Shown: positions 1 through 54,980 of the stretch, in pieces
Layout: every line of letters starts with the position of its first letter
Numbering within the stretch: the first letter of the stretch is position 1
Source: an uncultured Anaerolineales bacterium
GTDB taxonomy: Bacteria > Chloroflexota > Anaerolineae > Anaerolineales > UBA11858
Assembly: GCA_964589145.1 (NCBI GenBank)
Contig: CAZPSL010000213.1
Location: 1-54,980 of the forward strand
DNA length: 54,980 bases
Direction of reading: 5' to 3'
Notes under the pieces: model-generated
What the model was told of the DNA's origin: nothing
The model's database searches: none
Seen by the model: the letters and a program-made list of their open reading frames with translations, nothing else
Translations under genes and position numbers: made by a program

Positions 1-3
1 TGC

Positions 4-35
4 GGTTATTTTAGCATCATTTTGCGAAAATAACC
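4..35. repeat. Hairpin of the GGT(T/A)ATTTT...AAAATA(A/C)CC family (copy 1 of 3)
   Basis: Arms ggttatttt (4-12) and aaaataacc (27-35) are reverse complements. Related hairpins occur at 19490-19526 and 39726-39762. Confidence 0.5.
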
Positions 36-110
36 TGAATTTTGGGTGAAGAGCGGGATATCTGTTTTGTAACACGAAGATCCGCGAATGAAACCAATAG
101 CACGAATTTG

Positions 111-365
111 GGTGCAGGCAAAAGATGTAGAAATTGAGCATTGCATTGTCGAGTGGTCCCCCACCCCCGACCCCTCCCCCTACCCTCGCCCCTAATCCCT
201 CTCCCACAGGGAGAGGGGAACCAAAGCGGAAATTTTGGGGAGGGGCGTGTTTGTCAGGTGTGTGTGCGGCGCACTTTGTGCGCCGACAACAACACTACAG
301 CACATCCCCCCTTCCTTGGGGAGTGCGAAGCCTGCCCGAAGGGTGAGGGGGGATGGGGTAAACGA
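111..365. mobile_element. One-ended (partial) copy of the GGTGCAGGCAAA-TIR modular MITE-like element
   Basis: Left TIR ggtgcaggcaaaagatgtagaaat at 111-134. It is followed by the GC-rich hairpin modules seen in other copies (ccctctccc..gggagaggg, tgcggcgcac..gtgcgccg, cccttccttgggg..cccgaagggtgagggg). No right TIR occurs before the next gene. Confidence 0.6.
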
Positions 366-411
366 CCTGATACCGAATATGCTGGCAGTAACACGCCTGT
401 TCGGATAGGCT

Positions 412-1734
412 CTAAATCGTTTCGTTGGCATCCACCGAGAGCATCACCAGGCCGCTGATGACTTTGGGGTAGAAATCGGTGGATTTCTGGGGCATCTTCT
501 CGCCGACGGCGGTGCAAGCCTCGACCTGTTCCATGCGGGTGGCGTTGACGATGAACAGGAAGGCGTGCTCGTCTTCGGCGGCGCGAGCATAACCCAGATC
601 AGGTTCGCGCAGATATTCGATGCCCTGCTTGGCGTCAATCTGCGCTTCGGGGATGCCCATGATGCGCTCCAGCAGCAGTTTGTGCAGGATGCTGGCATCC
701 AGTTCGCGCCAGGGCTGGGCACGGTCGGGGGCCAACTCGTCCATAACGGAGACATCCTTCAATTTCAGGAAGTGGAAACGCCCTTTGGTTGCCAGCCCGA
801 AACGTCCGGTTTCACCCACAGCGGCGGACATCTTCGCTTCCAGCGCGGCGCGGTCGGCGACCTCTTCAATCTCAAAGTACGCCGCGGCTTTGGCGAGCAC
901 TTCGTCAGCGGTCATCCGGTCGTAGTCGAAGATCAGGCGGTGCGTGGGCAGGATAACCAGCCCGGGGTTGCTCATGCTCACCAGCGCGACCATCAGGTAG
1001 TTGAAGGCGGCATCGGGCGGGGCATCGGGGAATTTGGCGCGCTGCTCATCCCGGTAGGCGAGCGCGGTTTCGTAACGGTGATGCCCGTCGGCGATGATCA
1101 GGCCGCGCTTGGGGGACATCTCGGCCTGAACGGCGGCAAGCACTTCGGGGTCGGTGACCACCCACAATTTCTGGCGCACGTCCTTCTCGAAGAGTTCGCG
1201 CACATCCACATCGGGCGGGCGCTGAACGGCGGCATCCAGCAGGGCATCCACCCGATTTTGCTCGTCCGGGTAGAGGATGAAGATGGTGCCGAAATAGGCT
1301 TCGGTGGCGCGGGTCAGGTTGAGACGGTCCATCTTGGGGCCGGCGTGGGTGCGCTCGTGGGGCAGGACGATGCCCTCTTCGAAGCGAGCCAGTTCCAGCG
1401 CGCCGATGACGGCTTTGCGGGTGACGGTGCGCCCGTTGAGGGTGAATTCCTGGTGGTAAACGTAGAGCGCCGGGCGCTCCTCGCGCATCAGCACGCCTTC
1501 ATCGAGCCATTTTTGCAGGAAGGCGCGGGCGCGGGTGTAAACGTTTTCCTGCCCGTTGTCGGTTTCGCGCTCCCTGCCTTTGATAACGCGGACGATATTG
1601 TAATCGCTGAGGGCATAGTACTCATCTTGCAGGCCGTGGCGGACGCGGTCGTAAGGCTGGCTGATGACCGCCGCCATGTCGCTGATTTTTTCGGGGTTGT
1701 AACGGATTCCGGTGAAGGGTTTGAAGGTAGCCAT
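412..1734 (-). CDS. DUF1015 family protein
   Basis: ORF 412..1929 trimmed to the ATG at 1734 (MATFKPFTGIRYNPEK...). The N-terminal 65 codons of the long ORF run through a heptamer repeat array. The ADGHHRYETALAY motif is typical of DUF1015. Confidence 0.85.
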   Translation of the reverse strand: MATFKPFTGIRYNPEKISDMAAVISQPYDRVRHGLQDEYYALSDYNIVRVIKGRERETDNGQENVYTRARAFLQKWLDEGVLMREERPALYVYHQEFTLNGRTVTRKAVIGALELARFEEGIVLPHERTHAGPKMDRLNLTRATEAYFGTIFILYPDEQNRVDALLDAAVQRPPDVDVRELFEKDVRQKLWVVTDPEVLAAVQAEMSPKRGLIIADGHHRYETALAYRDEQRAKFPDAPPDAAFNYLMVALVSMSNPGLVILPTHRLIFDYDRMTADEVLAKAAAYFEIEEVADRAALEAKMSAAVGETGRFGLATKGRFHFLKLKDVSVMDELAPDRAQPWRELDASILHKLLLERIMGIPEAQIDAKQGIEYLREPDLGYARAAEDEHAFLFIVNATRMEQVEACTAVGEKMPQKSTDFYPKVISGLVMLSVDANETI

Positions 1735-1740
1735 GGGGGT

Positions 1741-1965
1741 TGGATGTTGGAGGTTGAAAGTTGAAAGTTGGAGGTTGAAGGTTGGAGGTTGAAAGTTGAA
1801 AGTTGGTTGGAGGTTGGGGAGGGTGGATGAGCGAGGGGGATCAGGGGGCTCAGGGAGATTCCCAATCCCCGATACCTGCTCCCTGATTACCCGATCCCCA
1901 CTCCCCAATCCCCGATTACCGATCCCCAATCCCTGATCACCTGATCACCTGATACCTGATTTCTT
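1741..1965. repeat. Short-period degenerate tandem arrays (GTTGRRR heptamers, then CCC(C/T)GAT(T/C)A-type units)
   Basis: gttgaaa/gttggag/gttgaag units run from about 1750 to 1830. gatcaggg..ccctgatc, cccaatcc and cctgatca units run from about 1835 to 1965. The array fills the spacer between the serA-like gene and the DUF1015 start. Confidence 0.85.
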
Positions 1966-1973
1966 GCTCCCAA

Positions 1974-2885
1974 TTACCCTGCCCCGCCTCCCAGAGCGGC
2001 GATGACCTGGCGGGCGACTTCGGCGCCGACGCGGACGGAGGCTTCGCGGGTGCCTGCGCCGACGTGGGGGGAGCCGATCACCTGCGGGAGAGTGAACAGA
2101 CGGTTGCCTTTGGCGGGTTCCTCGGCATAGACGTCGAGCGCAGCCCCGGCGACCTTGCCGCTCTGGATGGCATCGTAGAGCGCGTCTTCGTCGAGGGTGC
2201 CGCCGCGCCCGCAGTTGATCACGTAAACGCCGTCCTTCGCCTGAGCGAGTTCCGCCGCACCGATGATGTTGCGGGTTTCCGCGGTGTAGGGGACGTGGAG
2301 GCTGATGTAGTCGGCGCGGGGGAGCAGGTCAGCGAGGGGCAGCAGTTCGTCAATTTCGGCGGCTTCGCTGACGTAGGGGTCGTAGGCGATGACGGTCATG
2401 CCGAGGGCTTTCGCCCGTCTGGCGGTGGCGCGGGCGATGCGTCCGGCGCCGATCAGCCCCAGGGTTTTGCCGCCGACCTCACTGCCCTTGAACGATTTTT
2501 TCGCCCATTCGCCCGCCCGCATGGAGGCGGTCATCTGCGGGATGTGGCGGGCCAGTGCGAAGATGTAGCCGATGGTCAGTTCGGCGACCGCGTCGGTGGA
2601 GGCGGTGGGGGTGTTGAGCACCTGGATGCCCTTGGCGCGGGCGTATTCCACATCGATGTTATCCAGCCCGACGCCGCCGCGCACGATGGCTTTGAGGCTG
2701 GTCGCGGCGTCAATCAGCGGCTCGCGCACCTTGGTGCGGCTGCGGACAACGATGCAATCGTATTCGGGAATGACTTCCATCAGTTCCTCGGGGGTGATGT
2801 CGGGGCGGTTGACCACCTCGAACCCCGCGGCGGCGATGGTGTCCAGTGCTTCTTGTGCGGTGGGGTCACAGATCAGAACTTTCAT
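1974..2885 (-). CDS. D-isomer-specific 2-hydroxyacid dehydrogenase, short 3-phosphoglycerate-dehydrogenase-like (no ACT domain)
   Basis: 303-aa ORF. It has an NAD-binding GLIGAGRIARATARRAKALGM segment and the catalytic-domain layout typical of SerA-like enzymes. Confidence 0.85.
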   Translation of the reverse strand: MKVLICDPTAQEALDTIAAAGFEVVNRPDITPEELMEVIPEYDCIVVRSRTKVREPLIDAATSLKAIVRGGVGLDNIDVEYARAKGIQVLNTPTASTDAVAELTIGYIFALARHIPQMTASMRAGEWAKKSFKGSEVGGKTLGLIGAGRIARATARRAKALGMTVIAYDPYVSEAAEIDELLPLADLLPRADYISLHVPYTAETRNIIGAAELAQAKDGVYVINCGRGGTLDEDALYDAIQSGKVAGAALDVYAEEPAKGNRLFTLPQVIGSPHVGAGTREASVRVGAEVARQVIAALGGGAG

Positions 2886-2929
2886 CAGGATATCCTTTCA
2901 GGCAGGCAATTCGGAGCACGCCCGCGCTG

Positions 2930-3610
2930 CTAGCGGTTAGATGCTCGCAGCAGAAGCAGGAACAGGTTGATGAAATCCAGGTAAAGGGTGAGTGCGCCAA
3001 TCACAATCAGGCCGCCGCGGGCCGGGTGTTCATCCATCTGCTGCCCAATCTGCTTGATGCGCTGTGCATCGTAAGCGGTCAACCCGACGAAGAGCGCGAT
3101 CCCTGCATAGGTCAGCAGCAGATTCATGCCAGGGAAGAACCAACTGAAAAACCAGGCAATTGACCATCCCAGCAGGAGCATGAAGAGGACATATCCCGCC
3201 GAACTGATGTCCTTTTTGAGCACCATGCCAAGAACGCTGGTCAGGAAGAACACGCCAGCCGTCACCCAAAAAACCTGCGAGATCTGGCTCTCGGCATAAA
3301 TCAAAAAGAGCGAGGCAAAGGTCAATCCCGTGATAGCAGAATAAAACAGGAAAAGCACAAATGCCAATCCGGGGGACATGCGCATGGCAGCCGCGCTGAG
3401 CGCCACCACGATGATAATTTGCACAATAAACAGGCCAAACGCCAGTCCGGGGCGGTACGCCATTCGCAGCATCAGGGGAACGTTGGTGCTTGTCCACGAG
3501 GCGACGAAGCCGGTAACGGCCAGCCCCAGGGCCATGAGCAGATACACTTGAGCCACAAACCCGTTGATACGGGTTTCGCTGACGGAGCGGGTTGCAGTTT
3601 GTGTGGTCAT
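2930..3610 (-). CDS. Bax inhibitor-1 / YccA family membrane protein
   Basis: ORF 2930..3709 trimmed to the ATG at 3610 (MTTQTATRS...); the upstream part translates the 29-nt palindrome. Seven hydrophobic segments and a C-terminal LYLDFINLFLLLLR typical of the BI-1 family. Confidence 0.85.
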   Translation of the reverse strand: MTTQTATRSVSETRINGFVAQVYLLMALGLAVTGFVASWTSTNVPLMLRMAYRPGLAFGLFIVQIIIVVALSAAAMRMSPGLAFVLFLFYSAITGLTFASLFLIYAESQISQVFWVTAGVFFLTSVLGMVLKKDISSAGYVLFMLLLGWSIAWFFSWFFPGMNLLLTYAGIALFVGLTAYDAQRIKQIGQQMDEHPARGGLIVIGALTLYLDFINLFLLLLRASNR

Positions 3611-3635
3611 AAGGTTTTCCTTCTGTTTGCGCGGA

Positions 3636-3670
3636 AAGGACTGGCAGTCCTGACAGGACTGCCAGTCCTT
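3636..3670. repeat. GACTGGCAGTCCTG-N-CAGGACTGCCAGTC palindrome (stand-alone copy), probable terminator hairpin for the peroxiredoxin gene
   Basis: aaggactggcagtcctg a caggactgccagtcctt has perfect 17-nt arms. It lies 12 nt downstream of the prx stop codon on the minus strand. Confidence 0.7.
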
Positions 3671-3681
3671 GGTGCCATTTT

Positions 3682-4278
3682 CTATTCGTCCACTTTCCAG
3701 ACTTCCCAAACCTTGCCGACCAGATCGGGGCCGGGCTTGAGGGTGGTCTTGCCGGGCTCCCAGCCTGCGGGAGTGACCTCGCCGGTTTCCATCACATGCT
3801 GGAAGGCCTTGATCTGGCGGATGGTCTCCGAGACCTTGCGCCCGACTTCGGGAGTGAGTACCTCCATTGCCCGGATGTTGAAATCGGGGTCAATGATGAA
3901 GCGCCCGCGAATATCTACGCCGGCTTCCTCGTTGTAAACGCCATAGATGTCGCCAATCCGTCCGCCCTGGTCACTGAGCATCGGGAAGGGAAAACCGCCG
4001 TCAACCATCTTGGAGAGTTCTTCTTCTTGCCAAACTTTGTGTGTGAAGCGGCTGTCGGTGCTGACTGCCAGAACCTGGACGCCGAGCGCGTCGAATTCAG
4101 CCTTGTGGGCAGCAACTGCTGCCAGTTCGGTCGGTCAGACAAAGGTGAAGTCGCCGGGGTAGAAGCAAAGCAAAATCCACTTGCCTTTGAAATCGGAAAG
4201 TTTGTAATTCCTGAAGCCGCCTTCAAAATAAGCCGAGGCTTCAAAATCGGGAGCGGGATTTCCTACCAGAGGTTTCAT
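3682..4278 (-). CDS. Typical 2-Cys-type peroxiredoxin (AhpC/Prx1 family) with in-frame TGA at the peroxidatic Cys position; candidate selenocysteine enzyme
   Basis: ORFs 4135..4395 (trimmed to the ATG at 4278, RBS aaggag) and 3682..4008 are in the same frame. They are separated only by the TGA at 4135-4137. The read-through translation is ...FYPGDFTFV-[TGA][35 protein letters not shown]..., which matches the universal FTFVCPTE active site. Confidence 0.75.
4108..4123 (-). promoter_or_regulatory. Candidate bacterial SECIS-like hairpin
   Basis: The mRNA reads UGA CCG ACC GAA CU GGCAGC AGUU GCUGCC. This is a 6-bp GC-rich stem with an AGUU loop, beginning 11 nt after the UGA. Confidence 0.45.
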
Positions 4279-4473
4279 TGTCTTGTTCTCCTTTTGGTTC
4301 TGAATGGAATTATCTGGTGATTTTTGAACGGGCACAAGCGGCCCTTTCGCCGGTTGTACACAGCCCGGTTCCTGTTCACTGTCCGTCATAAACACCTCCT
4401 TTCCGCGGGCCGGATATTATCTGCCAGGATTATACCCCGCCTTCGGCAATTTGAGCGAATTGGAAAACAGCGG

Positions 4474-4655
4474 GGTGCAGGCAAATGTTGTAGAAAAATT
4501 GTCATCTGCTAACAAACCGTGTCAGTTTGGAACCTCATCCCCCCTATGTCCCCCCTCACCCTTCGGGCAGGCTTCGCACTCCCCAGGGAAGGGGGGGATT
4601 GGACCTTTCGGTGTGTGTGCGGCGCACTTTGCGCGCCGCACACACACCTGACCCC
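4474..4655. mobile_element. One-ended copy of the modular MITE-like element (homologous to the left half of copy 29001-29368)
   Basis: TIR ggtgcaggcaaatgttgtagaaa at 4474-4496. The following sequence, aaattgtcatct..aacaaacc.tgtc.gtttggaacc..cacccttcgggcaggcttcgcactcccca.ggaagggggg..gtgtgcggcgcac, is near-identical to 29004-29165. Confidence 0.7.
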
Positions 4656-4664
4656 TCTCTCAGG

Positions 4665-5624
4665 TTACTCCTGCCGAAATTCAGCCAGTTCCAGCGTGCC
4701 TTCCATTTCAATCGGAAAACTGGCGCCGTAAAGTTTAATGCTGGCGCTTTCGATTTCCTGCTTCAGCAAACCGAGATTTGGCTCAAACCACAAATTGTTT
4801 TCCAGAGTCAGAACGGTGTTGATGGAGGTAGTTTCTCCCCCGCTGGTAAACTCAACCGCAACGTTGAAATTGACCGTGCGCTCCAGTCTTATCGCCTGGG
4901 GGAATGATCCGGCCGCCACGCTGATCCCGTCAAAAATGGCTTCGCCGGCGCCGGGAGTATGCCATTCAATTGCGAGCGGGCTGTTTTCCAGCACCGCCGA
5001 GACGGGCTCTCCGTCCATATTGGCAGTAATCTGCCCCGAAGCGGTGTATTCCCCGCGCCATTCGGCATCCCAGTTTTGGGCGCTGAGTTCTGCGTAATTG
5101 GGAACAAAGACGCCATTCTGGTGTTCAACGGTTATTTCGCCGTCCAAATCACCAAACAGGAACCCCAGCAGAACCACCGGCGCGCTGAGAATTGCCCCAT
5201 CATCGCAGGTAACGGTTGCTTCGCTGGTCATGCCGCTCTCCAGGTAGAGCACATTGAGCGTGGCCTCGTTTCCGTTCACCTCGCTAACCGTCATGCTGAC
5301 CTGGCTGGTGCCGCCGTCTCCGGTGACTTTGTAAAGCCACTGGTAACCGGGGATGAGCGGGTAAAAGGTGTTGGCGCAAGGGCCGCCGTCAGCAGGCGGA
5401 GGCGGAACAATCCCGTCCCCCGCGGGCCTCACCTGGATTGGGGTGACAGACACTTCCCTCCCAGGGACAGAAGTATCCAGCGGGGTTACGGAATCCTCCC
5501 CGGTTTCCGGCGGAGGGGCTGTCGTCGGGGCAGGGGTCGGTGTCGGGCTGCCAAAAGGGCCGCAGGAAAGTGCGGTCAACAGAAAAACGGCAAGAACAAG
5601 GTAAATTTTTACTGGGAATTTCAT
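4665..5624 (-). CDS. Hypothetical secreted lipoprotein with a Pro/Thr-rich linker
   Basis: ORF trimmed to the ATG at 5624 (RBS ggagg). Signal peptide MKFPVKIYLVLAVFLLTALSC with a lipobox Cys, then PTPTPAPTTAPPPE. No family recognised. Confidence 0.7.
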   Translation of the reverse strand: MKFPVKIYLVLAVFLLTALSCGPFGSPTPTPAPTTAPPPETGEDSVTPLDTSVPGREVSVTPIQVRPAGDGIVPPPPADGGPCANTFYPLIPGYQWLYKVTGDGGTSQVSMTVSEVNGNEATLNVLYLESGMTSEATVTCDDGAILSAPVVLLGFLFGDLDGEITVEHQNGVFVPNYAELSAQNWDAEWRGEYTASGQITANMDGEPVSAVLENSPLAIEWHTPGAGEAIFDGISVAAGSFPQAIRLERTVNFNVAVEFTSGGETTSINTVLTLENNLWFEPNLGLLKQEIESASIKLYGASFPIEMEGTLELAEFRQE

Positions 5625-5625
5625 G

Positions 5626-6045
5626 TTAGTCCTCCGGATCAATCATGCCAGGCTGTTCGATATCGATGATTTCACCATGTACATCAATGCGGATGCGGAA
5701 ACCGGTCATGCCAAGATAGGCACGGGCTTCTTCTGGAATGCCGGTTTGCAAAATTTTCTCAAATTGCTGATCAAGTTGCCTGAGTTGGGTTTCAATCATC
5801 GCCCGCGAAAAAATGTCATCCTGTCCAAGCATTTTGGCGGCCTGCTCGCTGAGCAGACTTTCGTGGCCTTCGATGCTCTCCCGGATAACGCGCAAAACCT
5901 GAAGATCCACCTGTTCTGACGGGATATGCCGACGGAAACCGGCATCGTCCACCACGTAGCAGGGCTCGCCGCCCACATACGCAACATTGACGGGGTTATC
6001 ATTTTCATCGGTAATCAAACCGGCAAAAAGGGGCTGTTTTGACAT
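5626..6045 (-). CDS. Hypothetical cytoplasmic protein (139 aa)
   Basis: ORF 5626..6375 trimmed to the ATG at 6045 (MSKQPLFAGLITDEND...), because the longer form overlaps the proline dehydrogenase gene. Its TAA lies 1 nt from the downstream lipoprotein ATG. Confidence 0.6.
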   Translation of the reverse strand: MSKQPLFAGLITDENDNPVNVAYVGGEPCYVVDDAGFRRHIPSEQVDLQVLRVIRESIEGHESLLSEQAAKMLGQDDIFSRAMIETQLRQLDQQFEKILQTGIPEEARAYLGMTGFRIRIDVHGEIIDIEQPGMIDPED

Positions 6046-6121
6046 AAGATCACCTGTAATTCGGGTTATCGCTCCAAAACCGCAGTATTGCAGGCGCAGC
6101 CGGGGAAAGTGCCCGCCTGCG

Positions 6122-7084
6122 CTAACCGCGCAAAAAATTGGAGATAAAAAACCATAAATTCGCGGGGCGTTCCGCCAGACGGCGCACAAAGTAAGGGTAC
6201 CACTCGGTTCCATAAGGGACGTAAACCCGTACGGGGTAACCCTCGGCGGCCAGTTGCTCCTGCAAGTCGCGGCGGATGCCGTAGAGCATCTGAAACTCCA
6301 TTGCCCGTTGGGGCAGGCCTGTCTGCCGGGCGTACGCCCTGGCGTGCCGGATGCGATTCTCGTCATGGCTGGCAATCGCCGGAATAGGCGGAATGTGCCC
6401 GTCAGCGCTCACCGCGGGGCTGCCGGCGAGCAGCGCCCCTGAAATCAGCATCTCAGCCAGCAGATCAAAATTGTCGTCTACATCACCCTTGCGGACAAAA
6501 GCAATTTCCGGCGGCTCTTTGTAAGCCCCCTTACACAAACGTACCGGCGCACCGGTTTGCGCCAGGTTATAGATGTCCTCCGCGGAACGATACAGGTAGG
6601 CCTGAATAACAATCCCCACATGGCCGTCAAACCCCTCCTGCCGCATCTGCTGGAACACCGTAATAGTAACGTCAGTGTAGGACGAATCTTCCATGTCAAT
6701 CCGCACAAAGTTGCCCAGGTCTTTGGCCTTCTGAAGGATGAGACGCAGGTTTTCCTCGTACAGGGAACGATCGAGGGCCAGGCCGATCTGGCTGGGCTTG
6801 ATCGAAACCCCGGATTTCACCCGCTGACGGTCAATCTCCTCCAAAATCGAGATGATCTCGCCTGTAGCACGGCGGGCCTCGTCGGCATCGGTAACGCTCT
6901 CGCCGAGATGATCAAGCGTGGCGCAGATGCCCTTCTCGTTCAGGCTGCGAATAGCGCGGATAGCATCAGCCGCCGTCTCGCCGGCCACGAACCGCGAAGC
7001 CACCTGCCAGGCAACCGGCCAGCGGGTGACAATCTGGCGCGCCCAGGATGCTTTGGATAGGTAAATCAAAATCGCTCGCAACAT
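6122..7084 (-). CDS. Proline dehydrogenase (monofunctional PRODH)
   Basis: 320-aa ORF with the family-typical length and TIM-barrel sequence (..ATLDHLGE.., ..RIDMEDS.., ..VRLCKGAY.., ..YVPYG..W..Y..RRLAERP). Confidence 0.88.
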   Translation of the reverse strand: MLRAILIYLSKASWARQIVTRWPVAWQVASRFVAGETAADAIRAIRSLNEKGICATLDHLGESVTDADEARRATGEIISILEEIDRQRVKSGVSIKPSQIGLALDRSLYEENLRLILQKAKDLGNFVRIDMEDSSYTDVTITVFQQMRQEGFDGHVGIVIQAYLYRSAEDIYNLAQTGAPVRLCKGAYKEPPEIAFVRKGDVDDNFDLLAEMLISGALLAGSPAVSADGHIPPIPAIASHDENRIRHARAYARQTGLPQRAMEFQMLYGIRRDLQEQLAAEGYPVRVYVPYGTEWYPYFVRRLAERPANLWFFISNFLRG

Positions 7085-7270
7085 GGTTTCTCCTCAATTC
7101 GGGTAGTTTGTGAAAGTTCGGAGCACAATCCGGTCAGGTCAAAAAACTTTGGATTCCAGGGTCTTCGCACTGACCGCCTGACTACTATCCTAACTCAAAC
7201 CGCCCGAATTCTCCAGTGCCTAACCTAACAAAAAGCGGTGAACTTTGGCAGGAAGGCTCGCAGAAACACC

Positions 7271-7476
7271 CGGATGCAGGCAAATGTTGCAGAAATTCCT
7301 ATGTATTTCCCTCGCCCCGCACACAAGACTGGCAGTCCTGGCAGGACTGCCAGTCTTCATTTGGCGAACAGGACAAGCATCGAGCACCCCGCCCCGCCGG
7401 GGGGAGGGCAGGGGAGGGGGGGAAAGGAAGCAGCGCCCGCATGACTGCCCAATTTCTACATCTTTTGCCTGCGCCC
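7271..7476. mobile_element. Complete modular MITE-like element (about 205 bp) carrying the 29-nt palindrome
   Basis: Left TIR cggatgcaggcaaatgttgcagaaat. Right TIR atttctacatcttttgcctgcgccc, the reverse complement of the left. The internal gactggcagtcctggcaggactgccagtc lies at 7327-7355. Confidence 0.8.
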
Positions 7477-7563
7477 TCGAAATCCTTCTGCCGCCTGGCC
7501 CGCCCTGAAATCTGGTAAACTTAAACACCTTTTGCTGATTGCTCAATTCCCCCTGGCCTGACC

Positions 7564-9372
7564 ATGCAGCCCATCCTCAAACTGGACCTCACCACCGGAA
7601 CGACCGCCGCCTTCACCCCGCCCGATGCGTGGGTGCGCGCCTACCTCGGCGGCGCGTCGCTGGCGGCGCGCCTGCTCTACGAACACCTCACCCCCGGCCT
7701 CGACCCGCTCTCGCCGGAAGCCCCGCTCCTGTTTCTCACCGGCCCCCTGACGGGGACGGGCGGCCCCTCGGTGGGGCGGTTTGTGGTTTGCGGAAAATCT
7801 CCGGCCACCGGCCTGTGGGCGGAATCCAACTGCGGGGGCTTTTGGGGCCCGGAACTCCGCAAGGCGGGTTTCGACGGGCTGTGGATCACCGGACGGGCGG
7901 AATCGCCGGTGTACCTGTGTGTGGAGGCTGGCGCGGCGGAACTTCGGGATGCGCGTTCCCTCTGGGGGCTGGAAACCTACCAAACCCAGGAAGCGATTCG
8001 CTCCTCAATCAGCGGCAAAAAGCCGCGGGTGCTGACCATCGGCCCCGCAGGGGAGGTGCAAATCCCCTTTGCGCTCATCCTCACCGATCACGGACGCGTC
8101 GCCGGGCGCACCGGGCTGGGCGCGGTCATGGGGGCCAAAAATCTCAAGGCCGTCGCCGTGCGCGGGCGCGGCAAAATCCCCGTGGCAGACCCCGCCGCCT
8201 TCGCCCCCCTGCGTCTGGATGCCAACCGCACCCTGCGGGATGACAACCTGACGGCGGTGATGCGCGAACTCGGCACCGGCGGCGGAGCGGATTACTTCGA
8301 CTACCTGGGCGAGATGCCCAAGCGCTATTTTCAATCGGGCAAGTTCGCGGGTGCGGCCAGCGTCACCGGCGCAGCGATGGCGGAAAGCATCCTGACCGGC
8401 GTGAGCGCCTGCCATGCCTGCGTGATTGCCTGCGGGCGGGTGGTGACGCTGCCCGGCGAGGCCGCCCCCCGCAAAGGCCCGGAGTACGAGACGATGGTCG
8501 GCTTCGGCCCCAACCTGCTGATTGACGACCTCGCCGCCGTCACCCGCCTGGGCGAGCGCTGCGACCAACTGGGCATGGATACCATCAGCCTGAGCGGCAC
8601 CATCGGGCTTGCGGTCACGCTCTTTGAACGCGGCGTGATCACCGCGGCGGATACCGGCGGCCTGCGGCTGACCTGGGGCGACCCGGATTTGGCGCTGCAA
8701 CTGGTGGAGATGACCGCCCGGCGGGCGGGCTTCGGGGCGGAACTCGCGGCGGGTTCCCGTGCCCTGGGGCGGAAATTCGGCGTTGAGGGGGCTGCCGTTC
8801 AGGTCAACGGCCTCGAGGTGGCCTACCACGACCCGCGGGCGGCCTCCGGCATGGCGCTGACCTATGCCACCTCGCCGCGCGGCGCCTGCCACAACCAGTC
8901 CGATTACTTTATGGTGGACATTCTCGGTCAGGTGGAGCCGGAACTGGGCTTGCAGGTCTTCGACCGCCAGGCCGGGGCGGAAAAGGCGGCGAACGTGGCG
9001 CGTCACCAGAACTGGCGGACGGTTTTCAACGCCCTGGTGATGTGCATCTTCGCCAATGTGCCGCCGCAAACCGTGCTGGCACTGGTCAATGCCGCCGCGG
9101 GCGAGACCTACACCCTGGGGGATTTGCTGCAATCCGGAGAACGCGCCTGGAACCTGAAACGCCTGATCAACCGCAATCTGGGGCTGACCCGCGCCAGCGA
9201 CACGCTTCCCGAAGCCCTGCTGACACCTTACGAGGACGGCGGCTCGGCGGGGTACCGCATCCCCTTCGAGGAGATGCTCGCCGCCTACTACGCCGCCCGC
9301 GGCTGGGATTCCGGGACGGGGATGCCAACCGCGGAAAAATTGACAGAATTGGGGATTGAGCGGGCCGCGTAA
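7564..9372 (+). CDS. Aldehyde:ferredoxin oxidoreductase family (tungstopterin enzyme)
   Basis: 602-aa ORF. The N-terminal AFOR_N-like LKLDLTTG...YLGG..LAARLL is followed by GKSPATGLWAESNCGGFWG..L..AGFDGLWITG, and the large C-terminal domain has the expected length. Confidence 0.88.
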   Translation: MQPILKLDLTTGTTAAFTPPDAWVRAYLGGASLAARLLYEHLTPGLDPLSPEAPLLFLTGPLTGTGGPSVGRFVVCGKSPATGLWAESNCGGFWGPELRKAGFDGLWITGRAESPVYLCVEAGAAELRDARSLWGLETYQTQEAIRSSISGKKPRVLTIGPAGEVQIPFALILTDHGRVAGRTGLGAVMGAKNLKAVAVRGRGKIPVADPAAFAPLRLDANRTLRDDNLTAVMRELGTGGGADYFDYLGEMPKRYFQSGKFAGAASVTGAAMAESILTGVSACHACVIACGRVVTLPGEAAPRKGPEYETMVGFGPNLLIDDLAAVTRLGERCDQLGMDTISLSGTIGLAVTLFERGVITAADTGGLRLTWGDPDLALQLVEMTARRAGFGAELAAGSRALGRKFGVEGAAVQVNGLEVAYHDPRAASGMALTYATSPRGACHNQSDYFMVDILGQVEPELGLQVFDRQAGAEKAANVARHQNWRTVFNALVMCIFANVPPQTVLALVNAAAGETYTLGDLLQSGERAWNLKRLINRNLGLTRASDTLPEALLTPYEDGGSAGYRIPFEEMLAAYYAARGWDSGTGMPTAEKLTELGIERAA

Positions 9373-9399
9373 CCTCGGTACGGCCAGGGGGTGCGGAAC

Positions 9400-11421
9400 T
9401 CAGTGCAGATATTTATCCATCCAGCGGCGGATGTGCTCCAGACGGACGATGCGGCGGTCGGTGCGCCCGACGCGGGAGAGGCCGTGCGGCTCGCCGGGGA
9501 AGCGCACCATCTCGGCATCCACCTTCGCCAGCACCTTGAGAGCCACAAAGGCCTGCTCACCCTGCTCGATGGGGCAGCGGTGGTCTTCCTCGCTGTGGAT
9601 GATCAGCGTGGGTGTGGTGGCCTCAGGCAGGTATTTGAGCGGCGAGTGATTCCAGGCGGTTTCGAGGTCCTCCAATGGCGGCGGGTCTCCCACCAGGGAG
9701 GTGAAGCGCCAGTTCATATCGCTTGTCCCCCACATGCTGATGAAATTGCTCACCACCCGCTGCGCCGCGGCGGCCTTGAAACGTCCGGTGTGCCCGATTA
9801 CCCACAGGGTCATGTAGCCGCCGTAACTGCCGCCGGTCACGCCCACCCGTTCCGGGTCAACGAAGTTTCTGGTCAGCACCAAATCCGTCCAGGACATCAG
9901 GTCGGCGTAATCGGCATCGCCCCAAACCCCGTAAATGAACTTGGTGTGCGCCTCGCCGTAGCCCTGTCCGCCGCGCGGGTTGCTGAAAAAGACGACATAA
10001 CCCTGCGCCGCCAGGTAGTAGAACTCGTGCATGAAAAAGTACCCGTACTGCGCCATCGGGCCGCCGTGGATTTCCAGGATGGCGGGGTATTTGCGGGATG
10101 GATCGAAGTCCGGCGGAGTGAGAATCCAGCCCTGGAGGGGGTTGCCATCCCGCCCGTGGAACCAGATTTCCTCCACCTCGCCGAGTTCCACCGCCCGAAG
10201 CCAGGGGTTGAGCGCCGTCAAAGGCGCGGAATCTCCGCCCGAAAGGTCAAGCCGGTAAATCTGCCCGGGGTCGGTCATCGTCGCGAAGAAGTAAGCCATC
10301 CGCTCCCCGGCGCGGTCGAGGCTGAAGCGGCCCGCGGCGCCTTTGTCGGGGGTGTGAACCTGCAAATCGCCTCCGTCGCGGCGGACGGAGTGGATGCGGC
10401 TGCTGCCGTGCCGCCCCACCGGGAAGTAGATGCGCTCCCCGCCGGGCGACCAGGTCGGCGGGGTGAGTTCGCCCGCGCCGCCCACCAGGTCGGTCATCAC
10501 CCCGGAGGAGACGTTGAAGTCAAATTCGGCGGTCAGGTTGCGCGCCGGGGCGGGTTCCTCCTGGGACGGCTCGAAGGGAACGACGTACAGGCTGGTGTTC
10601 TGCCACCAGGTACGGCGCAGTTCCGTGCCGTAGTAAGCAATCCAGCGCCCGTCCGGGGAGAAACGGGGGAACATCTTCGAACCGCCGTGGGCAGGCAGTT
10701 TACGGATTTCGCCGCCCGCCGCGGGGATGAGGTAAAACTCCTCGGAGTCGTACTCGATGTCGGGGTCGGGGGCGCGGTTGGAGGTGAATAAAATCCACTT
10801 TCCATCCGGCGACCAGACGGGATCGGTCTCATCGTAGATTTCGTGGTCGGTGAGTTGGGCGGCCTCGCCGCTTTCGGCGTCTACCGTCCAGATGTGCCAG
10901 CGCTCCTGCGGCAGGAAGCCTGCCCCGTCCAGTTTGTAGTTGATGCGTTTGTAGTGCCGGGCGACGATGCCGAGTTTCTTCTTTTGCTCGTCCTGCTCGC
11001 GTTCCAGGGCTTCGGCATCCTTTTTGCGGAACTGGAGGACGAGTTTGCGCCCGTCGGGTGACCACTCAAAGGCGGCGATCTCCCCTTTCAGGTCGGTGAG
11101 CGGGCGGGCTTCGCCGCCCCCGGCGGGGATGAGGTAGATTTGGGGCTGTTTCTCGTCCCCGCGGTTGGAGATGAAGGCGATCTGCCGTCCGTCCGGCGAC
11201 CAGCGGGGGCGGCCGTCGCGCTGATCGCCATAGGTGAACTGGCGCGGTTCGCCGCCCTCGGTGGAGACGATCCACAGGTTGCTGTATTTCTTTTCGGTTT
11301 TGCGGTCGACGCGCTGCCGGGCGTAAATCACCCATTTGCCATCGGGTGAAATTTCCAGGCCGGTGAGGAGTTGGAAGTTGTACAGGTCTTCGGCGGTGAT
11401 GGTGCGCTTTTCTGGGGACAT
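9400..11421 (-). CDS. S9 family serine peptidase (acylaminoacyl-peptidase / prolyl-oligopeptidase type) with N-terminal beta-propeller
   Basis: 673-aa ORF. It has repeated WSPDG propeller motifs and the catalytic GGSYGGYMT nucleophile elbow, with downstream Asp and His. Confidence 0.88.
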   Translation of the reverse strand: MSPEKRTITAEDLYNFQLLTGLEISPDGKWVIYARQRVDRKTEKKYSNLWIVSTEGGEPRQFTYGDQRDGRPRWSPDGRQIAFISNRGDEKQPQIYLIPAGGGEARPLTDLKGEIAAFEWSPDGRKLVLQFRKKDAEALEREQDEQKKKLGIVARHYKRINYKLDGAGFLPQERWHIWTVDAESGEAAQLTDHEIYDETDPVWSPDGKWILFTSNRAPDPDIEYDSEEFYLIPAAGGEIRKLPAHGGSKMFPRFSPDGRWIAYYGTELRRTWWQNTSLYVVPFEPSQEEPAPARNLTAEFDFNVSSGVMTDLVGGAGELTPPTWSPGGERIYFPVGRHGSSRIHSVRRDGGDLQVHTPDKGAAGRFSLDRAGERMAYFFATMTDPGQIYRLDLSGGDSAPLTALNPWLRAVELGEVEEIWFHGRDGNPLQGWILTPPDFDPSRKYPAILEIHGGPMAQYGYFFMHEFYYLAAQGYVVFFSNPRGGQGYGEAHTKFIYGVWGDADYADLMSWTDLVLTRNFVDPERVGVTGGSYGGYMTLWVIGHTGRFKAAAAQRVVSNFISMWGTSDMNWRFTSLVGDPPPLEDLETAWNHSPLKYLPEATTPTLIIHSEEDHRCPIEQGEQAFVALKVLAKVDAEMVRFPGEPHGLSRVGRTDRRIVRLEHIRRWMDKYLH

Positions 11422-11451
11422 GGCTGATCCGTAAATGATCCGTGATGGTTT

Positions 11452-11484
11452 AGGACTGGCAGTCCTGGCAGGACTGCCAGTCCT
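11452..11484. repeat. 29-nt palindrome family, stand-alone copy
   Basis: aggactggcagtcctg g caggactgccagtcct is perfect. It lies between the tnaA stop (11497) and the S9 peptidase start (11421). Confidence 0.8.
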
Positions 11485-11496
11485 TGGTTGAAGGGA

Positions 11497-12873
11497 CTAA
11501 AGCGGCTCGAACTGGGCGGTGAAGTGGCGCAGGAGTTCGGGGGCGTAGGTGATGCGGTAACCGCGCAGGTCGTCCGCCCGCTCCTTGATGCGCCTGAGGG
11601 TTTTGACAATGTAATCCATGTGCGCCTGGGTGTAAACCCGCCGCGGGATCGCCAGCCGCACCAGTTCCATCCTGGGGTGGACCATCTCGCCCGTGTCGGG
11701 GTCGGGATAGGCGAAGGCGACCGAGCCGAGTTCCACGCCGCGAATGGCGCCCTCGCGGTAGAGTTCCACCGCCAGCGCCTGACCGGGGTATTCGGCGGGC
11801 GGGATGTGCGGCAGAAGCCCTCCGGCGTCAATGTAAACCGCGTGCCCGCCCGCAGGCTCAATGACGGGGATACCGGCTTCGAGCAGTTTCTCCGCCAGGT
11901 ATTCGGTCTGCCCCAGGCGGTAGGCGAGGTAGCGCTCATCCAGGCCTTCGCGCAGGCCAACCGCCATCGCGTCCAGATCGCGCCCCGCCAGCCCGCCATA
12001 GGTGGGAAAGCCCTCCCGCAAAATCAACTCGTTCTGGATGTGCTGGAACATCGCTTCGTCGTTGGTCGCCAGAAAGCCGCCGATGTTGACGATGGCATCC
12101 TTCTTGGCGCTCATCGTGGCCCCGTCAGCGAGGGCGAAAATCTCACGCACGATTTCGGGCACGGATTTGTCGGCGTAACCGGGTTCGCGCAGTTTGATGA
12201 AGTAGGCATTCTCAGCGAAGCGGCAGGCGTCAATGTAGAAGGGGATGCCGTGTTCCTTGTAGATGGCGGCAACCCCGCGCAGGTTCTCCAGCGAGACGGG
12301 CTGCCCGCCCCCGGCGTTGTTGGTGATGGTGATCATCCCGAAGGGGATGTTCTCCGCCCCGACCTCGGCGATGAAGGCCCGCAGTTTGTCAAGGTCCATA
12401 TTGCCCTTGAAGGGGTGGCGGGATTGCGGGTCGAAGGCTTCGTCAATCACCAGGTTGGTGGGGCGTCCGCCGCGGGCGCGGATGTTTCCCTCGGTGGTGT
12501 CGAAGTGCATGTTCGAGGGCACGTACTGCCCCTCTTTGAGGGCAACCGCGCAAAGGATGTTCTCCGCCGCGCGCCCCTGATGGGTGGGCACAAAAAAACG
12601 GAAGCCGAAAATCTCCTGCATGGCTTCCGTCAACCGCTGGTAGGAACGCGCCCCGGCGTAGGATTCGTCCCCTTCCATGATGGCAGCCCACTGATGCTGG
12701 CTCATCGCCCCCGTGCCGGAATCGGTGAGCAAGTCAATGTAGATTTCATCCGCCCGCAGGCCGAAGACGTTGTACCCGGCGCGGCGCAGCGCGGCCTCGC
12801 GGGCATCGCGGTCAATCCGTTGGATGGGTTCCACCATTTTGATACGAAAGGGTTCAGGGGGGTATTCAATCAT
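11497..12873 (-). CDS. tnaA: Tryptophanase (beta-eliminating PLP lyase)
   Basis: ORF trimmed to the ATG at 12873 ([16 protein letters not shown]...). Blocks closer to TnaA than to tyrosine phenol-lyase: [42 protein letters not shown] (PLP Lys), [29 protein letters not shown] and LRHFTAQF. Confidence 0.85.
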
Positions 12874-13167
12874 GGATGTTTCTCCGGATGGTTCGGTTGA
12901 AAAGATGGCGCGCCAGGCTCCAAGACTTCCGCTGAAACGCAGAGAAAGCCCTGGATTCATTCCAATGGACCGCGATCCGGCAATTCCGCTGCAAATTTTA
13001 CCGGGATGTTGAAAACAGCACGACAACCCTTTGACTCAACAGCATACTCTCGCTGCGTCCGCATTGAGTTCCGCAGACCGGGATGCAACGCACGTATTCT
13101 AACGCAAAGGAAGGTAAACGCAAAGGGAAGAATTGCAAGGCTTTTGCAGGCTTTCATAATAGACCGG

Positions 13168-13237
13168 CGGATGCAAGCAAAAGATGTAGAACGATGGTGT
13201 TCCCCCTACTCAATTTCTACGACATTTGCCTGCGCCC
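13168..13237. mobile_element. Minimal (about 70 bp) MITE-like element consisting of TIRs only
   Basis: cggatgcaagcaaaagatgtagaa + cgatggtgttccccctactca + atttctacgacatttgcctgcgccc. Confidence 0.7.
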
Positions 13238-13278
13238 TGGACGGCCTCCGTGTAACGAAAATCACAGACTTGTGTTGT

Positions 13279-13295
13279 AAAATATGTCATATTTT
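13279..13295. promoter_or_regulatory. AT-only palindrome AAAATATG-T-CATATTTT; candidate operator or promoter element upstream of the membrane-protein cluster
   Basis: Perfect 8-1-8 inverted repeat embedded in ttgtaaaatatgtcatatttttatgg, about 65 nt upstream of the ATG at 13360. It stands out in an otherwise GC-rich genome. Confidence 0.4.
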
Positions 13296-13359
13296 TATGG
13301 CAGTTGTAACACTCGCTGTTTTTCACAAATCCACATTCACACCTTGGAGGAGAATTACC

Positions 13360-13986
13360 ATGACCATCTTTGATCGAATCATCCTTTTGCTGACCGGCCT
13401 CGCGGCCGCGTATCTTGTCTGGCGGTTTTGGGGGCGCTACTCAAAGGAGAAAAACCGCTACGATATTTACTACATGCTGGGCTTCGTGGTGCTGCTGGTC
13501 TCCGGCGTGCTGCTGATCTTCGGCGGATGGGGACTGCTCGACTCTCCGTATGTGCTGACCGTGGCAACGCTGATCCCCCTGGGCATTTCGATGGGGCTGA
13601 TGCACCAGTTTATGCCCAAATATGCGAAAGCGTATTCCTGGTTCTCGGTGGTGGGGTTGCTCGCAATCGCCGTTACCAGCATTGGGGATATGTCATTCAA
13701 GAGCATTGCCGTGCCGCTCTTCCACGGGGTTGCGGGGTTGATCATCTTCGCCCTGCCGCTTTACCTTTGCTTCGTGACGAAAACTGCCCCCCGAGGCTTT
13801 GGCGCGGTGGGCGTGGGCGGTTTGCTGATCGGCATCGGCGGAATGGCTTTAGCCTTTTACAAGGCCGGAAAACCACTGTTCGGTATCTTCACCGGGGAAT
13901 TCATCTTGATGATCCTGGCACCGCTGTTGCTGCTGATGACTCTTGCCTACGCCTGGGGCTTTGTGAAAGATATTCAGAGCAGATAA
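13360..13986 (+). CDS. Hypothetical about-6-TM membrane protein, paralogue A
   Basis: ORF 13006..13986 trimmed to the ATG at 13360 (RBS ggaggag). It aligns along its full length with the product of 18816..19421. Shared blocks: DRI(I/L)LL(L/I)TGL(A/L)AAY, LDSP(Y/W)V, HGVAGL(I/T)IF(A/L)LPL, VG(V/I)GG.LIG(I/V)GG..LAF.KAGKP. Confidence 0.75.
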   Translation: MTIFDRIILLLTGLAAAYLVWRFWGRYSKEKNRYDIYYMLGFVVLLVSGVLLIFGGWGLLDSPYVLTVATLIPLGISMGLMHQFMPKYAKAYSWFSVVGLLAIAVTSIGDMSFKSIAVPLFHGVAGLIIFALPLYLCFVTKTAPRGFGAVGVGGLLIGIGGMALAFYKAGKPLFGIFTGEFILMILAPLLLLMTLAYAWGFVKDIQSR

Positions 13987-14052
13987 GATTCGCACCGTGC
14001 GGTAAGTGTGCCCGTACCACCACAGAAGAACTCATCAAGAATACTGCGGCAG

Positions 14053-14091
14053 GGGGTGTTTTTTGCGGGCATGACCTGCAAAAAACACCCC
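14053..14091 (+). terminator. Strong 14-bp hairpin (ggggtgttttttgc / gcaaaaaacacccc) between the first two membrane genes
   Basis: Perfect inverted repeat whose arms contain the U/A run themselves. It could act as a bidirectional terminator or attenuator. Confidence 0.5.
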
Positions 14092-14158
14092 GTTGCTGAC
14101 TTTCGGGCAGGTTCTTGGGCCTTTGTTCCCGCCTTACCATAACGGAGGAATATCCAAA

Positions 14159-15013
14159 ATGAAGAATTCGCGTACCATCATGATCGTTATTGCCGTCCTG
14201 GTAGGCCTGATGTTGGTTTTCATGGCATCCGGTATGATTGACGCTACGCAAGACAAGTTACTGAACAAAATGACCGAAGGCGCCACAATCGAGATGGGGG
14301 CGGTTCCCTCGTTGCGTATGTACGTCAGTTCAACCTGGCGTGGTGTTGAGGTAGTTGCCGGAATTGTGCTGCTCGTTACCGCTTATGCACTCTACCTTGA
14401 TAAAAAGTGGGCGTTTCCGGTTGCTATGACCAGTTTTGCTGCATTGCCGATTGGCAGTTTCTACATCAGCCTGGCCTATATGGTGAAGACCCGTGCTTAT
14501 GCACCCGCCTTCACCACCTTTACTGTCGGCTTGCTGGCCTTTTGGGCATTCATCTTTCTGGAGAAGAAAGGGAAGGAAGCATGGACCTTGTTCGTTCCCC
14601 TGACGCTAATGGGAATGATCGGTACGCAGGCTTTCTCGTTTGCCGAACACGGGCTGCGCGGGCTGTTGCCCGATAAAACTGCATCACTCATCAACCCGGC
14701 AGTTGCAATTTTGCGTTATTCCGGGCCAATTATGGCAATCACCGTTTTCCTGCTTTTTGTCGCCATTTACCAACTGGCGGCAGGCAAGGAGGCAGGCTGG
14801 TGGGTGGCTCTGGTGGCCGGTCTCAGCATGGCTGTTGGCGCATTCCCAGTTCACTTTGCCCGCCCTAAGGCATCAATGGCTTTGCCGGGCACTGCGGAGC
14901 CGTCTATCTTCACATCCACGTACTTCCTTGGCGGTATGCTGGGCGTGCTTCTGGTAGTTGTCCTTTTGATTCCTTTCTTCAAGAATCAACTTATGGACAC
15001 AGGCACGGAGTGA
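14159..15013 (+). CDS. Hypothetical multi-pass membrane protein (284 aa)
   Basis: ORF 14093..15013 trimmed to the ATG at 14159 (RBS ggagg). Roughly 8 hydrophobic segments. No family recognised. Confidence 0.7.
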   Translation: MKNSRTIMIVIAVLVGLMLVFMASGMIDATQDKLLNKMTEGATIEMGAVPSLRMYVSSTWRGVEVVAGIVLLVTAYALYLDKKWAFPVAMTSFAALPIGSFYISLAYMVKTRAYAPAFTTFTVGLLAFWAFIFLEKKGKEAWTLFVPLTLMGMIGTQAFSFAEHGLRGLLPDKTASLINPAVAILRYSGPIMAITVFLLFVAIYQLAAGKEAGWWVALVAGLSMAVGAFPVHFARPKASMALPGTAEPSIFTSTYFLGGMLGVLLVVVLLIPFFKNQLMDTGTE

Positions 15014-15020
15014 TTTACTC

Positions 15021-15104
15021 GGGTGCAGGCAAAAATGCAGAAACCGGGCAGCCATCTGAGCGGATGGGGGAAACGCAAATACTCTGCAACATTTGCCCGC
15101 CTCC
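15021..15104. mobile_element. Short (84 bp) MITE-like element with 7/8-matching 8-bp flanking duplication
   Basis: Ends are gggtgcaggcaaaaatgcagaaa ... ctctgcaacatttgcccgcctcc. The flanks are atttactc (15013-15020, overlapping the TGA of the upstream gene) and atttgctc (15105-15112). Confidence 0.7.
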
Positions 15105-15267
15105 ATTTGCTCTTTAATAAAGACAATTTATCTGCGCTGTGTTATCTTTCCTTTTACAATGGAAGTGATGACAATTGGCTCGGAGCGAGTTGTGCTTTCC
15201 GCAGATTGGGAACAGGCAAGACCCCAATCCGCCAGTTGATAACATAATTTTTTAGGAGCAGTTACCT

Positions 15268-16809
15268 ATGCAATCTCTATCCAAACGTCTCGATTATCTC
15301 TTTCGCTCCACCCGAGGCCTGACGCTGATGGCTATCGCCGCGGTCGCCATCGTGACGGCACTCTGGGGCACGCTCTCCGGTCCGATGGTTGAGTGGGGGG
15401 TCCGGGACATCACCGTCAACCTGTTACATATGGACCTGATCCAGGCGGAGCGCGAGGGGCGCGTGATTATGCTCTACCACACCATTGCCATGACCATCAT
15501 CGCAATTGAAGTGTACTTCATCACCGAAATTGTCCCGATGAAACGCAACGAGCAGGTGATGATCAACGGCACCATTACGGTAGGGTACCTGACTGCGCTC
15601 ATCTTCGGCCTGTTGTTTGCCTATTTTGGGCACAACTTCACCTTTCACGGCTTGTTCCTTGTGGGGCAGTCGCTGATCTACTTTTCAGGCCTTTTGTTGA
15701 TGGCGGCGCTCTGGCCGTGGAAAAAAGAGTACCGCCTGCCGCCGGATTCGCCATATGCCCATCTCAAGAACGGTATTGATATGGAGCGGGCAGCGTTCTT
15801 TGTAATGGCAGGCGCTACGCTGCTTTCGGCCATGTGGGGCGCAGTGACCGGCTCATTCTGGTCTAATGGGCATGAAACCTTTCTGGCAGAAGACCTGATC
15901 CGCATTCCGCACAAAACCGCGCTGGAACACGCCATCATCGGGCATCTCCACATCATGCTCTCACTGGTGGCTGTAGGGATCACCCTGATCGTCGGCAAAT
16001 GGCTGGATTTCAAAGGCAAACTGCACTTCTGGGCAATGGTCTCGATGATTTTCGGCTCAATTGTGCTGACCGCCGGTGCACTTTCTATTGTCTGGCTGGA
16101 ATGGGCACATACCATCATCTACGTGGGTGCCGTCTTTGTGATGATGGCAGCCCTGCTTTATGTGATTTACTCGTGGGACAAACTGATCCACGACCGGCTC
16201 GCGGAACAGGGCATCGAAAAGGCCAATTTCTTCCAGAAAATCGCCGCTTTGCTGCACGATCCGCTCAAGTTCGGCTCCGGCTGGCAGATGGTCTTTATGA
16301 ACTTTACGGTCAGCGGTGTAGGGATTTTCATGGCAATCAAACTGGAAGACATCTTCCGGGTTTGGACACAGCGTGAGGAACGCATCACCCTGACCGGGCA
16401 CTGGCATATTCTGGCAGCCCTGATCGCCACCATCATCCTGCTCTACTACCTGGATTTGTCCGGCGTCAAGGGGAAAGCCCGCCAGTTCGCAGGTTGGGTC
16501 ATTATCATCGGGTCCGACATCGCCTTTGCCGGTGCAACCCTTTTCTCCATGAAACGGCTCTTTGTAGACGATGTACACCAGCAGCCGGTTGTGAGTACCA
16601 CAATGTTGATGATCGACATCGGGCTGGGAGTCGTCCTGGTGGCGCTGGCAATCTTCATGCTCTGGCGTCTGATCGACCTCTTCAAGGGAGATGGCGTCTG
16701 GAGCCGGGAATTCGACAACGAACGAGAAACCGTTGCAAAGCGGGAACTGGAGGAGCAAAAGCGCAGACTGAAAGAACTCCAGGAAACCTTGAAGGAGGTG
16801 TCCGAATGA
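15268..16809 (+). CDS. Hypothetical 12-TM membrane protein with periodic His/HxH motifs and a C-terminal coiled-coil tail
   Basis: 513-aa ORF with about 12 hydrophobic helices. Three related motifs: EREGRVIMLYH(71)T, LEHAIIGH(226)LH(228)IM and REERITLTGH(378)WH(380)IL, spaced about 152-155 residues apart. Tail: ERETVAKRELEEQKRRLKELQETLKEVSE. Confidence 0.75.
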   Translation: MQSLSKRLDYLFRSTRGLTLMAIAAVAIVTALWGTLSGPMVEWGVRDITVNLLHMDLIQAEREGRVIMLYHTIAMTIIAIEVYFITEIVPMKRNEQVMINGTITVGYLTALIFGLLFAYFGHNFTFHGLFLVGQSLIYFSGLLLMAALWPWKKEYRLPPDSPYAHLKNGIDMERAAFFVMAGATLLSAMWGAVTGSFWSNGHETFLAEDLIRIPHKTALEHAIIGHLHIMLSLVAVGITLIVGKWLDFKGKLHFWAMVSMIFGSIVLTAGALSIVWLEWAHTIIYVGAVFVMMAALLYVIYSWDKLIHDRLAEQGIEKANFFQKIAALLHDPLKFGSGWQMVFMNFTVSGVGIFMAIKLEDIFRVWTQREERITLTGHWHILAALIATIILLYYLDLSGVKGKARQFAGWVIIIGSDIAFAGATLFSMKRLFVDDVHQQPVVSTTMLMIDIGLGVVLVALAIFMLWRLIDLFKGDGVWSREFDNERETVAKRELEEQKRRLKELQETLKEVSE

Positions 16810-17792
16810 AACGCCTGATTCTCATTGCTGCCTTGTTGATTTTGTCCATCACTGCCATAGCCTGTTCATCTGGCGGTAGTGCGGGAGCAGTTAATCCACC
16901 CGCCCTGGACACCGGTATTGACCCCGAAGCCTGGGTGAGTATCCCTGCCGGAGAATTTCCTTATGGGATGCACGACCATATGACCCAGGTAGATGAGTAC
17001 GAAATCATGGTGACAGATGTCACCGTAGAGCAATACGCCAGGTTCCTGAACGAAGCCCTGGCTGCCGGCGCTATTTCCGTTGGTGCCGTAGATGTTGATG
17101 CCGGTTACAACGTCGAAGACGACGAACTGGTGGCCCCCCGCACCGTGGAAGGCGTGCACGGCTTTTATCCCGGTGATCGCTATGATGGTTACAAGCATGA
17201 GATGCAAATTCTGGAAGGAGAAAAACTGTACATTCCCCTGAACAGTGACGGCATTCGCATTTCCTTCAATGGTACCGAATTTACCTACCAACCGGAATAC
17301 GCCAACCACCCCATGACAATGGTTTCCTGGTACGGCGCAAACGCTTATTGTCAATACTACGACTGGCGGCTGCCGCGGGATGCCGAATGGGAAAAGGCCG
17401 CCCGCGGCACCGAAGTGGACGCCGAAGGGCACGGACGCCCCTTCCCCTGGGGTGAAGAGATTATGCCCAACAACGCCAATTATTATTCCTCGTTTGATCT
17501 CTTCGAGAAAATATCCGACAAACTGGGCAACACCACCCCGGTCGGGTTCTACAACGGGAAAACTTACGAGGGGTATGAAACCCTGGATTCCCCCAGCCCT
17601 TACGGTCTTTACGACATGGCCGGTAACGTCTGGCAGTGGGTTGGGGATGACTTCCCGAACATTCACTACCGCTACATGCGCGGCGGCAGTTACTACTCTT
17701 ACGAAGTGGATCTGCGCGTTTGGAAAATCAACACCGCCGGGCCGGAACACTACGCCCCGGATACCGGCTTCCGCTGTGCGCGGGATCACTGA
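16806..17792 (+). CDS. FGE/SUMF1-fold (formylglycine-generating-enzyme family) lipoprotein
   Basis: The ATG at 16806 overlaps the upstream stop (ATGA). Signal peptide MKRLILIAALLILSITAIAC. Family-typical blocks: HPMTMVSWYGANAYC, RLPRDAEWEKAARG, YDMAGNVWQWV, MRGGSYY and C-terminal GFRCARD. Confidence 0.85.
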   Translation: MKRLILIAALLILSITAIACSSGGSAGAVNPPALDTGIDPEAWVSIPAGEFPYGMHDHMTQVDEYEIMVTDVTVEQYARFLNEALAAGAISVGAVDVDAGYNVEDDELVAPRTVEGVHGFYPGDRYDGYKHEMQILEGEKLYIPLNSDGIRISFNGTEFTYQPEYANHPMTMVSWYGANAYCQYYDWRLPRDAEWEKAARGTEVDAEGHGRPFPWGEEIMPNNANYYSSFDLFEKISDKLGNTTPVGFYNGKTYEGYETLDSPSPYGLYDMAGNVWQWVGDDFPNIHYRYMRGGSYYSYEVDLRVWKINTAGPEHYAPDTGFRCARDH

Positions 17793-17874
17793 TATTCAAG
17801 CGGGTCATCCGGGGAACCTCGAATGACCCGCGTTCGTCCCATCTGCACGATTTTTGATCTTCCCCGGAGATAGT

Positions 17875-18729
17875 ATGAATATCATCAAAGCCAAATTCCG
17901 CATCTACTGGCCGCTTATCAAATCCTACCAGACTGCCCTGCTGCTGGTTACTGGCCTGACAGGCTACATGAGTGCCCGTTGTCCGGTCTTTAACATCTGG
18001 ACGCTGCTGGGCGTAGCGGGGAGTCTCTTCCTGGCAATTAGCGGTTCGACGGTGCTCAATATGTGGTACGACCGCGATATTGACGCCAAAATGCCCCGCA
18101 CCATGCACCGGCCGCTTCCCGCTGGTCAAATCACCCCAAAAGAAACCCTGCGGATGGGATTGATTCTCTCGGCATTAGGCGTCCTTTGGGCGTTGGCAAT
18201 TGACCCGCTTTACGGTGTAATCGTCTTCGCCGGGCTGTTCTTTGACGTGATCGTCTACACCATCTGGCTCAAACGCCGCACCGCCTGGAGCATCGTCTGG
18301 GGCGGCATCTCCGGGGCAATGCCGATCATGGCAGGGCGTGCATTGGGAATCGGTTACATTGACTGGGTGGGAATCGCCCTGGGGCTGGGCATCCTCTTCT
18401 GGATTCCGACCCATATCCTCACCTTCAGCATGCGCTACTACGATGACTACAAGGCTGCGGGGGTCCCCACCTTCCCGTCCACCTACGGGTTCGCGGCCAC
18501 CCGCGCGATCATCGCCCTCTCCAGCGTGCTGGCCGCGGTTGCGATGGGGGCAGCAGCCTACGGCATCGGCATGACCGTAGGCTACCTGCGGTTGATGATC
18601 GTACTGTCAGGCGGCCTGCTGGTGCTGGCAATTATCACGATGGTCAAACCATCCGAGCGTGCCAACTTTGGATTGTTCAAGTACGCCTCGCTTTACATGC
18701 TTGGCGCAATGCTGCTGATGACCCTGTAA
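17875..18729 (+). CDS. ctaB: Protoheme IX farnesyltransferase (heme O synthase)
   Basis: ORF trimmed to the ATG at 17875 (RBS ggaga). UbiA-fold protein with the CtaB/CyoE signature NMWYDRDIDAKMPRTMHRPLP. Confidence 0.88.
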   Translation: MNIIKAKFRIYWPLIKSYQTALLLVTGLTGYMSARCPVFNIWTLLGVAGSLFLAISGSTVLNMWYDRDIDAKMPRTMHRPLPAGQITPKETLRMGLILSALGVLWALAIDPLYGVIVFAGLFFDVIVYTIWLKRRTAWSIVWGGISGAMPIMAGRALGIGYIDWVGIALGLGILFWIPTHILTFSMRYYDDYKAAGVPTFPSTYGFAATRAIIALSSVLAAVAMGAAAYGIGMTVGYLRLMIVLSGGLLVLAIITMVKPSERANFGLFKYASLYMLGAMLLMTL

Positions 18730-18751
18730 CACACACCGCCAATCACACTTT

Positions 18752-18792
18752 AAGCCGCAAACAACACCCGCCGTTTTGTTTGCGGCTTTTTT
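18752..18792 (+). terminator. Rho-independent terminator after ctaB
   Basis: aagccgcaaaca ..loop.. tgtttgcggctt followed by tttt. Confidence 0.8.
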
Positions 18793-18815
18793 GAGAATAG
18801 ATAGGAGAAAACACC

Positions 18816-19421
18816 ATGAAAAAGATTTCCGTTCTCGACCGAATTTTACTCCTGATCACCGGTTTGCTGGCTGCCTACCAGATTGTTGTGATGGAAGGGA
18901 ACAGCCCCCTGGCAACCTGGTCGTACACCATTGCCTTTGGAGTGCTGCTGGTTGCCGGATTGCTGATCATCATCATGGGTTTTGAAGTGCTCGACAGCCC
19001 CTGGGTGGTCATCGTCTCAACCATCATCCCGTTAAGCCTCTCCCTGGGGCTGGTCGCCGACTACTACCAGGCCTGGACAACCCCTTACCTGATTTTTGTA
19101 GTCGTCGGCTTCCTGGCAATCGTTTTCACCCGTCTCGCCAAACCGGAGACCAAACTGGCAACCTTCACCCTGGCCTTCGTCCACGGGGTTGCCGGGCTGA
19201 CCATCTTCCTGCTGCCGCTCTTCCTGGCTTTTGGCGGCACCCCTACGATGGGCTTCGCCCTGGTCGGCATTGGCGGCGCGCTGATTGGCGTCGGCGGGTT
19301 GCTGCTGGCCTTCCTCAAAGCCGGAAAACCTATCCTGCCCCAAAATACCATCCTGACCGTTCTCCCCGGCCTGCTGTTGCTGATGACCATCTGTTTTGTC
19401 GCCGGGTTCCACTTCGCATAA
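18816..19421 (+). CDS. Hypothetical about-6-TM membrane protein, paralogue B
   Basis: 201-aa ORF with RBS aggag. Collinear similarity to 13360..13986. Confidence 0.75.
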   Translation: MKKISVLDRILLLITGLLAAYQIVVMEGNSPLATWSYTIAFGVLLVAGLLIIIMGFEVLDSPWVVIVSTIIPLSLSLGLVADYYQAWTTPYLIFVVVGFLAIVFTRLAKPETKLATFTLAFVHGVAGLTIFLLPLFLAFGGTPTMGFALVGIGGALIGVGGLLLAFLKAGKPILPQNTILTVLPGLLLLMTICFVAGFHFA

Positions 19422-19489
19422 TTCGAGACCGGGGATAAAAAGATTGCAGCATTGATGTAAAACGGAAATTGCAGGGCCAGGCTGTCTGT

Positions 19490-19526
19490 GGGGGTATTTT
19501 TCGTGCGCAGCGCGAAAAATACCCCC
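19490..19526. repeat. Near-perfect 37-nt palindrome of the GGTATTTTTCG...CGAAAAATACC family
   Basis: gggggtatttttcg tgcgcagcg cgaaaaataccccc. Related copies lie at 4-35 and 39726-39762. Confidence 0.7.
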
Positions 19527-19608
19527 GCAACGCTCATTTTCGGAAGAACGCCAACATACCAGGCAGCAATCTTCACGGGCACAATACCATTCCACCACTT
19601 CCATCAAC

Positions 19609-20067
19609 ATGACATCTCTACTAGAGTTCCTTCAATCCTTCCGCGGCAAGATGAAAACCAGCCGCTACAAAATCTGGCTGCGCGCTTTCCTGCTGTTCCA
19701 GTTCTCGGTGCTGTTCGGGTTTTACCTCATCCGCGATATTGCTAACGGCTACTTCACCTGGACCTGGGTGGTAATCACCATTATCCTGTTTGTACCGGTC
19801 GGTCTTCTCCTGAGCCGCATTGTCCCCATGCAGCCGGATCACGAGAAAAAGGCTGTCACTCTTTCCATTGACAAAGTTTACCTGGTCCTGATCTGGGTGC
19901 TGGTGATCGCCAAACTGGTCGCCGGGCATATCCCCGAAGCCACCGTCATCGCCGACATCATCATGTGCGCCATTCTGGGAATCATGAGCGGGCGCATCGG
20001 CGGCATCGGGCTGCGGGTACGCTCCCTCAAACAAAAACACCAATTCATCAACAACGATGACGAATAA
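19609..20067 (+). CDS. Small about-4-TM membrane protein (weak resemblance to CcdC/DUF1453-type proteins)
   Basis: 152-aa ORF with a hydrophobic profile. The family assignment is from memory only and is uncertain. Confidence 0.55.
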   Translation: MTSLLEFLQSFRGKMKTSRYKIWLRAFLLFQFSVLFGFYLIRDIANGYFTWTWVVITIILFVPVGLLLSRIVPMQPDHEKKAVTLSIDKVYLVLIWVLVIAKLVAGHIPEATVIADIIMCAILGIMSGRIGGIGLRVRSLKQKHQFINNDDE

Positions 20068-20093
20068 GCATCATCGTCTCTACAAGGATAAAA

Positions 20094-20510
20094 ATGACTA
20101 ACAAACAATCTGAACGCATCTTCTTCATCGCCGGAGCATTGCTGGCCGGGCTGGCAGTCGCCGTTGGCTCTTTCAGCGCGCACGGCGCGGTCAAGATGCT
20201 CTCTGAGGACGCCGTCCGTTGGCTCGCCAAAGGCGCCCGTTATGAGATGTACCACGCCCTGGCCTTGTTTCCGGTTGTCTGGGCACTGACCTACTGGCCC
20301 CAACAGGCAAAAACGCTCAAGATCGCCGGATGGCTTTTCATTGCCGGGACCGCGCTCTTCGCGGGGAGTCTCTACCTGATGGCCTTCACCGGAATCAGCC
20401 TGGGATACGTCACCCCGGCCGGCGGCATCTCCTACATGCTGGGCTGGATCGCGCTCGCCGTCGCCGCCTGGAAGGGTGGAGCCGGACTCTCCCCGTCGGA
20501 ACGAGAATAA
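20094..20510 (+). CDS. DUF423 (YgdD/TMEM256-like) membrane protein
   Basis: 138-aa ORF with GSFSAHG...YEMYHALAL...AG.LF..G...FSGSLY-like blocks typical of DUF423. Confidence 0.8.
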   Translation: MTNKQSERIFFIAGALLAGLAVAVGSFSAHGAVKMLSEDAVRWLAKGARYEMYHALALFPVVWALTYWPQQAKTLKIAGWLFIAGTALFAGSLYLMAFTGISLGYVTPAGGISYMLGWIALAVAAWKGGAGLSPSERE

Positions 20511-20514
20511 AGCG

Positions 20515-20697
20515 GGGTGCAGGCAAATATTGTAGAAATTCCTGTGTGTTTCCCTCGCCCCGCACACAAGACTGGCAGTCCTGGCAGGACTGCCAGTCTT
20601 CATTTGGCGAACAGGACAGGCACCGAACACCCCGCCTCGCCGGGGGGAAGGGCAGAGACATGCGGCTGCCCGATTTCTACATCTTTTGCTTGCACCC
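20515..20697. mobile_element. Complete modular MITE-like element (183 bp) with a perfect 8-bp target-site duplication
   Basis: Ends are gggtgcaggcaaatattgtagaaat ... atttctacatcttttgcttgcaccc. The element is flanked by ataaagcg at 20507-20514 (which includes the TAA stop of the DUF423 gene) and at 20698-20705. It carries the 29-nt palindrome at 20570-20598. Confidence 0.88.
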
Positions 20698-20840
20698 ATA
20701 AAGCGCAGGCCCCGCATCCCCCAGGGAAAGGGGGATATGCTGTTGTGTTACTGCCCTTCCCCTTTTTGAAGAGGGCCGGGGGCGATGCAGATTGGGCTGA
20801 GGGGTAGAAATGTCGTCACAACAGATCCGAAACCCGGGTT

Positions 20841-20879
20841 AAAAGAAAAAATCCCGCCGCCCAGGAGGCAGGCGGCGGG
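20841..20879 (-). terminator. Rho-independent terminator downstream of the EamA-family gene
   Basis: On the minus strand, cccgccgcc tgcctcctg ggcggcggg is followed by attttttctttt. Confidence 0.7.
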
Positions 20880-21051
20880 TTGCGGGGGGAGGTGCAAAAT
20901 AAGGAGATGTCTTTTGGGTTCCCGCAATGTGAGGCGGCCAAATCCTACCACAAATCTGCACTCCGCAAACTTTCAAATTTGAAAGGGGGGCAGGCCAACG
21001 TTGTGGAAGAATTGCTGCTTGCCGACAGGTCAATCCGCCGCCCCCCTCCCC

Positions 21052-21915
21052 CTACGATTTCGCCGCCAGCAGCAGCCCCAGCCCGATCAGCAACCCGCCG
21101 GACAGAAACAGGGGCGTGAGCGTTTCCCCCAGCAGGAGCGCGCCCAGCGCCGCACCGACCACCGGCTGGGCGAAGAAGGTCAGCGAAGCGACTCCGGCTT
21201 CCAGGCGGGCAAAAGCCGTGTTCCAGAGATACATCGCCAGCGCAGTGGAAATGACCCCCACGTACAGGATGCTCAGCACCGCTCCCCAGGAGAGAGGCCC
21301 CAGCCCGAGGGTTCCCAGTTCCAGCCCGGCGGCGGGGATTGTGAGAGGCAGCCCGCCCAAAAACGTGACCACGCTCACGGGGAGCACCGCCAAACCGCGC
21401 GTCACCCGCCGGATCAGCACCGAGTAGAGCGCCCAGGTGAGCGCCGCCATCACCAGCGCGAGGTTGCCCCAGAACAAATCCGGCGAAAGGCGGGCGTTGC
21501 GCGGGTCGAGCACGATGACCACGCCGAGAGTCGCCAGCCCGAGGGCCAGCAGCCGCCTGCGGGTGATGCGCTCCCCCAAAATCCACGCCGCCCAAAGCAG
21601 CACAAACGCCGGGGTGGACGAAGTGACCAGCGCACCGTTAGCCGCGGTCGAGAGTTTGGTACCCACAAACTGAAACCCCAGCGAAACCCCGTACCCGACA
21701 AACCCCACGCCGAGCACCTGCATCCACTGGCGGCGCGTGAAGCGGATGCCCCCCGCCCGCCACAGGAACGGCGCCAGCGTCAGGATGCCGAGCAACAAGC
21801 GCGAGGTCAGCAGCGTGAAGGGCGGCACCACGTCCAGCACGGCTTTGCTGGCAACATACATCCCGCCCCAGATGGCGGCGGCGGTCAATCCGGCGAGCAG
21901 TCCGAACCAGTCCAT
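21052..21915 (-). CDS. EamA/DMT-family transporter
   Basis: 287-aa ORF with 10 hydrophobic segments in two EamA-like halves. Confidence 0.82.
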   Translation of the reverse strand: MDWFGLLAGLTAAAIWGGMYVASKAVLDVVPPFTLLTSRLLLGILTLAPFLWRAGGIRFTRRQWMQVLGVGFVGYGVSLGFQFVGTKLSTAANGALVTSSTPAFVLLWAAWILGERITRRRLLALGLATLGVVIVLDPRNARLSPDLFWGNLALVMAALTWALYSVLIRRVTRGLAVLPVSVVTFLGGLPLTIPAAGLELGTLGLGPLSWGAVLSILYVGVISTALAMYLWNTAFARLEAGVASLTFFAQPVVGAALGALLLGETLTPLFLSGGLLIGLGLLLAAKS

Positions 21916-22161
21916 ATTCGGACATTATACACTTTCCCTGCACCCCGTCCTGTGGTTTAATCGAGAACGCGTACACAAAAGTCGCAGCGATTGAGCCGCC
22001 GAGTGGAAACTGCCCTGTCTGCCCTCACCCCCAGCCCCTCTCCCTTAGGGAGAGGGGAGTCCGAGCATATGCGAGGACGGGGTGAGGGAAACACAAGATC
22101 TTCTCCATCCCTTGCGCCCGTCAAAACCGGCAGCACCATCTCCCACGAAAACGGAGTCTCC

Positions 22162-23463
22162 ATGAACTTCAACAAAATCTGCGTGCTCGGCCTGGGTTAC
22201 ATCGGATTGCCCACCGCCAGCACCTTCGCCACGCACGGCATCCGCGTTGTTGGCGTGGATGTCAACCAGCGGGTGGTGCAAACCCTGCAAAACGGAGAAA
22301 TCCACATCCACGAGCCGGGGCTGCGCACCCTCGTTCAGGCCGCGCTCAAATCCGGCAACCTGACCATCGCCGACCACCCCGAACCGGCGGACGCCTTCAT
22401 CATCGCCGTCCCCACGCCCTTCAGGCAGGCAGATGACAGCGGGCAGGCAGCGGGCACACCCCGCGCGGACCTGCGCTACGTCATCTCCGCCGCGGAATCC
22501 ATCGTCCCGCACCTGCGCCCCGGCAATCTGGTGATCCTCGAATCCACCTCCCCGCCGCGCACCACCGTGGACGTGGTCGCCCCCATCCTGGAAAAATCGG
22601 GCCTGCGGGCGGGCGAAGATTTTTACCTGGCCTACTCCCCGGAACGCGTCCTCCCCGGCCAGATTTTGCGGGAACTGATTGAAAACGCCCGCGTCATCGG
22701 CGGCGTGAACCCCGCCTCCGCTCAGGCCGGGCACGACCTCTACCGGGTGTTCGTGCGCGGCAAAATCCTGCAAACCACCGCCACCACCGCCGAGATGGTC
22801 AAACTGATGGAAAACACCACCCGCGACGTCAACATCGCCATCGCCAACGAGTTCGCCCGCCTGGCGGAGCGTCTCGGCGTGGACGTATGGGAGGCCATCG
22901 CGCTCGCCAACCTGCACCCGCGCATCGACATCCTGCGCCCCGGCCCCGGCGTGGGCGGTCACTGCATCAGCGTGGACCCCTGGTTTTTGGTCGAAGCCGC
23001 GCCCGAAACCGCCCGCCTGATCCGCACCGCCCGCGAGGTCAACGACGAGCAGCCCGCCCGCGTGGTCGCCCGCATCCGTGACGCTCTCGGCGACCTGACG
23101 GGCAAGCGCGTTGCCGTGCTGGGGCTGGCCTACAAACCCGATGTGGACGATCTGCGCGAAAGCCCCGCCATCGAGGTTGCGCATCTGCTTCAGGAGGCGG
23201 GCGCAGACGTGATTGCCTATGAACCTTACAAGGTGGAGCACGCGGTTCCGGGGATTCCCGCCGCCCCGGATTTGGAATCCGCCCTGAAAGGGAGCGACAT
23301 CCTGGCATTTTTGGTGGCGCACACACCCTTCAGGGAACTCCGTCCCGAGGCGGCTGCCGCGCTCACGGAGGCCCGTCTCGTGGTGGATACCGTCAACCTC
23401 TGTGACCCCGCCGCCTGGGAAGCCGCCGGCTTTACCCTGCACCGTCTCGGCGTGGGCATCTGA
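22162..23463 (+). CDS. wecC: UDP-N-acetyl-D-mannosamine dehydrogenase-like nucleotide-sugar dehydrogenase
   Basis: ORF 21991..23463 trimmed to the ATG at 22162 (MNFNKICVLGLGYIGLPTASTFATHG...); the upstream part translates repeat modules. Catalytic-Cys region GPGVGGHCISVDP. Confidence 0.8.
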   Translation: MNFNKICVLGLGYIGLPTASTFATHGIRVVGVDVNQRVVQTLQNGEIHIHEPGLRTLVQAALKSGNLTIADHPEPADAFIIAVPTPFRQADDSGQAAGTPRADLRYVISAAESIVPHLRPGNLVILESTSPPRTTVDVVAPILEKSGLRAGEDFYLAYSPERVLPGQILRELIENARVIGGVNPASAQAGHDLYRVFVRGKILQTTATTAEMVKLMENTTRDVNIAIANEFARLAERLGVDVWEAIALANLHPRIDILRPGPGVGGHCISVDPWFLVEAAPETARLIRTAREVNDEQPARVVARIRDALGDLTGKRVAVLGLAYKPDVDDLRESPAIEVAHLLQEAGADVIAYEPYKVEHAVPGIPAAPDLESALKGSDILAFLVAHTPFRELRPEAAAALTEARLVVDTVNLCDPAAWEAAGFTLHRLGVGI

Positions 23464-23568
23464 CCGCCGCCCCCCATCGCGCTGAGCGGAGACGGCGTCA
23501 GCCGTCGCAGTCGAAGCGCACGCACCCAGTGGCGCCGCGCTTACGCCATCCGACACGATGCCAACCGG

Positions 23569-23609
23569 CAACCTGTAACCTTCAACCTGCAACCTGAAAC
23601 CTTCCAACC
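23569..23609. repeat. CAACCTN heptamer array immediately upstream of wecB
   Basis: caacctgtaaccttcaacctgcaacctgaaaccttccaacc ends 5 nt before the ATG at 23615. Confidence 0.8.
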
Positions 23610-23614
23610 ATCAC

Positions 23615-24724
23615 ATGCCCCCTCTCAAAATCCTCACCATCTTCGGCACACGGCCTGAAGCCGTAAAAATGGCGCCCGTTGTTCGGGAACTCGCCCGCAC
23701 CCCCGGGGTGGAAGCGCGCGTTTGCGTCACCGCGCAGCACCGCGAAATGCTCGACCAGGTACTCAACCTGTTCGGCATCACCCCCGACATTGACCTCGAC
23801 CTGATGCGCCCCGGTCAATCGCTGGCGGAACTGACCGCCCGCGTTTTCACTCACCTCGACCCCGTGCTGAGCGATTTTCAGCCCGATTGGGTGCTCGTCC
23901 AGGGCGATACCACCACGGTGATGGCCTCCGCCCTGCTGGCCTACTACCACCGCATCAGGGTCGGGCACGTGGAAGCGGGGCTGCGCACCGGCGACAAGTT
24001 CCAGCCCTTCCCGGAGGAGATCAACCGCCGGGTGGCGGGCGTGGTCGCCGACCTGCACTTCGCTCCCACCGAATGGGCGCGGCAGAACCTCCTGCGCGAA
24101 AACGTCCCCGACGAGCAGATCATCGTCACCGGCAACACCGTGATTGACGCCCTGCGCTGGGTCACGCAGCAGCCGTTCGATTTCGCAGCCTTCAACTTCC
24201 AGCCTGCCGCCTTCAACCGTTTGGTGCTGGTCACCGCGCACCGCCGCGAGAACTTCGGCAAACCCCTCGAAAACATTTGCGAGGCCATCCGCACCCTCGC
24301 CGACCATTACGCCGGGGAGGTGCAGTTCGTCTATCCCGTGCATCTCAACCCCAACGTGCAGGAGCCGGTTCACCGTATCCTGGGGAACCAGCCCCACGTC
24401 ACCCTGCTGCCCCCGCTGGATTACCTGCCGCTCGTCCACCTGATGAAGCGCGCTACCCTGGTGCTGACCGATTCCGGCGGGATTCAGGAAGAAGCCCCCG
24501 GGCTGGGAATCCCGACCCTGGTGCTGCGCAACACCACCGAGCGGCCGGAGGGCGTGGAGGCTGGCACCCTCAAACTGGTCGGCACCGACCCCGAAGTGAT
24601 CGTCCGCGAAGCCCGCCGTCTGCTTGATGACCCCGCCGCGCACGCCGCCATGTCCGGAGCGAAGAACCCCTACGGAGACGGTCACGCTGCCGAGCGGATT
24701 GTATCGGCACTGCTGAACCTGTAA
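23615..24724 (+). CDS. wecB: UDP-N-acetylglucosamine 2-epimerase (non-hydrolysing)
   Basis: 369-aa ORF with [35 protein letters not shown] and TDSGG.QEEAP blocks. Confidence 0.92.
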
Positions 24725-24767
24725 CCTTCAACTTTCAACCTTCAACCTTCAACTTTCAACATCCAAC
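24715..24767. repeat. CAAC(C/T)TT heptamer array bridging the wecB stop and the next start codon
   Basis: gaacctgtaaccttcaactttcaaccttcaaccttcaactttcaacatccaac. It begins in the last codons of wecB and ends at the ATG at 24768. Confidence 0.85.
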
Positions 24768-25262
24768 ATGGATTTCATCACCCGCCTTGCTTACCTGCGC
24801 CGGAAACCACTCATCGGCAAACTGGCTTACTACGCGCTCAAACTCCTGGGCGTGGAACTGCCGCGTTCCGTGCCCGTCGGCGAGGGGCTGGAAATCGCCC
24901 ACGGCGGCTTCGGGATTGTGATCCACTCCAGGGCGCGCATCGGGAAACGGGTCAAACTCTACCCCGGAGTCACCCTCGGGCGGGCGGACATCTACCGGCC
25001 CGCGTCCGAATCGCGCTTCGAGGGCATCGTCATCGAAGACGATGTGATCCTCGCCCCGGGGTGCAAAATCCTGTGCAAGGAGGGCGTGCTGCGCGTCGGC
25101 CGCGGCACGGTGATTGGCGCAAACGCCGTCCTGCTGCAATCCACCGGTGAATGGGAGATTTGGGCGGGAGTCCCCGCGCGGCGAGTTGGGAGAATCAACG
25201 AAGCGGCGGGTCAGCGAGTCAGCGAATCAGCGAACCAACCCGCTGACTCGCCGAATCGCTGA
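24768..25262 (+). CDS. Left-handed beta-helix (hexapeptide-repeat) acyl/acetyltransferase, serine-acetyltransferase-like
   Basis: 164-aa ORF with hexapeptide-like repeats (IGKRVKLYPGVTLG, IEDDVILAPGCKI, VGRGTVIGANAVL). The C-terminal 17 residues are encoded by an octamer repeat array. Confidence 0.7.
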   Translation: MDFITRLAYLRRKPLIGKLAYYALKLLGVELPRSVPVGEGLEIAHGGFGIVIHSRARIGKRVKLYPGVTLGRADIYRPASESRFEGIVIEDDVILAPGCKILCKEGVLRVGRGTVIGANAVLLQSTGEWEIWAGVPARRVGRINEAAGQRVSESANQPADSPNR

Positions 25263-25283
25263 ATCGCTGAATCGCTGAATCGT
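25210..25283. repeat. Octamer array in inverted halves (CAGCGARY x3 / GAATCGCT x3-4)
   Basis: gtcagcgagtcagcgaatcagcgaacc...ccgaatcgctgaatcgctgaatcgctgaatcgt. The two halves are reverse complements. The array covers the 3' end of the acetyltransferase ORF and the whole spacer up to the ATG at 25284. Confidence 0.85.
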
Positions 25284-26408
25284 ATGCCCCGCATCGCTCT
25301 CATCCCTCAGGTTCATGGCGTCGGTGGAATGGTCTCGTTCCGGGCCAAATTCACCGCCGCACTGGAAGCGCGCGGCATCGAAATTGTGCCGCTCCCGCGC
25401 CTCACGGCGCGCGATTCCCTGCTCATCATCGGCGGCACGCGTGACCTGCCCGCCCTGTGGCGCGCCAAACGCCGCGGCGTGCGGATTGTCCAGCGCCTGG
25501 ACGGGATGAACTGGCTGCACCGAAAACTGCCCACCGGCGTGCGTCACTACCTGCGGGCGGAGTACGGCAACCTGATTTTGCGGCTCATCCGCAATCGCTT
25601 TGCCGACCACATCGTTTACCAAAGCGAATTTTCCCGCCGCTGGTGGGAGCGCGTCCACGGCGCAGCCCCCGTGCCCCATTCCATCGTTTACAACGCGGTT
25701 GACCTCAGCATCTACACCCCTAACCCCCTAACTCCTAACTCCTTATCCCCCAACCTTCAACCTTCAACTTTCAACCCTCACCGCATCCTCCTCGTCGAAG
25801 GCTCCCTCACCGGCGGCTACGAACTCGGCCTGGAGACCGCCATCCGCCTCGTGGAACGCCTGAACACCCTTCACCGTGCCGACCTCGCTTCCATCGCGCT
25901 GACCGGAGACGAAAACGGTGACAGCCGCCAAAACCGAAGCGCCCGCGCCCCGGATTTCCCCGCCGAACTCGTCATTGCCGGGCGCGTGCCGGACTCCGTC
26001 AAGGAACGCTGGGCGCGGGAGACGGACATCCCCATCACCTGGGCGGGACTCCTGCCCCCGGAACGCATCCCCGACCTCGACCGCTCCGCGCACCTGCTCT
26101 ACGCGGGCGACATCAACGCCGCCTGCCCCAACGCCGTGATCGAAGCCCTGGCGTGCGGCTTGCCTGTGCTCGCCTTCGACACCGGCGCGCTCCCCGAACT
26201 GGTCACCGGCGACGCGGGCCGCATTGTCCCCTACGGCGGCAACCCCTGGAACCTCGATCCGCCCGATGTGGACGCCCTCGCCCGTGCCGCGCTCGAAATT
26301 CTGCGCGGCCAGCCCCGTTTCCGCCGCGCCGCCCGCGCCCGTGCCGAAGCCGCCTTTGCGCTGGACACGATGGTGGACGGGTATTTGCAGACGCTGGGAG
26401 TTTTTTGA
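25284..26408 (+). CDS. GT4-family (GT-B fold) glycosyltransferase with a repeat-encoded interdomain linker
   Basis: 374-aa ORF. The N-terminal Glyco_trans_4-like half and the C-terminal half (EALACGLPVLAFDTGALPELV) are joined by TPNPLTPNSLSPNLQPSTFNPH, which is encoded by a heptamer array. Confidence 0.75.
   Translation: MPRIALIPQVHGVGGMVSFRAKFTAALEARGIEIVPLPRLTARDSLLIIGGTRDLPALWRAKRRGVRIVQRLDGMNWLHRKLPTGVRHYLRAEYGNLILRLIRNRFADHIVYQSEFSRRWWERVHGAAPVPHSIVYNAVDLSIYTPNPLTPNSLSPNLQPSTFNPHRILLVEGSLTGGYELGLETAIRLVERLNTLHRADLASIALTGDENGDSRQNRSARAPDFPAELVIAGRVPDSVKERWARETDIPITWAGLLPPERIPDLDRSAHLLYAGDINAACPNAVIEALACGLPVLAFDTGALPELVTGDAGRIVPYGGNPWNLDPPDVDALARAALEILRGQPRFRRAARARAEAAFALDTMVDGYLQTLGVF
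25717..25781. repeat. Heptamer array (CCTAACY / CAACCTT units) lying in frame inside the GT4 ORF
   Basis: cccctaaccccctaactcctaactccttatcccccaaccttcaaccttcaactttcaaccctcac. Confidence 0.85.
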
Positions 26409-26571
26409 CCACTAAGACTCAAAGACACAAAGAAAAACAAAACTTGGTGCCTTCGTGTCTTCGTGGTGAATCAGCCAAGGACTTGGCGGCACGGTGCATT
26501 GGTCAACCACTAAGACTCAAAGACACGAAGAAGAAAATAAAATCTTGGTGCATTGGTGTCTTCGTGGTGAA
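26407..26571. repeat. Tandem duplication of an about-65-70-nt hairpin-forming unit upstream of the GxxExxY gene
   Basis: Copy 1 (26407-26470) and copy 2 (26505-26571) both read ccactaagactcaaagacac(a/g)aagaa..aaaa..cttggtgc.ttcgtgtcttcgtggtgaa. A third partial copy (ttcgtgtcttggtgtcttcgtggtaaaa) lies at 26983-27010, just after the gene. Confidence 0.8.
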
Positions 26572-26592
26572 CCAAAGAAAGAGAAAACCATC

Positions 26593-26982
26593 ATGTATCC
26601 TCCTTTATCCAGCCGTGAAGAGCAAATCGCTACGGCAATTGTGGATGCAGCCTATCGGGTACATCGTGAACTTGGCCCGGGCTTGCTGGAACGCGTCTAT
26701 GAGGCCTGTTTTTGTTATGAACTGGAACAAAAGGGACTGTACTACCAGCGTCAGGTGGTTGTACCCGTCAAATATCACGGTATGAGTTTTGATGAAGGCT
26801 TCCGGCTTGACGTTTTGGTGGAGAATTTGGTCATCTGTGAACTGAAAGCCGTCGCGGCTCTGCTGCCCGTCCATGAAGCGCAGTTGCTCAGTTACCTGAA
26901 ATTGACGCAAAAACGGCTCGGCTTCCTCATCAATTTCAACGTCCCTGTCATCAAAGAAGGGATCAAACGAAAAATCCGATAA
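26593..26982 (+). CDS. GxxExxY family protein (PD-(D/E)XK-like)
   Basis: ORF trimmed to the ATG at 26593. GPGLLERVYE matches the GxxExxY motif. It is followed by FRLDVLVENLVICELKAV, a D..E.K nuclease-like core. Confidence 0.8.
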   Translation: MYPPLSSREEQIATAIVDAAYRVHRELGPGLLERVYEACFCYELEQKGLYYQRQVVVPVKYHGMSFDEGFRLDVLVENLVICELKAVAALLPVHEAQLLSYLKLTQKRLGFLINFNVPVIKEGIKRKIR

Positions 26983-27001
26983 TTCGTGTCTTGGTGTCTT
27001 C

Positions 27002-27856
27002 GTGGTAAAACAAATCGTTCTGAAACTTGCAATCACGGCTGCCCGCGTGCTCCCCGCGCCCGTCAAACGCGGCATCTACCGCATGGAGCCGCTGGCCCGT
27101 CTGGTGCGCGGGATGCTCAACCGGGCCGCGCCCGCCGCGCCTGCCGAGGTGACTATCGCCGCCGGGGGCGCATCCGGCTTCAAAATGCGCCTCGACCTGC
27201 ACCTCGAAAAGGACTACTGGCTCGGCACCTACGAAACCGACCTGCAAGCCGCCGTCGCCGACCTGATTCGGCCCGGCTGGACGGTGTACGATGTGGGGGC
27301 GAACATCGGCTACGTCACGCTGATTTTGGCGAAGAAGACCGCGCCCGATGGACGGATTTTTGCCTTTGAAGCCCTGCCCGCCAACCTGGAACGGCTCCGC
27401 GCCCATGTGGCGATGAACGGACTGGCCCCGCGGGTGACCGTGGTTCCCAAGGCGGTCACCGATGCCTCGGGGACGGTCCGTTTCCTGGTCGGACCTTCGG
27501 GGGCGATGGGCAAAGCCGAAGGCTCCGCGGGGCGCGAGGGCGTCCATCGGGAGAGCATCGAAGTTCCCGCCGTCTCGCTGGACGATTTCATCTACCGCGA
27601 GGGCAATCCCCCGCCGCAGGCGGTCAAGATGGACATCGAAGGCGGCGAGGTGCTCGCCCTGCGCGGCATGACGCGCCTGCTCACCGGGCATCCTCCGCTG
27701 ATTTTGCTCGAACTGCACGGCCCCGAAGCCGCCCGCGCCGCCTGGGATGCACTGACCGCTGCGGGATACAGCCTCCACCGCATGGTGCGCGGCTACCCCC
27801 GCATCCCCTCGCTGGACGCGCTGGACTGGAAAGCCTATGTGGTTGGGATGAGATGA
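27002..27856 (+). CDS. FkbM-family methyltransferase
   Basis: 284-aa ORF with the SAM-binding block VYDVGANIGYVT and IFAFEALP. The GTG start at 27002 is uncertain; an alternative ATG gives MEPLARL. Confidence 0.78.
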   Translation: MVKQIVLKLAITAARVLPAPVKRGIYRMEPLARLVRGMLNRAAPAAPAEVTIAAGGASGFKMRLDLHLEKDYWLGTYETDLQAAVADLIRPGWTVYDVGANIGYVTLILAKKTAPDGRIFAFEALPANLERLRAHVAMNGLAPRVTVVPKAVTDASGTVRFLVGPSGAMGKAEGSAGREGVHRESIEVPAVSLDDFIYREGNPPPQAVKMDIEGGEVLALRGMTRLLTGHPPLILLELHGPEAARAAWDALTAAGYSLHRMVRGYPRIPSLDALDWKAYVVGMR

Positions 27857-28986
27857 ACGTACAGCGTACAGCGTACTCCGTACATTTCCCCGGAAAACTT
27901 GCCCTTCAGCAGCGCGTCATCCCCGCGTACCGCGCCCCGTTTTTCGATTTGCTGGCTGAATCCTGCAAGGGCGGACTGACGCTGTTCGCCGGGCGGCCGC
28001 TGCCCGTGGAGGGGATTGCCGCCGCCGAGCGATTTCAATTTGTGCGTCTTGTGACTACACGCAATCACCACTTCCGAGACCCGCAATCACCGCTCTACCT
28101 CTGCTGGCAGGCGGGCATTTTGGATTGGCTCGAAGCCACTGACCCCGACGCACTGGTTGTGGAAGCCAACCCCCGCTACCTGAGCACCTACCAGGCCGTG
28201 CGCTGGATGCACCGCCGCGGCAGACCCGTCCTGGGCTGGGGATTGGGCGCGCCGCGCGGCGGCAATCCGCTGGAGCGGAGGGTGCGCCTGAACTTCCTGC
28301 GCGCCCTCGACGGGGTGATTGCCTACTCGCGGCGGGGGGCGGCGGAATACCGTGCCCTGGGGCTGGAACGCGTTTTCGTGGCGCACAACGCCGTCAGCCC
28401 CCGCCCCGCCGCGCCGCCCCCGGTGCGGGACATCCCCGCGGACGGGCGGGGTACGGTACTCTTTGTAGGACGGCTGCAAGCCCGAAAACGGCTGCCCCTC
28501 CTGATGCGGGCCTGCGCCGCGCTCCCCAGGGAGATGCAGCCGCGCCTCGTCATCGTCGGAGATGGCCCGGAATCCGCCCGTCTTCAGGCGCTGGCATCCG
28601 AGATTTATCCCCAGACCGAGTTCGCAGGCGCAAAACACGGGGTGGAACTGGAACCTTACTTCGCCGCCGCGGATTTGTTCGTCCTGCCGGGGACGGGCGG
28701 GCTGGCGGTGCAGCAGGCGATGGCGCACGCCCTGCCGGTGATTGTGGCGCAGGGCGACGGCACGCAGGATGACCTGGTGCGCCCGGAGAACGGCTGGCAA
28801 ATCCCGCCCGGCGACCTGGATGCCCTGACCGCCGCCCTGCACGCCGCTCTCTCGGATTGGCCCCGTCTGCGGGCGATGGGGGCGGAATCCTACCGCATTG
28901 TGGCGGAAGAAATCAACATCGAGACGATGGCCGCCGCCTTTGTAAACGCACTTTGCATTTCAAAGGTGAAAGTCCTGGAGGCATGA
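27853..28986 (+). CDS. GT4-family glycosyltransferase
   Basis: 377-aa ORF whose ATG overlaps the upstream stop (ATGA). C-terminal EFAGAKHG..L..YFAAADLFVLPG.GGLAVQQAMAHALPVIV block. The first codons are encoded by a CGTACAG heptamer array (27857-27885). Confidence 0.78.
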   Translation: MNVQRTAYSVHFPGKLALQQRVIPAYRAPFFDLLAESCKGGLTLFAGRPLPVEGIAAAERFQFVRLVTTRNHHFRDPQSPLYLCWQAGILDWLEATDPDALVVEANPRYLSTYQAVRWMHRRGRPVLGWGLGAPRGGNPLERRVRLNFLRALDGVIAYSRRGAAEYRALGLERVFVAHNAVSPRPAAPPPVRDIPADGRGTVLFVGRLQARKRLPLLMRACAALPREMQPRLVIVGDGPESARLQALASEIYPQTEFAGAKHGVELEPYFAAADLFVLPGTGGLAVQQAMAHALPVIVAQGDGTQDDLVRPENGWQIPPGDLDALTAALHAALSDWPRLRAMGAESYRIVAEEINIETMAAAFVNALCISKVKVLEA

Positions 28987-29000
28987 CGTTCCCTACAGAG

Positions 29001-29368
29001 AAAGTGCAGGCAAATGGTGCAGAAAAATTGTCATCTACGAACAAACCATGTCGTTTTGGAACCCCATCCCCCCCTATGTCTCCTCTCACCCTTCGGGCAG
29101 GCTTCGCACTCCCCAAGGAAGGGGGGATTGGACTTTTCGGTGCGTGTGCGGCGCACACACACCTGACGAACACGCCCCTCCCCAAAATTTCCGTTTGGTT
29201 CCCCTCTTCCACAGGGAGAGGGGAGAGGGTAGGGGGAGGGGTCGGGGGTGGGGTGTTCGGTGCTTGTCCTGTTCGCAAAATGAAGACTGGCAGTCCTGGC
29301 AGGACTGCCAGTCTTGTGTGCGGGGCGAGGGAAACACATAGGAATTTCTACAACATTTGCCTGCACCC
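29001..29368. mobile_element. Largest (368 bp) composite MITE-like element with a perfect 8-bp target-site duplication
   Basis: Ends are aaagtgcaggcaaatggtgcagaaa ... tttctacaacatttgcctgcaccc. It is flanked by ctacagag at 28993-29000 and 29369-29376. It contains all hairpin modules, including the 29-nt palindrome at 29285-29313. Confidence 0.88.
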
Positions 29369-29419
29369 CTACAGAGAGTTGCTATGCACAAAGTTCGAAA
29401 CAGGTGATAAGATTCTGAT

Positions 29420-30322
29420 ATGTGGCACGCCCTGTGGTTATTCATTCGCTTCTCACGCCCGCTGGCACTGCTCGGCGGGATGTTGACCTTTGCATTGGGA
29501 ACGGGAATTGCCCGTTACCTGGGAATTACGCTGAACTGGCATCTGTATTTTTTGGGACAACTATGGACAACCAGCCTGCAATTGTTTGCACACTATTTTG
29601 GCGAGTATTTTCGTCCGCCCGCCATTCCCGCCAGAAATACTCCTTTTTTGCGGCAGAACAGCACACAAGCAGGAAAAAAGGTCCCGCAGCGGGAGGCCGC
29701 CCTGTGGGGAGGCCTGGTCATGCTGACGGCCGCAGCCTCGCTGGCGGTGATGTTGCGTGCTGCCGGAGCGAATTCCACTGCCCTGCTGGTAATGTTCCTC
29801 ATCTTTGCGGCCGGGCTGGTCTACACCGTGCCGCCAATGCGTTTAGCCGAAACCGGTTACGGCGAACTCGTGCTCTCCGTTACTGTTGCCGGGCTTATTC
29901 CGGCGCTGGCTTTCGCGCTGCAAACCGGCGAACTCCACCGGCTGGTGGTAATGAGCACTTTTCCGCTTATTCTGCTTTGCATCGCGATGTACATCGTTTT
30001 CGATCTTCCGGCCTATGCAAACAATCTGAAGCACGAACAACTTACGCTGCTCACACGTTTGGGCTGGCAACGTGCCATGACCCTTCACAACCTGCTGATT
30101 CTGACGGCTTACATCCTGCTGGCAATGGCAATGCGTTTCGGCTTTCCACCGTCAATTGGGCTGCCTGCACTTCTCGCGCTGCCCCTGGGGCTGCTTCAAA
30201 TCTGGTATATGACACGCATCGCCGCCGGAGCAAAGCCTAACTGGGCAATTCTGGGATGGGTGGCTGTCGCCGTATGCGCTGCCACCGCCTATTTGCTGAC
30301 ATTTTCTTTTTGGACAAAGTAA
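29420..30322 (+). CDS. UbiA/MenA-fold membrane protein lacking both Asp-rich motifs
   Basis: 300-aa ORF with about 8-9 TM segments, collinear with the MenA-type layout. It reads LFAHYFGEY where N-D-x-x-D is expected, and LPAYANNLKHEQLTLLTRLG where D-x-x-x-D..G.xTL..RLG is expected. Confidence 0.6.
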   Translation: MWHALWLFIRFSRPLALLGGMLTFALGTGIARYLGITLNWHLYFLGQLWTTSLQLFAHYFGEYFRPPAIPARNTPFLRQNSTQAGKKVPQREAALWGGLVMLTAAASLAVMLRAAGANSTALLVMFLIFAAGLVYTVPPMRLAETGYGELVLSVTVAGLIPALAFALQTGELHRLVVMSTFPLILLCIAMYIVFDLPAYANNLKHEQLTLLTRLGWQRAMTLHNLLILTAYILLAMAMRFGFPPSIGLPALLALPLGLLQIWYMTRIAAGAKPNWAILGWVAVAVCAATAYLLTFSFWTK

Positions 30323-30372
30323 AAAACCGCGCAGAAGGATGCTATTGACTTTTGCAATCTCCACAACCAGGT

Positions 30373-31626
30373 ATGCTTCCTATGACTGAATTTCTCGATC
30401 TTATTCCTCCTGATGATGCCTTACGGTTGATTTTATCAAACATTGAAACGCACCCCATTCCCGAAAGAGTGAACACCGAACAAGCCTTGGGGCGGGTGAC
30501 TGTTTCCGCTATACCGGCCCCTCACCCCCTGCCGGAGTTTCGCCGCTCCACGGTGGACGGCTACGCCGTCCGGGCCGCAGACACCTACGGGGCCAGCGAG
30601 TCCTTGCCAGCCTATCTCAGCCTGGTCGGCGAGGTGCAAATGGGTCAATTTGCGAATTTGACATTGCAGCCGACCGAATGCGCCTTGATTCACACCGGGG
30701 GAATGCTTCCCAAAGGGGCAGACGCCGTTGTGATGGTAGAGCACACCCAACAATCGCGGCCCGGCGAAATCGAAATCCTGCGAGCCGCTGCCGTTGGAGA
30801 AAATATCATCGAAATCGGGGAAGACATCCGTCTGCACGAAACGGTGATCCCTGCGGGAAAACGCATTCGCCCGGCAGAAATCGGCGGGCTGATGGCAATG
30901 GGAATTACACAGATTGATGTGGCGCGCAAACCCAAAATCGGAATCATCTCCTCCGGGGATGAGGTGATTCATCCGTCACAGCACCCATCTCCCGGTCAGG
31001 TACGGGATGTCAACTCCTACACACTGGCAGCAGTCGTCCGGCAGGTTGGAGGAGAACCCATCCAGTATGGCATCATCCCCGATGATCGTGCAGCAATGGA
31101 AAAAGCCGCCCGTCAGGCACATGCCGAATGCGATGCGCTGGTCATCACCGCGGGTTCGTCTGTCAGTGCGCGTGATATGACCGCCGCCGTAATTGATGTG
31201 CTGGGCAAACCGGGCGTGCTGGTGCATGGCGTCAATATCCGCCCCGGCAAGCCGACCATTCTGGGGATTTGCGAGAACAAGCCGGTTATTGGGCTGCCGG
31301 GCAACCCGGTGAGCGCGCTGGTCAATGTTAAAGTGTTTGTCGCCCCCGTAGTGCAGAAATTGCTTGGCGAGCATGTAACCGGGCTGCGCGCAACCGTACA
31401 GGCCAAACTGCTGGTCAATTTGGCATCGGAATCTGGCCGCGAAGAATGGATTCCCGTTCGTTTGTTACCGGCTGGGGACAGATGGGAGGCAGACCCGATT
31501 TTTGGCAAGAGCAATCTGATTTTTACAATGGCACGCGCGGACGGGCTGATCCGGGTTCTGCCCGACGCCACCGGACTTGCCGCAGGAGAAACAGTCGAAG
31601 TACACCTTTCGGGTGTAATTTGTTGA
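30373..31626 (+). CDS. moeA: Molybdopterin molybdenum/tungsten-transferase
   Basis: ORF 30352..31626. Start ambiguous between ATG 30373 and ATG 30382. MoeA blocks: VDGYAVRA, GGMLPKGADAVV, ISSGDEV, ITAGSSVS, PGKP and GLPGNPVSA. Confidence 0.88.
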   Translation: MLPMTEFLDLIPPDDALRLILSNIETHPIPERVNTEQALGRVTVSAIPAPHPLPEFRRSTVDGYAVRAADTYGASESLPAYLSLVGEVQMGQFANLTLQPTECALIHTGGMLPKGADAVVMVEHTQQSRPGEIEILRAAAVGENIIEIGEDIRLHETVIPAGKRIRPAEIGGLMAMGITQIDVARKPKIGIISSGDEVIHPSQHPSPGQVRDVNSYTLAAVVRQVGGEPIQYGIIPDDRAAMEKAARQAHAECDALVITAGSSVSARDMTAAVIDVLGKPGVLVHGVNIRPGKPTILGICENKPVIGLPGNPVSALVNVKVFVAPVVQKLLGEHVTGLRATVQAKLLVNLASESGREEWIPVRLLPAGDRWEADPIFGKSNLIFTMARADGLIRVLPDATGLAAGETVEVHLSGVIC

Positions 31627-31647
31627 CCTGCCGCAATCCGGCGCTGT

Positions 31648-31692
31648 AAAAAAAAGAGTGGCAGCCCTGGCAGGGCTGCCACTCTTTTTTTT
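31648..31692. terminator. Bidirectional rho-independent terminator (variant of the 29-nt palindrome) between moeA and citrate synthase
   Basis: aaaaaaaa gagtggcagccctg g cagggctgccactc tttttttt. Confidence 0.85.
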
Positions 31693-31709
31693 GGTGCTGT
31701 GCAAATCGC

Positions 31710-33011
31710 CTATTTTCCGGCGGCGATGTCTTCAAGCATTTTGGTGGTCAGGGACTTGGGGCGCTCGATGGGCTGACCAAGAGCGCGTGCCCAGACGTAG
31801 TTGGCAGTCACACCCAGGGCGCGGCCGACACCGAACAGTACGGTGTAGAAGTCGAACTCAGTGATGCCATAGTGGTATTGCAGCGTGCCGCTGATGGCAT
31901 CCACATTGGGCCACGGATTCTTGGCTTTGCCCTGCTTCTTCAGCACGGGCGGGACAACCTTGTTCATCACCAGGGCGACCTTGAAGAGTTCGTCATCGGG
32001 GAAGTGCTTCTTGGCAAACTCAAACTGGGCAGTGTAGCGCGGGTCGGGGGTGCGGAGCACGGCGTGTCCGTAACCGGGGATGACCTTGCCGCTGTTGAGG
32101 GTCTCCCAGCAGAAGGCTTCCATCTGCTCTTCGTCCGGTGCGCCGTTGAACTTCTTCTGCACATCCATCAGGAAGGCGAGGCAGTTCTGGTTGGCGAGGC
32201 CGTGCAGCGGACCGGCGAGGCCGTTCATTGCCGCAGAGAAGGCGTAGTACGGGTCGGCCAGGGTGGAACCAACCAGGTGCATGGTATGCGCCGAGACGTT
32301 GCCGCTCTCGTGGTCCGAGTGCAGGATGAAGTACAGACGAGCCAGGTCTTCGTACTCTTTGTTGTCCATGCCCATCATACGGGCGAAATTGGCGCCGTAG
32401 TCCACGTTGGGGTCGTACTTCGGCTCTGCGCCATCCTTGTACTTCAGGCGGTAGATGAAAGCGGCGACCACCCCCAGTTTGGCGGTCAGCGCCATGGCGT
32501 CATCCAGAGCAGGCTTCCAGTAATCGAACTTGCTCATGCCCTTGGCGTATTCGGATGCGAACCTGGATTCGTTTTCCAGTGCCAGCACAGCCTGGGAGAA
32601 GAGCACCATCGGGTGGGTGTCCTTCGGCATGGCGCGCAGCGTATCGAAAACGTATTTGGGGACATCAGCCCGCTGCGCCCATTCCGCTTCGACGGCTTTG
32701 GCTTCCTCTGCGGTGGGGAAATCGCCGGTCATCAGCAGGTAGTACAGGCCGCCGACATAGGGCATCTCCGCGCCTTCGGGCTTGGGGAGTTTCTCCAGCG
32801 TTTCGGGAACGGTATGCCCCCGGAAGCGGATCCCCTCGTTGGGGTCAACGTAGGAAATATCGGTGACGAGGGCTTTCACCCCGCGGATACCGCCGTAAAT
32901 CTGGCGGATGGTGACATCTCCGACAACGGTATCGCCGCTGCCCTTGACAAGTTTGGTGACGCGCTCGCGCCACTCCGGAAGTTGTGCATCAATTTTATCG
33001 TGCAGAATCAT
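31710..33011 (-). CDS. gltA: Citrate synthase
   Basis: 433-aa ORF containing the GYGHAVLR signature and HSDHE.GNVSAHT block. Confidence 0.92.
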   Translation of the reverse strand: MILHDKIDAQLPEWRERVTKLVKGSGDTVVGDVTIRQIYGGIRGVKALVTDISYVDPNEGIRFRGHTVPETLEKLPKPEGAEMPYVGGLYYLLMTGDFPTAEEAKAVEAEWAQRADVPKYVFDTLRAMPKDTHPMVLFSQAVLALENESRFASEYAKGMSKFDYWKPALDDAMALTAKLGVVAAFIYRLKYKDGAEPKYDPNVDYGANFARMMGMDNKEYEDLARLYFILHSDHESGNVSAHTMHLVGSTLADPYYAFSAAMNGLAGPLHGLANQNCLAFLMDVQKKFNGAPDEEQMEAFCWETLNSGKVIPGYGHAVLRTPDPRYTAQFEFAKKHFPDDELFKVALVMNKVVPPVLKKQGKAKNPWPNVDAISGTLQYHYGITEFDFYTVLFGVGRALGVTANYVWARALGQPIERPKSLTTKMLEDIAAGK

Positions 33012-33038
33012 GGTGAGACTCCTTATGGTTTATAGAAT

Positions 33039-33069
33039 CTTTTGTGCGGGCAATATGCCCGCACAAAAG
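33039..33069 (-). terminator. 12-bp hairpin downstream of mdh
   Basis: cttttgtgcggg caatat(g) cccgcacaaaag. The U tract is weak, so the terminator function is tentative. Confidence 0.5.
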
Positions 33070-33075
33070 GAAAGT

Positions 33076-34023
<948 letters not shown>

Positions 34024-34226
34024 TCACTCCTTCGCATGTAGAGAAACTTGAAAAGTAAAAAACAAACAGGGAACAATAACAGTGTACACCCCCATATGAT
34101 GCTCAGCAAGTGAAGAATATCACCTGCAAAATACTACGTTCTAGCCATTTGTCAGTTTGAATCTTTGACACAGAGTCAGGGCTTCTGCGCTAATCATGAA
34201 GTTCCACGCCTTTCATCTGCACCCTA

Positions 34227-34257
34227 CGACTGGCAGTCCTGGCAGGACTGCCAGTCG
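34227..34257. repeat. 29-nt palindrome family, stand-alone copy downstream of trxB
   Basis: cgactggcagtcctg g caggactgccagtcg. Confidence 0.8.
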
Positions 34258-34286
34258 TCAGGCAGCGAAAGATTTTGGGCTTGCGT

Positions 34287-35225
<939 letters not shown>

Positions 35226-35237
35226 TTTTCAATGGAA

Positions 35238-35268
35238 AGACTGGCAGCCCTGGCAGGACTGCCAGTCT
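35238..35268. repeat. 29-nt palindrome family copy with one mismatch
   Basis: agactggcagccctg g caggactgccagtct lies between the trxB start and the groES terminator. Confidence 0.75.
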
Positions 35269-35304
35269 CTGAGATGTTGAGCCTGGATAATTGCGGGAAG
35301 CGTT

Positions 35305-35329
35305 AAAAATGGCAGGCTGAGCCTGCCAT
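35305..35329 (-). terminator. Rho-independent terminator of groES
   Basis: On the minus strand, atggcaggc tca gcctgccat is followed by ttttaa. Confidence 0.75.
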
Positions 35330-35334
35330 TTCAA

Positions 35335-35613
35335 CTATTTGATAATCGCCAGAATGTCGCTGGCATCCATGATGAGATGCTCAACACCATCCAGTTTGAT
35401 TTCGGTGCCGGTGTACTTGGGGAAGAGCACTTTCTGGCCGACTTCCACGGGAATATCGTCTTCTTCATCGCCGATGGCAACCACAATGCCGGTCTGCGGC
35501 TTCTCTTTGGCGGTATCGGGGATGTAGAGACCTGTGCTCGTGCGGCTTTCCTCTTCAACGGGGCGGATCAGAACACGCTCGCCCAGGGGTTGGATGTTGA
35601 TATTTTCAGTCAT
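35335..35613 (-). CDS. groES: Co-chaperonin GroES
   Basis: 92-aa ORF: IQPLGERVLIRPVEEE..T..GLYIPDTAKEKPQTG.VVA.G. Confidence 0.93.
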   Translation of the reverse strand: MTENINIQPLGERVLIRPVEEESRTSTGLYIPDTAKEKPQTGIVVAIGDEEDDIPVEVGQKVLFPKYTGTEIKLDGVEHLIMDASDILAIIK

Positions 35614-35767
35614 GGCTATAATCTCCTTTTCGGTTGGATTTTACGAAACAAGTTTGATCATGCAAGAGTCCACAAATGCGGGTGTGAACGCTATTAATTT
35701 ACCTCATTCCGCGCAAATCGCGTATAAACGTCTTGTAAGAGTTTTGTTAACATTTTTTCAGAATGAC

Positions 35768-35802
35768 ACAAAAGTAGGGGCGTAATTCACTTACGCCCCT
35801 AC
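35768..35802 (-). terminator. Rho-independent terminator of pnp
   Basis: On the minus strand, gtaggggcgtaa gtgaa ttacgcccctac is followed by ttttg. Confidence 0.7.
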
Positions 35803-35827
35803 CGGGTATCGCCTGTCAGGGAATCTT

Positions 35828-38017
35828 TCAGCGTCGGCTGCGGTTGTTGCTGCGGCGGTTGCCGTGGCGTGAACCAGAGCGGCGGCTGCGCCCGGCGCGG
35901 TCGCGCTCGATGGCTTCTTCCGCCGTCCAGCCTTCCAGTACAGCCTGACGGGAAAGACGGATTTTGCCGTTGGGTTCGATCTCAATCACCATCACGGTGA
36001 TCTCGTCGCCCAGGTTGACCACGTCCTCGACGCGGTTGACGCGTCCGGTATCCAACTGCGAGATATGAACCAGCCCATCCTGTCCGGGGACGATTTCCAC
36101 AAATGCGCCGAAATCCTTGACGCCGGTCACTTTGCCGGTATAGATGCGGCCAATTTCCGGAGTTTCGGTCAGGGCTTCGATCTGCTCGCGGGCTGCGCGG
36201 GCGCTATCACCATCGGCGGTGGCGATGAACACGGTGCCATCCTCGCCGATGTCAATCTTCGCCCCGGTCTCCTCCTGGATGCCGCGGATGATCTTCCCGC
36301 CTGGGCCAATCACCGCGCCGATTTTGTCCACCGGGATTTTGACCGTGATGATATGCGGAGCGTGAGATTTGAGATCAGAGCGCGGTTCGGAAATCACTTC
36401 CATCATCTTGCCCATGATGTAGTTGCGTCCCTCGCGGGCCTGCGCCAGCGCTTCGGACATCAGTTCGGCGGTAATGCCCTTGATTTTGATGTCCATCTGC
36501 AAGGCGGTGATACCCTTGTCCGTCCCGGTGACTTTGAAGTCCATATCGCCGAGATGATCTTCCATGCCGAGGATGTCGGTCAGGATGGCGTATTTCTCGC
36601 CTTCCTTGATCAACCCCATCGCCACGCCCGCTACCGGTGCCTTGATCGGCACGCCGGTGTCCATCAGTGCCAGGGTGGAACCGCAAGTGGAGGCCATCGA
36701 GGAGGAACCGTTGGAGGACAGAACCTCGGAGACCAGGCGCAGGGTGTAGGGGAACTCCTTCTCGGAGGGGATCACCGGCAGCAGGGCACGCTCGGCGAGC
36801 GCGCCGTGGCCGATTTCCCGGCGGGAGGAGCCGCGCAGGAAGCGCGTCTCGCCCGTGCAGAAAGGCGGGAAATTGTAGTGGTGGATGTAGCGTTTCTCGT
36901 CGCGGGGGGTCAGGTTATCGAGCGACTGGGCGTCACGCGGCGTCCCCAGAGTCGCCAGGGTGAGTACCTGCGTTTCCCCGCGGGTAAACAGGCCGGAACC
37001 GTGCGCCCGCGGGCTGACTCCAACCTCGCACCAGATTTCGCGTACATCGGTCGGGGTGCGGCCATCAGGGCGGATGCCCTGTTCCAGAATGCGCTGGCGG
37101 ACAACCTTTTTGAAAGCGTCCTCGAAAGCGGATTTGACGCTGCGCACCATTTCAGGGTCATCTTCAGGGACTTCGGCGACCAGTTCAGCCTTGAGCGCGT
37201 CCAGCGCGCCGTAAAACTCGTGCTTGACGTAAGGCTGCGCCAGAATCTCGTTCAGGCGGGAGGCGACCTTGTTGTAAACCTCGTCCTTGACAGATTCGAT
37301 CACACCGAAGGATGGGTAATCGCGCTTGGGTTTCCCGACCTCGGCAGCCATCTGCTTGATGGTGTTGATAATCGGCTGGATACTGGCATGACCAAACTCC
37401 AACGCGGCGACCATCACTTCCTCGGTGACTTCCTTCGCCCCGGCTTCGACCATCAGGACGGCTTCGCTCGTCCCGGCCAGGCGCAAATCCAGGTCGGATT
37501 CTTCCAGTTGCGCGAAGGTCGGGTTGACGATGAACTCGCCGTCAATGCGCCCGATGCGCACCGCACCTACCGGCCCGTCCCAGGGGATGTCGGAAATCGA
37601 CAGGGCTGCGGAAGCAGCATTGACCGCCAGAATGTCCAGCGGGTTTTCGCCGTCGGCAGACCAGGCGTACAGGATAACCTGCACATCGTTGCGCATGTCC
37701 TTGGGGAACAGCGGGCGCAGCGGGCGGTCGGTGAGGCGGGCGGTGAGGATGGCCTCCTCGGTGGGGCGTCCCTCGCGGCGGAAGAAAGAACCGGGAATAC
37801 GCCCACCGGCGTACATCCGCTCCTCGTAGTCCACGCTGAGGGGGAAAAAGTCAATCCCCTCACGGGGAGTGTTGCTCATGGTGGCAACGCCGAAAATCTG
37901 AGCCTCGCCCAACTGCACGGTGACAGCACCGCCAGCCTGGGCAGCCAGTTTTCCGGTTTCGAAAGTCATTGTTTTACCGCCGACTTCCACTTGATAAACA
38001 TGGTTTTCGGGTTTCAT
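35828..38017 (-). CDS. pnp: Polyribonucleotide nucleotidyltransferase (PNPase)
   Basis: ORF trimmed to the ATG at 38017 (RBS aggag). Two RNase PH domains plus KH and S1 ([20 protein letters not shown]) and an Arg-rich tail. Confidence 0.93.
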
Positions 38018-38082
38018 CAGAACTCCTGTGTTTGATGTGGCTCGCGGGTTCCTCCCGCGCAGCCGTGATGTCACCCGCCGGT

Positions 38083-38316
38083 CAGGGATTGGGGTTCACC
38101 GGCGACCGCGCGGGTCGTCGCCAAATCCCAATTCCTAACTCGAGGGCGGGTGTTGAAGAATGGGCAGCGGATAGAGCAACGGATAGGGAAACGGATAAAC
38201 GGAGAGCAAGGGCAGCGGATAAGAAGCGGATTAGCGGATAACGGATGTCAGACGATACCGAATCTCCAATCCCTAATCCCCAACTTTCCAACTGCCGACA
38301 ACCAAATCCCCACCCT
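38083..38316. repeat. Long degenerate short-period repeat tract in the rpsO-pnp spacer
   Basis: Left end cagggattggggtt. Middle cggatagagcaacggatagggaaacggataaacgga..gcggataagaagcggattagcggataacggat. Right end ctccaatccctaatccccaactttccaac. The outer arms are reverse-complementary. Confidence 0.8.
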
Positions 38317-38320
38317 TTAA

Positions 38321-38360
38321 GAAAAAAGAGTAGATGATAGACCTGCTCGACCATCTACTC
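38321..38360 (-). terminator. Rho-independent terminator of rpsO
   Basis: On the minus strand, gagtagatg gtcgagcaggtctat catctactc is followed by ttttttc. Confidence 0.75.
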
Positions 38361-38371
38361 CGGTCACACAA

Positions 38372-38644
38372 TTACTTGCGGCGAATGCCGAGTTGGTCGG
38401 TCAACGCCAGGTAACGCTGGTAATCGTTGCGGCGGACATAAGCCAGCAACCGGCGGCGGCGGCCAACCAGTTTTAGCAGCCCGCGGCGGGATGATTCGTC
38501 GTGCTTGTGGATACGCAGGTGATCCGTCAGATGGGTGATCCGCTTGGTGAGGATCGCGATCTGCACCTCAGGCGAGCCGGTATCTCCTTCGTGGCGGCCA
38601 TACTCGCGCATCAGTTCCTGTTTTGTTTCTTTATCCATAGTCAT
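38372..38644 (-). CDS. rpsO: 30S ribosomal protein S15
   Basis: 90-aa ORF with [35 protein letters not shown]. Confidence 0.93.
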
Positions 38645-38766
38645 GACATCTGCTCCTTGTGCTTAATTTTTTGCTGGGCAGGTCTCCAGGATGGCAGAAA
38701 AAATCCGCCAACCGGTCGAGTCAGCGGCGGGATTATACCAGAGAGGGGAACAGGCGGCAAGCGGAA

Positions 38767-39585
38767 TCAGCGGTGGCTCGCGCGTCTCCGTTCCCGGAGG
38801 TCGGTGCGCAGGGTTTCTGCCAGTTCCGCCGGGAAGACATCCAGACTTTTGCGGGTGATGACCTCCAGCCCGGCCTTGTGGGGGGCTTGCAGATTTTTTT
38901 GCAGGAAGTACGCGGTCTCCCGGGGTGACCGCCGCCCCAGGGCGCGTACCGCGCTCAGCAGGTCGCCCTCCAGAGTGGATTCCGCATCCCGCAGGAGGGG
39001 TGCCAGCAGACGGAAAAGGACGGGCAGATTCTCGAACTGCGGGCTGGCAACCAGCCCCGGAATGGCGCGCAACCCCAGTTTCCGGGAAAGCGCATCTCCC
39101 CCCCGGAGCCAGCGTTCCACCTGACGCAGGAATCCATCCGGGTCTTCATCCCGCAAACGGGATGCGCCGCGCGAGAGCAGGGCATCCGTGAGAGTCTCAT
39201 CCCGGCAGGACTGTCCCCAGGTCTGCAAGCGTTCCGAAATCGTATCCGCCTCCGTCAGCGGCAGTGCCCCCAGAATGTGAACCGCCAGCATCCGGCTCTC
39301 GAACCAGGCATCCGCCCAAAGCGCATCCGCCAGGGTAAGCGCACCATCCGGGTCGGATTGCACCCGCGGGAGCAGGTCGGCCTCGATGCGGCGCAGCACC
39401 TGACGGGGCGCGTTGTAGGCCTGGATTAACGGCTTGGGCTTGCCGGTCAGGCCGGGGCGGCGGGTGCGGTCGGCGTAAAAATCGAGCAGGGCGTGCAGTT
39501 CGCGGATGAACGCTTCCGGCTCGGCAAAATGCGCCAGCAAATCGCTGACTTGCGTTTTGAGGCGGGCGGGCTGGATGGCGGGCAT
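38767..39585 (-). CDS. Hypothetical HEAT/ARM-like helical repeat protein (possibly DNA-alkylation-repair AlkD-like)
   Basis: 272-aa ORF predicted to be helical. It has a W..W.ESRMLAVHILG-type repeat. The family call is tentative. Confidence 0.45.
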   Translation of the reverse strand: MPAIQPARLKTQVSDLLAHFAEPEAFIRELHALLDFYADRTRRPGLTGKPKPLIQAYNAPRQVLRRIEADLLPRVQSDPDGALTLADALWADAWFESRMLAVHILGALPLTEADTISERLQTWGQSCRDETLTDALLSRGASRLRDEDPDGFLRQVERWLRGGDALSRKLGLRAIPGLVASPQFENLPVLFRLLAPLLRDAESTLEGDLLSAVRALGRRSPRETAYFLQKNLQAPHKAGLEVITRKSLDVFPAELAETLRTDLRERRRASHR

Positions 39586-39618
39586 AGGCTGGGATTAGAG
39601 GCTGTTATGCACTTTCTG

Positions 39619-39826
39619 TGATGCAGACAGCAGAAAACCCGCTGTTTCCCCATCCCCCCTGTGTCCCCCCTCACCCTTCGGGCAGGCTTCGCACTCCCCA
39701 GGGAAGGGGGGAACAATCGCCAAGTGGTGTATTTTCGAGCACTTCGTGCCCGAAAATACACCACAAGGTGATTCCCCTCCCCCTGAGGGGGAGGGGCTAG
39801 GGGTGGGGGAGATAGAAAAATTCATA
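39619..39826. repeat. Degenerate member or fragments of the modular repeat family
   Basis: Degenerate TIR-like gatgcagacagcagaaaa, then the cacccttcgggcaggcttcgcactccccagggaagggggg module. Next come the ggtgtattttcg..cgaaaatacacc hairpin (39726-39762) and a cccctccccctgagggggagggg hairpin. Confidence 0.6.
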
Positions 39827-39833
39827 ACAGAGT

Positions 39834-40424
39834 CTAGGAATTGGCGATTGGAGATTTCAGCAAAATGTCATACGCGGCGCGGACATCGGGTGCGAATGTG
39901 ACCAGGGAGCGGTGTTTTTCGAGGGTGTATTCGCCCATGTTGGCGTACATCGCTGCGAAGGTGGCACGCCAGCCCTCGCCGACCAGAATCAGCGGGCGGA
40001 TGGGGATGGCTTCGATTTGCATCTGCGACCACATCAGCGCGATCTCGGTCAGCGTGCCGACCCCGCCGGGGAGCGCAATGGCGGCATCGCAGCCTTCAAT
40101 CAGTGCATCCAGCCGCGCCTTCAGGGTCGGGAATCGCCGCTCCTCCTGCACCCAGCGGTTGGGCTTCACCGGACGCCAGGCTTCAATTTCGTCGCAGGTC
40201 ACGCCGATGACATGCCCGCCCGCCTCCGCCGCGCCGCGGGAGACGGCCTCCATTGTGCCGATATAGCCGCCGGTCAGCACCGCGAAACCCGCCGCGCCGA
40301 GCAGTTTGCCCAATTCATAGGCATTCCGGTAGGCCGGTTCCCCCGGCCTGGGCAGCGAACCGCCAAAGACGGTAACGCGCCTCGCCGGGAAGCTGGGTGT
40401 TGGTTGCATGTTTGTATCGCTCAT
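39834..40424 (-). CDS. LOG-family (TIGR00730) nucleotide phosphoribohydrolase-like protein
   Basis: ORF 39834..40922 trimmed to the ATG at 40424 (RBS ggaga); the longer form reads through a MITE. Contains GGYIGTMEA and PGGVGTLTE motifs. Confidence 0.82.
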   Translation of the reverse strand: MSDTNMQPTPSFPARRVTVFGGSLPRPGEPAYRNAYELGKLLGAAGFAVLTGGYIGTMEAVSRGAAEAGGHVIGVTCDEIEAWRPVKPNRWVQEERRFPTLKARLDALIEGCDAAIALPGGVGTLTEIALMWSQMQIEAIPIRPLILVGEGWRATFAAMYANMGEYTLEKHRSLVTFAPDVRAAYDILLKSPIANS

Positions 40425-40506
40425 AAGTTCTCCACTCGCCGACTCGCTGACTCGCATTGTACGCCAGAAACCGCCAATCCGCAAACAAACTTCGCAGCCG
40501 GAAAAT

Positions 40507-40672
40507 GGGTGTAAGCAAAAGGCGTAGGACGCCGGTGTTCCCCCCTCCTCGCCCTCCCAAAATTTTCCGCTTTGGTTCCCCTCTCCCACAGAGAGAGGGG
40601 TTAGGGGTGAGGGAAAACTTACCCAAGGCAAGAGCAAACGGCACTCAATTTCTGCGTCTTTTGCTTGCCTCC
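40507..40672. mobile_element. MITE-like element (166 bp, diverged TIRs) in the divergent LOG / methyltransferase spacer
   Basis: Ends are gggtgtaagcaaaaggcgtaggac ... atttctgcgtcttttgcttgcctcc. Internal ccctctcccacagagagagggg module. Confidence 0.65.
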
Positions 40673-40714
40673 GAGCGCGGCCTGTCGTTGACACCCCCCA
40701 TCCCTGACGGTAGA

Positions 40715-41725
40715 ATGAACAGCATGAGCCGTACTGATAACAGCGAAGTAAAAGAACCAGCCGCGAAATATGCCCGATCAGATACATTGCCATCTTTTTT
40801 TGGGCAGCCTTTGCTTCGGGGAAAATTTTTATTGGACGGTGATTCGCATCCCGATTTAGAATCGCCGCAGTGCTTTTATGTACATCCAAACGGTGAGATT
40901 TGGATAGGTGATGCCATTGCATGGTTGCAAACTTTGGAAACGGAATCAGTAAACTTGGTGGTTGCTGACCCTCCTTACAACATCAAGAAAGCCCAGTGGG
41001 ACCACTTTAACTCCCATCGGGATTACGTTAACTGGTCTTTACAATGGATTGAACAAGCCGCTCGTGTGCTGAAACCCGATGGCACCTTGTACATTTTCGG
41101 GTTTTCGGAAATTTTGGCTGATTTGAAGCAGCCTGCTATGGAGTTTTTTCACAGTGTTCGTTGGCTAGTGTGGCATTACAAGAATAAAGCGAATCTGGGA
41201 AACGATTGGGGGCGGTCTCACGAAAGTGTACTCCATTTTCGCAAGAGCAAAACATTCACCTTCAATGTTGATAATGTTCGCATCCCATACGGGCGGCATA
41301 CTCTAAAGTATCCGGATCATCCGCAGGCAGAGACAAGTCAATACGGGAAAAATGCAGCCAACAAAAATCGTCGCTGGCAGCCCAATCCGAAAGGAGCAAA
41401 ACCCAGAGATGTGATTGAAATTCCCACGACGTGCAACGGTATGCATGAAAAAACCCCACATCCTACGCAGAAACCGGAAGAACTCCTGCGAAAATTCGTT
41501 CTTGCATCATCCAACCCAGGTGATTTGGTGATTGATCCCTTTTTAGGTTCCGGTACAACAGTGGTAGTTGCGGAGCAACTCAAACGGCAGTGGAAAGGAT
41601 GCGATATTTCGCTTGAGTACTGTCAATGGGCTGCCAATCGCATTGAATTAGTGGAGAACTGGTCGATAGAAAAGTGGATTGCTTATGACCGCCGTAACGC
41701 GGAGCGCAGGAAGTCGATACGATGA
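40715..41725 (+). CDS. Beta-class DNA methyltransferase (DPPY motif; probably N6-adenine, N4-cytosine not excluded)
   Basis: ORF 40457..41725 trimmed to the ATG at 40715. Motif IV VVADPPYN precedes motif I VIDPFLGSGTTVVVA, giving the IV-to-I order. The region is visibly AT-richer than its flanks. Confidence 0.85.
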   Translation: MNSMSRTDNSEVKEPAAKYARSDTLPSFFGQPLLRGKFLLDGDSHPDLESPQCFYVHPNGEIWIGDAIAWLQTLETESVNLVVADPPYNIKKAQWDHFNSHRDYVNWSLQWIEQAARVLKPDGTLYIFGFSEILADLKQPAMEFFHSVRWLVWHYKNKANLGNDWGRSHESVLHFRKSKTFTFNVDNVRIPYGRHTLKYPDHPQAETSQYGKNAANKNRRWQPNPKGAKPRDVIEIPTTCNGMHEKTPHPTQKPEELLRKFVLASSNPGDLVIDPFLGSGTTVVVAEQLKRQWKGCDISLEYCQWAANRIELVENWSIEKWIAYDRRNAERRKSIR

Positions 41726-42678
41726 ATATAATTACACTGAGCGATTTGCAGGCCAGCGTTCGAGATAGATCTGCTTTTAACAAGTTATCGGATTATCGCC
41801 AATTGGGGCAGGCTTTTTTGTCGTTGTTGGAATTGAGCCAGCCGACGCGAATTATTTCCCCATCTCAAAATCATTACATTTTTTATCAGTATGACGAGGA
41901 AACGTCTTATCGCATTACTCGTCCCTTGAATACACAGTTGTTTATCGAAAATGTGGACGAATTTACGCGTGCGTTTGACCGTTTTGGAGATTTCCTTGCC
42001 GACCTACGAAAATACGAGGATAAAGCGGCAACCCGCCCGGATGCTGAGAATTATTTGCGTTCTGGTGAAATTAATCGTGTGGTTTACACTGCCCAGCAGA
42101 TTGTAGGCTGTATCGGTGATTCTTTTCCCAGTCCTAATCAGTCCCGCAAGCGCGTAGGACAAATTTTTGAGCAGTTGGTTAGGCTTATCATACATGAAAC
42201 GGGGGTGCATTGTGACACTCGACGTATTACGGTTCCTATCCCTGGCGTTGATAATTATCAGATGTCGTATGAACTTGATTTGGTCTTTTCGCGAGATAAA
42301 GCGATTCTGACGTCAGAAACCAAGTATATTCACCCATCCGAAGTAGTCGGTTCGGTGAAAACAACCAGCAAGGACAGACTGGATAAGATATTTTTAGATA
42401 AATACTTGCTGACGCAATTTTTGGGACGTGAAATACCAGTTATTGCTATTTTCTTGCATGATGTGCAGCGTGCCAAACGCGGCAACAGCATATTTGGGAT
42501 TAATGCCACATTTAAAAGCAACCATTTCCTTGGATACTCAGTAGCACTTAATCGTTTGGATGGTGTTTATTACGTAGACCCGCGCCCGGAGATGGTGACA
42601 AATCCGCGTTTGAGTGCACAAATTCGAGATTTTCAGTATTTTTTGGTTTATGATCTGTGGACTTTATCCGCTCGGTGA
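41722..42678 (+). CDS. Hypothetical protein; candidate cognate type II restriction endonuclease
   Basis: 318-aa ORF whose ATG overlaps the methyltransferase stop (ATGA) and shares its AT-rich composition. Possible PD-(D/E)XK-like core YELDLVFS...VVGSVKTTSKDR. No family recognised. Confidence 0.55.
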   Translation: MNIITLSDLQASVRDRSAFNKLSDYRQLGQAFLSLLELSQPTRIISPSQNHYIFYQYDEETSYRITRPLNTQLFIENVDEFTRAFDRFGDFLADLRKYEDKAATRPDAENYLRSGEINRVVYTAQQIVGCIGDSFPSPNQSRKRVGQIFEQLVRLIIHETGVHCDTRRITVPIPGVDNYQMSYELDLVFSRDKAILTSETKYIHPSEVVGSVKTTSKDRLDKIFLDKYLLTQFLGREIPVIAIFLHDVQRAKRGNSIFGINATFKSNHFLGYSVALNRLDGVYYVDPRPEMVTNPRLSAQIRDFQYFLVYDLWTLSAR

Positions 42679-42683
42679 CACGA

Positions 42684-45600
42684 ATGAACCCCCTCCTTGA
42701 CGGTCTCAACCCCCAGCAGCAGCAGGCGGTGATGGCCGGAACCGGGCCGGTGCTGGTACTGGCGGGCCCCGGCTCCGGCAAAACCCGCGTACTCACGCAC
42801 CGCATCGCCTATCTGATTGGCTACCTGGGCGTGCGTCCTTACCACGTCCTGGCGGTGACCTTCACCAACAAGGCCGCCCGCGAGATGGAAGCCCGCGTCG
42901 AAAACCTGCTGGGGCAGTCCACCCGCGGGCTGACTTTGGGAACTTTCCACGCGGTTTGCGCCCGCATTCTGCGCCGCGAGGCCGAACACCTGCCCTTTGA
43001 CAGCAACTACGTCATCTTCGATGCCGACGACCAACTCTCCATCGTCAAGCGGGTGCTCAAAGACCTGAACGTCAACGACAAACTTTACCGTCCCCAGGGC
43101 GTCCACGCGGCCATTTCCAACGCCAAAAACGAACTGATTTTGCCCGATGCCTTCCCCGTGCAGACCTACCGGGACGAGGTGATCAAGCGCGTCTACGAGC
43201 GTTATCAGCAAGCCCTGCTGACCTCCAACGCCCTCGATTTTGACGACCTCCTGCTGTGGACCGCCCATCTGCTGGAGGAGCAGCCTGCCGTCCGCGAGCG
43301 TTACGCCCGCCGTTACGAGCACATCCTCGTGGATGAATTTCAGGATACCAACATGGCGCAGTACACCCTGCTGCGCCACCTGGCATCGTTCCACCGCAAC
43401 ATCTTCGTCGTCGGGGATGCCGACCAGTGTTTCCCGCCGGAGACGCCCGTGCAGACGCCGGAAGGCGCGCAGCCCATCGCGGATTTGCAAGCCGGTGAAC
43501 AGGTGATTGCCGCCAGCGGGCGCGGTTCCGTGCTGGCAGCGCGGGTCAACCGCGTTGGCAAACGCCATTTTGAAGGCGAACTGGTTGCCGTAAAAACGCA
43601 AAAGGGCCTGTCGTTCCGTGCCACGCCCAACCATATCGTGTTTACCCGCCTGGGGCTGAACCCCGGCCTGCACTACGTTTATCTGATGTACCGCCGGGAT
43701 AAAGGATACCGCATCGGTGTTGCCTCACATGCTCGCAGTGACGGGACGAATGCGCACAACCAAATCGGGCTGAGGGTTCGCAGCAACCAGGAGAAGGCCG
43801 ATAAAATGTGGGTTCTGCGCGTTTGCGAGGACCGTGCCGATGCCTATTACTGGGAATCGTTTTATGCGTTCACTTATGGCGTTCCGACAACGGTTTTCGA
43901 TGCTGCCGGGCGCAGCATGAAATTCACACAAGAGAAAATTGACCGGCTGTACGCCCAAATTGACACGCGCACCAATGCCCGCCGCCTGATGGAGGATTTG
44001 GGGCTGGATGAAAACTACCCCCATTACCGCCCGCAAGGGACTTTTCGCAACCTGGTCAACCTGCGCTATTTTGGTGATGGACGCAAAACAAAGTCCTCGC
44101 CCTGGCACGCGCATCGGGTGGATTTGTGGAGCAGCGAAGACGAACTCGCTCAAAAACTGAAATCTCAAGGGTATCACCCCCGCATTCGCAGCCGCAACAA
44201 CTGGCGCATCGGGTTCAGCCGTCTGCATTACGATGACATCCACGCGGTTGCCCGCAAACTCAGCGATGACCTCGGCGGAGCGGAAATTGTGGTCGGCGCG
44301 TTTCTGGTGGATAAAGGTGATTCGCCGCTCTCGCCGCGCTTTGCCCTGATGCCTGCCAGCCAACTTCACCCCTCGATGATCCTGGCGGTAGCGCAGGACG
44401 GCGAAATCGTGGAGGATGTGATCACCGAAGTTCACCGCGAACCGTATGAAGGCGATGTGTACGATTTGGAAGTGGATAACCTGCACAATTACCTCGCGGG
44501 CGGCATTGTGGTTCACAATTCCATCTACCGCTGGCGGGGCGCCGATTACCGCAACGTCCTGCGCTTTGAGCAGGATTTCCCCGATGCGCAGGTCATCCTG
44601 CTGGAGCAGCACTACCGCTCCACCCAGACCATCCTCGACACGGCGATGGCGGTGATTGACCGCAACCCCAACCGCAAGCGCAAGCAACTTTTCACCGAGC
44701 GCGGCCGCGGCCCCAAGGTCATCCTGCGCGAGACTTACGACGACCGCGAGCAGGCCGCCTTTGTGGTGGAGACCATCGCCAAACAGGTTGCCCGCCAAAA
44801 CCGCCAGCCCGGCGATTTCGCCGTCATGTACCGCACCAACGCCCAATCCCGCGTGCTGGAGGAAGCCTTTCTCGCCGCCGGATTGCCCTACAAACTGGTC
44901 GGGGCGCAGCGGTTTTACGGACGCCGCGAAATCAAGGACGTGATCGCCTACCTGCGGCTGGTTCACAACCCCAACGACCAGGTCAGCCTCGACCGGGTGA
45001 TCAACACTCCCACCCGCGGGATTGGCAGCAAAACCCAGGTCGCCCTGCGCACTGAAGCCCGGAAGTTGAATCTCACCCCTGGGGAACTGCTGCTCACCCT
45101 GGCGGCGGGCGACGAATCCCCGCAGGCGGAGCGGTTCACCCGCCGGGCGCTTCTGGCGCTCTCGCGGTTCGCGAAGATGCTCTCCACCTGGATTGCGCTC
45201 AGGGCCGAACTTCCTCCCCGCGACCTGATGGACAAAATCCTGGAAGATACGAATTACCGCACTTACATTGACGACGGCACGGATGAGGGCCGCAGCCGCT
45301 GGGAAAACGTGGTTGAACTGCGCCGGTTGGCGGCGGAATACCGTGACGAGGGGATGGAAGCCTTTTTGGAAGATGTTGCCCTGGTTTCCGACCAGGATAC
45401 CCTCGACGCGGATGCCAACGTCCCCACCCTGCTGACCCTGCACGCCGCCAAGGGGCTGGAGTTCCCCGTGGTGTTTATCGTCGGGCTGAACGACGGCACG
45501 CTGCCGCACATCCGCTCCTTCGACGAACCCGAATCGATGCAGGAGGAGCGCCGCCTGTTTTACGTTGGCATCACCCGCGCCAAAGATCAACTTTACCTGC

Positions 45601-45965
45601 TCCATTCGCTCAACCGTTACACCTACGGTTACGCCGAACCCGCCGAACCCTCCCGCTTCATCGCCGACATCCCGGATGACCTGCTCGATGACGCCCGCCC
45701 CGGACGCCAAAAGCGGAAGTCCCGCCGCGCGGCAGCCGGTTACGAATCCTGGACTTTGCCCGCCCCGAAGGGCCGCACAGCCCGAAAGAAGCCCAAGCCC
45801 AAAATGCAGTACAGCCCCGGCATGAAGGTCGAGCACAGCGTTTGGGGCGAGGGCATGGTACTCAACGCCAAACTGGACGGCGACGACGAAATCGTGGACA
45901 TTTTCTTCGACAGCGTAGGCCTGAAGCGGGTTGTGGCGGCAATGGCGAAGTTAAAAATCAAATGA
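42684..45965 (+). CDS. pcrA: PcrA/UvrD-type ATP-dependent DNA helicase, intein-containing precursor
   Basis: ORF trimmed to the ATG at 42684 (MNPLLDGLNPQQQQAV...). Walker A AGPGSGKT, VDEFQDTN, and motif III split as VVGDADQ / SIYRWRGA. The extein totals about 729 aa. Confidence 0.9.
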   Translation: MNPLLDGLNPQQQQAVMAGTGPVLVLAGPGSGKTRVLTHRIAYLIGYLGVRPYHVLAVTFTNKAAREMEARVENLLGQSTRGLTLGTFHAVCARILRREAEHLPFDSNYVIFDADDQLSIVKRVLKDLNVNDKLYRPQGVHAAISNAKNELILPDAFPVQTYRDEVIKRVYERYQQALLTSNALDFDDLLLWTAHLLEEQPAVRERYARRYEHILVDEFQDTNMAQYTLLRHLASFHRNIFVVGDADQCFPPETPVQTPEGAQPIADLQAGEQVIAASGRGSVLAARVNRVGKRHFEGELVAVKTQKGLSFRATPNHIVFTRLGLNPGLHYVYLMYRRDKGYRIGVASHARSDGTNAHNQIGLRVRSNQEKADKMWVLRVCEDRADAYYWESFYAFTYGVPTTVFDAAGRSMKFTQEKIDRLYAQIDTRTNARRLMEDLGLDENYPHYRPQGTFRNLVNLRYFGDGRKTKSSPWHAHRVDLWSSEDELAQKLKSQGYHPRIRSRNNWRIGFSRLHYDDIHAVARKLSDDLGGAEIVVGAFLVDKGDSPLSPRFALMPASQLHPSMILAVAQDGEIVEDVITEVHREPYEGDVYDLEVDNLHNYLAGGIVVHNSIYRWRGADYRNVLRFEQDFPDAQVILLEQHYRSTQTILDTAMAVIDRNPNRKRKQLFTERGRGPKVILRETYDDREQAAFVVETIAKQVARQNRQPGDFAVMYRTNAQSRVLEEAFLAAGLPYKLVGAQRFYGRREIKDVIAYLRLVHNPNDQVSLDRVINTPTRGIGSKTQVALRTEARKLNLTPGELLLTLAAGDESPQAERFTRRALLALSRFAKMLSTWIALRAELPPRDLMDKILEDTNYRTYIDDGTDEGRSRWENVVELRRLAAEYRDEGMEAFLEDVALVSDQDTLDADANVPTLLTLHAAKGLEFPVVFIVGLNDGTLPHIRSFDEPESMQEERRLFYVGITRAKDQLYLLHSLNRYTYGYAEPAEPSRFIADIPDDLLDDARPGRQKRKSRRAAAGYESWTLPAPKGRTARKKPKPKMQYSPGMKVEHSVWGEGMVLNAKLDGDDEIVDIFFDSVGLKRVVAAMAKLKIK
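43428..44519 (+). other. Intein (364 aa) inserted in helicase motif III
   Basis: Starts with Cys (CFPPETPVQTPEG...). Block B TPNH. Blocks F/G GDVYDLEVDNLHNYLAGGIVVHN, followed by extein +1 Ser. A central domain of about 200 aa or more of unclear type is present. Confidence 0.88.
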
Positions 45966-46004
45966 TGGTTTGGAAAACGGGCTACGCCCGTTTTCCAAAC
46001 CATC
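45964..46004. repeat. Perfect 19-bp-stem hairpin overlapping the pcrA stop codon
   Basis: gatggtttggaaaacgggc tac gcccgttttccaaaccatc. No U tract follows on the plus strand. Confidence 0.8.
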
Positions 46005-46015
46005 TAAAAAACATT

Positions 46016-46510
46016 ATGCCCATCCTTGCGAAAGACTCCCTCGAAATCATCAGCCGCAGCGCAGAGCAGACCCGCCGCGTGGGGATGCGCCTGGGCGCGC
46101 TGCTCGCACCGGGTGACATCGTCTGTCTGGCGGGCGACCTGGGGAGCGGCAAAACCACCTTCGTGCAGGGGCTGGCGGCAGGCTGGGGCTCACTCGACCC
46201 GGTTTCCAGCCCCACCTTCGTCATCGTCAACGTCTACCGGCGGCTGGATGCGGGCGAACTCTACCATCTGGATGCCTACCGCCTGAGCGGTCCCGCCGAG
46301 GCCGCCGACCTTGACCTGGACATGATGATCGAGCGCGGTCCCCTCGTCGTCGAGTGGGCGGACATCATCGCCGATGCCCTGCCTTCGGAGCGCATCTGGG
46401 CTGACCTGCGCTATGTGGACGAAACCCAGCGCGACCTGATTTTCTCCGCCCGCGGCGACCGCCACCGGCACCTGCTGACCGAATTCCGCCGTCAGGTTTA
46501 CGGCGCATGA
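46016..46510 (+). CDS. tsaE: tRNA t6A37 biosynthesis ATPase TsaE
   Basis: ORF trimmed to the ATG at 46016. LAGDLGSGKTTFVQG and SPTF.I.N.Y..L.H.D.YR motifs. Confidence 0.88.
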   Translation: MPILAKDSLEIISRSAEQTRRVGMRLGALLAPGDIVCLAGDLGSGKTTFVQGLAAGWGSLDPVSSPTFVIVNVYRRLDAGELYHLDAYRLSGPAEAADLDLDMMIERGPLVVEWADIIADALPSERIWADLRYVDETQRDLIFSARGDRHRHLLTEFRRQVYGA

Positions 46511-46574
46511 GAGTGTTTTTCCGCTAATCTTCGCCAGTTCCCGCGAATAACGTGCTGATGCGGGTTCTGTTTTG

Positions 46575-46762
46575 AGATGCTGTGGCAACATTTTCCCCCT
46601 CCCCTGCCCTCACCCCTGACCCCTCTCCCTTCGGGAGAGGGGAACCAAAGCGGGAATTTTTGGGAACTGCTTCCTTTCCCCCCCTCCCCTGCCCTCCCCC
46701 CGGTGGGGGGGAGGGTTGGGTGGGGGAACACCGTCATTCCACAACATTTACTCGCACTCATT
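46575..46762. repeat. Degenerate copy of the modular repeat family
   Basis: Contains the modules cccctcccctgccct, ccctctcccttcgggagagggg and gggagggttgggtggggg. Ends with a TIR-like attccacaacatttactcgcactc. Confidence 0.5.
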
Positions 46763-46803
46763 CGTGCAAATTCGCGTGCATCCGCGGATAACCCGGAGTA
46801 AAA

Positions 46804-47469
46804 ATGCTGCTTGCCGTTGATACCTCCACCCGCTCGCTGGGCGTTGCGCTTTACGATGGCGTGCGCGTGCTCAGCGAGGCCGCCTGGGTGAGCAAAAACC
46901 ACCATACCACCGAACTCGCCCCGGCGGTCGAGCGCGCCCTGACGCAAATCGGTGCCACCGCCGAGGATTTGCAGGCCGTCGGCGTTGCCATCGGGCCGGG
47001 CAGTTTCACCGGTCTGCGGATCGGGCTGGCGCTGGCGAAAGGGCTGGCGCTGGCGCACCGCATTCCACTGGTCGGGATTCCCACCCTGGATGTGACCGCC
47101 GCGGCCCTGCCGGCGCCGCGCGGCTCGCGGCTGGCTGCCGTCCTCGAGGCGGGGAGACACCGGCTGGCAATTGGCTGGTACCGCACCCGCGAGGGACACT
47201 GGCACCCCGACGGCGACCTGCAAAACCTGACCCTGGAAGCGTTCGCCGAAACCATCGAGGGGCGCGTCCTGGTCTGCGGCGAGTTGAACGCCGCGGCCCG
47301 CGAGCGTCTCCGCGAGACCTCGGCGATTCTCCCGCCGCCGGTGCTGTGCGTGCGCCGTCCGGCGGTTTTGGCGGAACTGGCCTGGAAGCGCTGGCAATCC
47401 GGCCAAACCGATGACCCCGCAGCCCTCAAGCCGATTTATCTCCACCACGGCGAGCCGATTCCGGGCTGA
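46804..47469 (+). CDS. tsaB: tRNA t6A37 biosynthesis protein TsaB
   Basis: 221-aa ORF with LAVDTST...GVAL and GPGSFTGLRIG.A.AKGLA motifs. Confidence 0.88.
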   Translation: MLLAVDTSTRSLGVALYDGVRVLSEAAWVSKNHHTTELAPAVERALTQIGATAEDLQAVGVAIGPGSFTGLRIGLALAKGLALAHRIPLVGIPTLDVTAAALPAPRGSRLAAVLEAGRHRLAIGWYRTREGHWHPDGDLQNLTLEAFAETIEGRVLVCGELNAAARERLRETSAILPPPVLCVRRPAVLAELAWKRWQSGQTDDPAALKPIYLHHGEPIPG

Positions 47470-47474
47470 ACGGC

Positions 47475-47645
47475 GGGCAGGGAACAGGTATCGGGTATCA
47501 GGTATCAGGGAACAGGGATCGGGCAAACGGAGAGAGAGAGGCAGACAGGCAAAAACGGAGCAGCCTTGCAAACCTGCCACTTTTCTGCTTGCGCACTTGT
47601 AAACCTGCATACTTGCTAACATGCCCACTTGCAAACATGCCCACA
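47475..47645. repeat. Two adjacent short-period arrays (GGTATCR/GGGAACA heptamers; ACTTGCAAAC(A/C)TGCC about-16-mers)
   Basis: First array: ggtatcgggtatcaggtatcagggaacagggatcggg. Second array: ccttgcaaacctgccac..cacttgtaaacctgcatacttgctaacatgcccacttgcaaacatgccc, which runs into the first codons of the rimI ORF. Confidence 0.8.
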
Positions 47646-48148
47646 CCCGTCCCATGCGCGTGGACGACCTGCCCCAGGTGCAGGCGCTCGACGAACTGAC
47701 GTTCAGCAGCCCCTGGCCGCCGGAAGCCTTCCGCTACGAACTGCTGGAGAACCCCAACGGGCACTGCTGGGTTGCCGAAGCACAGGACGGACGCATTGTC
47801 GGCTTCATCGTCTGCTGGCTGGTAGTGGACGAAATGCACATCGCCAGCATCGCGGTGCATCCCGAACACCGCGGGCGGGGTATCGCCAGACAGATGGTGA
47901 TCACCAGCCTGCGGGCGTTGATTGCGCGCGGCGCGGTCTCCGCCACGCTGGAGATGCGCGAGAGCAACCTCGCCGCCCAGGGGTTGTACCGTCATTTTGG
48001 GTTTCGGCAGGTGGGCGAGCGCCAGCGTTACTACGCCGACACCGGCGAAGCCGCCCTGCTGATGACGGTCGCCCCCCTGGGGCCGGATTATCTGGCGTGG
48101 CTGGATTCCGGGGCCGGGAATCCCTGGCAGGGCAGCAACCCGCCCTGA
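47621..48148 (+). CDS. rimI: Ribosomal-protein-alanine N-acetyltransferase (GNAT)
   Basis: 175-aa ORF with IAV.PE.RGRGIA..M GNAT core. The start may instead be the ATG at 47654 (MRVDDL...), because the first 11 codons lie in a repeat array. Confidence 0.82.
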   Translation: MPTCKHAHTRPMRVDDLPQVQALDELTFSSPWPPEAFRYELLENPNGHCWVAEAQDGRIVGFIVCWLVVDEMHIASIAVHPEHRGRGIARQMVITSLRALIARGAVSATLEMRESNLAAQGLYRHFGFRQVGERQRYYADTGEAALLMTVAPLGPDYLAWLDSGAGNPWQGSNPP

Positions 48149-48288
48149 AAGCCGCCCCGCAGCACCCGCCCCGGGATGCGAATCAAACCGTGGAGGCACA
48201 CGTTCCACGCGAAATCCTGACCAAAATCCGGCTGAACGCGCTGGAGGCATCATTCTGCTTCCGCGGTTCGCCACCTTCTGAGGAGAAC

Positions 48289-49617
48289 ATGAACACCAAA
48301 GACCAACTGCTCCAAAAACTTGAAGACAAAACCGCCCGTGTGATGGTGCTGGGGCTGGGCTATGTGGGCCTGCCTTTTGCCACCGTCTTCGCCGAGGCGG
48401 GCTTCACCGTCACCGGCATTGACCTGGATGCCGAAAAGGCCGCGAAAATCAACCGCGGCGAGAGTTACATCCCCGATGTGCCTACCGAGCAGGTTGCCCG
48501 GCTGGTGGCGGATGGCAAACTCAGCGCCACCAGCGATTTTTCCGTGCTGGCGGAGGCCGACGCGGTCAGCATCTGCGTGCCGACCCCGCTGCGCAAAACC
48601 GGCGACCCCGACCTGGCGTACATCCTTTCGGCGACGGACGAACTGGCAAAGTACATGCACCCCGGCATGGTGGTGGTGCTGGAATCGACCACCTACCCCG
48701 GCACCACCCGCGAGGTGCTGCTGCCCAAACTGGGCGAGGCCCAAAACCTGACCGTGGGCGATGACTTTTTTCTGGCGTTTTCGCCGGAGCGGGTGGACCC
48801 CGGACGCGAAGACTGGACGACGATCAACACCCCGAAGGTGGTCGGCGGCATCACCGCGACCTGCGGCGAGGTCGCTGCCGCCTGGTACCGCGGCGCGCTG
48901 GAGACTGTGGTGCCCGTCTCCTCCGCGGAGGTGGCGGAGATGGCGAAACTGCTGGAAAACACCTTCCGCATGATCAACATCGGGCTGGTGAACGAGATGG
49001 CGATCATGTGTGCCCGGCTGGGCATTGACGTTTGGGAGGTGATTGACGCCGCCGCCACCAAGCCTTTCGGCTTTATGAAATTCACACCCGGCCCCGGGCT
49101 GGGCGGCCACTGCATCCCGATTGACCCGCTCTACCTCTCCTGGAAATTGCGGGCATTGAACTACACCGCCCGTTTTATTGAACTGGCCTCCGAAATCAAC
49201 CTGGGGATGCCGCGCTACGTGATCGGTCTGGTGCAGGATGCCCTCAACGAGCAGCGCAAGCCCGTCAAGGGGAGCAAAATCCTGGTTTTGGGGGCGGCCT
49301 ACAAGCCCGATATTGACGACCTGCGGGAATCCCCGGCCCTGGATGTGATCGGCCTCCTTCAGCAGAAGGGCGCCCTGGTGGCGTATCACGACCCCTTTGT
49401 GCCGGTCATCCGCGCCGACAGCCAGCACGCCCTCCCGGAGATGCACAGCGTCCCCGACCTGATGGAAGCCGTCCGCACCGCCGATTGCGTGGTGATCATC
49501 ACCAACCACTCGGTTTACGATTATCCCGCCATTCTGGAGGCTGCCCGGTGCATTGTGGACACGCGCAACGCCCTCGGCGACCTGGGACGGGATGACCCCA
49601 AGGTAACACGGCTGTGA
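48289..49617 (+). CDS. UDP-sugar 6-dehydrogenase family (UDP-GlcNAc/UDP-ManNAc dehydrogenase-like)
   Basis: ORF 47629..49617 trimmed to the ATG at 48289 (RBS aggag). VLGLGYVGLPFA Rossmann start and catalytic GPGLGGHCIPIDP. Confidence 0.85.
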   Translation: MNTKDQLLQKLEDKTARVMVLGLGYVGLPFATVFAEAGFTVTGIDLDAEKAAKINRGESYIPDVPTEQVARLVADGKLSATSDFSVLAEADAVSICVPTPLRKTGDPDLAYILSATDELAKYMHPGMVVVLESTTYPGTTREVLLPKLGEAQNLTVGDDFFLAFSPERVDPGREDWTTINTPKVVGGITATCGEVAAAWYRGALETVVPVSSAEVAEMAKLLENTFRMINIGLVNEMAIMCARLGIDVWEVIDAAATKPFGFMKFTPGPGLGGHCIPIDPLYLSWKLRALNYTARFIELASEINLGMPRYVIGLVQDALNEQRKPVKGSKILVLGAAYKPDIDDLRESPALDVIGLLQQKGALVAYHDPFVPVIRADSQHALPEMHSVPDLMEAVRTADCVVIITNHSVYDYPAILEAARCIVDTRNALGDLGRDDPKVTRL

Positions 49618-49627
49618 TTTTTGTTAC

Positions 49628-49676
49628 GGGTTGAAAGTTGAATGTTGAACGTTCAACCTGCAACCAGCCCTCAACC
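49628..49676. repeat. GTTGAAN heptamer array with central palindrome
   Basis: gggttgaaagttgaatgttgaacgttcaacctgcaaccagccctcaacc. Confidence 0.8.
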
Positions 49677-49687
49677 AGCGGAGCGTT

Positions 49688-50668
49688 ATGAAAACTTACC
49701 TCATCACCGGCGTTGCCGGGTTCATCGCCGCACGGGTGGCGGAAATGCTGCTCGACGCGGGGCACGCAGTCACAGGCATTGATAATCTCAACGATGCCTA
49801 CGACGTTCGCATGAAGGAGTACCGCCTGCGCCAATTGCAGGAGCGGGAGAACTTCGAGTTCATCCGGCTGGACATCAGCGATTGGGAAGCCCTGCTTCAA
49901 TCCCCGGTCTCCGATCTTCAATTTTCAGCCGTTATCAACCTGGCCGCCCGCGCCGGGGTGCGCGCCAGCATCGAAGACCCCTGGGTGTACGTGGATACCA
50001 ACATGACCGGCACGCTCAACCTGCTGGAATTCAGCCGCCGCGCCGGAATCCCGAAGTTTATCCTGGCGTCCACTTCCAGCATCTACGGCCTGAACGCGCC
50101 GCTGCCCACGCCCGAAACCGCCGACAGCAGCCGCCCGCTCCAGGCGTATGCCGCCAGCAAAAAGGGTGCCGAGGCGATGACCCACGCTTACCATCACCTT
50201 TACGGGATTGACGCCACCATCGTGCGCTTTTTCACCGTTTACGGTCCCGCCGGACGTCCTGATATGTCGGTGTTCCGCTTCATCCGCTGGATTGTGGAGG
50301 GCGAGACCCTGCACCTCAACGGTGACGGCACACAGACCCGCGGCTTCACCTACATTGACGACATCGCCCGCGGGGTGATTCAGGCCATCAGGCCGGTGGG
50401 CTACGAGATCGTCAACCTCGGCGGGCATGAGAGCATTTCGATGAACGGCCTGATCGCGCTGATTGAACAGCAGACGGGGCGGCAGGCGAAGGTGACGCAT
50501 CACCCCTTCCACACCGCCGACATGAAGGCCAACCTCGCCGACGTGACCAAAGCGGGGGAACTGCTGGGCTGGGAGCCGCGCGTCGGGCTGGAAGAGGGCA
50601 TCACCCGCACGATTGACTGGTACATGCAGAACCGCTTCTGGGCGAAAGACATCGCGTTGAATGTGTGA
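49688..50668 (+). CDS. NAD-dependent nucleotide-sugar epimerase (UDP-glucuronate 4-epimerase-like SDR)
   Basis: 326-aa ORF with GVAGFIA, the YAASKKGAE catalytic triad region, and RFFTVYGP.GRPDM. Confidence 0.85.
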   Translation: MKTYLITGVAGFIAARVAEMLLDAGHAVTGIDNLNDAYDVRMKEYRLRQLQERENFEFIRLDISDWEALLQSPVSDLQFSAVINLAARAGVRASIEDPWVYVDTNMTGTLNLLEFSRRAGIPKFILASTSSIYGLNAPLPTPETADSSRPLQAYAASKKGAEAMTHAYHHLYGIDATIVRFFTVYGPAGRPDMSVFRFIRWIVEGETLHLNGDGTQTRGFTYIDDIARGVIQAIRPVGYEIVNLGGHESISMNGLIALIEQQTGRQAKVTHHPFHTADMKANLADVTKAGELLGWEPRVGLEEGITRTIDWYMQNRFWAKDIALNV

Positions 50669-50696
50669 TGGCCGTTGCAGGGCTGGCCGGGTCGCG

Positions 50697-50817
50697 GGTT
50701 GGTTAAAAGCTGAAGGTTGAAAGTTGAAAGTTGAAAGTTGAAGGTTTCCTAGACCTAACCAGCAACCTGAAACCTACAACCTGAAACTTGCAACCCCTAA
50801 CCTGCAACCTGCAACCG
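50697..50817. repeat. Long heptamer array in inverted halves (GTTGAAR units, then CAACCTG/AAACCT units)
   Basis: First half: ggttggttaaaagctgaaggttgaaagttgaaagttgaaagttgaagg. Second half: cctaaccagcaacctgaaacctacaacctgaaacttgcaacccctaacctgcaacctgcaacc. It ends 7 nt before the ATG at 50825. Confidence 0.85.
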
Positions 50818-50824
50818 TTTCCCC

Positions 50825-52162
50825 ATGTCCCGTTTTCACCGCATCTTTGCCAACCCGCTCCTGCGCCGGATTATCCGCAATTCGGGGTATCTGTTCAGCG
50901 CGCGGGGGGCTTCGGCGGCGATGTCCATGCTGCAATCCATCCTGGCGGCGCGGCTGCTGGGGCCTTCGACCTTCGGGGTACTGGGGGCGCTGACCCAGTT
51001 TACCAGCGTGCTCAACCGCTTTGCCTCCTTTCGCATTGACGAGTTGGTGGTGCGCTATGTGGGGCATTACGAGGAACGCGGCGACCAGCCTCGGGCCGCG
51101 GCGACCTTCAAATTGGCGGCCTCCCTCGAAATTTCCGGCTCGGTACTCGCTTTCGGGTTGATCTGGCTTCTCGCGCCCCTGGGAGCAAAATTCTTTATCC
51201 ACGATCCCCAGATGGTGCAGTGGTTCCGCATCTACGGCCTGATTGTGCTCTTCAACCTGATTTACGAATCGGCCACCGGAATTTTGCAGATCTTCGACCA
51301 TTTTCGGGTGATCGCGGTCACGATGGCGGCGCAGTCGGCTTTCACGCTCACGCTGATCGTCCTGGCGGTGGTCTTCCGTCAGGGGCTGATGGCGGTGGTG
51401 CTGGCCTACATGGCGGGCAAGGCGCTCGGCTCGGTGGTGATTACCGCGGCGGCGCTGCGGGCGGCGGGGCAGGCCTGGGGCGCGGGATGGTGGCGCACGC
51501 CGCTCCGCCTGCTGAAAAGCGAGCGGCGCAGTATGCTCACCTTTGCCTTCAGCACCAACCTGAGCAGCACCATCAGCCTGGTTGCCAAGGACAGCGAGGT
51601 GCTGTGGGTTTCGGCGTTTTTGGGCACCACCGAAGCGGGTTACTACAAAACCGCGCTGGCGCTCACCAACCTGCTGCAAATTCCGGTCAGCCCCCTGCCC
51701 AAGGTCACTTTCCCGGAACTTTCCCGCGAGATTGCCCGCAAAAACTGGGCGAATGTGCGCTATGTGCTCAAGCAGGGTTCCCGGCTGGCGGCGGCTTACT
51801 CCCTGCCGGTGATGCTGACGCTGGTGCTGTTCGGCCAGCCGATTTTGCGCCTGACCTACGGCGCCGATTACCTGCCCGCTTACCCCGCGCTGGTGATTTT
51901 GCTCATCGGCTATACCTTTACCAACATTTTCTACTGGAACCGCGTGGCCCTGCTGGCGCTGGCGCGCCCGGTTTTCCCCACGCTGGTCAACCTGAGCGGG
52001 ATGCTGATAAAAGTGTCGCTGATTTTTGTGCTGGTGCCGGTTTACGGCTACCTGGCCTTTGCCGCCCTGCTCTCCGGCTACTACGTTTACACCGTCGGCA
52101 TCGCTGCGGGCCGCGTCCTGCTGGATTTGCGCGCCCGCCTGCGTGATGCGCAAACCCTGTGA
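50825..52162 (+). CDS. Wzx-like polysaccharide flippase (MOP superfamily)
   Basis: 445-aa ORF with about 12-14 TM segments. The N-terminal ...NSGYLFSARGASAAMSMLQSILAARLLGPSTFG is typical of polysaccharide-biosynthesis transporters. Confidence 0.75.
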   Translation: MSRFHRIFANPLLRRIIRNSGYLFSARGASAAMSMLQSILAARLLGPSTFGVLGALTQFTSVLNRFASFRIDELVVRYVGHYEERGDQPRAAATFKLAASLEISGSVLAFGLIWLLAPLGAKFFIHDPQMVQWFRIYGLIVLFNLIYESATGILQIFDHFRVIAVTMAAQSAFTLTLIVLAVVFRQGLMAVVLAYMAGKALGSVVITAAALRAAGQAWGAGWWRTPLRLLKSERRSMLTFAFSTNLSSTISLVAKDSEVLWVSAFLGTTEAGYYKTALALTNLLQIPVSPLPKVTFPELSREIARKNWANVRYVLKQGSRLAAAYSLPVMLTLVLFGQPILRLTYGADYLPAYPALVILLIGYTFTNIFYWNRVALLALARPVFPTLVNLSGMLIKVSLIFVLVPVYGYLAFAALLSGYYVYTVGIAAGRVLLDLRARLRDAQTL

Positions 52163-52209
52163 TGTCACCACAAAGCCTCGGAGGCACAAAGGAGTTTTCC
52201 CTTGTGCCT

Positions 52210-52397
52210 GGGTGCAGGCACAAGATGTAGAAATTGAGCGGTCATATGGGCGCTGCTTCCTTTCCCCCCTCCCCTGCCCTCCCAAAATTTTCCGCTTTGG
52301 TTCCCCTCTCCCTTCGGGAGATGGGTTAGGGGTGAGGGCGGGGGGAGGGTTGGGTGGGGGGAAAAACATCGTTGTTCTACATCTTTTGCTTGCACCC
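52210..52397. mobile_element. Complete modular MITE-like element (188 bp)
   Basis: Ends are gggtgcaggcacaagatgtagaaat ... gttctacatcttttgcttgcaccc. Internal modules ccctcccctgccctccc..gggagggttgggtgggg and ccctctcccttcgggagatggg. Confidence 0.8.
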
Positions 52398-52515
52398 CGT
52401 ACCTCATGCCCATTTGCTTTTTTTAAGATAGTGGGTATAATCGTTCGCAGGTCATAAAAGTAACTGCTCTGCATTCAGGGGGCACAACGCATGGAGCATT
52501 GGATCACGGACAGTT

Positions 52516-53169
52516 ATGCAGGCAAGGATTTTGTGTCTCGAAGGGAAGCATTCCAGTAGTCAGAAGTTCGCTCCCGCACTTCGCAAAAAAGGCTATCTGG
52601 TTGAGGTTGTCAATACGGGGAAGGCAGCCTTGCAATCTTTGGATTCGACCATCCCGGATGTGATCGTGGTCAACGCGGCCTCGATGCGCACCAGCGGAGA
52701 GCGGATCTGCCAATCCCTGCGCGAGAACGCCGACAGTTTGCCGATCATCCTGATCAGCGAGCCGGGAAGAGTCCCGAAGGCTGCACCAGTCAATCAGATT
52801 TTGACGCTGCCCTTCACCATCCGCAAACTGGATAACCGCATCAAGCCGCTGTTGCCGCTAAAAAGCGACAAAATCATCATTGCCGGTAATTTGCAACTGG
52901 ATTTGGAACACAACCAGTTTCGCTGCAAAGACCGCGAGACCCGCCTGACCCCGCGCCTGACCCGGTTATTGGAAACCTTGATGCGCCATCCTAATGAAGT
53001 CATTACCCGTGAAGATTTGTTCCGCCAGGTTTGGGAAACTGACTTTGTGGACGATACCCGCACTTTGGATGTTCACATCAGTTGGCTGCGCCGTGCCATT
53101 GAGGAAAATCCCCGTAAGCCGAAATACCTAAAAACCCTGCGTGGAGTCGGTTATCGCCTGGATGTGTAA
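52516..53169 (+). CDS. OmpR/PhoB-type winged-helix regulator with a degenerate (pseudo-)receiver domain
   Basis: 217-aa ORF. The C-terminal trans_reg_C (LTPRLTRLLETLMRHPNEVITREDL...RTLDVHISWLRRAIE...LKTLRGVGYRL) is intact. The receiver reads LCLEGK instead of the acidic DD, VIVVNAASM instead of the phospho-Asp, and TLPF instead of KPF. Confidence 0.82.
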   Translation: MQARILCLEGKHSSSQKFAPALRKKGYLVEVVNTGKAALQSLDSTIPDVIVVNAASMRTSGERICQSLRENADSLPIILISEPGRVPKAAPVNQILTLPFTIRKLDNRIKPLLPLKSDKIIIAGNLQLDLEHNQFRCKDRETRLTPRLTRLLETLMRHPNEVITREDLFRQVWETDFVDDTRTLDVHISWLRRAIEENPRKPKYLKTLRGVGYRLDV

Positions 53170-53190
53170 TCCGCTCCCTCCCCGCTCTCA

Positions 53191-53223
53191 AGATGAGACG
53201 CGCCCCGGCGGTGCGTCTCATCT
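53191..53223 (+). terminator. 11-bp hairpin after the regulator gene (terminator-like, no U tract)
   Basis: agatgagacgc gccccggcggt gcgtctcatct. Confidence 0.4.
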
Positions 53224-53242
53224 CGCGTCAGGGGCACTTGCC

Positions 53243-53998
53243 ATGCAACTGCCATCTGCTGACATTCTTGGCGTGCGAGTTCATGCCCTGACCATGCCGC
53301 TGACGCTGGAGACTCTGGCGGCCTGGATCGAGCAGCGCGATCCGCATTACGTTTGCGTGGCCCCCGCCCACGCGATCCTGGAATACCGCCGCGATCCCGC
53401 GCTGATGGAAATAGCCAGCCACAGCGGGTTGACCACCCCGGACGGGATGTCCATCGTCTGGTTGCTGCATCGGATGGGATACCCGCAGGTCGAGCGGGTG
53501 TACGGCCCCGATTTGCTGCTGGCGGCCTGCGGGTATGGTTTGACGCGCGGCTGGCGGCACTTTTTCTACGGCGGCGCGCCCGGTATCGCGGAGGAACTCG
53601 CCGCCCAACTGGGTGCCCGCTTCCCCGGCTTGCAAATCGCAGGGACGCACACCCCTCCTTTCCGCCCGCTGACCCCGGATGAAGAAGATAAAGTGACGCA
53701 AATTGTCCGCGCTGCCGCGCCGGATATCCTTTGGGTGGGCCTGGGAACGCCCAAGCAGGAACGCTGGATGGCGGCGCACGTCCGCACGCTGGGCGTCCCG
53801 GCGTTGATCGGGGTCGGGGCGGCGTTTGATTTTCTCTCCGGGGCAAAGGCGCAGGCCCCGCGCTGGGTGCAGCGCTCCGGGCTGGAGTGGCTCTTCCGGC
53901 TGGCGACCGAACCGCGCCGCTTGTGGCGGCGCTACGCCGAATATCCGTACTTCGCCTGGCTGGTCGCCCGCCAACTTTGGGCAGAACGAAAACGATGA
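53243..53998 (+). CDS. WecG/TagA/CpsF-family glycosyltransferase (ManNAc/ManNAcA transferase type)
   Basis: ORF trimmed to the ATG at 53243. Family blocks: TPDGMSIVW, FFYGGAPG, VGLGTPKQERWM, IGVGAAFDF.SG and P.W....GLEWLFRL..EPRRLW.RY. Confidence 0.85.
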   Translation: MQLPSADILGVRVHALTMPLTLETLAAWIEQRDPHYVCVAPAHAILEYRRDPALMEIASHSGLTTPDGMSIVWLLHRMGYPQVERVYGPDLLLAACGYGLTRGWRHFFYGGAPGIAEELAAQLGARFPGLQIAGTHTPPFRPLTPDEEDKVTQIVRAAAPDILWVGLGTPKQERWMAAHVRTLGVPALIGVGAAFDFLSGAKAQAPRWVQRSGLEWLFRLATEPRRLWRRYAEYPYFAWLVARQLWAERKR

Positions 53999-54972
53999 CC
54001 CTTTCCTCCCGCTCAAAAACCGCCCTGCGCTGGACTCTTGGCATCGTGCTGGGGCTGTTCTTTCTCTACCTTGCGCTGCGCGACGTGCCGCTGGGCGAAG
54101 TTCGTGACGCGCTCGTCCAGGCCAGCCCTGCCTGGATCGCGCTCGCGCTGGCGGGCGTGGCTTTCAACAACTTTGCCAAAGTCTGGCGATGGCAGGTGCT
54201 GCTGGCAGAGCGCAGCATCCATGTCCCCTTCTCGCTGGGGCTGCGGGCGACCCTCATCGGGCAGATGCTCAACTACGGTCTCCCGGCCCGCACCGGCGAT
54301 CTCTCGCGGGCTTACCTGGTCGGCATTCAGGGGACGGGAACGGTCTACGCGCTGGGCACCATCGCACTGGAAAAAGTCTTCGATACGCTGCTTTACGGGC
54401 TGCTGTTCCTGGTCACCGCTTTGCTGTTCCCGCTTCCGGGATGGCTGAACCGCTCCGGGGGGACGCTGCTGGCGGTCGCCGCCCTGATGACGGCCGCCGC
54501 CCTGTTTTTGGCGCGCTACCCGGAAGCGCTGTTCAACCTGGGGCTGCGCATCACCCGCCTTTTGCCAGAATCCCTCCGAAGCCGGATTGAGCCTCGCCTG
54601 CGGGACGCGCTGGAAACCCTGGGCGTGATCCGCGACGGGCACGCGCTGTTCTCCCTCACCCTGTGGTCGCTTTTCATCTGGTTTACGGCGGTGTTCCCCA
54701 ACTGGGCTTTGCTGCGCGCCCTTGACCTGCCCGGAAGTTGGCTGGCGGCGATGACCGTTTTGCTCGTCCTTCAGGCAGTGGTTTCCCTGCCGGGCGTGCC
54801 GGGGCGGGTGGGAGTTTTCCAGTACGCCTGCATTCTGGCACTGGGCCTGTTCGGCGTGGACGATACGGCGGCATTCTCCTACGGCGTGCTGCTGCAAACC
54901 GTGGCTGTCCTTCCGCTGGTGATTGGCGGTGTGGTATCCTTGTCGGGTAGTCGGGTAGTTGGGAATTGGTAA
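53995..54972 (+). CDS. LPG-synthase-TM / UPF0104 'flippase-like' membrane protein
   Basis: ORF trimmed to the ATG at 53995, which overlaps the upstream stop (ATGA). About 8 TM segments. N-terminal L..V..A....W...ALA..... K..RWQ.LL pattern. The last codons lie in an octamer array (54941-54978). Confidence 0.65.
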   Translation: MTLSSRSKTALRWTLGIVLGLFFLYLALRDVPLGEVRDALVQASPAWIALALAGVAFNNFAKVWRWQVLLAERSIHVPFSLGLRATLIGQMLNYGLPARTGDLSRAYLVGIQGTGTVYALGTIALEKVFDTLLYGLLFLVTALLFPLPGWLNRSGGTLLAVAALMTAAALFLARYPEALFNLGLRITRLLPESLRSRIEPRLRDALETLGVIRDGHALFSLTLWSLFIWFTAVFPNWALLRALDLPGSWLAAMTVLLVLQAVVSLPGVPGRVGVFQYACILALGLFGVDDTAAFSYGVLLQTVAVLPLVIGGVVSLSGSRVVGNW

Positions 54973-54980
54973 ACTGGGAG

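What the first reader, a model, noticed from the sequence alone, without database searches (positions are those of the whole stretch)
50697..50817. Short-period (7-8 nt) degenerate tandem arrays sit exactly at gene boundaries, often as inverted halves
Seen in the sequence: arrays of imperfect heptamers or octamers fill the spacer immediately before start codons and spill into ORF ends. Unit types include GTTGAAR/CAACCTT, CCTGATCA, GGTATCR, CAGCGAAT/GAATCGCT, CGTACAG, GTCGGGTA and CGGATAR. Positions:
- 1741-1965
- 23569-23609
- 24715-24767
- 25210-25283
- 25717-25781
- 27857-27885
- 38083-38316
- 47475-47645
- 49628-49676
- 50697-50817
- 54941-54978

Several consist of one unit followed by its reverse complement, as at 25210-25283, 49628-49676 and 50697-50817. 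These can fold into long imperfect hairpins. The unit sequence differs between loci, but the period and the placement are constant.

Several genes directly downstream of an array (wecB, the acetyltransferase, the first GT4 and the flippase) lack an obvious Shine-Dalgarno sequence.

Inference: these arrays are not explained by any feature type I know. Candidates are unstructured CA-rich translation leaders, operon-internal processing or insulation sites, or slippage-prone contingency tracts concentrated in surface-glycan loci.
Basis: partly seen in the sequence, partly recalled or inferred. Interest (0 to 1): 0.65.

Follow-up and report, generated by a model that had tools for sequence, protein, structure and literature searches.

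The report
Heptamer repeat arrays between operon genes
The short 7-8 nt tandem arrays between genes are real and far beyond chance, but they are a new-lineage example (Anaerolineales, Chloroflexota) of an already described, functionally unresolved class of bacterial heptamer repeats, so the finding is moderately interesting, not new in kind.

Summary
Period-7/8 arrays cover 682 nt of the window, against about 9 nt in shuffles. They are about 5-fold enriched in non-coding DNA and occur only between co-directional genes. The genes directly behind them lack a Shine-Dalgarno site that this organism otherwise uses. The window comes from an uncultured Anaerolineales bacterium from hydrothermal vents. 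Across 1.34 Mb of relatives, period 7 dominates (38 of 62 arrays), and arrays recur at the same junctions with different units.

Adjacent arrays of opposite GC skew are always ordered G-rich then C-rich (40:0 over three sequence sets). Ordinary hairpins show no such bias. Rehm et al. 2015 already reported this order, the non-coding bias and the closeness to ORF ends for Xanthomonas GGGAATC repeats. Related classes are cyanobacterial STRR, Beggiatoaceae TAACTGA and Chloroflexus (GATAGRA)n.

Only some arrays form significant hairpins: z = -5.1 at 25185-25286, but -1.4 at the focal site. Relatives reach -5.7 to -9.7. The focal array has the same length in four near-identical assemblies, while more distant strains replace whole spacers.

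Best reading: slippage-born, selection-filtered intercistronic repeats that give a G-poor, SD-less leader and, when complementary, a stop-to-start hairpin. Function is inferred, not shown.

The parts
50697..50746 (+). Focal site, 5' arm: (GTTGAAR)x6.4, G-rich. It begins about 30 nt after the epimerase stop codon (50666-50668).
   Evidence: TRF; sequence. Same length in L202, L203 and L204, with 1-3 substitutions.
50757..50816 (+). Focal site, 3' arm: (AACCTGC / CAACCTK)x8.6, C-rich. It ends 8 nt before the flippase ATG (50825). There is no SD.
   Evidence: TRF; leader is 10% G. The predicted helix closes 1-2 nt before the ATG, but z is only -1.44. Contig depth is 10-50x that of the flanks, so this is a dispersed family.
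49628..49676 (+). GTTGAAA x3.4 followed by CAACCTG-type units, between UDP-sugar dehydrogenase and epimerase. A GGAG SD remains downstream of the hairpin.
   Evidence: (z = -1.94). X2 carries a 17-nt insertion after 49664. L060 has the same unit family at the orthologous junction.
47475..47523 (+). G-rich array (GGTATCR / GGGAACA), starting 6 nt after the tsaB stop.
   Evidence: In strains X3 and X4 the whole spacer 47470-47646 is replaced by a 39-nt CAACYTK-type spacer.
47590..47645 (+). C-rich 16-nt-period array (CTTGCAAAC-type), ending 8 nt before the rimI ATG (47654). No SD.
   Evidence: rimI identified by Pfam GNAT hits.
1739..1816 (-). On the sense (-) strand: (CAACCTC / CAACTTT)n, 0% G. 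It ends about 5 nt before the DUF1015 ATG (1734-1732).
   Evidence: ATG and reading frame worked out.
1857..1960 (-). On the sense (-) strand: G-rich arrays (GGGGATY, GGTGATCA) following the 2-hydroxyacid dehydrogenase stop (1974). They are not complementary to the downstream C-rich array.
   Evidence: z = +0.64. A G4 motif lies at 1890-1913.
23561..23609 (+). (CAACCTG)x5.9, unpaired, ending 5 nt before the wecB ATG (23615). No SD.
   Evidence: array part unstructured; 7% G.
24716..24767 (+). (AACCTTC / AACTTTC)x5-7. It fills the whole wecB-acetyltransferase spacer and abuts the ATG at 24768. 0% G.
   Evidence: (MFE about 0 in the array). Contig depth is about 20x the flanks.
25192..25282 (+). 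Inverted 8-mers: (GAATCAGC)x5 then (CGCTGAAT)x5. It is a long hairpin that encodes the C-terminal tail and stop of the acetyltransferase and closes 2 nt before the GT4 ATG (25284).
   Evidence: dG = -47.7 kcal/mol, z = -5.06, 0 of 200 shuffles as stable.
25717..25780 (+). In-frame C-rich arrays (CCCCTAAC, CAACCTT) inside the GT4 ORF, in the linker between its two Rossmann-like domains. They are translated as TPNPLTPNSLSPNLQPSTFNP.
   Evidence: Pfam domain limits at residues 142 and 223; protein sequence. Replaced by a segment of different length in X2.
27858..27884 (+). (CGTACAG)x3.9, right after the overlapping FkbM stop / GT4 ATG (27853). It is either the first 11 codons of GT4 or its leader, if the true start is the TTG near 27898.
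   Evidence: No length variant seen in X1-X4.
38072..38374 (-). rpsO-pnp spacer, read on the sense (-) strand. It holds an rpsO terminator hairpin (about 38327-38361), G-rich GGGGATT-type units, degenerate AYCCG (CGGATAR) units, and a long leader hairpin (about 38072-38153) with heptamer-like arms that buries the pnp GTG start.
   Evidence: z = -4.43, 0 of 100 shuffles as stable; Pfam S15 and PNPase.
54942..54963 (+). (GTCGGGTA)x2.8, G-rich, in the last codons of the LPG-synthase-TM gene (stop at 54970-54972).

Best explanation
**Identity.** The arrays are the Anaerolineales (Chloroflexota) representatives of a known class of bacterial repeat, dispersed heptanucleotide simple-sequence repeats. 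Described members are cyanobacterial STRR, Xanthomonas GGGAATC, Nostoc GGGGAYT, Beggiatoaceae TAACTGA and Chloroflexus (GATAGRA)n.

**Origin (inferred).** They arise and turn over in place by slipped-strand mispairing with a preferred 7-nt register, less often 8 nt.

**Filtering (shown).** They persist where extra sequence is tolerated: untranslated spacers between co-directional genes, protein tails, and an inter-domain linker.

**Polarity (shown).** The G-rich strand points away from the nearest gene. In the operon transcript, a G-rich array therefore follows the stop codon, and a C-rich, nearly G-free array runs up to the next start codon. Pairs are always ordered G-rich then C-rich.

**Consequence at the RNA level (inferred).**
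- The start-proximal array gives an unstructured, Shine-Dalgarno-less, C/A-rich leader. That is the same leader type roughly half of this organism's genes already use.
- Where the two arrays are complementary, they zip into a long imperfect, register-tolerant hairpin. It begins at or just after the stop codon and closes a few nt before the next start codon.
- Initiation on the downstream gene would then depend on ribosomes terminating upstream (translational coupling) or on endonucleolytic processing.
- Drift in copy number and unit sequence would retune this between strains and species, not act as a rapid on/off switch.
For: **Reality and period.**
- 682 nt in arrays vs about 9 nt in shuffles.
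- Period 7 accounts for 38 of 62 arrays in 1.34 Mb of Anaerolineales sequence; period 8 gives 9 and period 6 gives 2.
- There is a lag-7 excess in non-coding but not in coding DNA of 73 loci that lack TRF-detectable arrays.

**Placement.** 66% of array bases lie in the 13.5% of the window that is intergenic. 9 of 36 co-directional junctions have arrays and 0 of 13 others do.

**Polarity.**
- Adjacent arrays of opposite skew are G->C in 31/31 metagenome pairs, 7/7 pairs in relatives and 2/2 in the window; C->G is never seen.
- For CAACCTK arrays with a complementary partner the count is 11:0.
- Ordinary hairpins show no bias: 85 vs 68 intergenic, 171 vs 190 coding.
- Single arrays in Anaerolineales obey the same rule in 9 of 10 cases.
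- The same rule is published for Xanthomonas.

**Leaders.** The array-preceded genes lack SD although the organism uses AAGGAG elsewhere. Leaders are 0-12% G in five of six. The array part is unstructured.

**Hairpins.**
- z = -5.06 at 25185-25286.
- z = -5.7 to -9.7 at the orthologous or similar junctions in L004, L014 and L022. The helix starts at the stop codon and closes 6-26 nt before the AUG.
- The pnp leader hairpin buries the start codon.

**Turnover in place.**
- Orthologous junctions carry arrays with different units: L004 and L014 vs the window, and L060 with the same family as the window.
- Whole-spacer replacement occurs in X3 and X4, and a 17-nt expansion in X2.
- No conserved flanks or target duplications are visible (direct reading).

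**Other.** There is no terminator- or promoter-like excess and no Rfam family.
Against: - No RNA or expression data exist. Three metatranscriptomes held nothing from this organism.
- The focal hairpin is not significantly more stable than shuffles (z = -1.44).
- Two G-rich/C-rich pairs are not complementary at all (1733-1976 gives z = +0.64; also 47470-47653).
- In the taxonomically mixed metagenome set, unpaired CAACCTK arrays between co-directional genes show no sense-strand preference (8 vs 12). The positional trend there is not significant (p = 0.32).
- The arrays are dispensable. Strains X3 and X4 replace a 177-nt array spacer with 39 nt.
- G->C order is invariant under reverse complement. 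So by itself it cannot show that selection acts on the transcript and not on the DNA.
- The 7-nt slippage register is a published hypothesis, not something demonstrated here.
Confidence: 0.55

Rival explanations
1. Neutral by-product. The arrays are selectively inert slippage products with no effect on RNA. Their placement reflects only where insertions are harmless. The G->C order reflects a polar generating mechanism, for example fold-back or template switching favoured at G-rich 3' ends.
For: - The arrays are dispensable and rapidly replaced.
- Unit sequences are unrelated between loci and genomes.
- Several pairs cannot base-pair.
- Most Anaerolineales relatives lack long arrays at the same junctions.
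- G->C order is strand-symmetric, so it needs no transcript-level explanation.
Against: - Arrays end 0-11 nt from start codons and replace the SD region on genes that must still be translated. They are therefore necessarily part of the initiation region.
- Relatives keep a stem-loop at the same junctions even without long arrays.
- Very stable helices that clamp stop to start (z down to -9.7) are unlikely to be without effect on translation.
Confidence: 0.2
2. Contingency (phase-variation) tracts. Frequent gain or loss of units switches or grades expression of surface-glycan genes. The model is the Haemophilus influenzae hmw (ATCTTTC)n 5'-UTR repeat, whose hairpin with a G-rich arm is processed by RNase III.
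For: - The unit is a heptamer SSR with a complementary G-rich arm, as in hmw.
- Glycan junctions are enriched (6/12 vs 3/24, p = 0.036).
- (CGTACAG)x3.9 sits in the first codons of a GT4, where a change of one unit would shift the reading frame.
- Length and content differ between strains.
Against: - The focal array has identical length in four independent assemblies of about 99.5%-identical strains. The 49628-49676 array is identical in L001.
- No indel was seen at 27858-27884 in four metagenomes.
- Arrays also lie in housekeeping operons (rpsO-pnp, tsaB-rimI, serA-like-DUF1015).
- Arm order is opposite to hmw.
- Rehm et al. argued against phase variation for the related repeats on similar grounds.
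Confidence: 0.12
3. Rho-related polarity device. The C-rich, G-free array is a rut-like loading site in an untranslated spacer. The G-rich array, transcribed first, masks it, so transcription into the next gene depends on pairing or on translation.
For: - Arrays of 50-80 nt have 0-10% G and are C-rich and unstructured, which is the classical rut composition (established knowledge).
- A G-first order is what kinetic shielding predicts, and it holds 40:0.
- Paired sites are common in Xanthomonas but 'only a few' in Nostoc. Cyanobacteria lack Rho (my own knowledge).
Against: - There is no evidence that this organism has Rho or uses it here.
- Unpaired C-rich arrays (23561-23609, 24716-24767) would then be unshielded inside an operon.
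- The same positional rule holds for single repeats in Nostoc.
- The 7-nt period is unrelated to known Rho spacing.
Confidence: 0.08
4. Mobile or recombinogenic element. The GTTGAAR/CAACCTK module spreads by transposition or acts as a recombination linker that shuffles glycan gene cassettes.
For: - The same unit family sits at six sites in the window and reaches 10-50x contig depth in four metagenomes.
- It occurs in many habitats.
- Subirana and Messeguer suggested transposition for the Chloroflexus heptamer family.
Against: - There are no conserved termini, no target-site duplications and no associated transposase.
- Unit variants differ from locus to locus (CAACCTG, CAACCTT, CAACCTC, CAACTTT).
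- Many other unit types share the same architecture.
- Apparent joints between arrays in the contig data have only 20-33 nt anchors. They are most simply other loci or assembly cross-links.
- The one real rearrangement point, L202 vs the window at 52398, lies in a different repeat.
Confidence: 0.05

Closest known systems
Xanthomonas GGGAATC and Nostoc GGGGA(C/T)T heptamer repeats (Rehm et al. 2015, PMC4692102)
   Same: - 7-nt tandem units dispersed over the genome, with a strong non-coding bias and mostly between co-directional ORFs. Few lie between divergent ORFs.
- They are close to ORF ends, with the nearest ORF on the 5' side of the G-rich strand.
- Paired sites are always in convergent (G-rich then C-rich) orientation.
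- Length and sequence vary between related strains.
- The window even contains the same unit type (GGGGATY at 1857-1960).
   Different: - Here there is no single G4-prone consensus. At least eight unrelated unit types occur in 55 kb, and the commonest (GTTGAAR/CAACCTK) cannot form a G-quadruplex.
- Only 1890-1913 meets a G3+ loop 1-7 motif.
- The phylum is different (Chloroflexota).
- Here the C-rich arrays abut start codons and stand in for the SD region.
TAACTGA direct repeats of marine Beggiatoaceae, cyanobacteria and Bacteroidetes (MacGregor 2015, PMC4679880)
   Same: - Heptamer direct repeats lie within a few nt upstream of start codons and overlap the expected ribosome-binding site.
- Downstream genes mostly lack SD.
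- Repeats occur in ribosomal-protein and other housekeeping operons as well as elsewhere.
- A translational role was proposed but not tested.
   Different: TAACTGA is one specific sequence, used in one orientation, which suggests a sequence-specific binder. Here the unit sequence varies from site to site, which argues against a single sequence-specific protein. The arrays here are also longer and are often paired with a G-rich partner.
Haemophilus influenzae hmw 5'-UTR (ATCTTTC)n repeat (Rapun-Araiz et al. 2025, PMC12721329)
   Same: A transcribed heptamer SSR pairs with a G-rich arm into a long imperfect hairpin upstream of a start codon. It is the only member of this kind with a dissected mechanism: RNase III processing, with repeat number tuning expression.
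   Different: - Arm order is opposite. In hmw the pyrimidine SSR is 5' and the G-rich stretch, which is not itself an array, is 3'.
- It is a single locus behind a promoter, not a dispersed intercistronic family.
- hmw changes copy number rapidly. The focal array here is length-stable across near-identical strains.
Cyanobacterial STRR (short tandemly repeated repetitive) heptamers and Chloroflexus aurantiacus (GATAGRA)n satellites (PMC4692102 introduction; PMC6749651)
   Same: Several heptamer families are dispersed through one genome, mostly in non-coding DNA. There is a precedent within Chloroflexi (22 scattered heptamer-derived satellites).
   Different: Those reports are catalogues without junction-level anatomy. 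Units differ. The class Anaerolineae was not covered in the papers read.
REP/BIME intergenic palindromes of enterobacteria (own knowledge)
   Same: They are dispersed, transcribed, intercistronic stem-loops between co-directional genes, and they can stabilise upstream mRNA and modulate downstream expression. This is a functional analogy for the hairpin-forming subset.
   Different: REPs share one conserved palindromic consensus, are not tandem 7-mers, and are linked to RAYT transposases. The window has its own REP-like element, a separate thing: a 29-nt perfect palindrome at five sites.

Membership tests
Dispersed heptanucleotide SSRs (STRR / GGGAATC / TAACTGA class) | Head-to-tail tandem units with a 7-nt period, three or more copies | tested here: met
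   TRF. Period 7 accounts for 38 of 62 arrays in 1.34 Mb.
Dispersed heptanucleotide SSRs (STRR / GGGAATC / TAACTGA class) | The same unit family recurs at many separate loci of one genome | tested here: met
   GTTGAAR/CAACCTK occurs at six sites in the window. Contig depth over the arrays is 10-50x that of the flanks in four metagenomes.
Dispersed heptanucleotide SSRs (STRR / GGGAATC / TAACTGA class) | Strong bias to non-coding DNA, close to ORF ends | tested here: met
   66% of array bases lie in the 13.5% of the window that is intergenic. Arrays end 0-11 nt from start codons.
Dispersed heptanucleotide SSRs (STRR / GGGAATC / TAACTGA class) | Paired sites only in convergent orientation (G-rich then C-rich); nearest ORF on the 5' side of the G-rich strand (Rehm 2015) | tested here: met
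   G->C vs C->G is 40:0 and 11:0. Single arrays obey the rule in 9 of 10 cases. Ordinary hairpins are unbiased.
Dispersed heptanucleotide SSRs (STRR / GGGAATC / TAACTGA class) | Under-represented between divergent genes | tested here: inconclusive
   0 of 7 divergent and 0 of 6 convergent spacers have arrays, vs 9 of 36 co-directional (p = 0.09). The sample is too small.
Dispersed heptanucleotide SSRs (STRR / GGGAATC / TAACTGA class) | Length and sequence variation between related strains or species at the same junction | tested here: met
   Spacer replacement in X3 and X4 and a 17-nt insertion in X2. Different units at orthologous junctions. There is no length change between about 99.5%-identical strains.
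G-quadruplex-forming GGGNATC repeats (subclass of Rehm 2015) | Four or more G3+ tracts with short loops within the array | tested here: not met
   Only 1890-1913 matches G3+ with loops of 1-7 nt. The focal array and most others (GTTGAAR, CAGCGAAT, CGTACAG) cannot form G4.
Phase-variable contingency SSR (hmw type) | High-frequency copy-number change within or between near-clonal populations | tested here: not met
   The focal array has the same length in the window, L202, L203 and L204. Only contigs were available, so within-population heterogeneity could not be examined.
Phase-variable contingency SSR (hmw type) | SSR pairs with a G-rich arm in a long 5'-UTR hairpin | tested here: inconclusive
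   Hairpins are significant at 25185-25286 (z = -5.06) and in relatives (z = -5.7 to -9.7). The focal site gives z = -1.44. Arm order is opposite to hmw.
Phase-variable contingency SSR (hmw type) | Expression depends on repeat number; RNase III cleavage of the hairpin | not testable with these tools
   No RNA reads from this organism.
REP/BIME elements | One conserved imperfect palindrome consensus shared by all copies | tested here: not met
   Units differ between sites. A separate 29-nt palindrome family does exist in the window.
Integron attC sites | Inverse core RYYYAAC at the 5' end and core GTTRRRY at the 3' end of an imperfect palindrome after each cassette; integrase nearby | tested here: not met
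   The order here is GTTRRR... then ...YYAAC on both strands, which is the reverse of attC (direct reading). The arms are tandem repeats. No integrase was found among the Pfam-scanned ORFs.
CRISPR arrays | Repeats of 23-50 nt separated by unique spacers of similar length | tested here: not met
   The period is 7-8 nt with no spacers.
Intrinsic terminators / curated RNA families | GC-rich stem followed by a U-tract; or a match to an Rfam model | tested here: not met
   No terminator-like site lies at any array and the count is at shuffle level. There are no Rfam hits at gathering threshold. The only classical terminator is the one after rpsO.

The most novel reading that the evidence does not exclude
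The G-rich-then-C-rich heptamer module may be a general, cross-phylum intercistronic RNA device. In this reading it is a register-tolerant clamp that joins the stop codon of one gene to the SD-less start of the next. Its arm order would be enforced because C-rich RNA must never be exposed before its G-rich partner (shielding from Rho or a nuclease), or because a dedicated polar mechanism builds it. Heptamer SSRs would then be a widespread, evolvable system for setting translation ratios inside operons, not junk.
Probability: 0.12. Interest if true: 0.7.

Novelty: new member of a known kind. Interest (0 to 1): 0.35.

Why it matters
An excess of heptamer repeats in bacterial intergenic DNA has been on record since 2007 without an accepted function. 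This window adds three things.
- **A new phylum-level example with many unit types in one locus.** The shared properties (7-nt period, junction placement, G->C order, G-poor SD-less leader) are therefore independent of unit sequence. That argues against a sequence-specific binding protein and for a structural or compositional constraint.
- **A testable geometry.** The stop-to-start hairpin suggests translational coupling in operons of organisms that often lack SD sites.
- **A practical point.** These arrays break short-read assemblies and cause ORF mis-calls (merged or over-extended genes) in Chloroflexota MAGs.

Tried and rejected
- **RNA evidence.** The only metatranscriptomes linked to these samples (X12-X14) held nothing from this organism.
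- **Extending the genome sample.** Exact-protein look-ups failed for the response regulator and DUF1015. The flippase look-up gave L202, with about 9 kb of new sequence and no further arrays.
- **In-ORF arrays as insertions.** No orthologues of the affected GT or acetyltransferase genes were among the fetched loci, so this is argued only from Pfam domain limits.
- **ORF-start proximity test on 120 metagenome loci.** The first result was 36 vs 22, and 15 vs 2 within 7 nt. I rejected it as confounded. C-rich arrays are open in all frames, TTG is created at array ends, and in-ORF arrays (17 sense vs 1 antisense, a trivial stop-codon effect) inflate it. The cleaner tests were not significant.
- **Substitution hot-spot.** 3 differences in 341 array nt vs 35 in 8666 genic nt, p = 0.17. 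Not supported.
- **Identities considered and rejected.** CRISPR, integron attC (wrong core order), REP/BIME, intrinsic terminators, sigma-70 promoters, any Rfam family, tRNA, and assembly artefact.
- **General G4 explanation.** Rejected because most units lack G-tracts.
Full report
**1. What is there**

The window is 59.6% G+C. It comes from an uncultured Anaerolineales (Chloroflexota) bacterium found in hydrothermal-vent metagenomes. The epimerase at 49688-50668 has its best species-level match at 81% amino-acid identity in a Chloroflexi MAG. All 80 retrieved relatives except one 1.9-kb contig binned to another group are Anaerolineales or Chloroflexota. The runs that hold the sequence are vent metagenomes.

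Period-7/8 arrays with score >=40 cover 682 nt. The mean in 30 dinucleotide-preserving shuffles is 9 nt and the maximum is 110 nt. The arrays are not assembly artefacts, because independent JGI, ENA and Logan assemblies carry the same sequences.

**2. Gene context**

I built the gene map from ORF length, codon-position GC and Pfam hits. The arrays lie in these junctions:
- 2-hydroxyacid dehydrogenase > DUF1015 (minus strand)
- UDP-sugar dehydrogenase > wecB > hexapeptide acetyltransferase > GT4
- FkbM methyltransferase > GT4
- rpsO > pnp (minus strand)
- tsaB > rimI
- UDP-sugar dehydrogenase > epimerase > flippase
- the 3' end of an LPG-synthase-TM gene

Two corrections to naive ORF calls matter here.
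- The long ORF 47629-49617 is really two genes: rimI (47654-48148, a GNAT) and a dehydrogenase starting near 48290.
- DUF1015 starts at the ATG at 1734, not at 1929.

Numbers on placement:
- 66% of array bases lie in the 13.5% of the window that is intergenic.
- 9 of 36 co-directional junctions carry an array. None of 13 divergent or convergent spacers does (p = 0.09).
- Glycan-cluster junctions are richer than others (6/12 vs 3/24, p = 0.036). This is one window, and three housekeeping junctions also have arrays.

Arrays are not confined to boundaries.
- 25717-25780 is translated in frame within the inter-domain linker of a GT4.
- The acetyltransferase and LPG-synthase tails are encoded by arrays.
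- The relative L004 has arrays deep in two ORFs, one again in a glycosyltransferase linker.

**3.

*Inverted halves.* This is true at 25192-25282, 49630-49676 and 50701-50816. The arms are only partly complementary.

| Region | z-score vs shuffles |
|---|---|
| 25185-25286 | -5.06 (0 of 200 shuffles as stable) |
| 49618-49690 | -1.94 |
| 50669-50827 (focal) | -1.44 (14 of 200 shuffles as stable) |
| 1733-1976, minus strand | +0.64 |
| rpsO-pnp spacer | -4.43 |

The 1733-1976 spacer has a G-rich and a C-rich array that cannot pair. The unpaired CAACCTY arrays next to wecB and the acetyltransferase are essentially structure-free. The rpsO-pnp spacer has a classical terminator after rpsO and a long leader hairpin whose base includes the pnp GTG.

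*Missing Shine-Dalgarno.* Confirmed. About nine genes, including rpsO, have AAGGAG 7-12 nt upstream. DUF1015, wecB, the acetyltransferase, the first GT4, rimI and the flippase have none. Five of these six have 0-12% G in the 40 nt before the start. Many array-free genes in the window also lack SD and have C/A-rich leaders, so an SD-less C/A-rich leader is a normal initiation context in this organism.

**4. Relatives**

- Most of the 80 related loci have no TRF-detectable 7/8-mers, but L004, L038, L014, L022, L025, L060 and L002 do.
- In L004 the same two junctions as in the window carry G-rich then C-rich heptamer arrays with unrelated units: AGGGACT/TCCCTAA before the epimerase and ATTGGAG/AATCTCC after it.
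- L014 has ATTGGAG/CTCCAAT after the epimerase.
- L060 has a short GGTTGCAGGTT...CAACCTTCAACCTGCAA hairpin where the window has its 49628-49676 array.
- Array-free relatives usually still have a stem-loop at these junctions, often with arms made of two tandem heptamers, for example GACCGCC.GACCGC...GCGGTCG.GCGGTC.
- Lag-7 hexamer repeats are modestly enriched in the non-coding DNA of 73 loci without arrays (5.7 per 10 kb, against about 4.0 at other lags that are not multiples of 3). They are not enriched in coding DNA.
- Over 1.34 Mb, period 7 accounts for 38 of 62 arrays with at least three copies. Period 8 gives 9 and period 6 gives 2.
- The cleaner inverted arrays of relatives fold very significantly (z = -7.05, -9.73, -5.70 and -6.65). 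The helix begins at or next to the upstream stop codon and closes 6-26 nt before the next AUG. Surplus C-rich units are left single-stranded.

**5. Polarity**

In every spacer with two arrays, the G-rich one comes first.
- A unit-agnostic count of adjacent period-7/8 arrays with opposite GC skew gives G->C vs C->G of 31:0 in 120 unrelated metagenome loci, 7:0 in the relatives and 2:0 in the window.
- For CAACCTK arrays with a complementary partner the count is 11:0.
- Ordinary hairpins in the same sequences are unbiased: 85 vs 68 intergenic and 171 vs 190 coding.
- Single arrays in the Anaerolineales follow the equivalent rule, with G-rich arrays next to stops in 6/6 and C-rich arrays next to starts in 3/4.

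G->C order is unchanged by reverse complementation. It therefore cannot reveal the transcribed strand. It does mean that RNA from either strand has the G-rich arm 5' and the C-rich arm 3'.

In the mixed metagenome set, unpaired arrays showed no significant gene-relative preference. My first, more favourable test there was confounded, and I discard it.

**6. Variation between strains**

- Contigs from four vent metagenomes show 10-50-fold depth over the GTTGAAR/CAACCTK arrays, and many contigs end there. The family is dispersed.
- Strains in X3 and X4 replace the whole 177-nt tsaB-rimI spacer with a 39-nt CAACYTK-type spacer.
- X2 has a 17-nt insertion in the 49664 array and a different segment in place of the in-ORF array.
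- By contrast, L202 is 99.5% identical over 9.7 kb. L202, L203 and L204 have the focal array at exactly the same length, with 1-3 substitutions in the left arm. L001 is identical at 49628-49676. Substitution density in arrays is not significantly raised (p = 0.17).

So the arrays turn over much faster than genes, but they are not hypermutable at the scale of near-clonal strains.

**7. Comparison with what is known**

- **Rehm et al. 2015 (PMC4692102).** They cite a 2007 survey that found heptamers over-represented among bacterial SSRs. They describe GGGAATC repeats in Xanthomonas and GGGGAYT repeats in Nostoc with these properties:
  - about 90% intergenic, and mostly between co-directional ORFs
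  - rare between divergent ORFs
  - on average 28 nt from the ORF on the 5' side of the G-rich strand, against 160 nt from the other
  - 70-75 paired sites per genome, always in convergent orientation
  - variable in length and sequence between Xcc and Xac
  - function unresolved

  This is the same anatomy, including the arm-order rule.
- **MacGregor 2015 (PMC4679880).** Describes TAACTGA repeats a few nt upstream of SD-less start codons and proposes a translational role.
- **Subirana and Messeguer 2019 (PMC6749651).** Report 22 scattered satellites derived from (GATAGRA)n in Chloroflexus aurantiacus.
- **H. influenzae hmw (ATCTTTC)n.** This is the only mechanistically dissected case. The transcribed repeat pairs with a G-rich arm, RNase III cleaves the hairpin, and repeat number sets expression. 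Its arm order is opposite.

I found no report for Anaerolineae in the held library. No Rfam family, tRNA, terminator-like excess or promoter-like excess coincides with the arrays. CRISPR, attC and REP identities fail on defining features.

**8. Explanation**

*Shown:*
- The arrays are real, heptamer-dominated and junction-biased.
- They obey the G->C rule.
- They replace the SD region of downstream genes.
- They form significant stop-to-start hairpins in a subset.
- They turn over between strains and species.

*Inferred:*
- They arise by slippage with a 7-nt register.
- Selection filters where and in which order they persist.
- The C-rich arm serves as an unstructured, SD-independent leader.
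- In complementary pairs the helix couples downstream initiation to upstream termination or to processing.

I give this composite reading 0.55. The rivals are a purely neutral by-product with a polar generating mechanism (0.20), contingency switching (0.12), Rho shielding (0.08) and a mobile or recombinogenic element (0.05).

**9. Verdict**

It belongs to a known kind, so it is a new member, not a new class. Its value lies in three points. The class properties hold across many unrelated unit sequences within one locus and in a new phylum. The stop-to-start geometry suggests a concrete test. And the arrays cause assembly breaks and ORF mis-calls in Chloroflexota MAGs.

Noticed in passing
window 7327-7355, 11454-11482, 20570-20598, 29285-29313, 34228-34256: A perfectly conserved 29-nt palindrome (GACTGGCAGTCC-TGGCA-GGACTGCCAGTC) sits at five intergenic sites. 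The copies near 7300-7390 and 20540-20630 share about 90 nt of flank. It is a REP- or MITE-like element, distinct from the heptamer arrays and located in the array-free parts of the window.
   Followed up: partly
window 158-205, 7399-7422, 22022-44, 29214-36, 39648-39809, 46607-46726, 52264-52361; L202 9660-9935 and 13844-14272: There is a dispersed G-tract/C-tract composite element of about 150 nt, with motifs such as GGGAGAGGGGTCAGGGGTGAGGG and a central CCCCTCTCCCTTCGGGAGAGGGG hairpin. The window has 18 G4-type motifs, against 5.7 expected. The near-identical contig L202 diverges from the window exactly inside one copy, at about 52398. That point is either a strain rearrangement or an assembly junction.
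   Followed up: partly
window 26409-27007: A PD-(D/E)XK_3 (GxxExxY-type) gene at 26494-26982 has GC3 of 0.51, against about 0.8 in its neighbours. It is cleanly absent from strains in X2 and X3 (joint 26470/26473 > 26991). It is flanked by repeated CCACTAAGACTCAAAGACAC...TTCGTGTCTTCGTGGT hairpin units, so it is a presence/absence insertion inside the glycan cluster.
   Followed up: partly
window 42657-45965: The UvrD/PcrA-type helicase is interrupted by an intein (Pfam Hint and Intein_splicing hits between the helicase N- and C-terminal domains). The same arrangement is in L202.
   Followed up: no
window 45962-46510 and 47629-49617: Gene-call pitfalls caused by high GC and ORF-open arrays. tsaE (found via L202) overlaps the UvrD stop, and my GC3 caller missed it. 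The 662-aa ORF merges rimI with a UDP-sugar dehydrogenase. ORF 412-1929 over-extends DUF1015 through the array.
   Followed up: yes
L004 13163-13310: An element of about 150 nt, bounded by inverted repeats (GTCAATGTCATTAAGTTAAG ... CTTAACTTAATGACATTGA), is inserted within the G-rich heptamer array upstream of a (CCTCATG/CCTCCTG)x17 array. It is reminiscent of the small mobile elements reported inside cyanobacterial heptamer repeats (my own knowledge).
   Followed up: no
L005, L007, L008, L010, L014, L018, L027: about 60-120 nt upstream of the epimerase start: A sequence-conserved hairpin (TTGACCGCCGACCGC...GCGGTCGGCGKTCTG) lies between the UDP-sugar dehydrogenase and the epimerase in several Anaerolineales species. 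Its arms are two tandem heptamers and the C-rich arm comes first, the opposite order to the long arrays. It may be an attenuator or terminator. It was not tested for covariation.
   Followed up: no
L141 6273-8100 and 12402-12518: One metagenome contig carries very long (CCTGAAA)n arrays of up to about 520 nt, each preceded by the same GTCATCC x3 block. It is a much larger expansion of a related unit in an unidentified organism.
   Followed up: no
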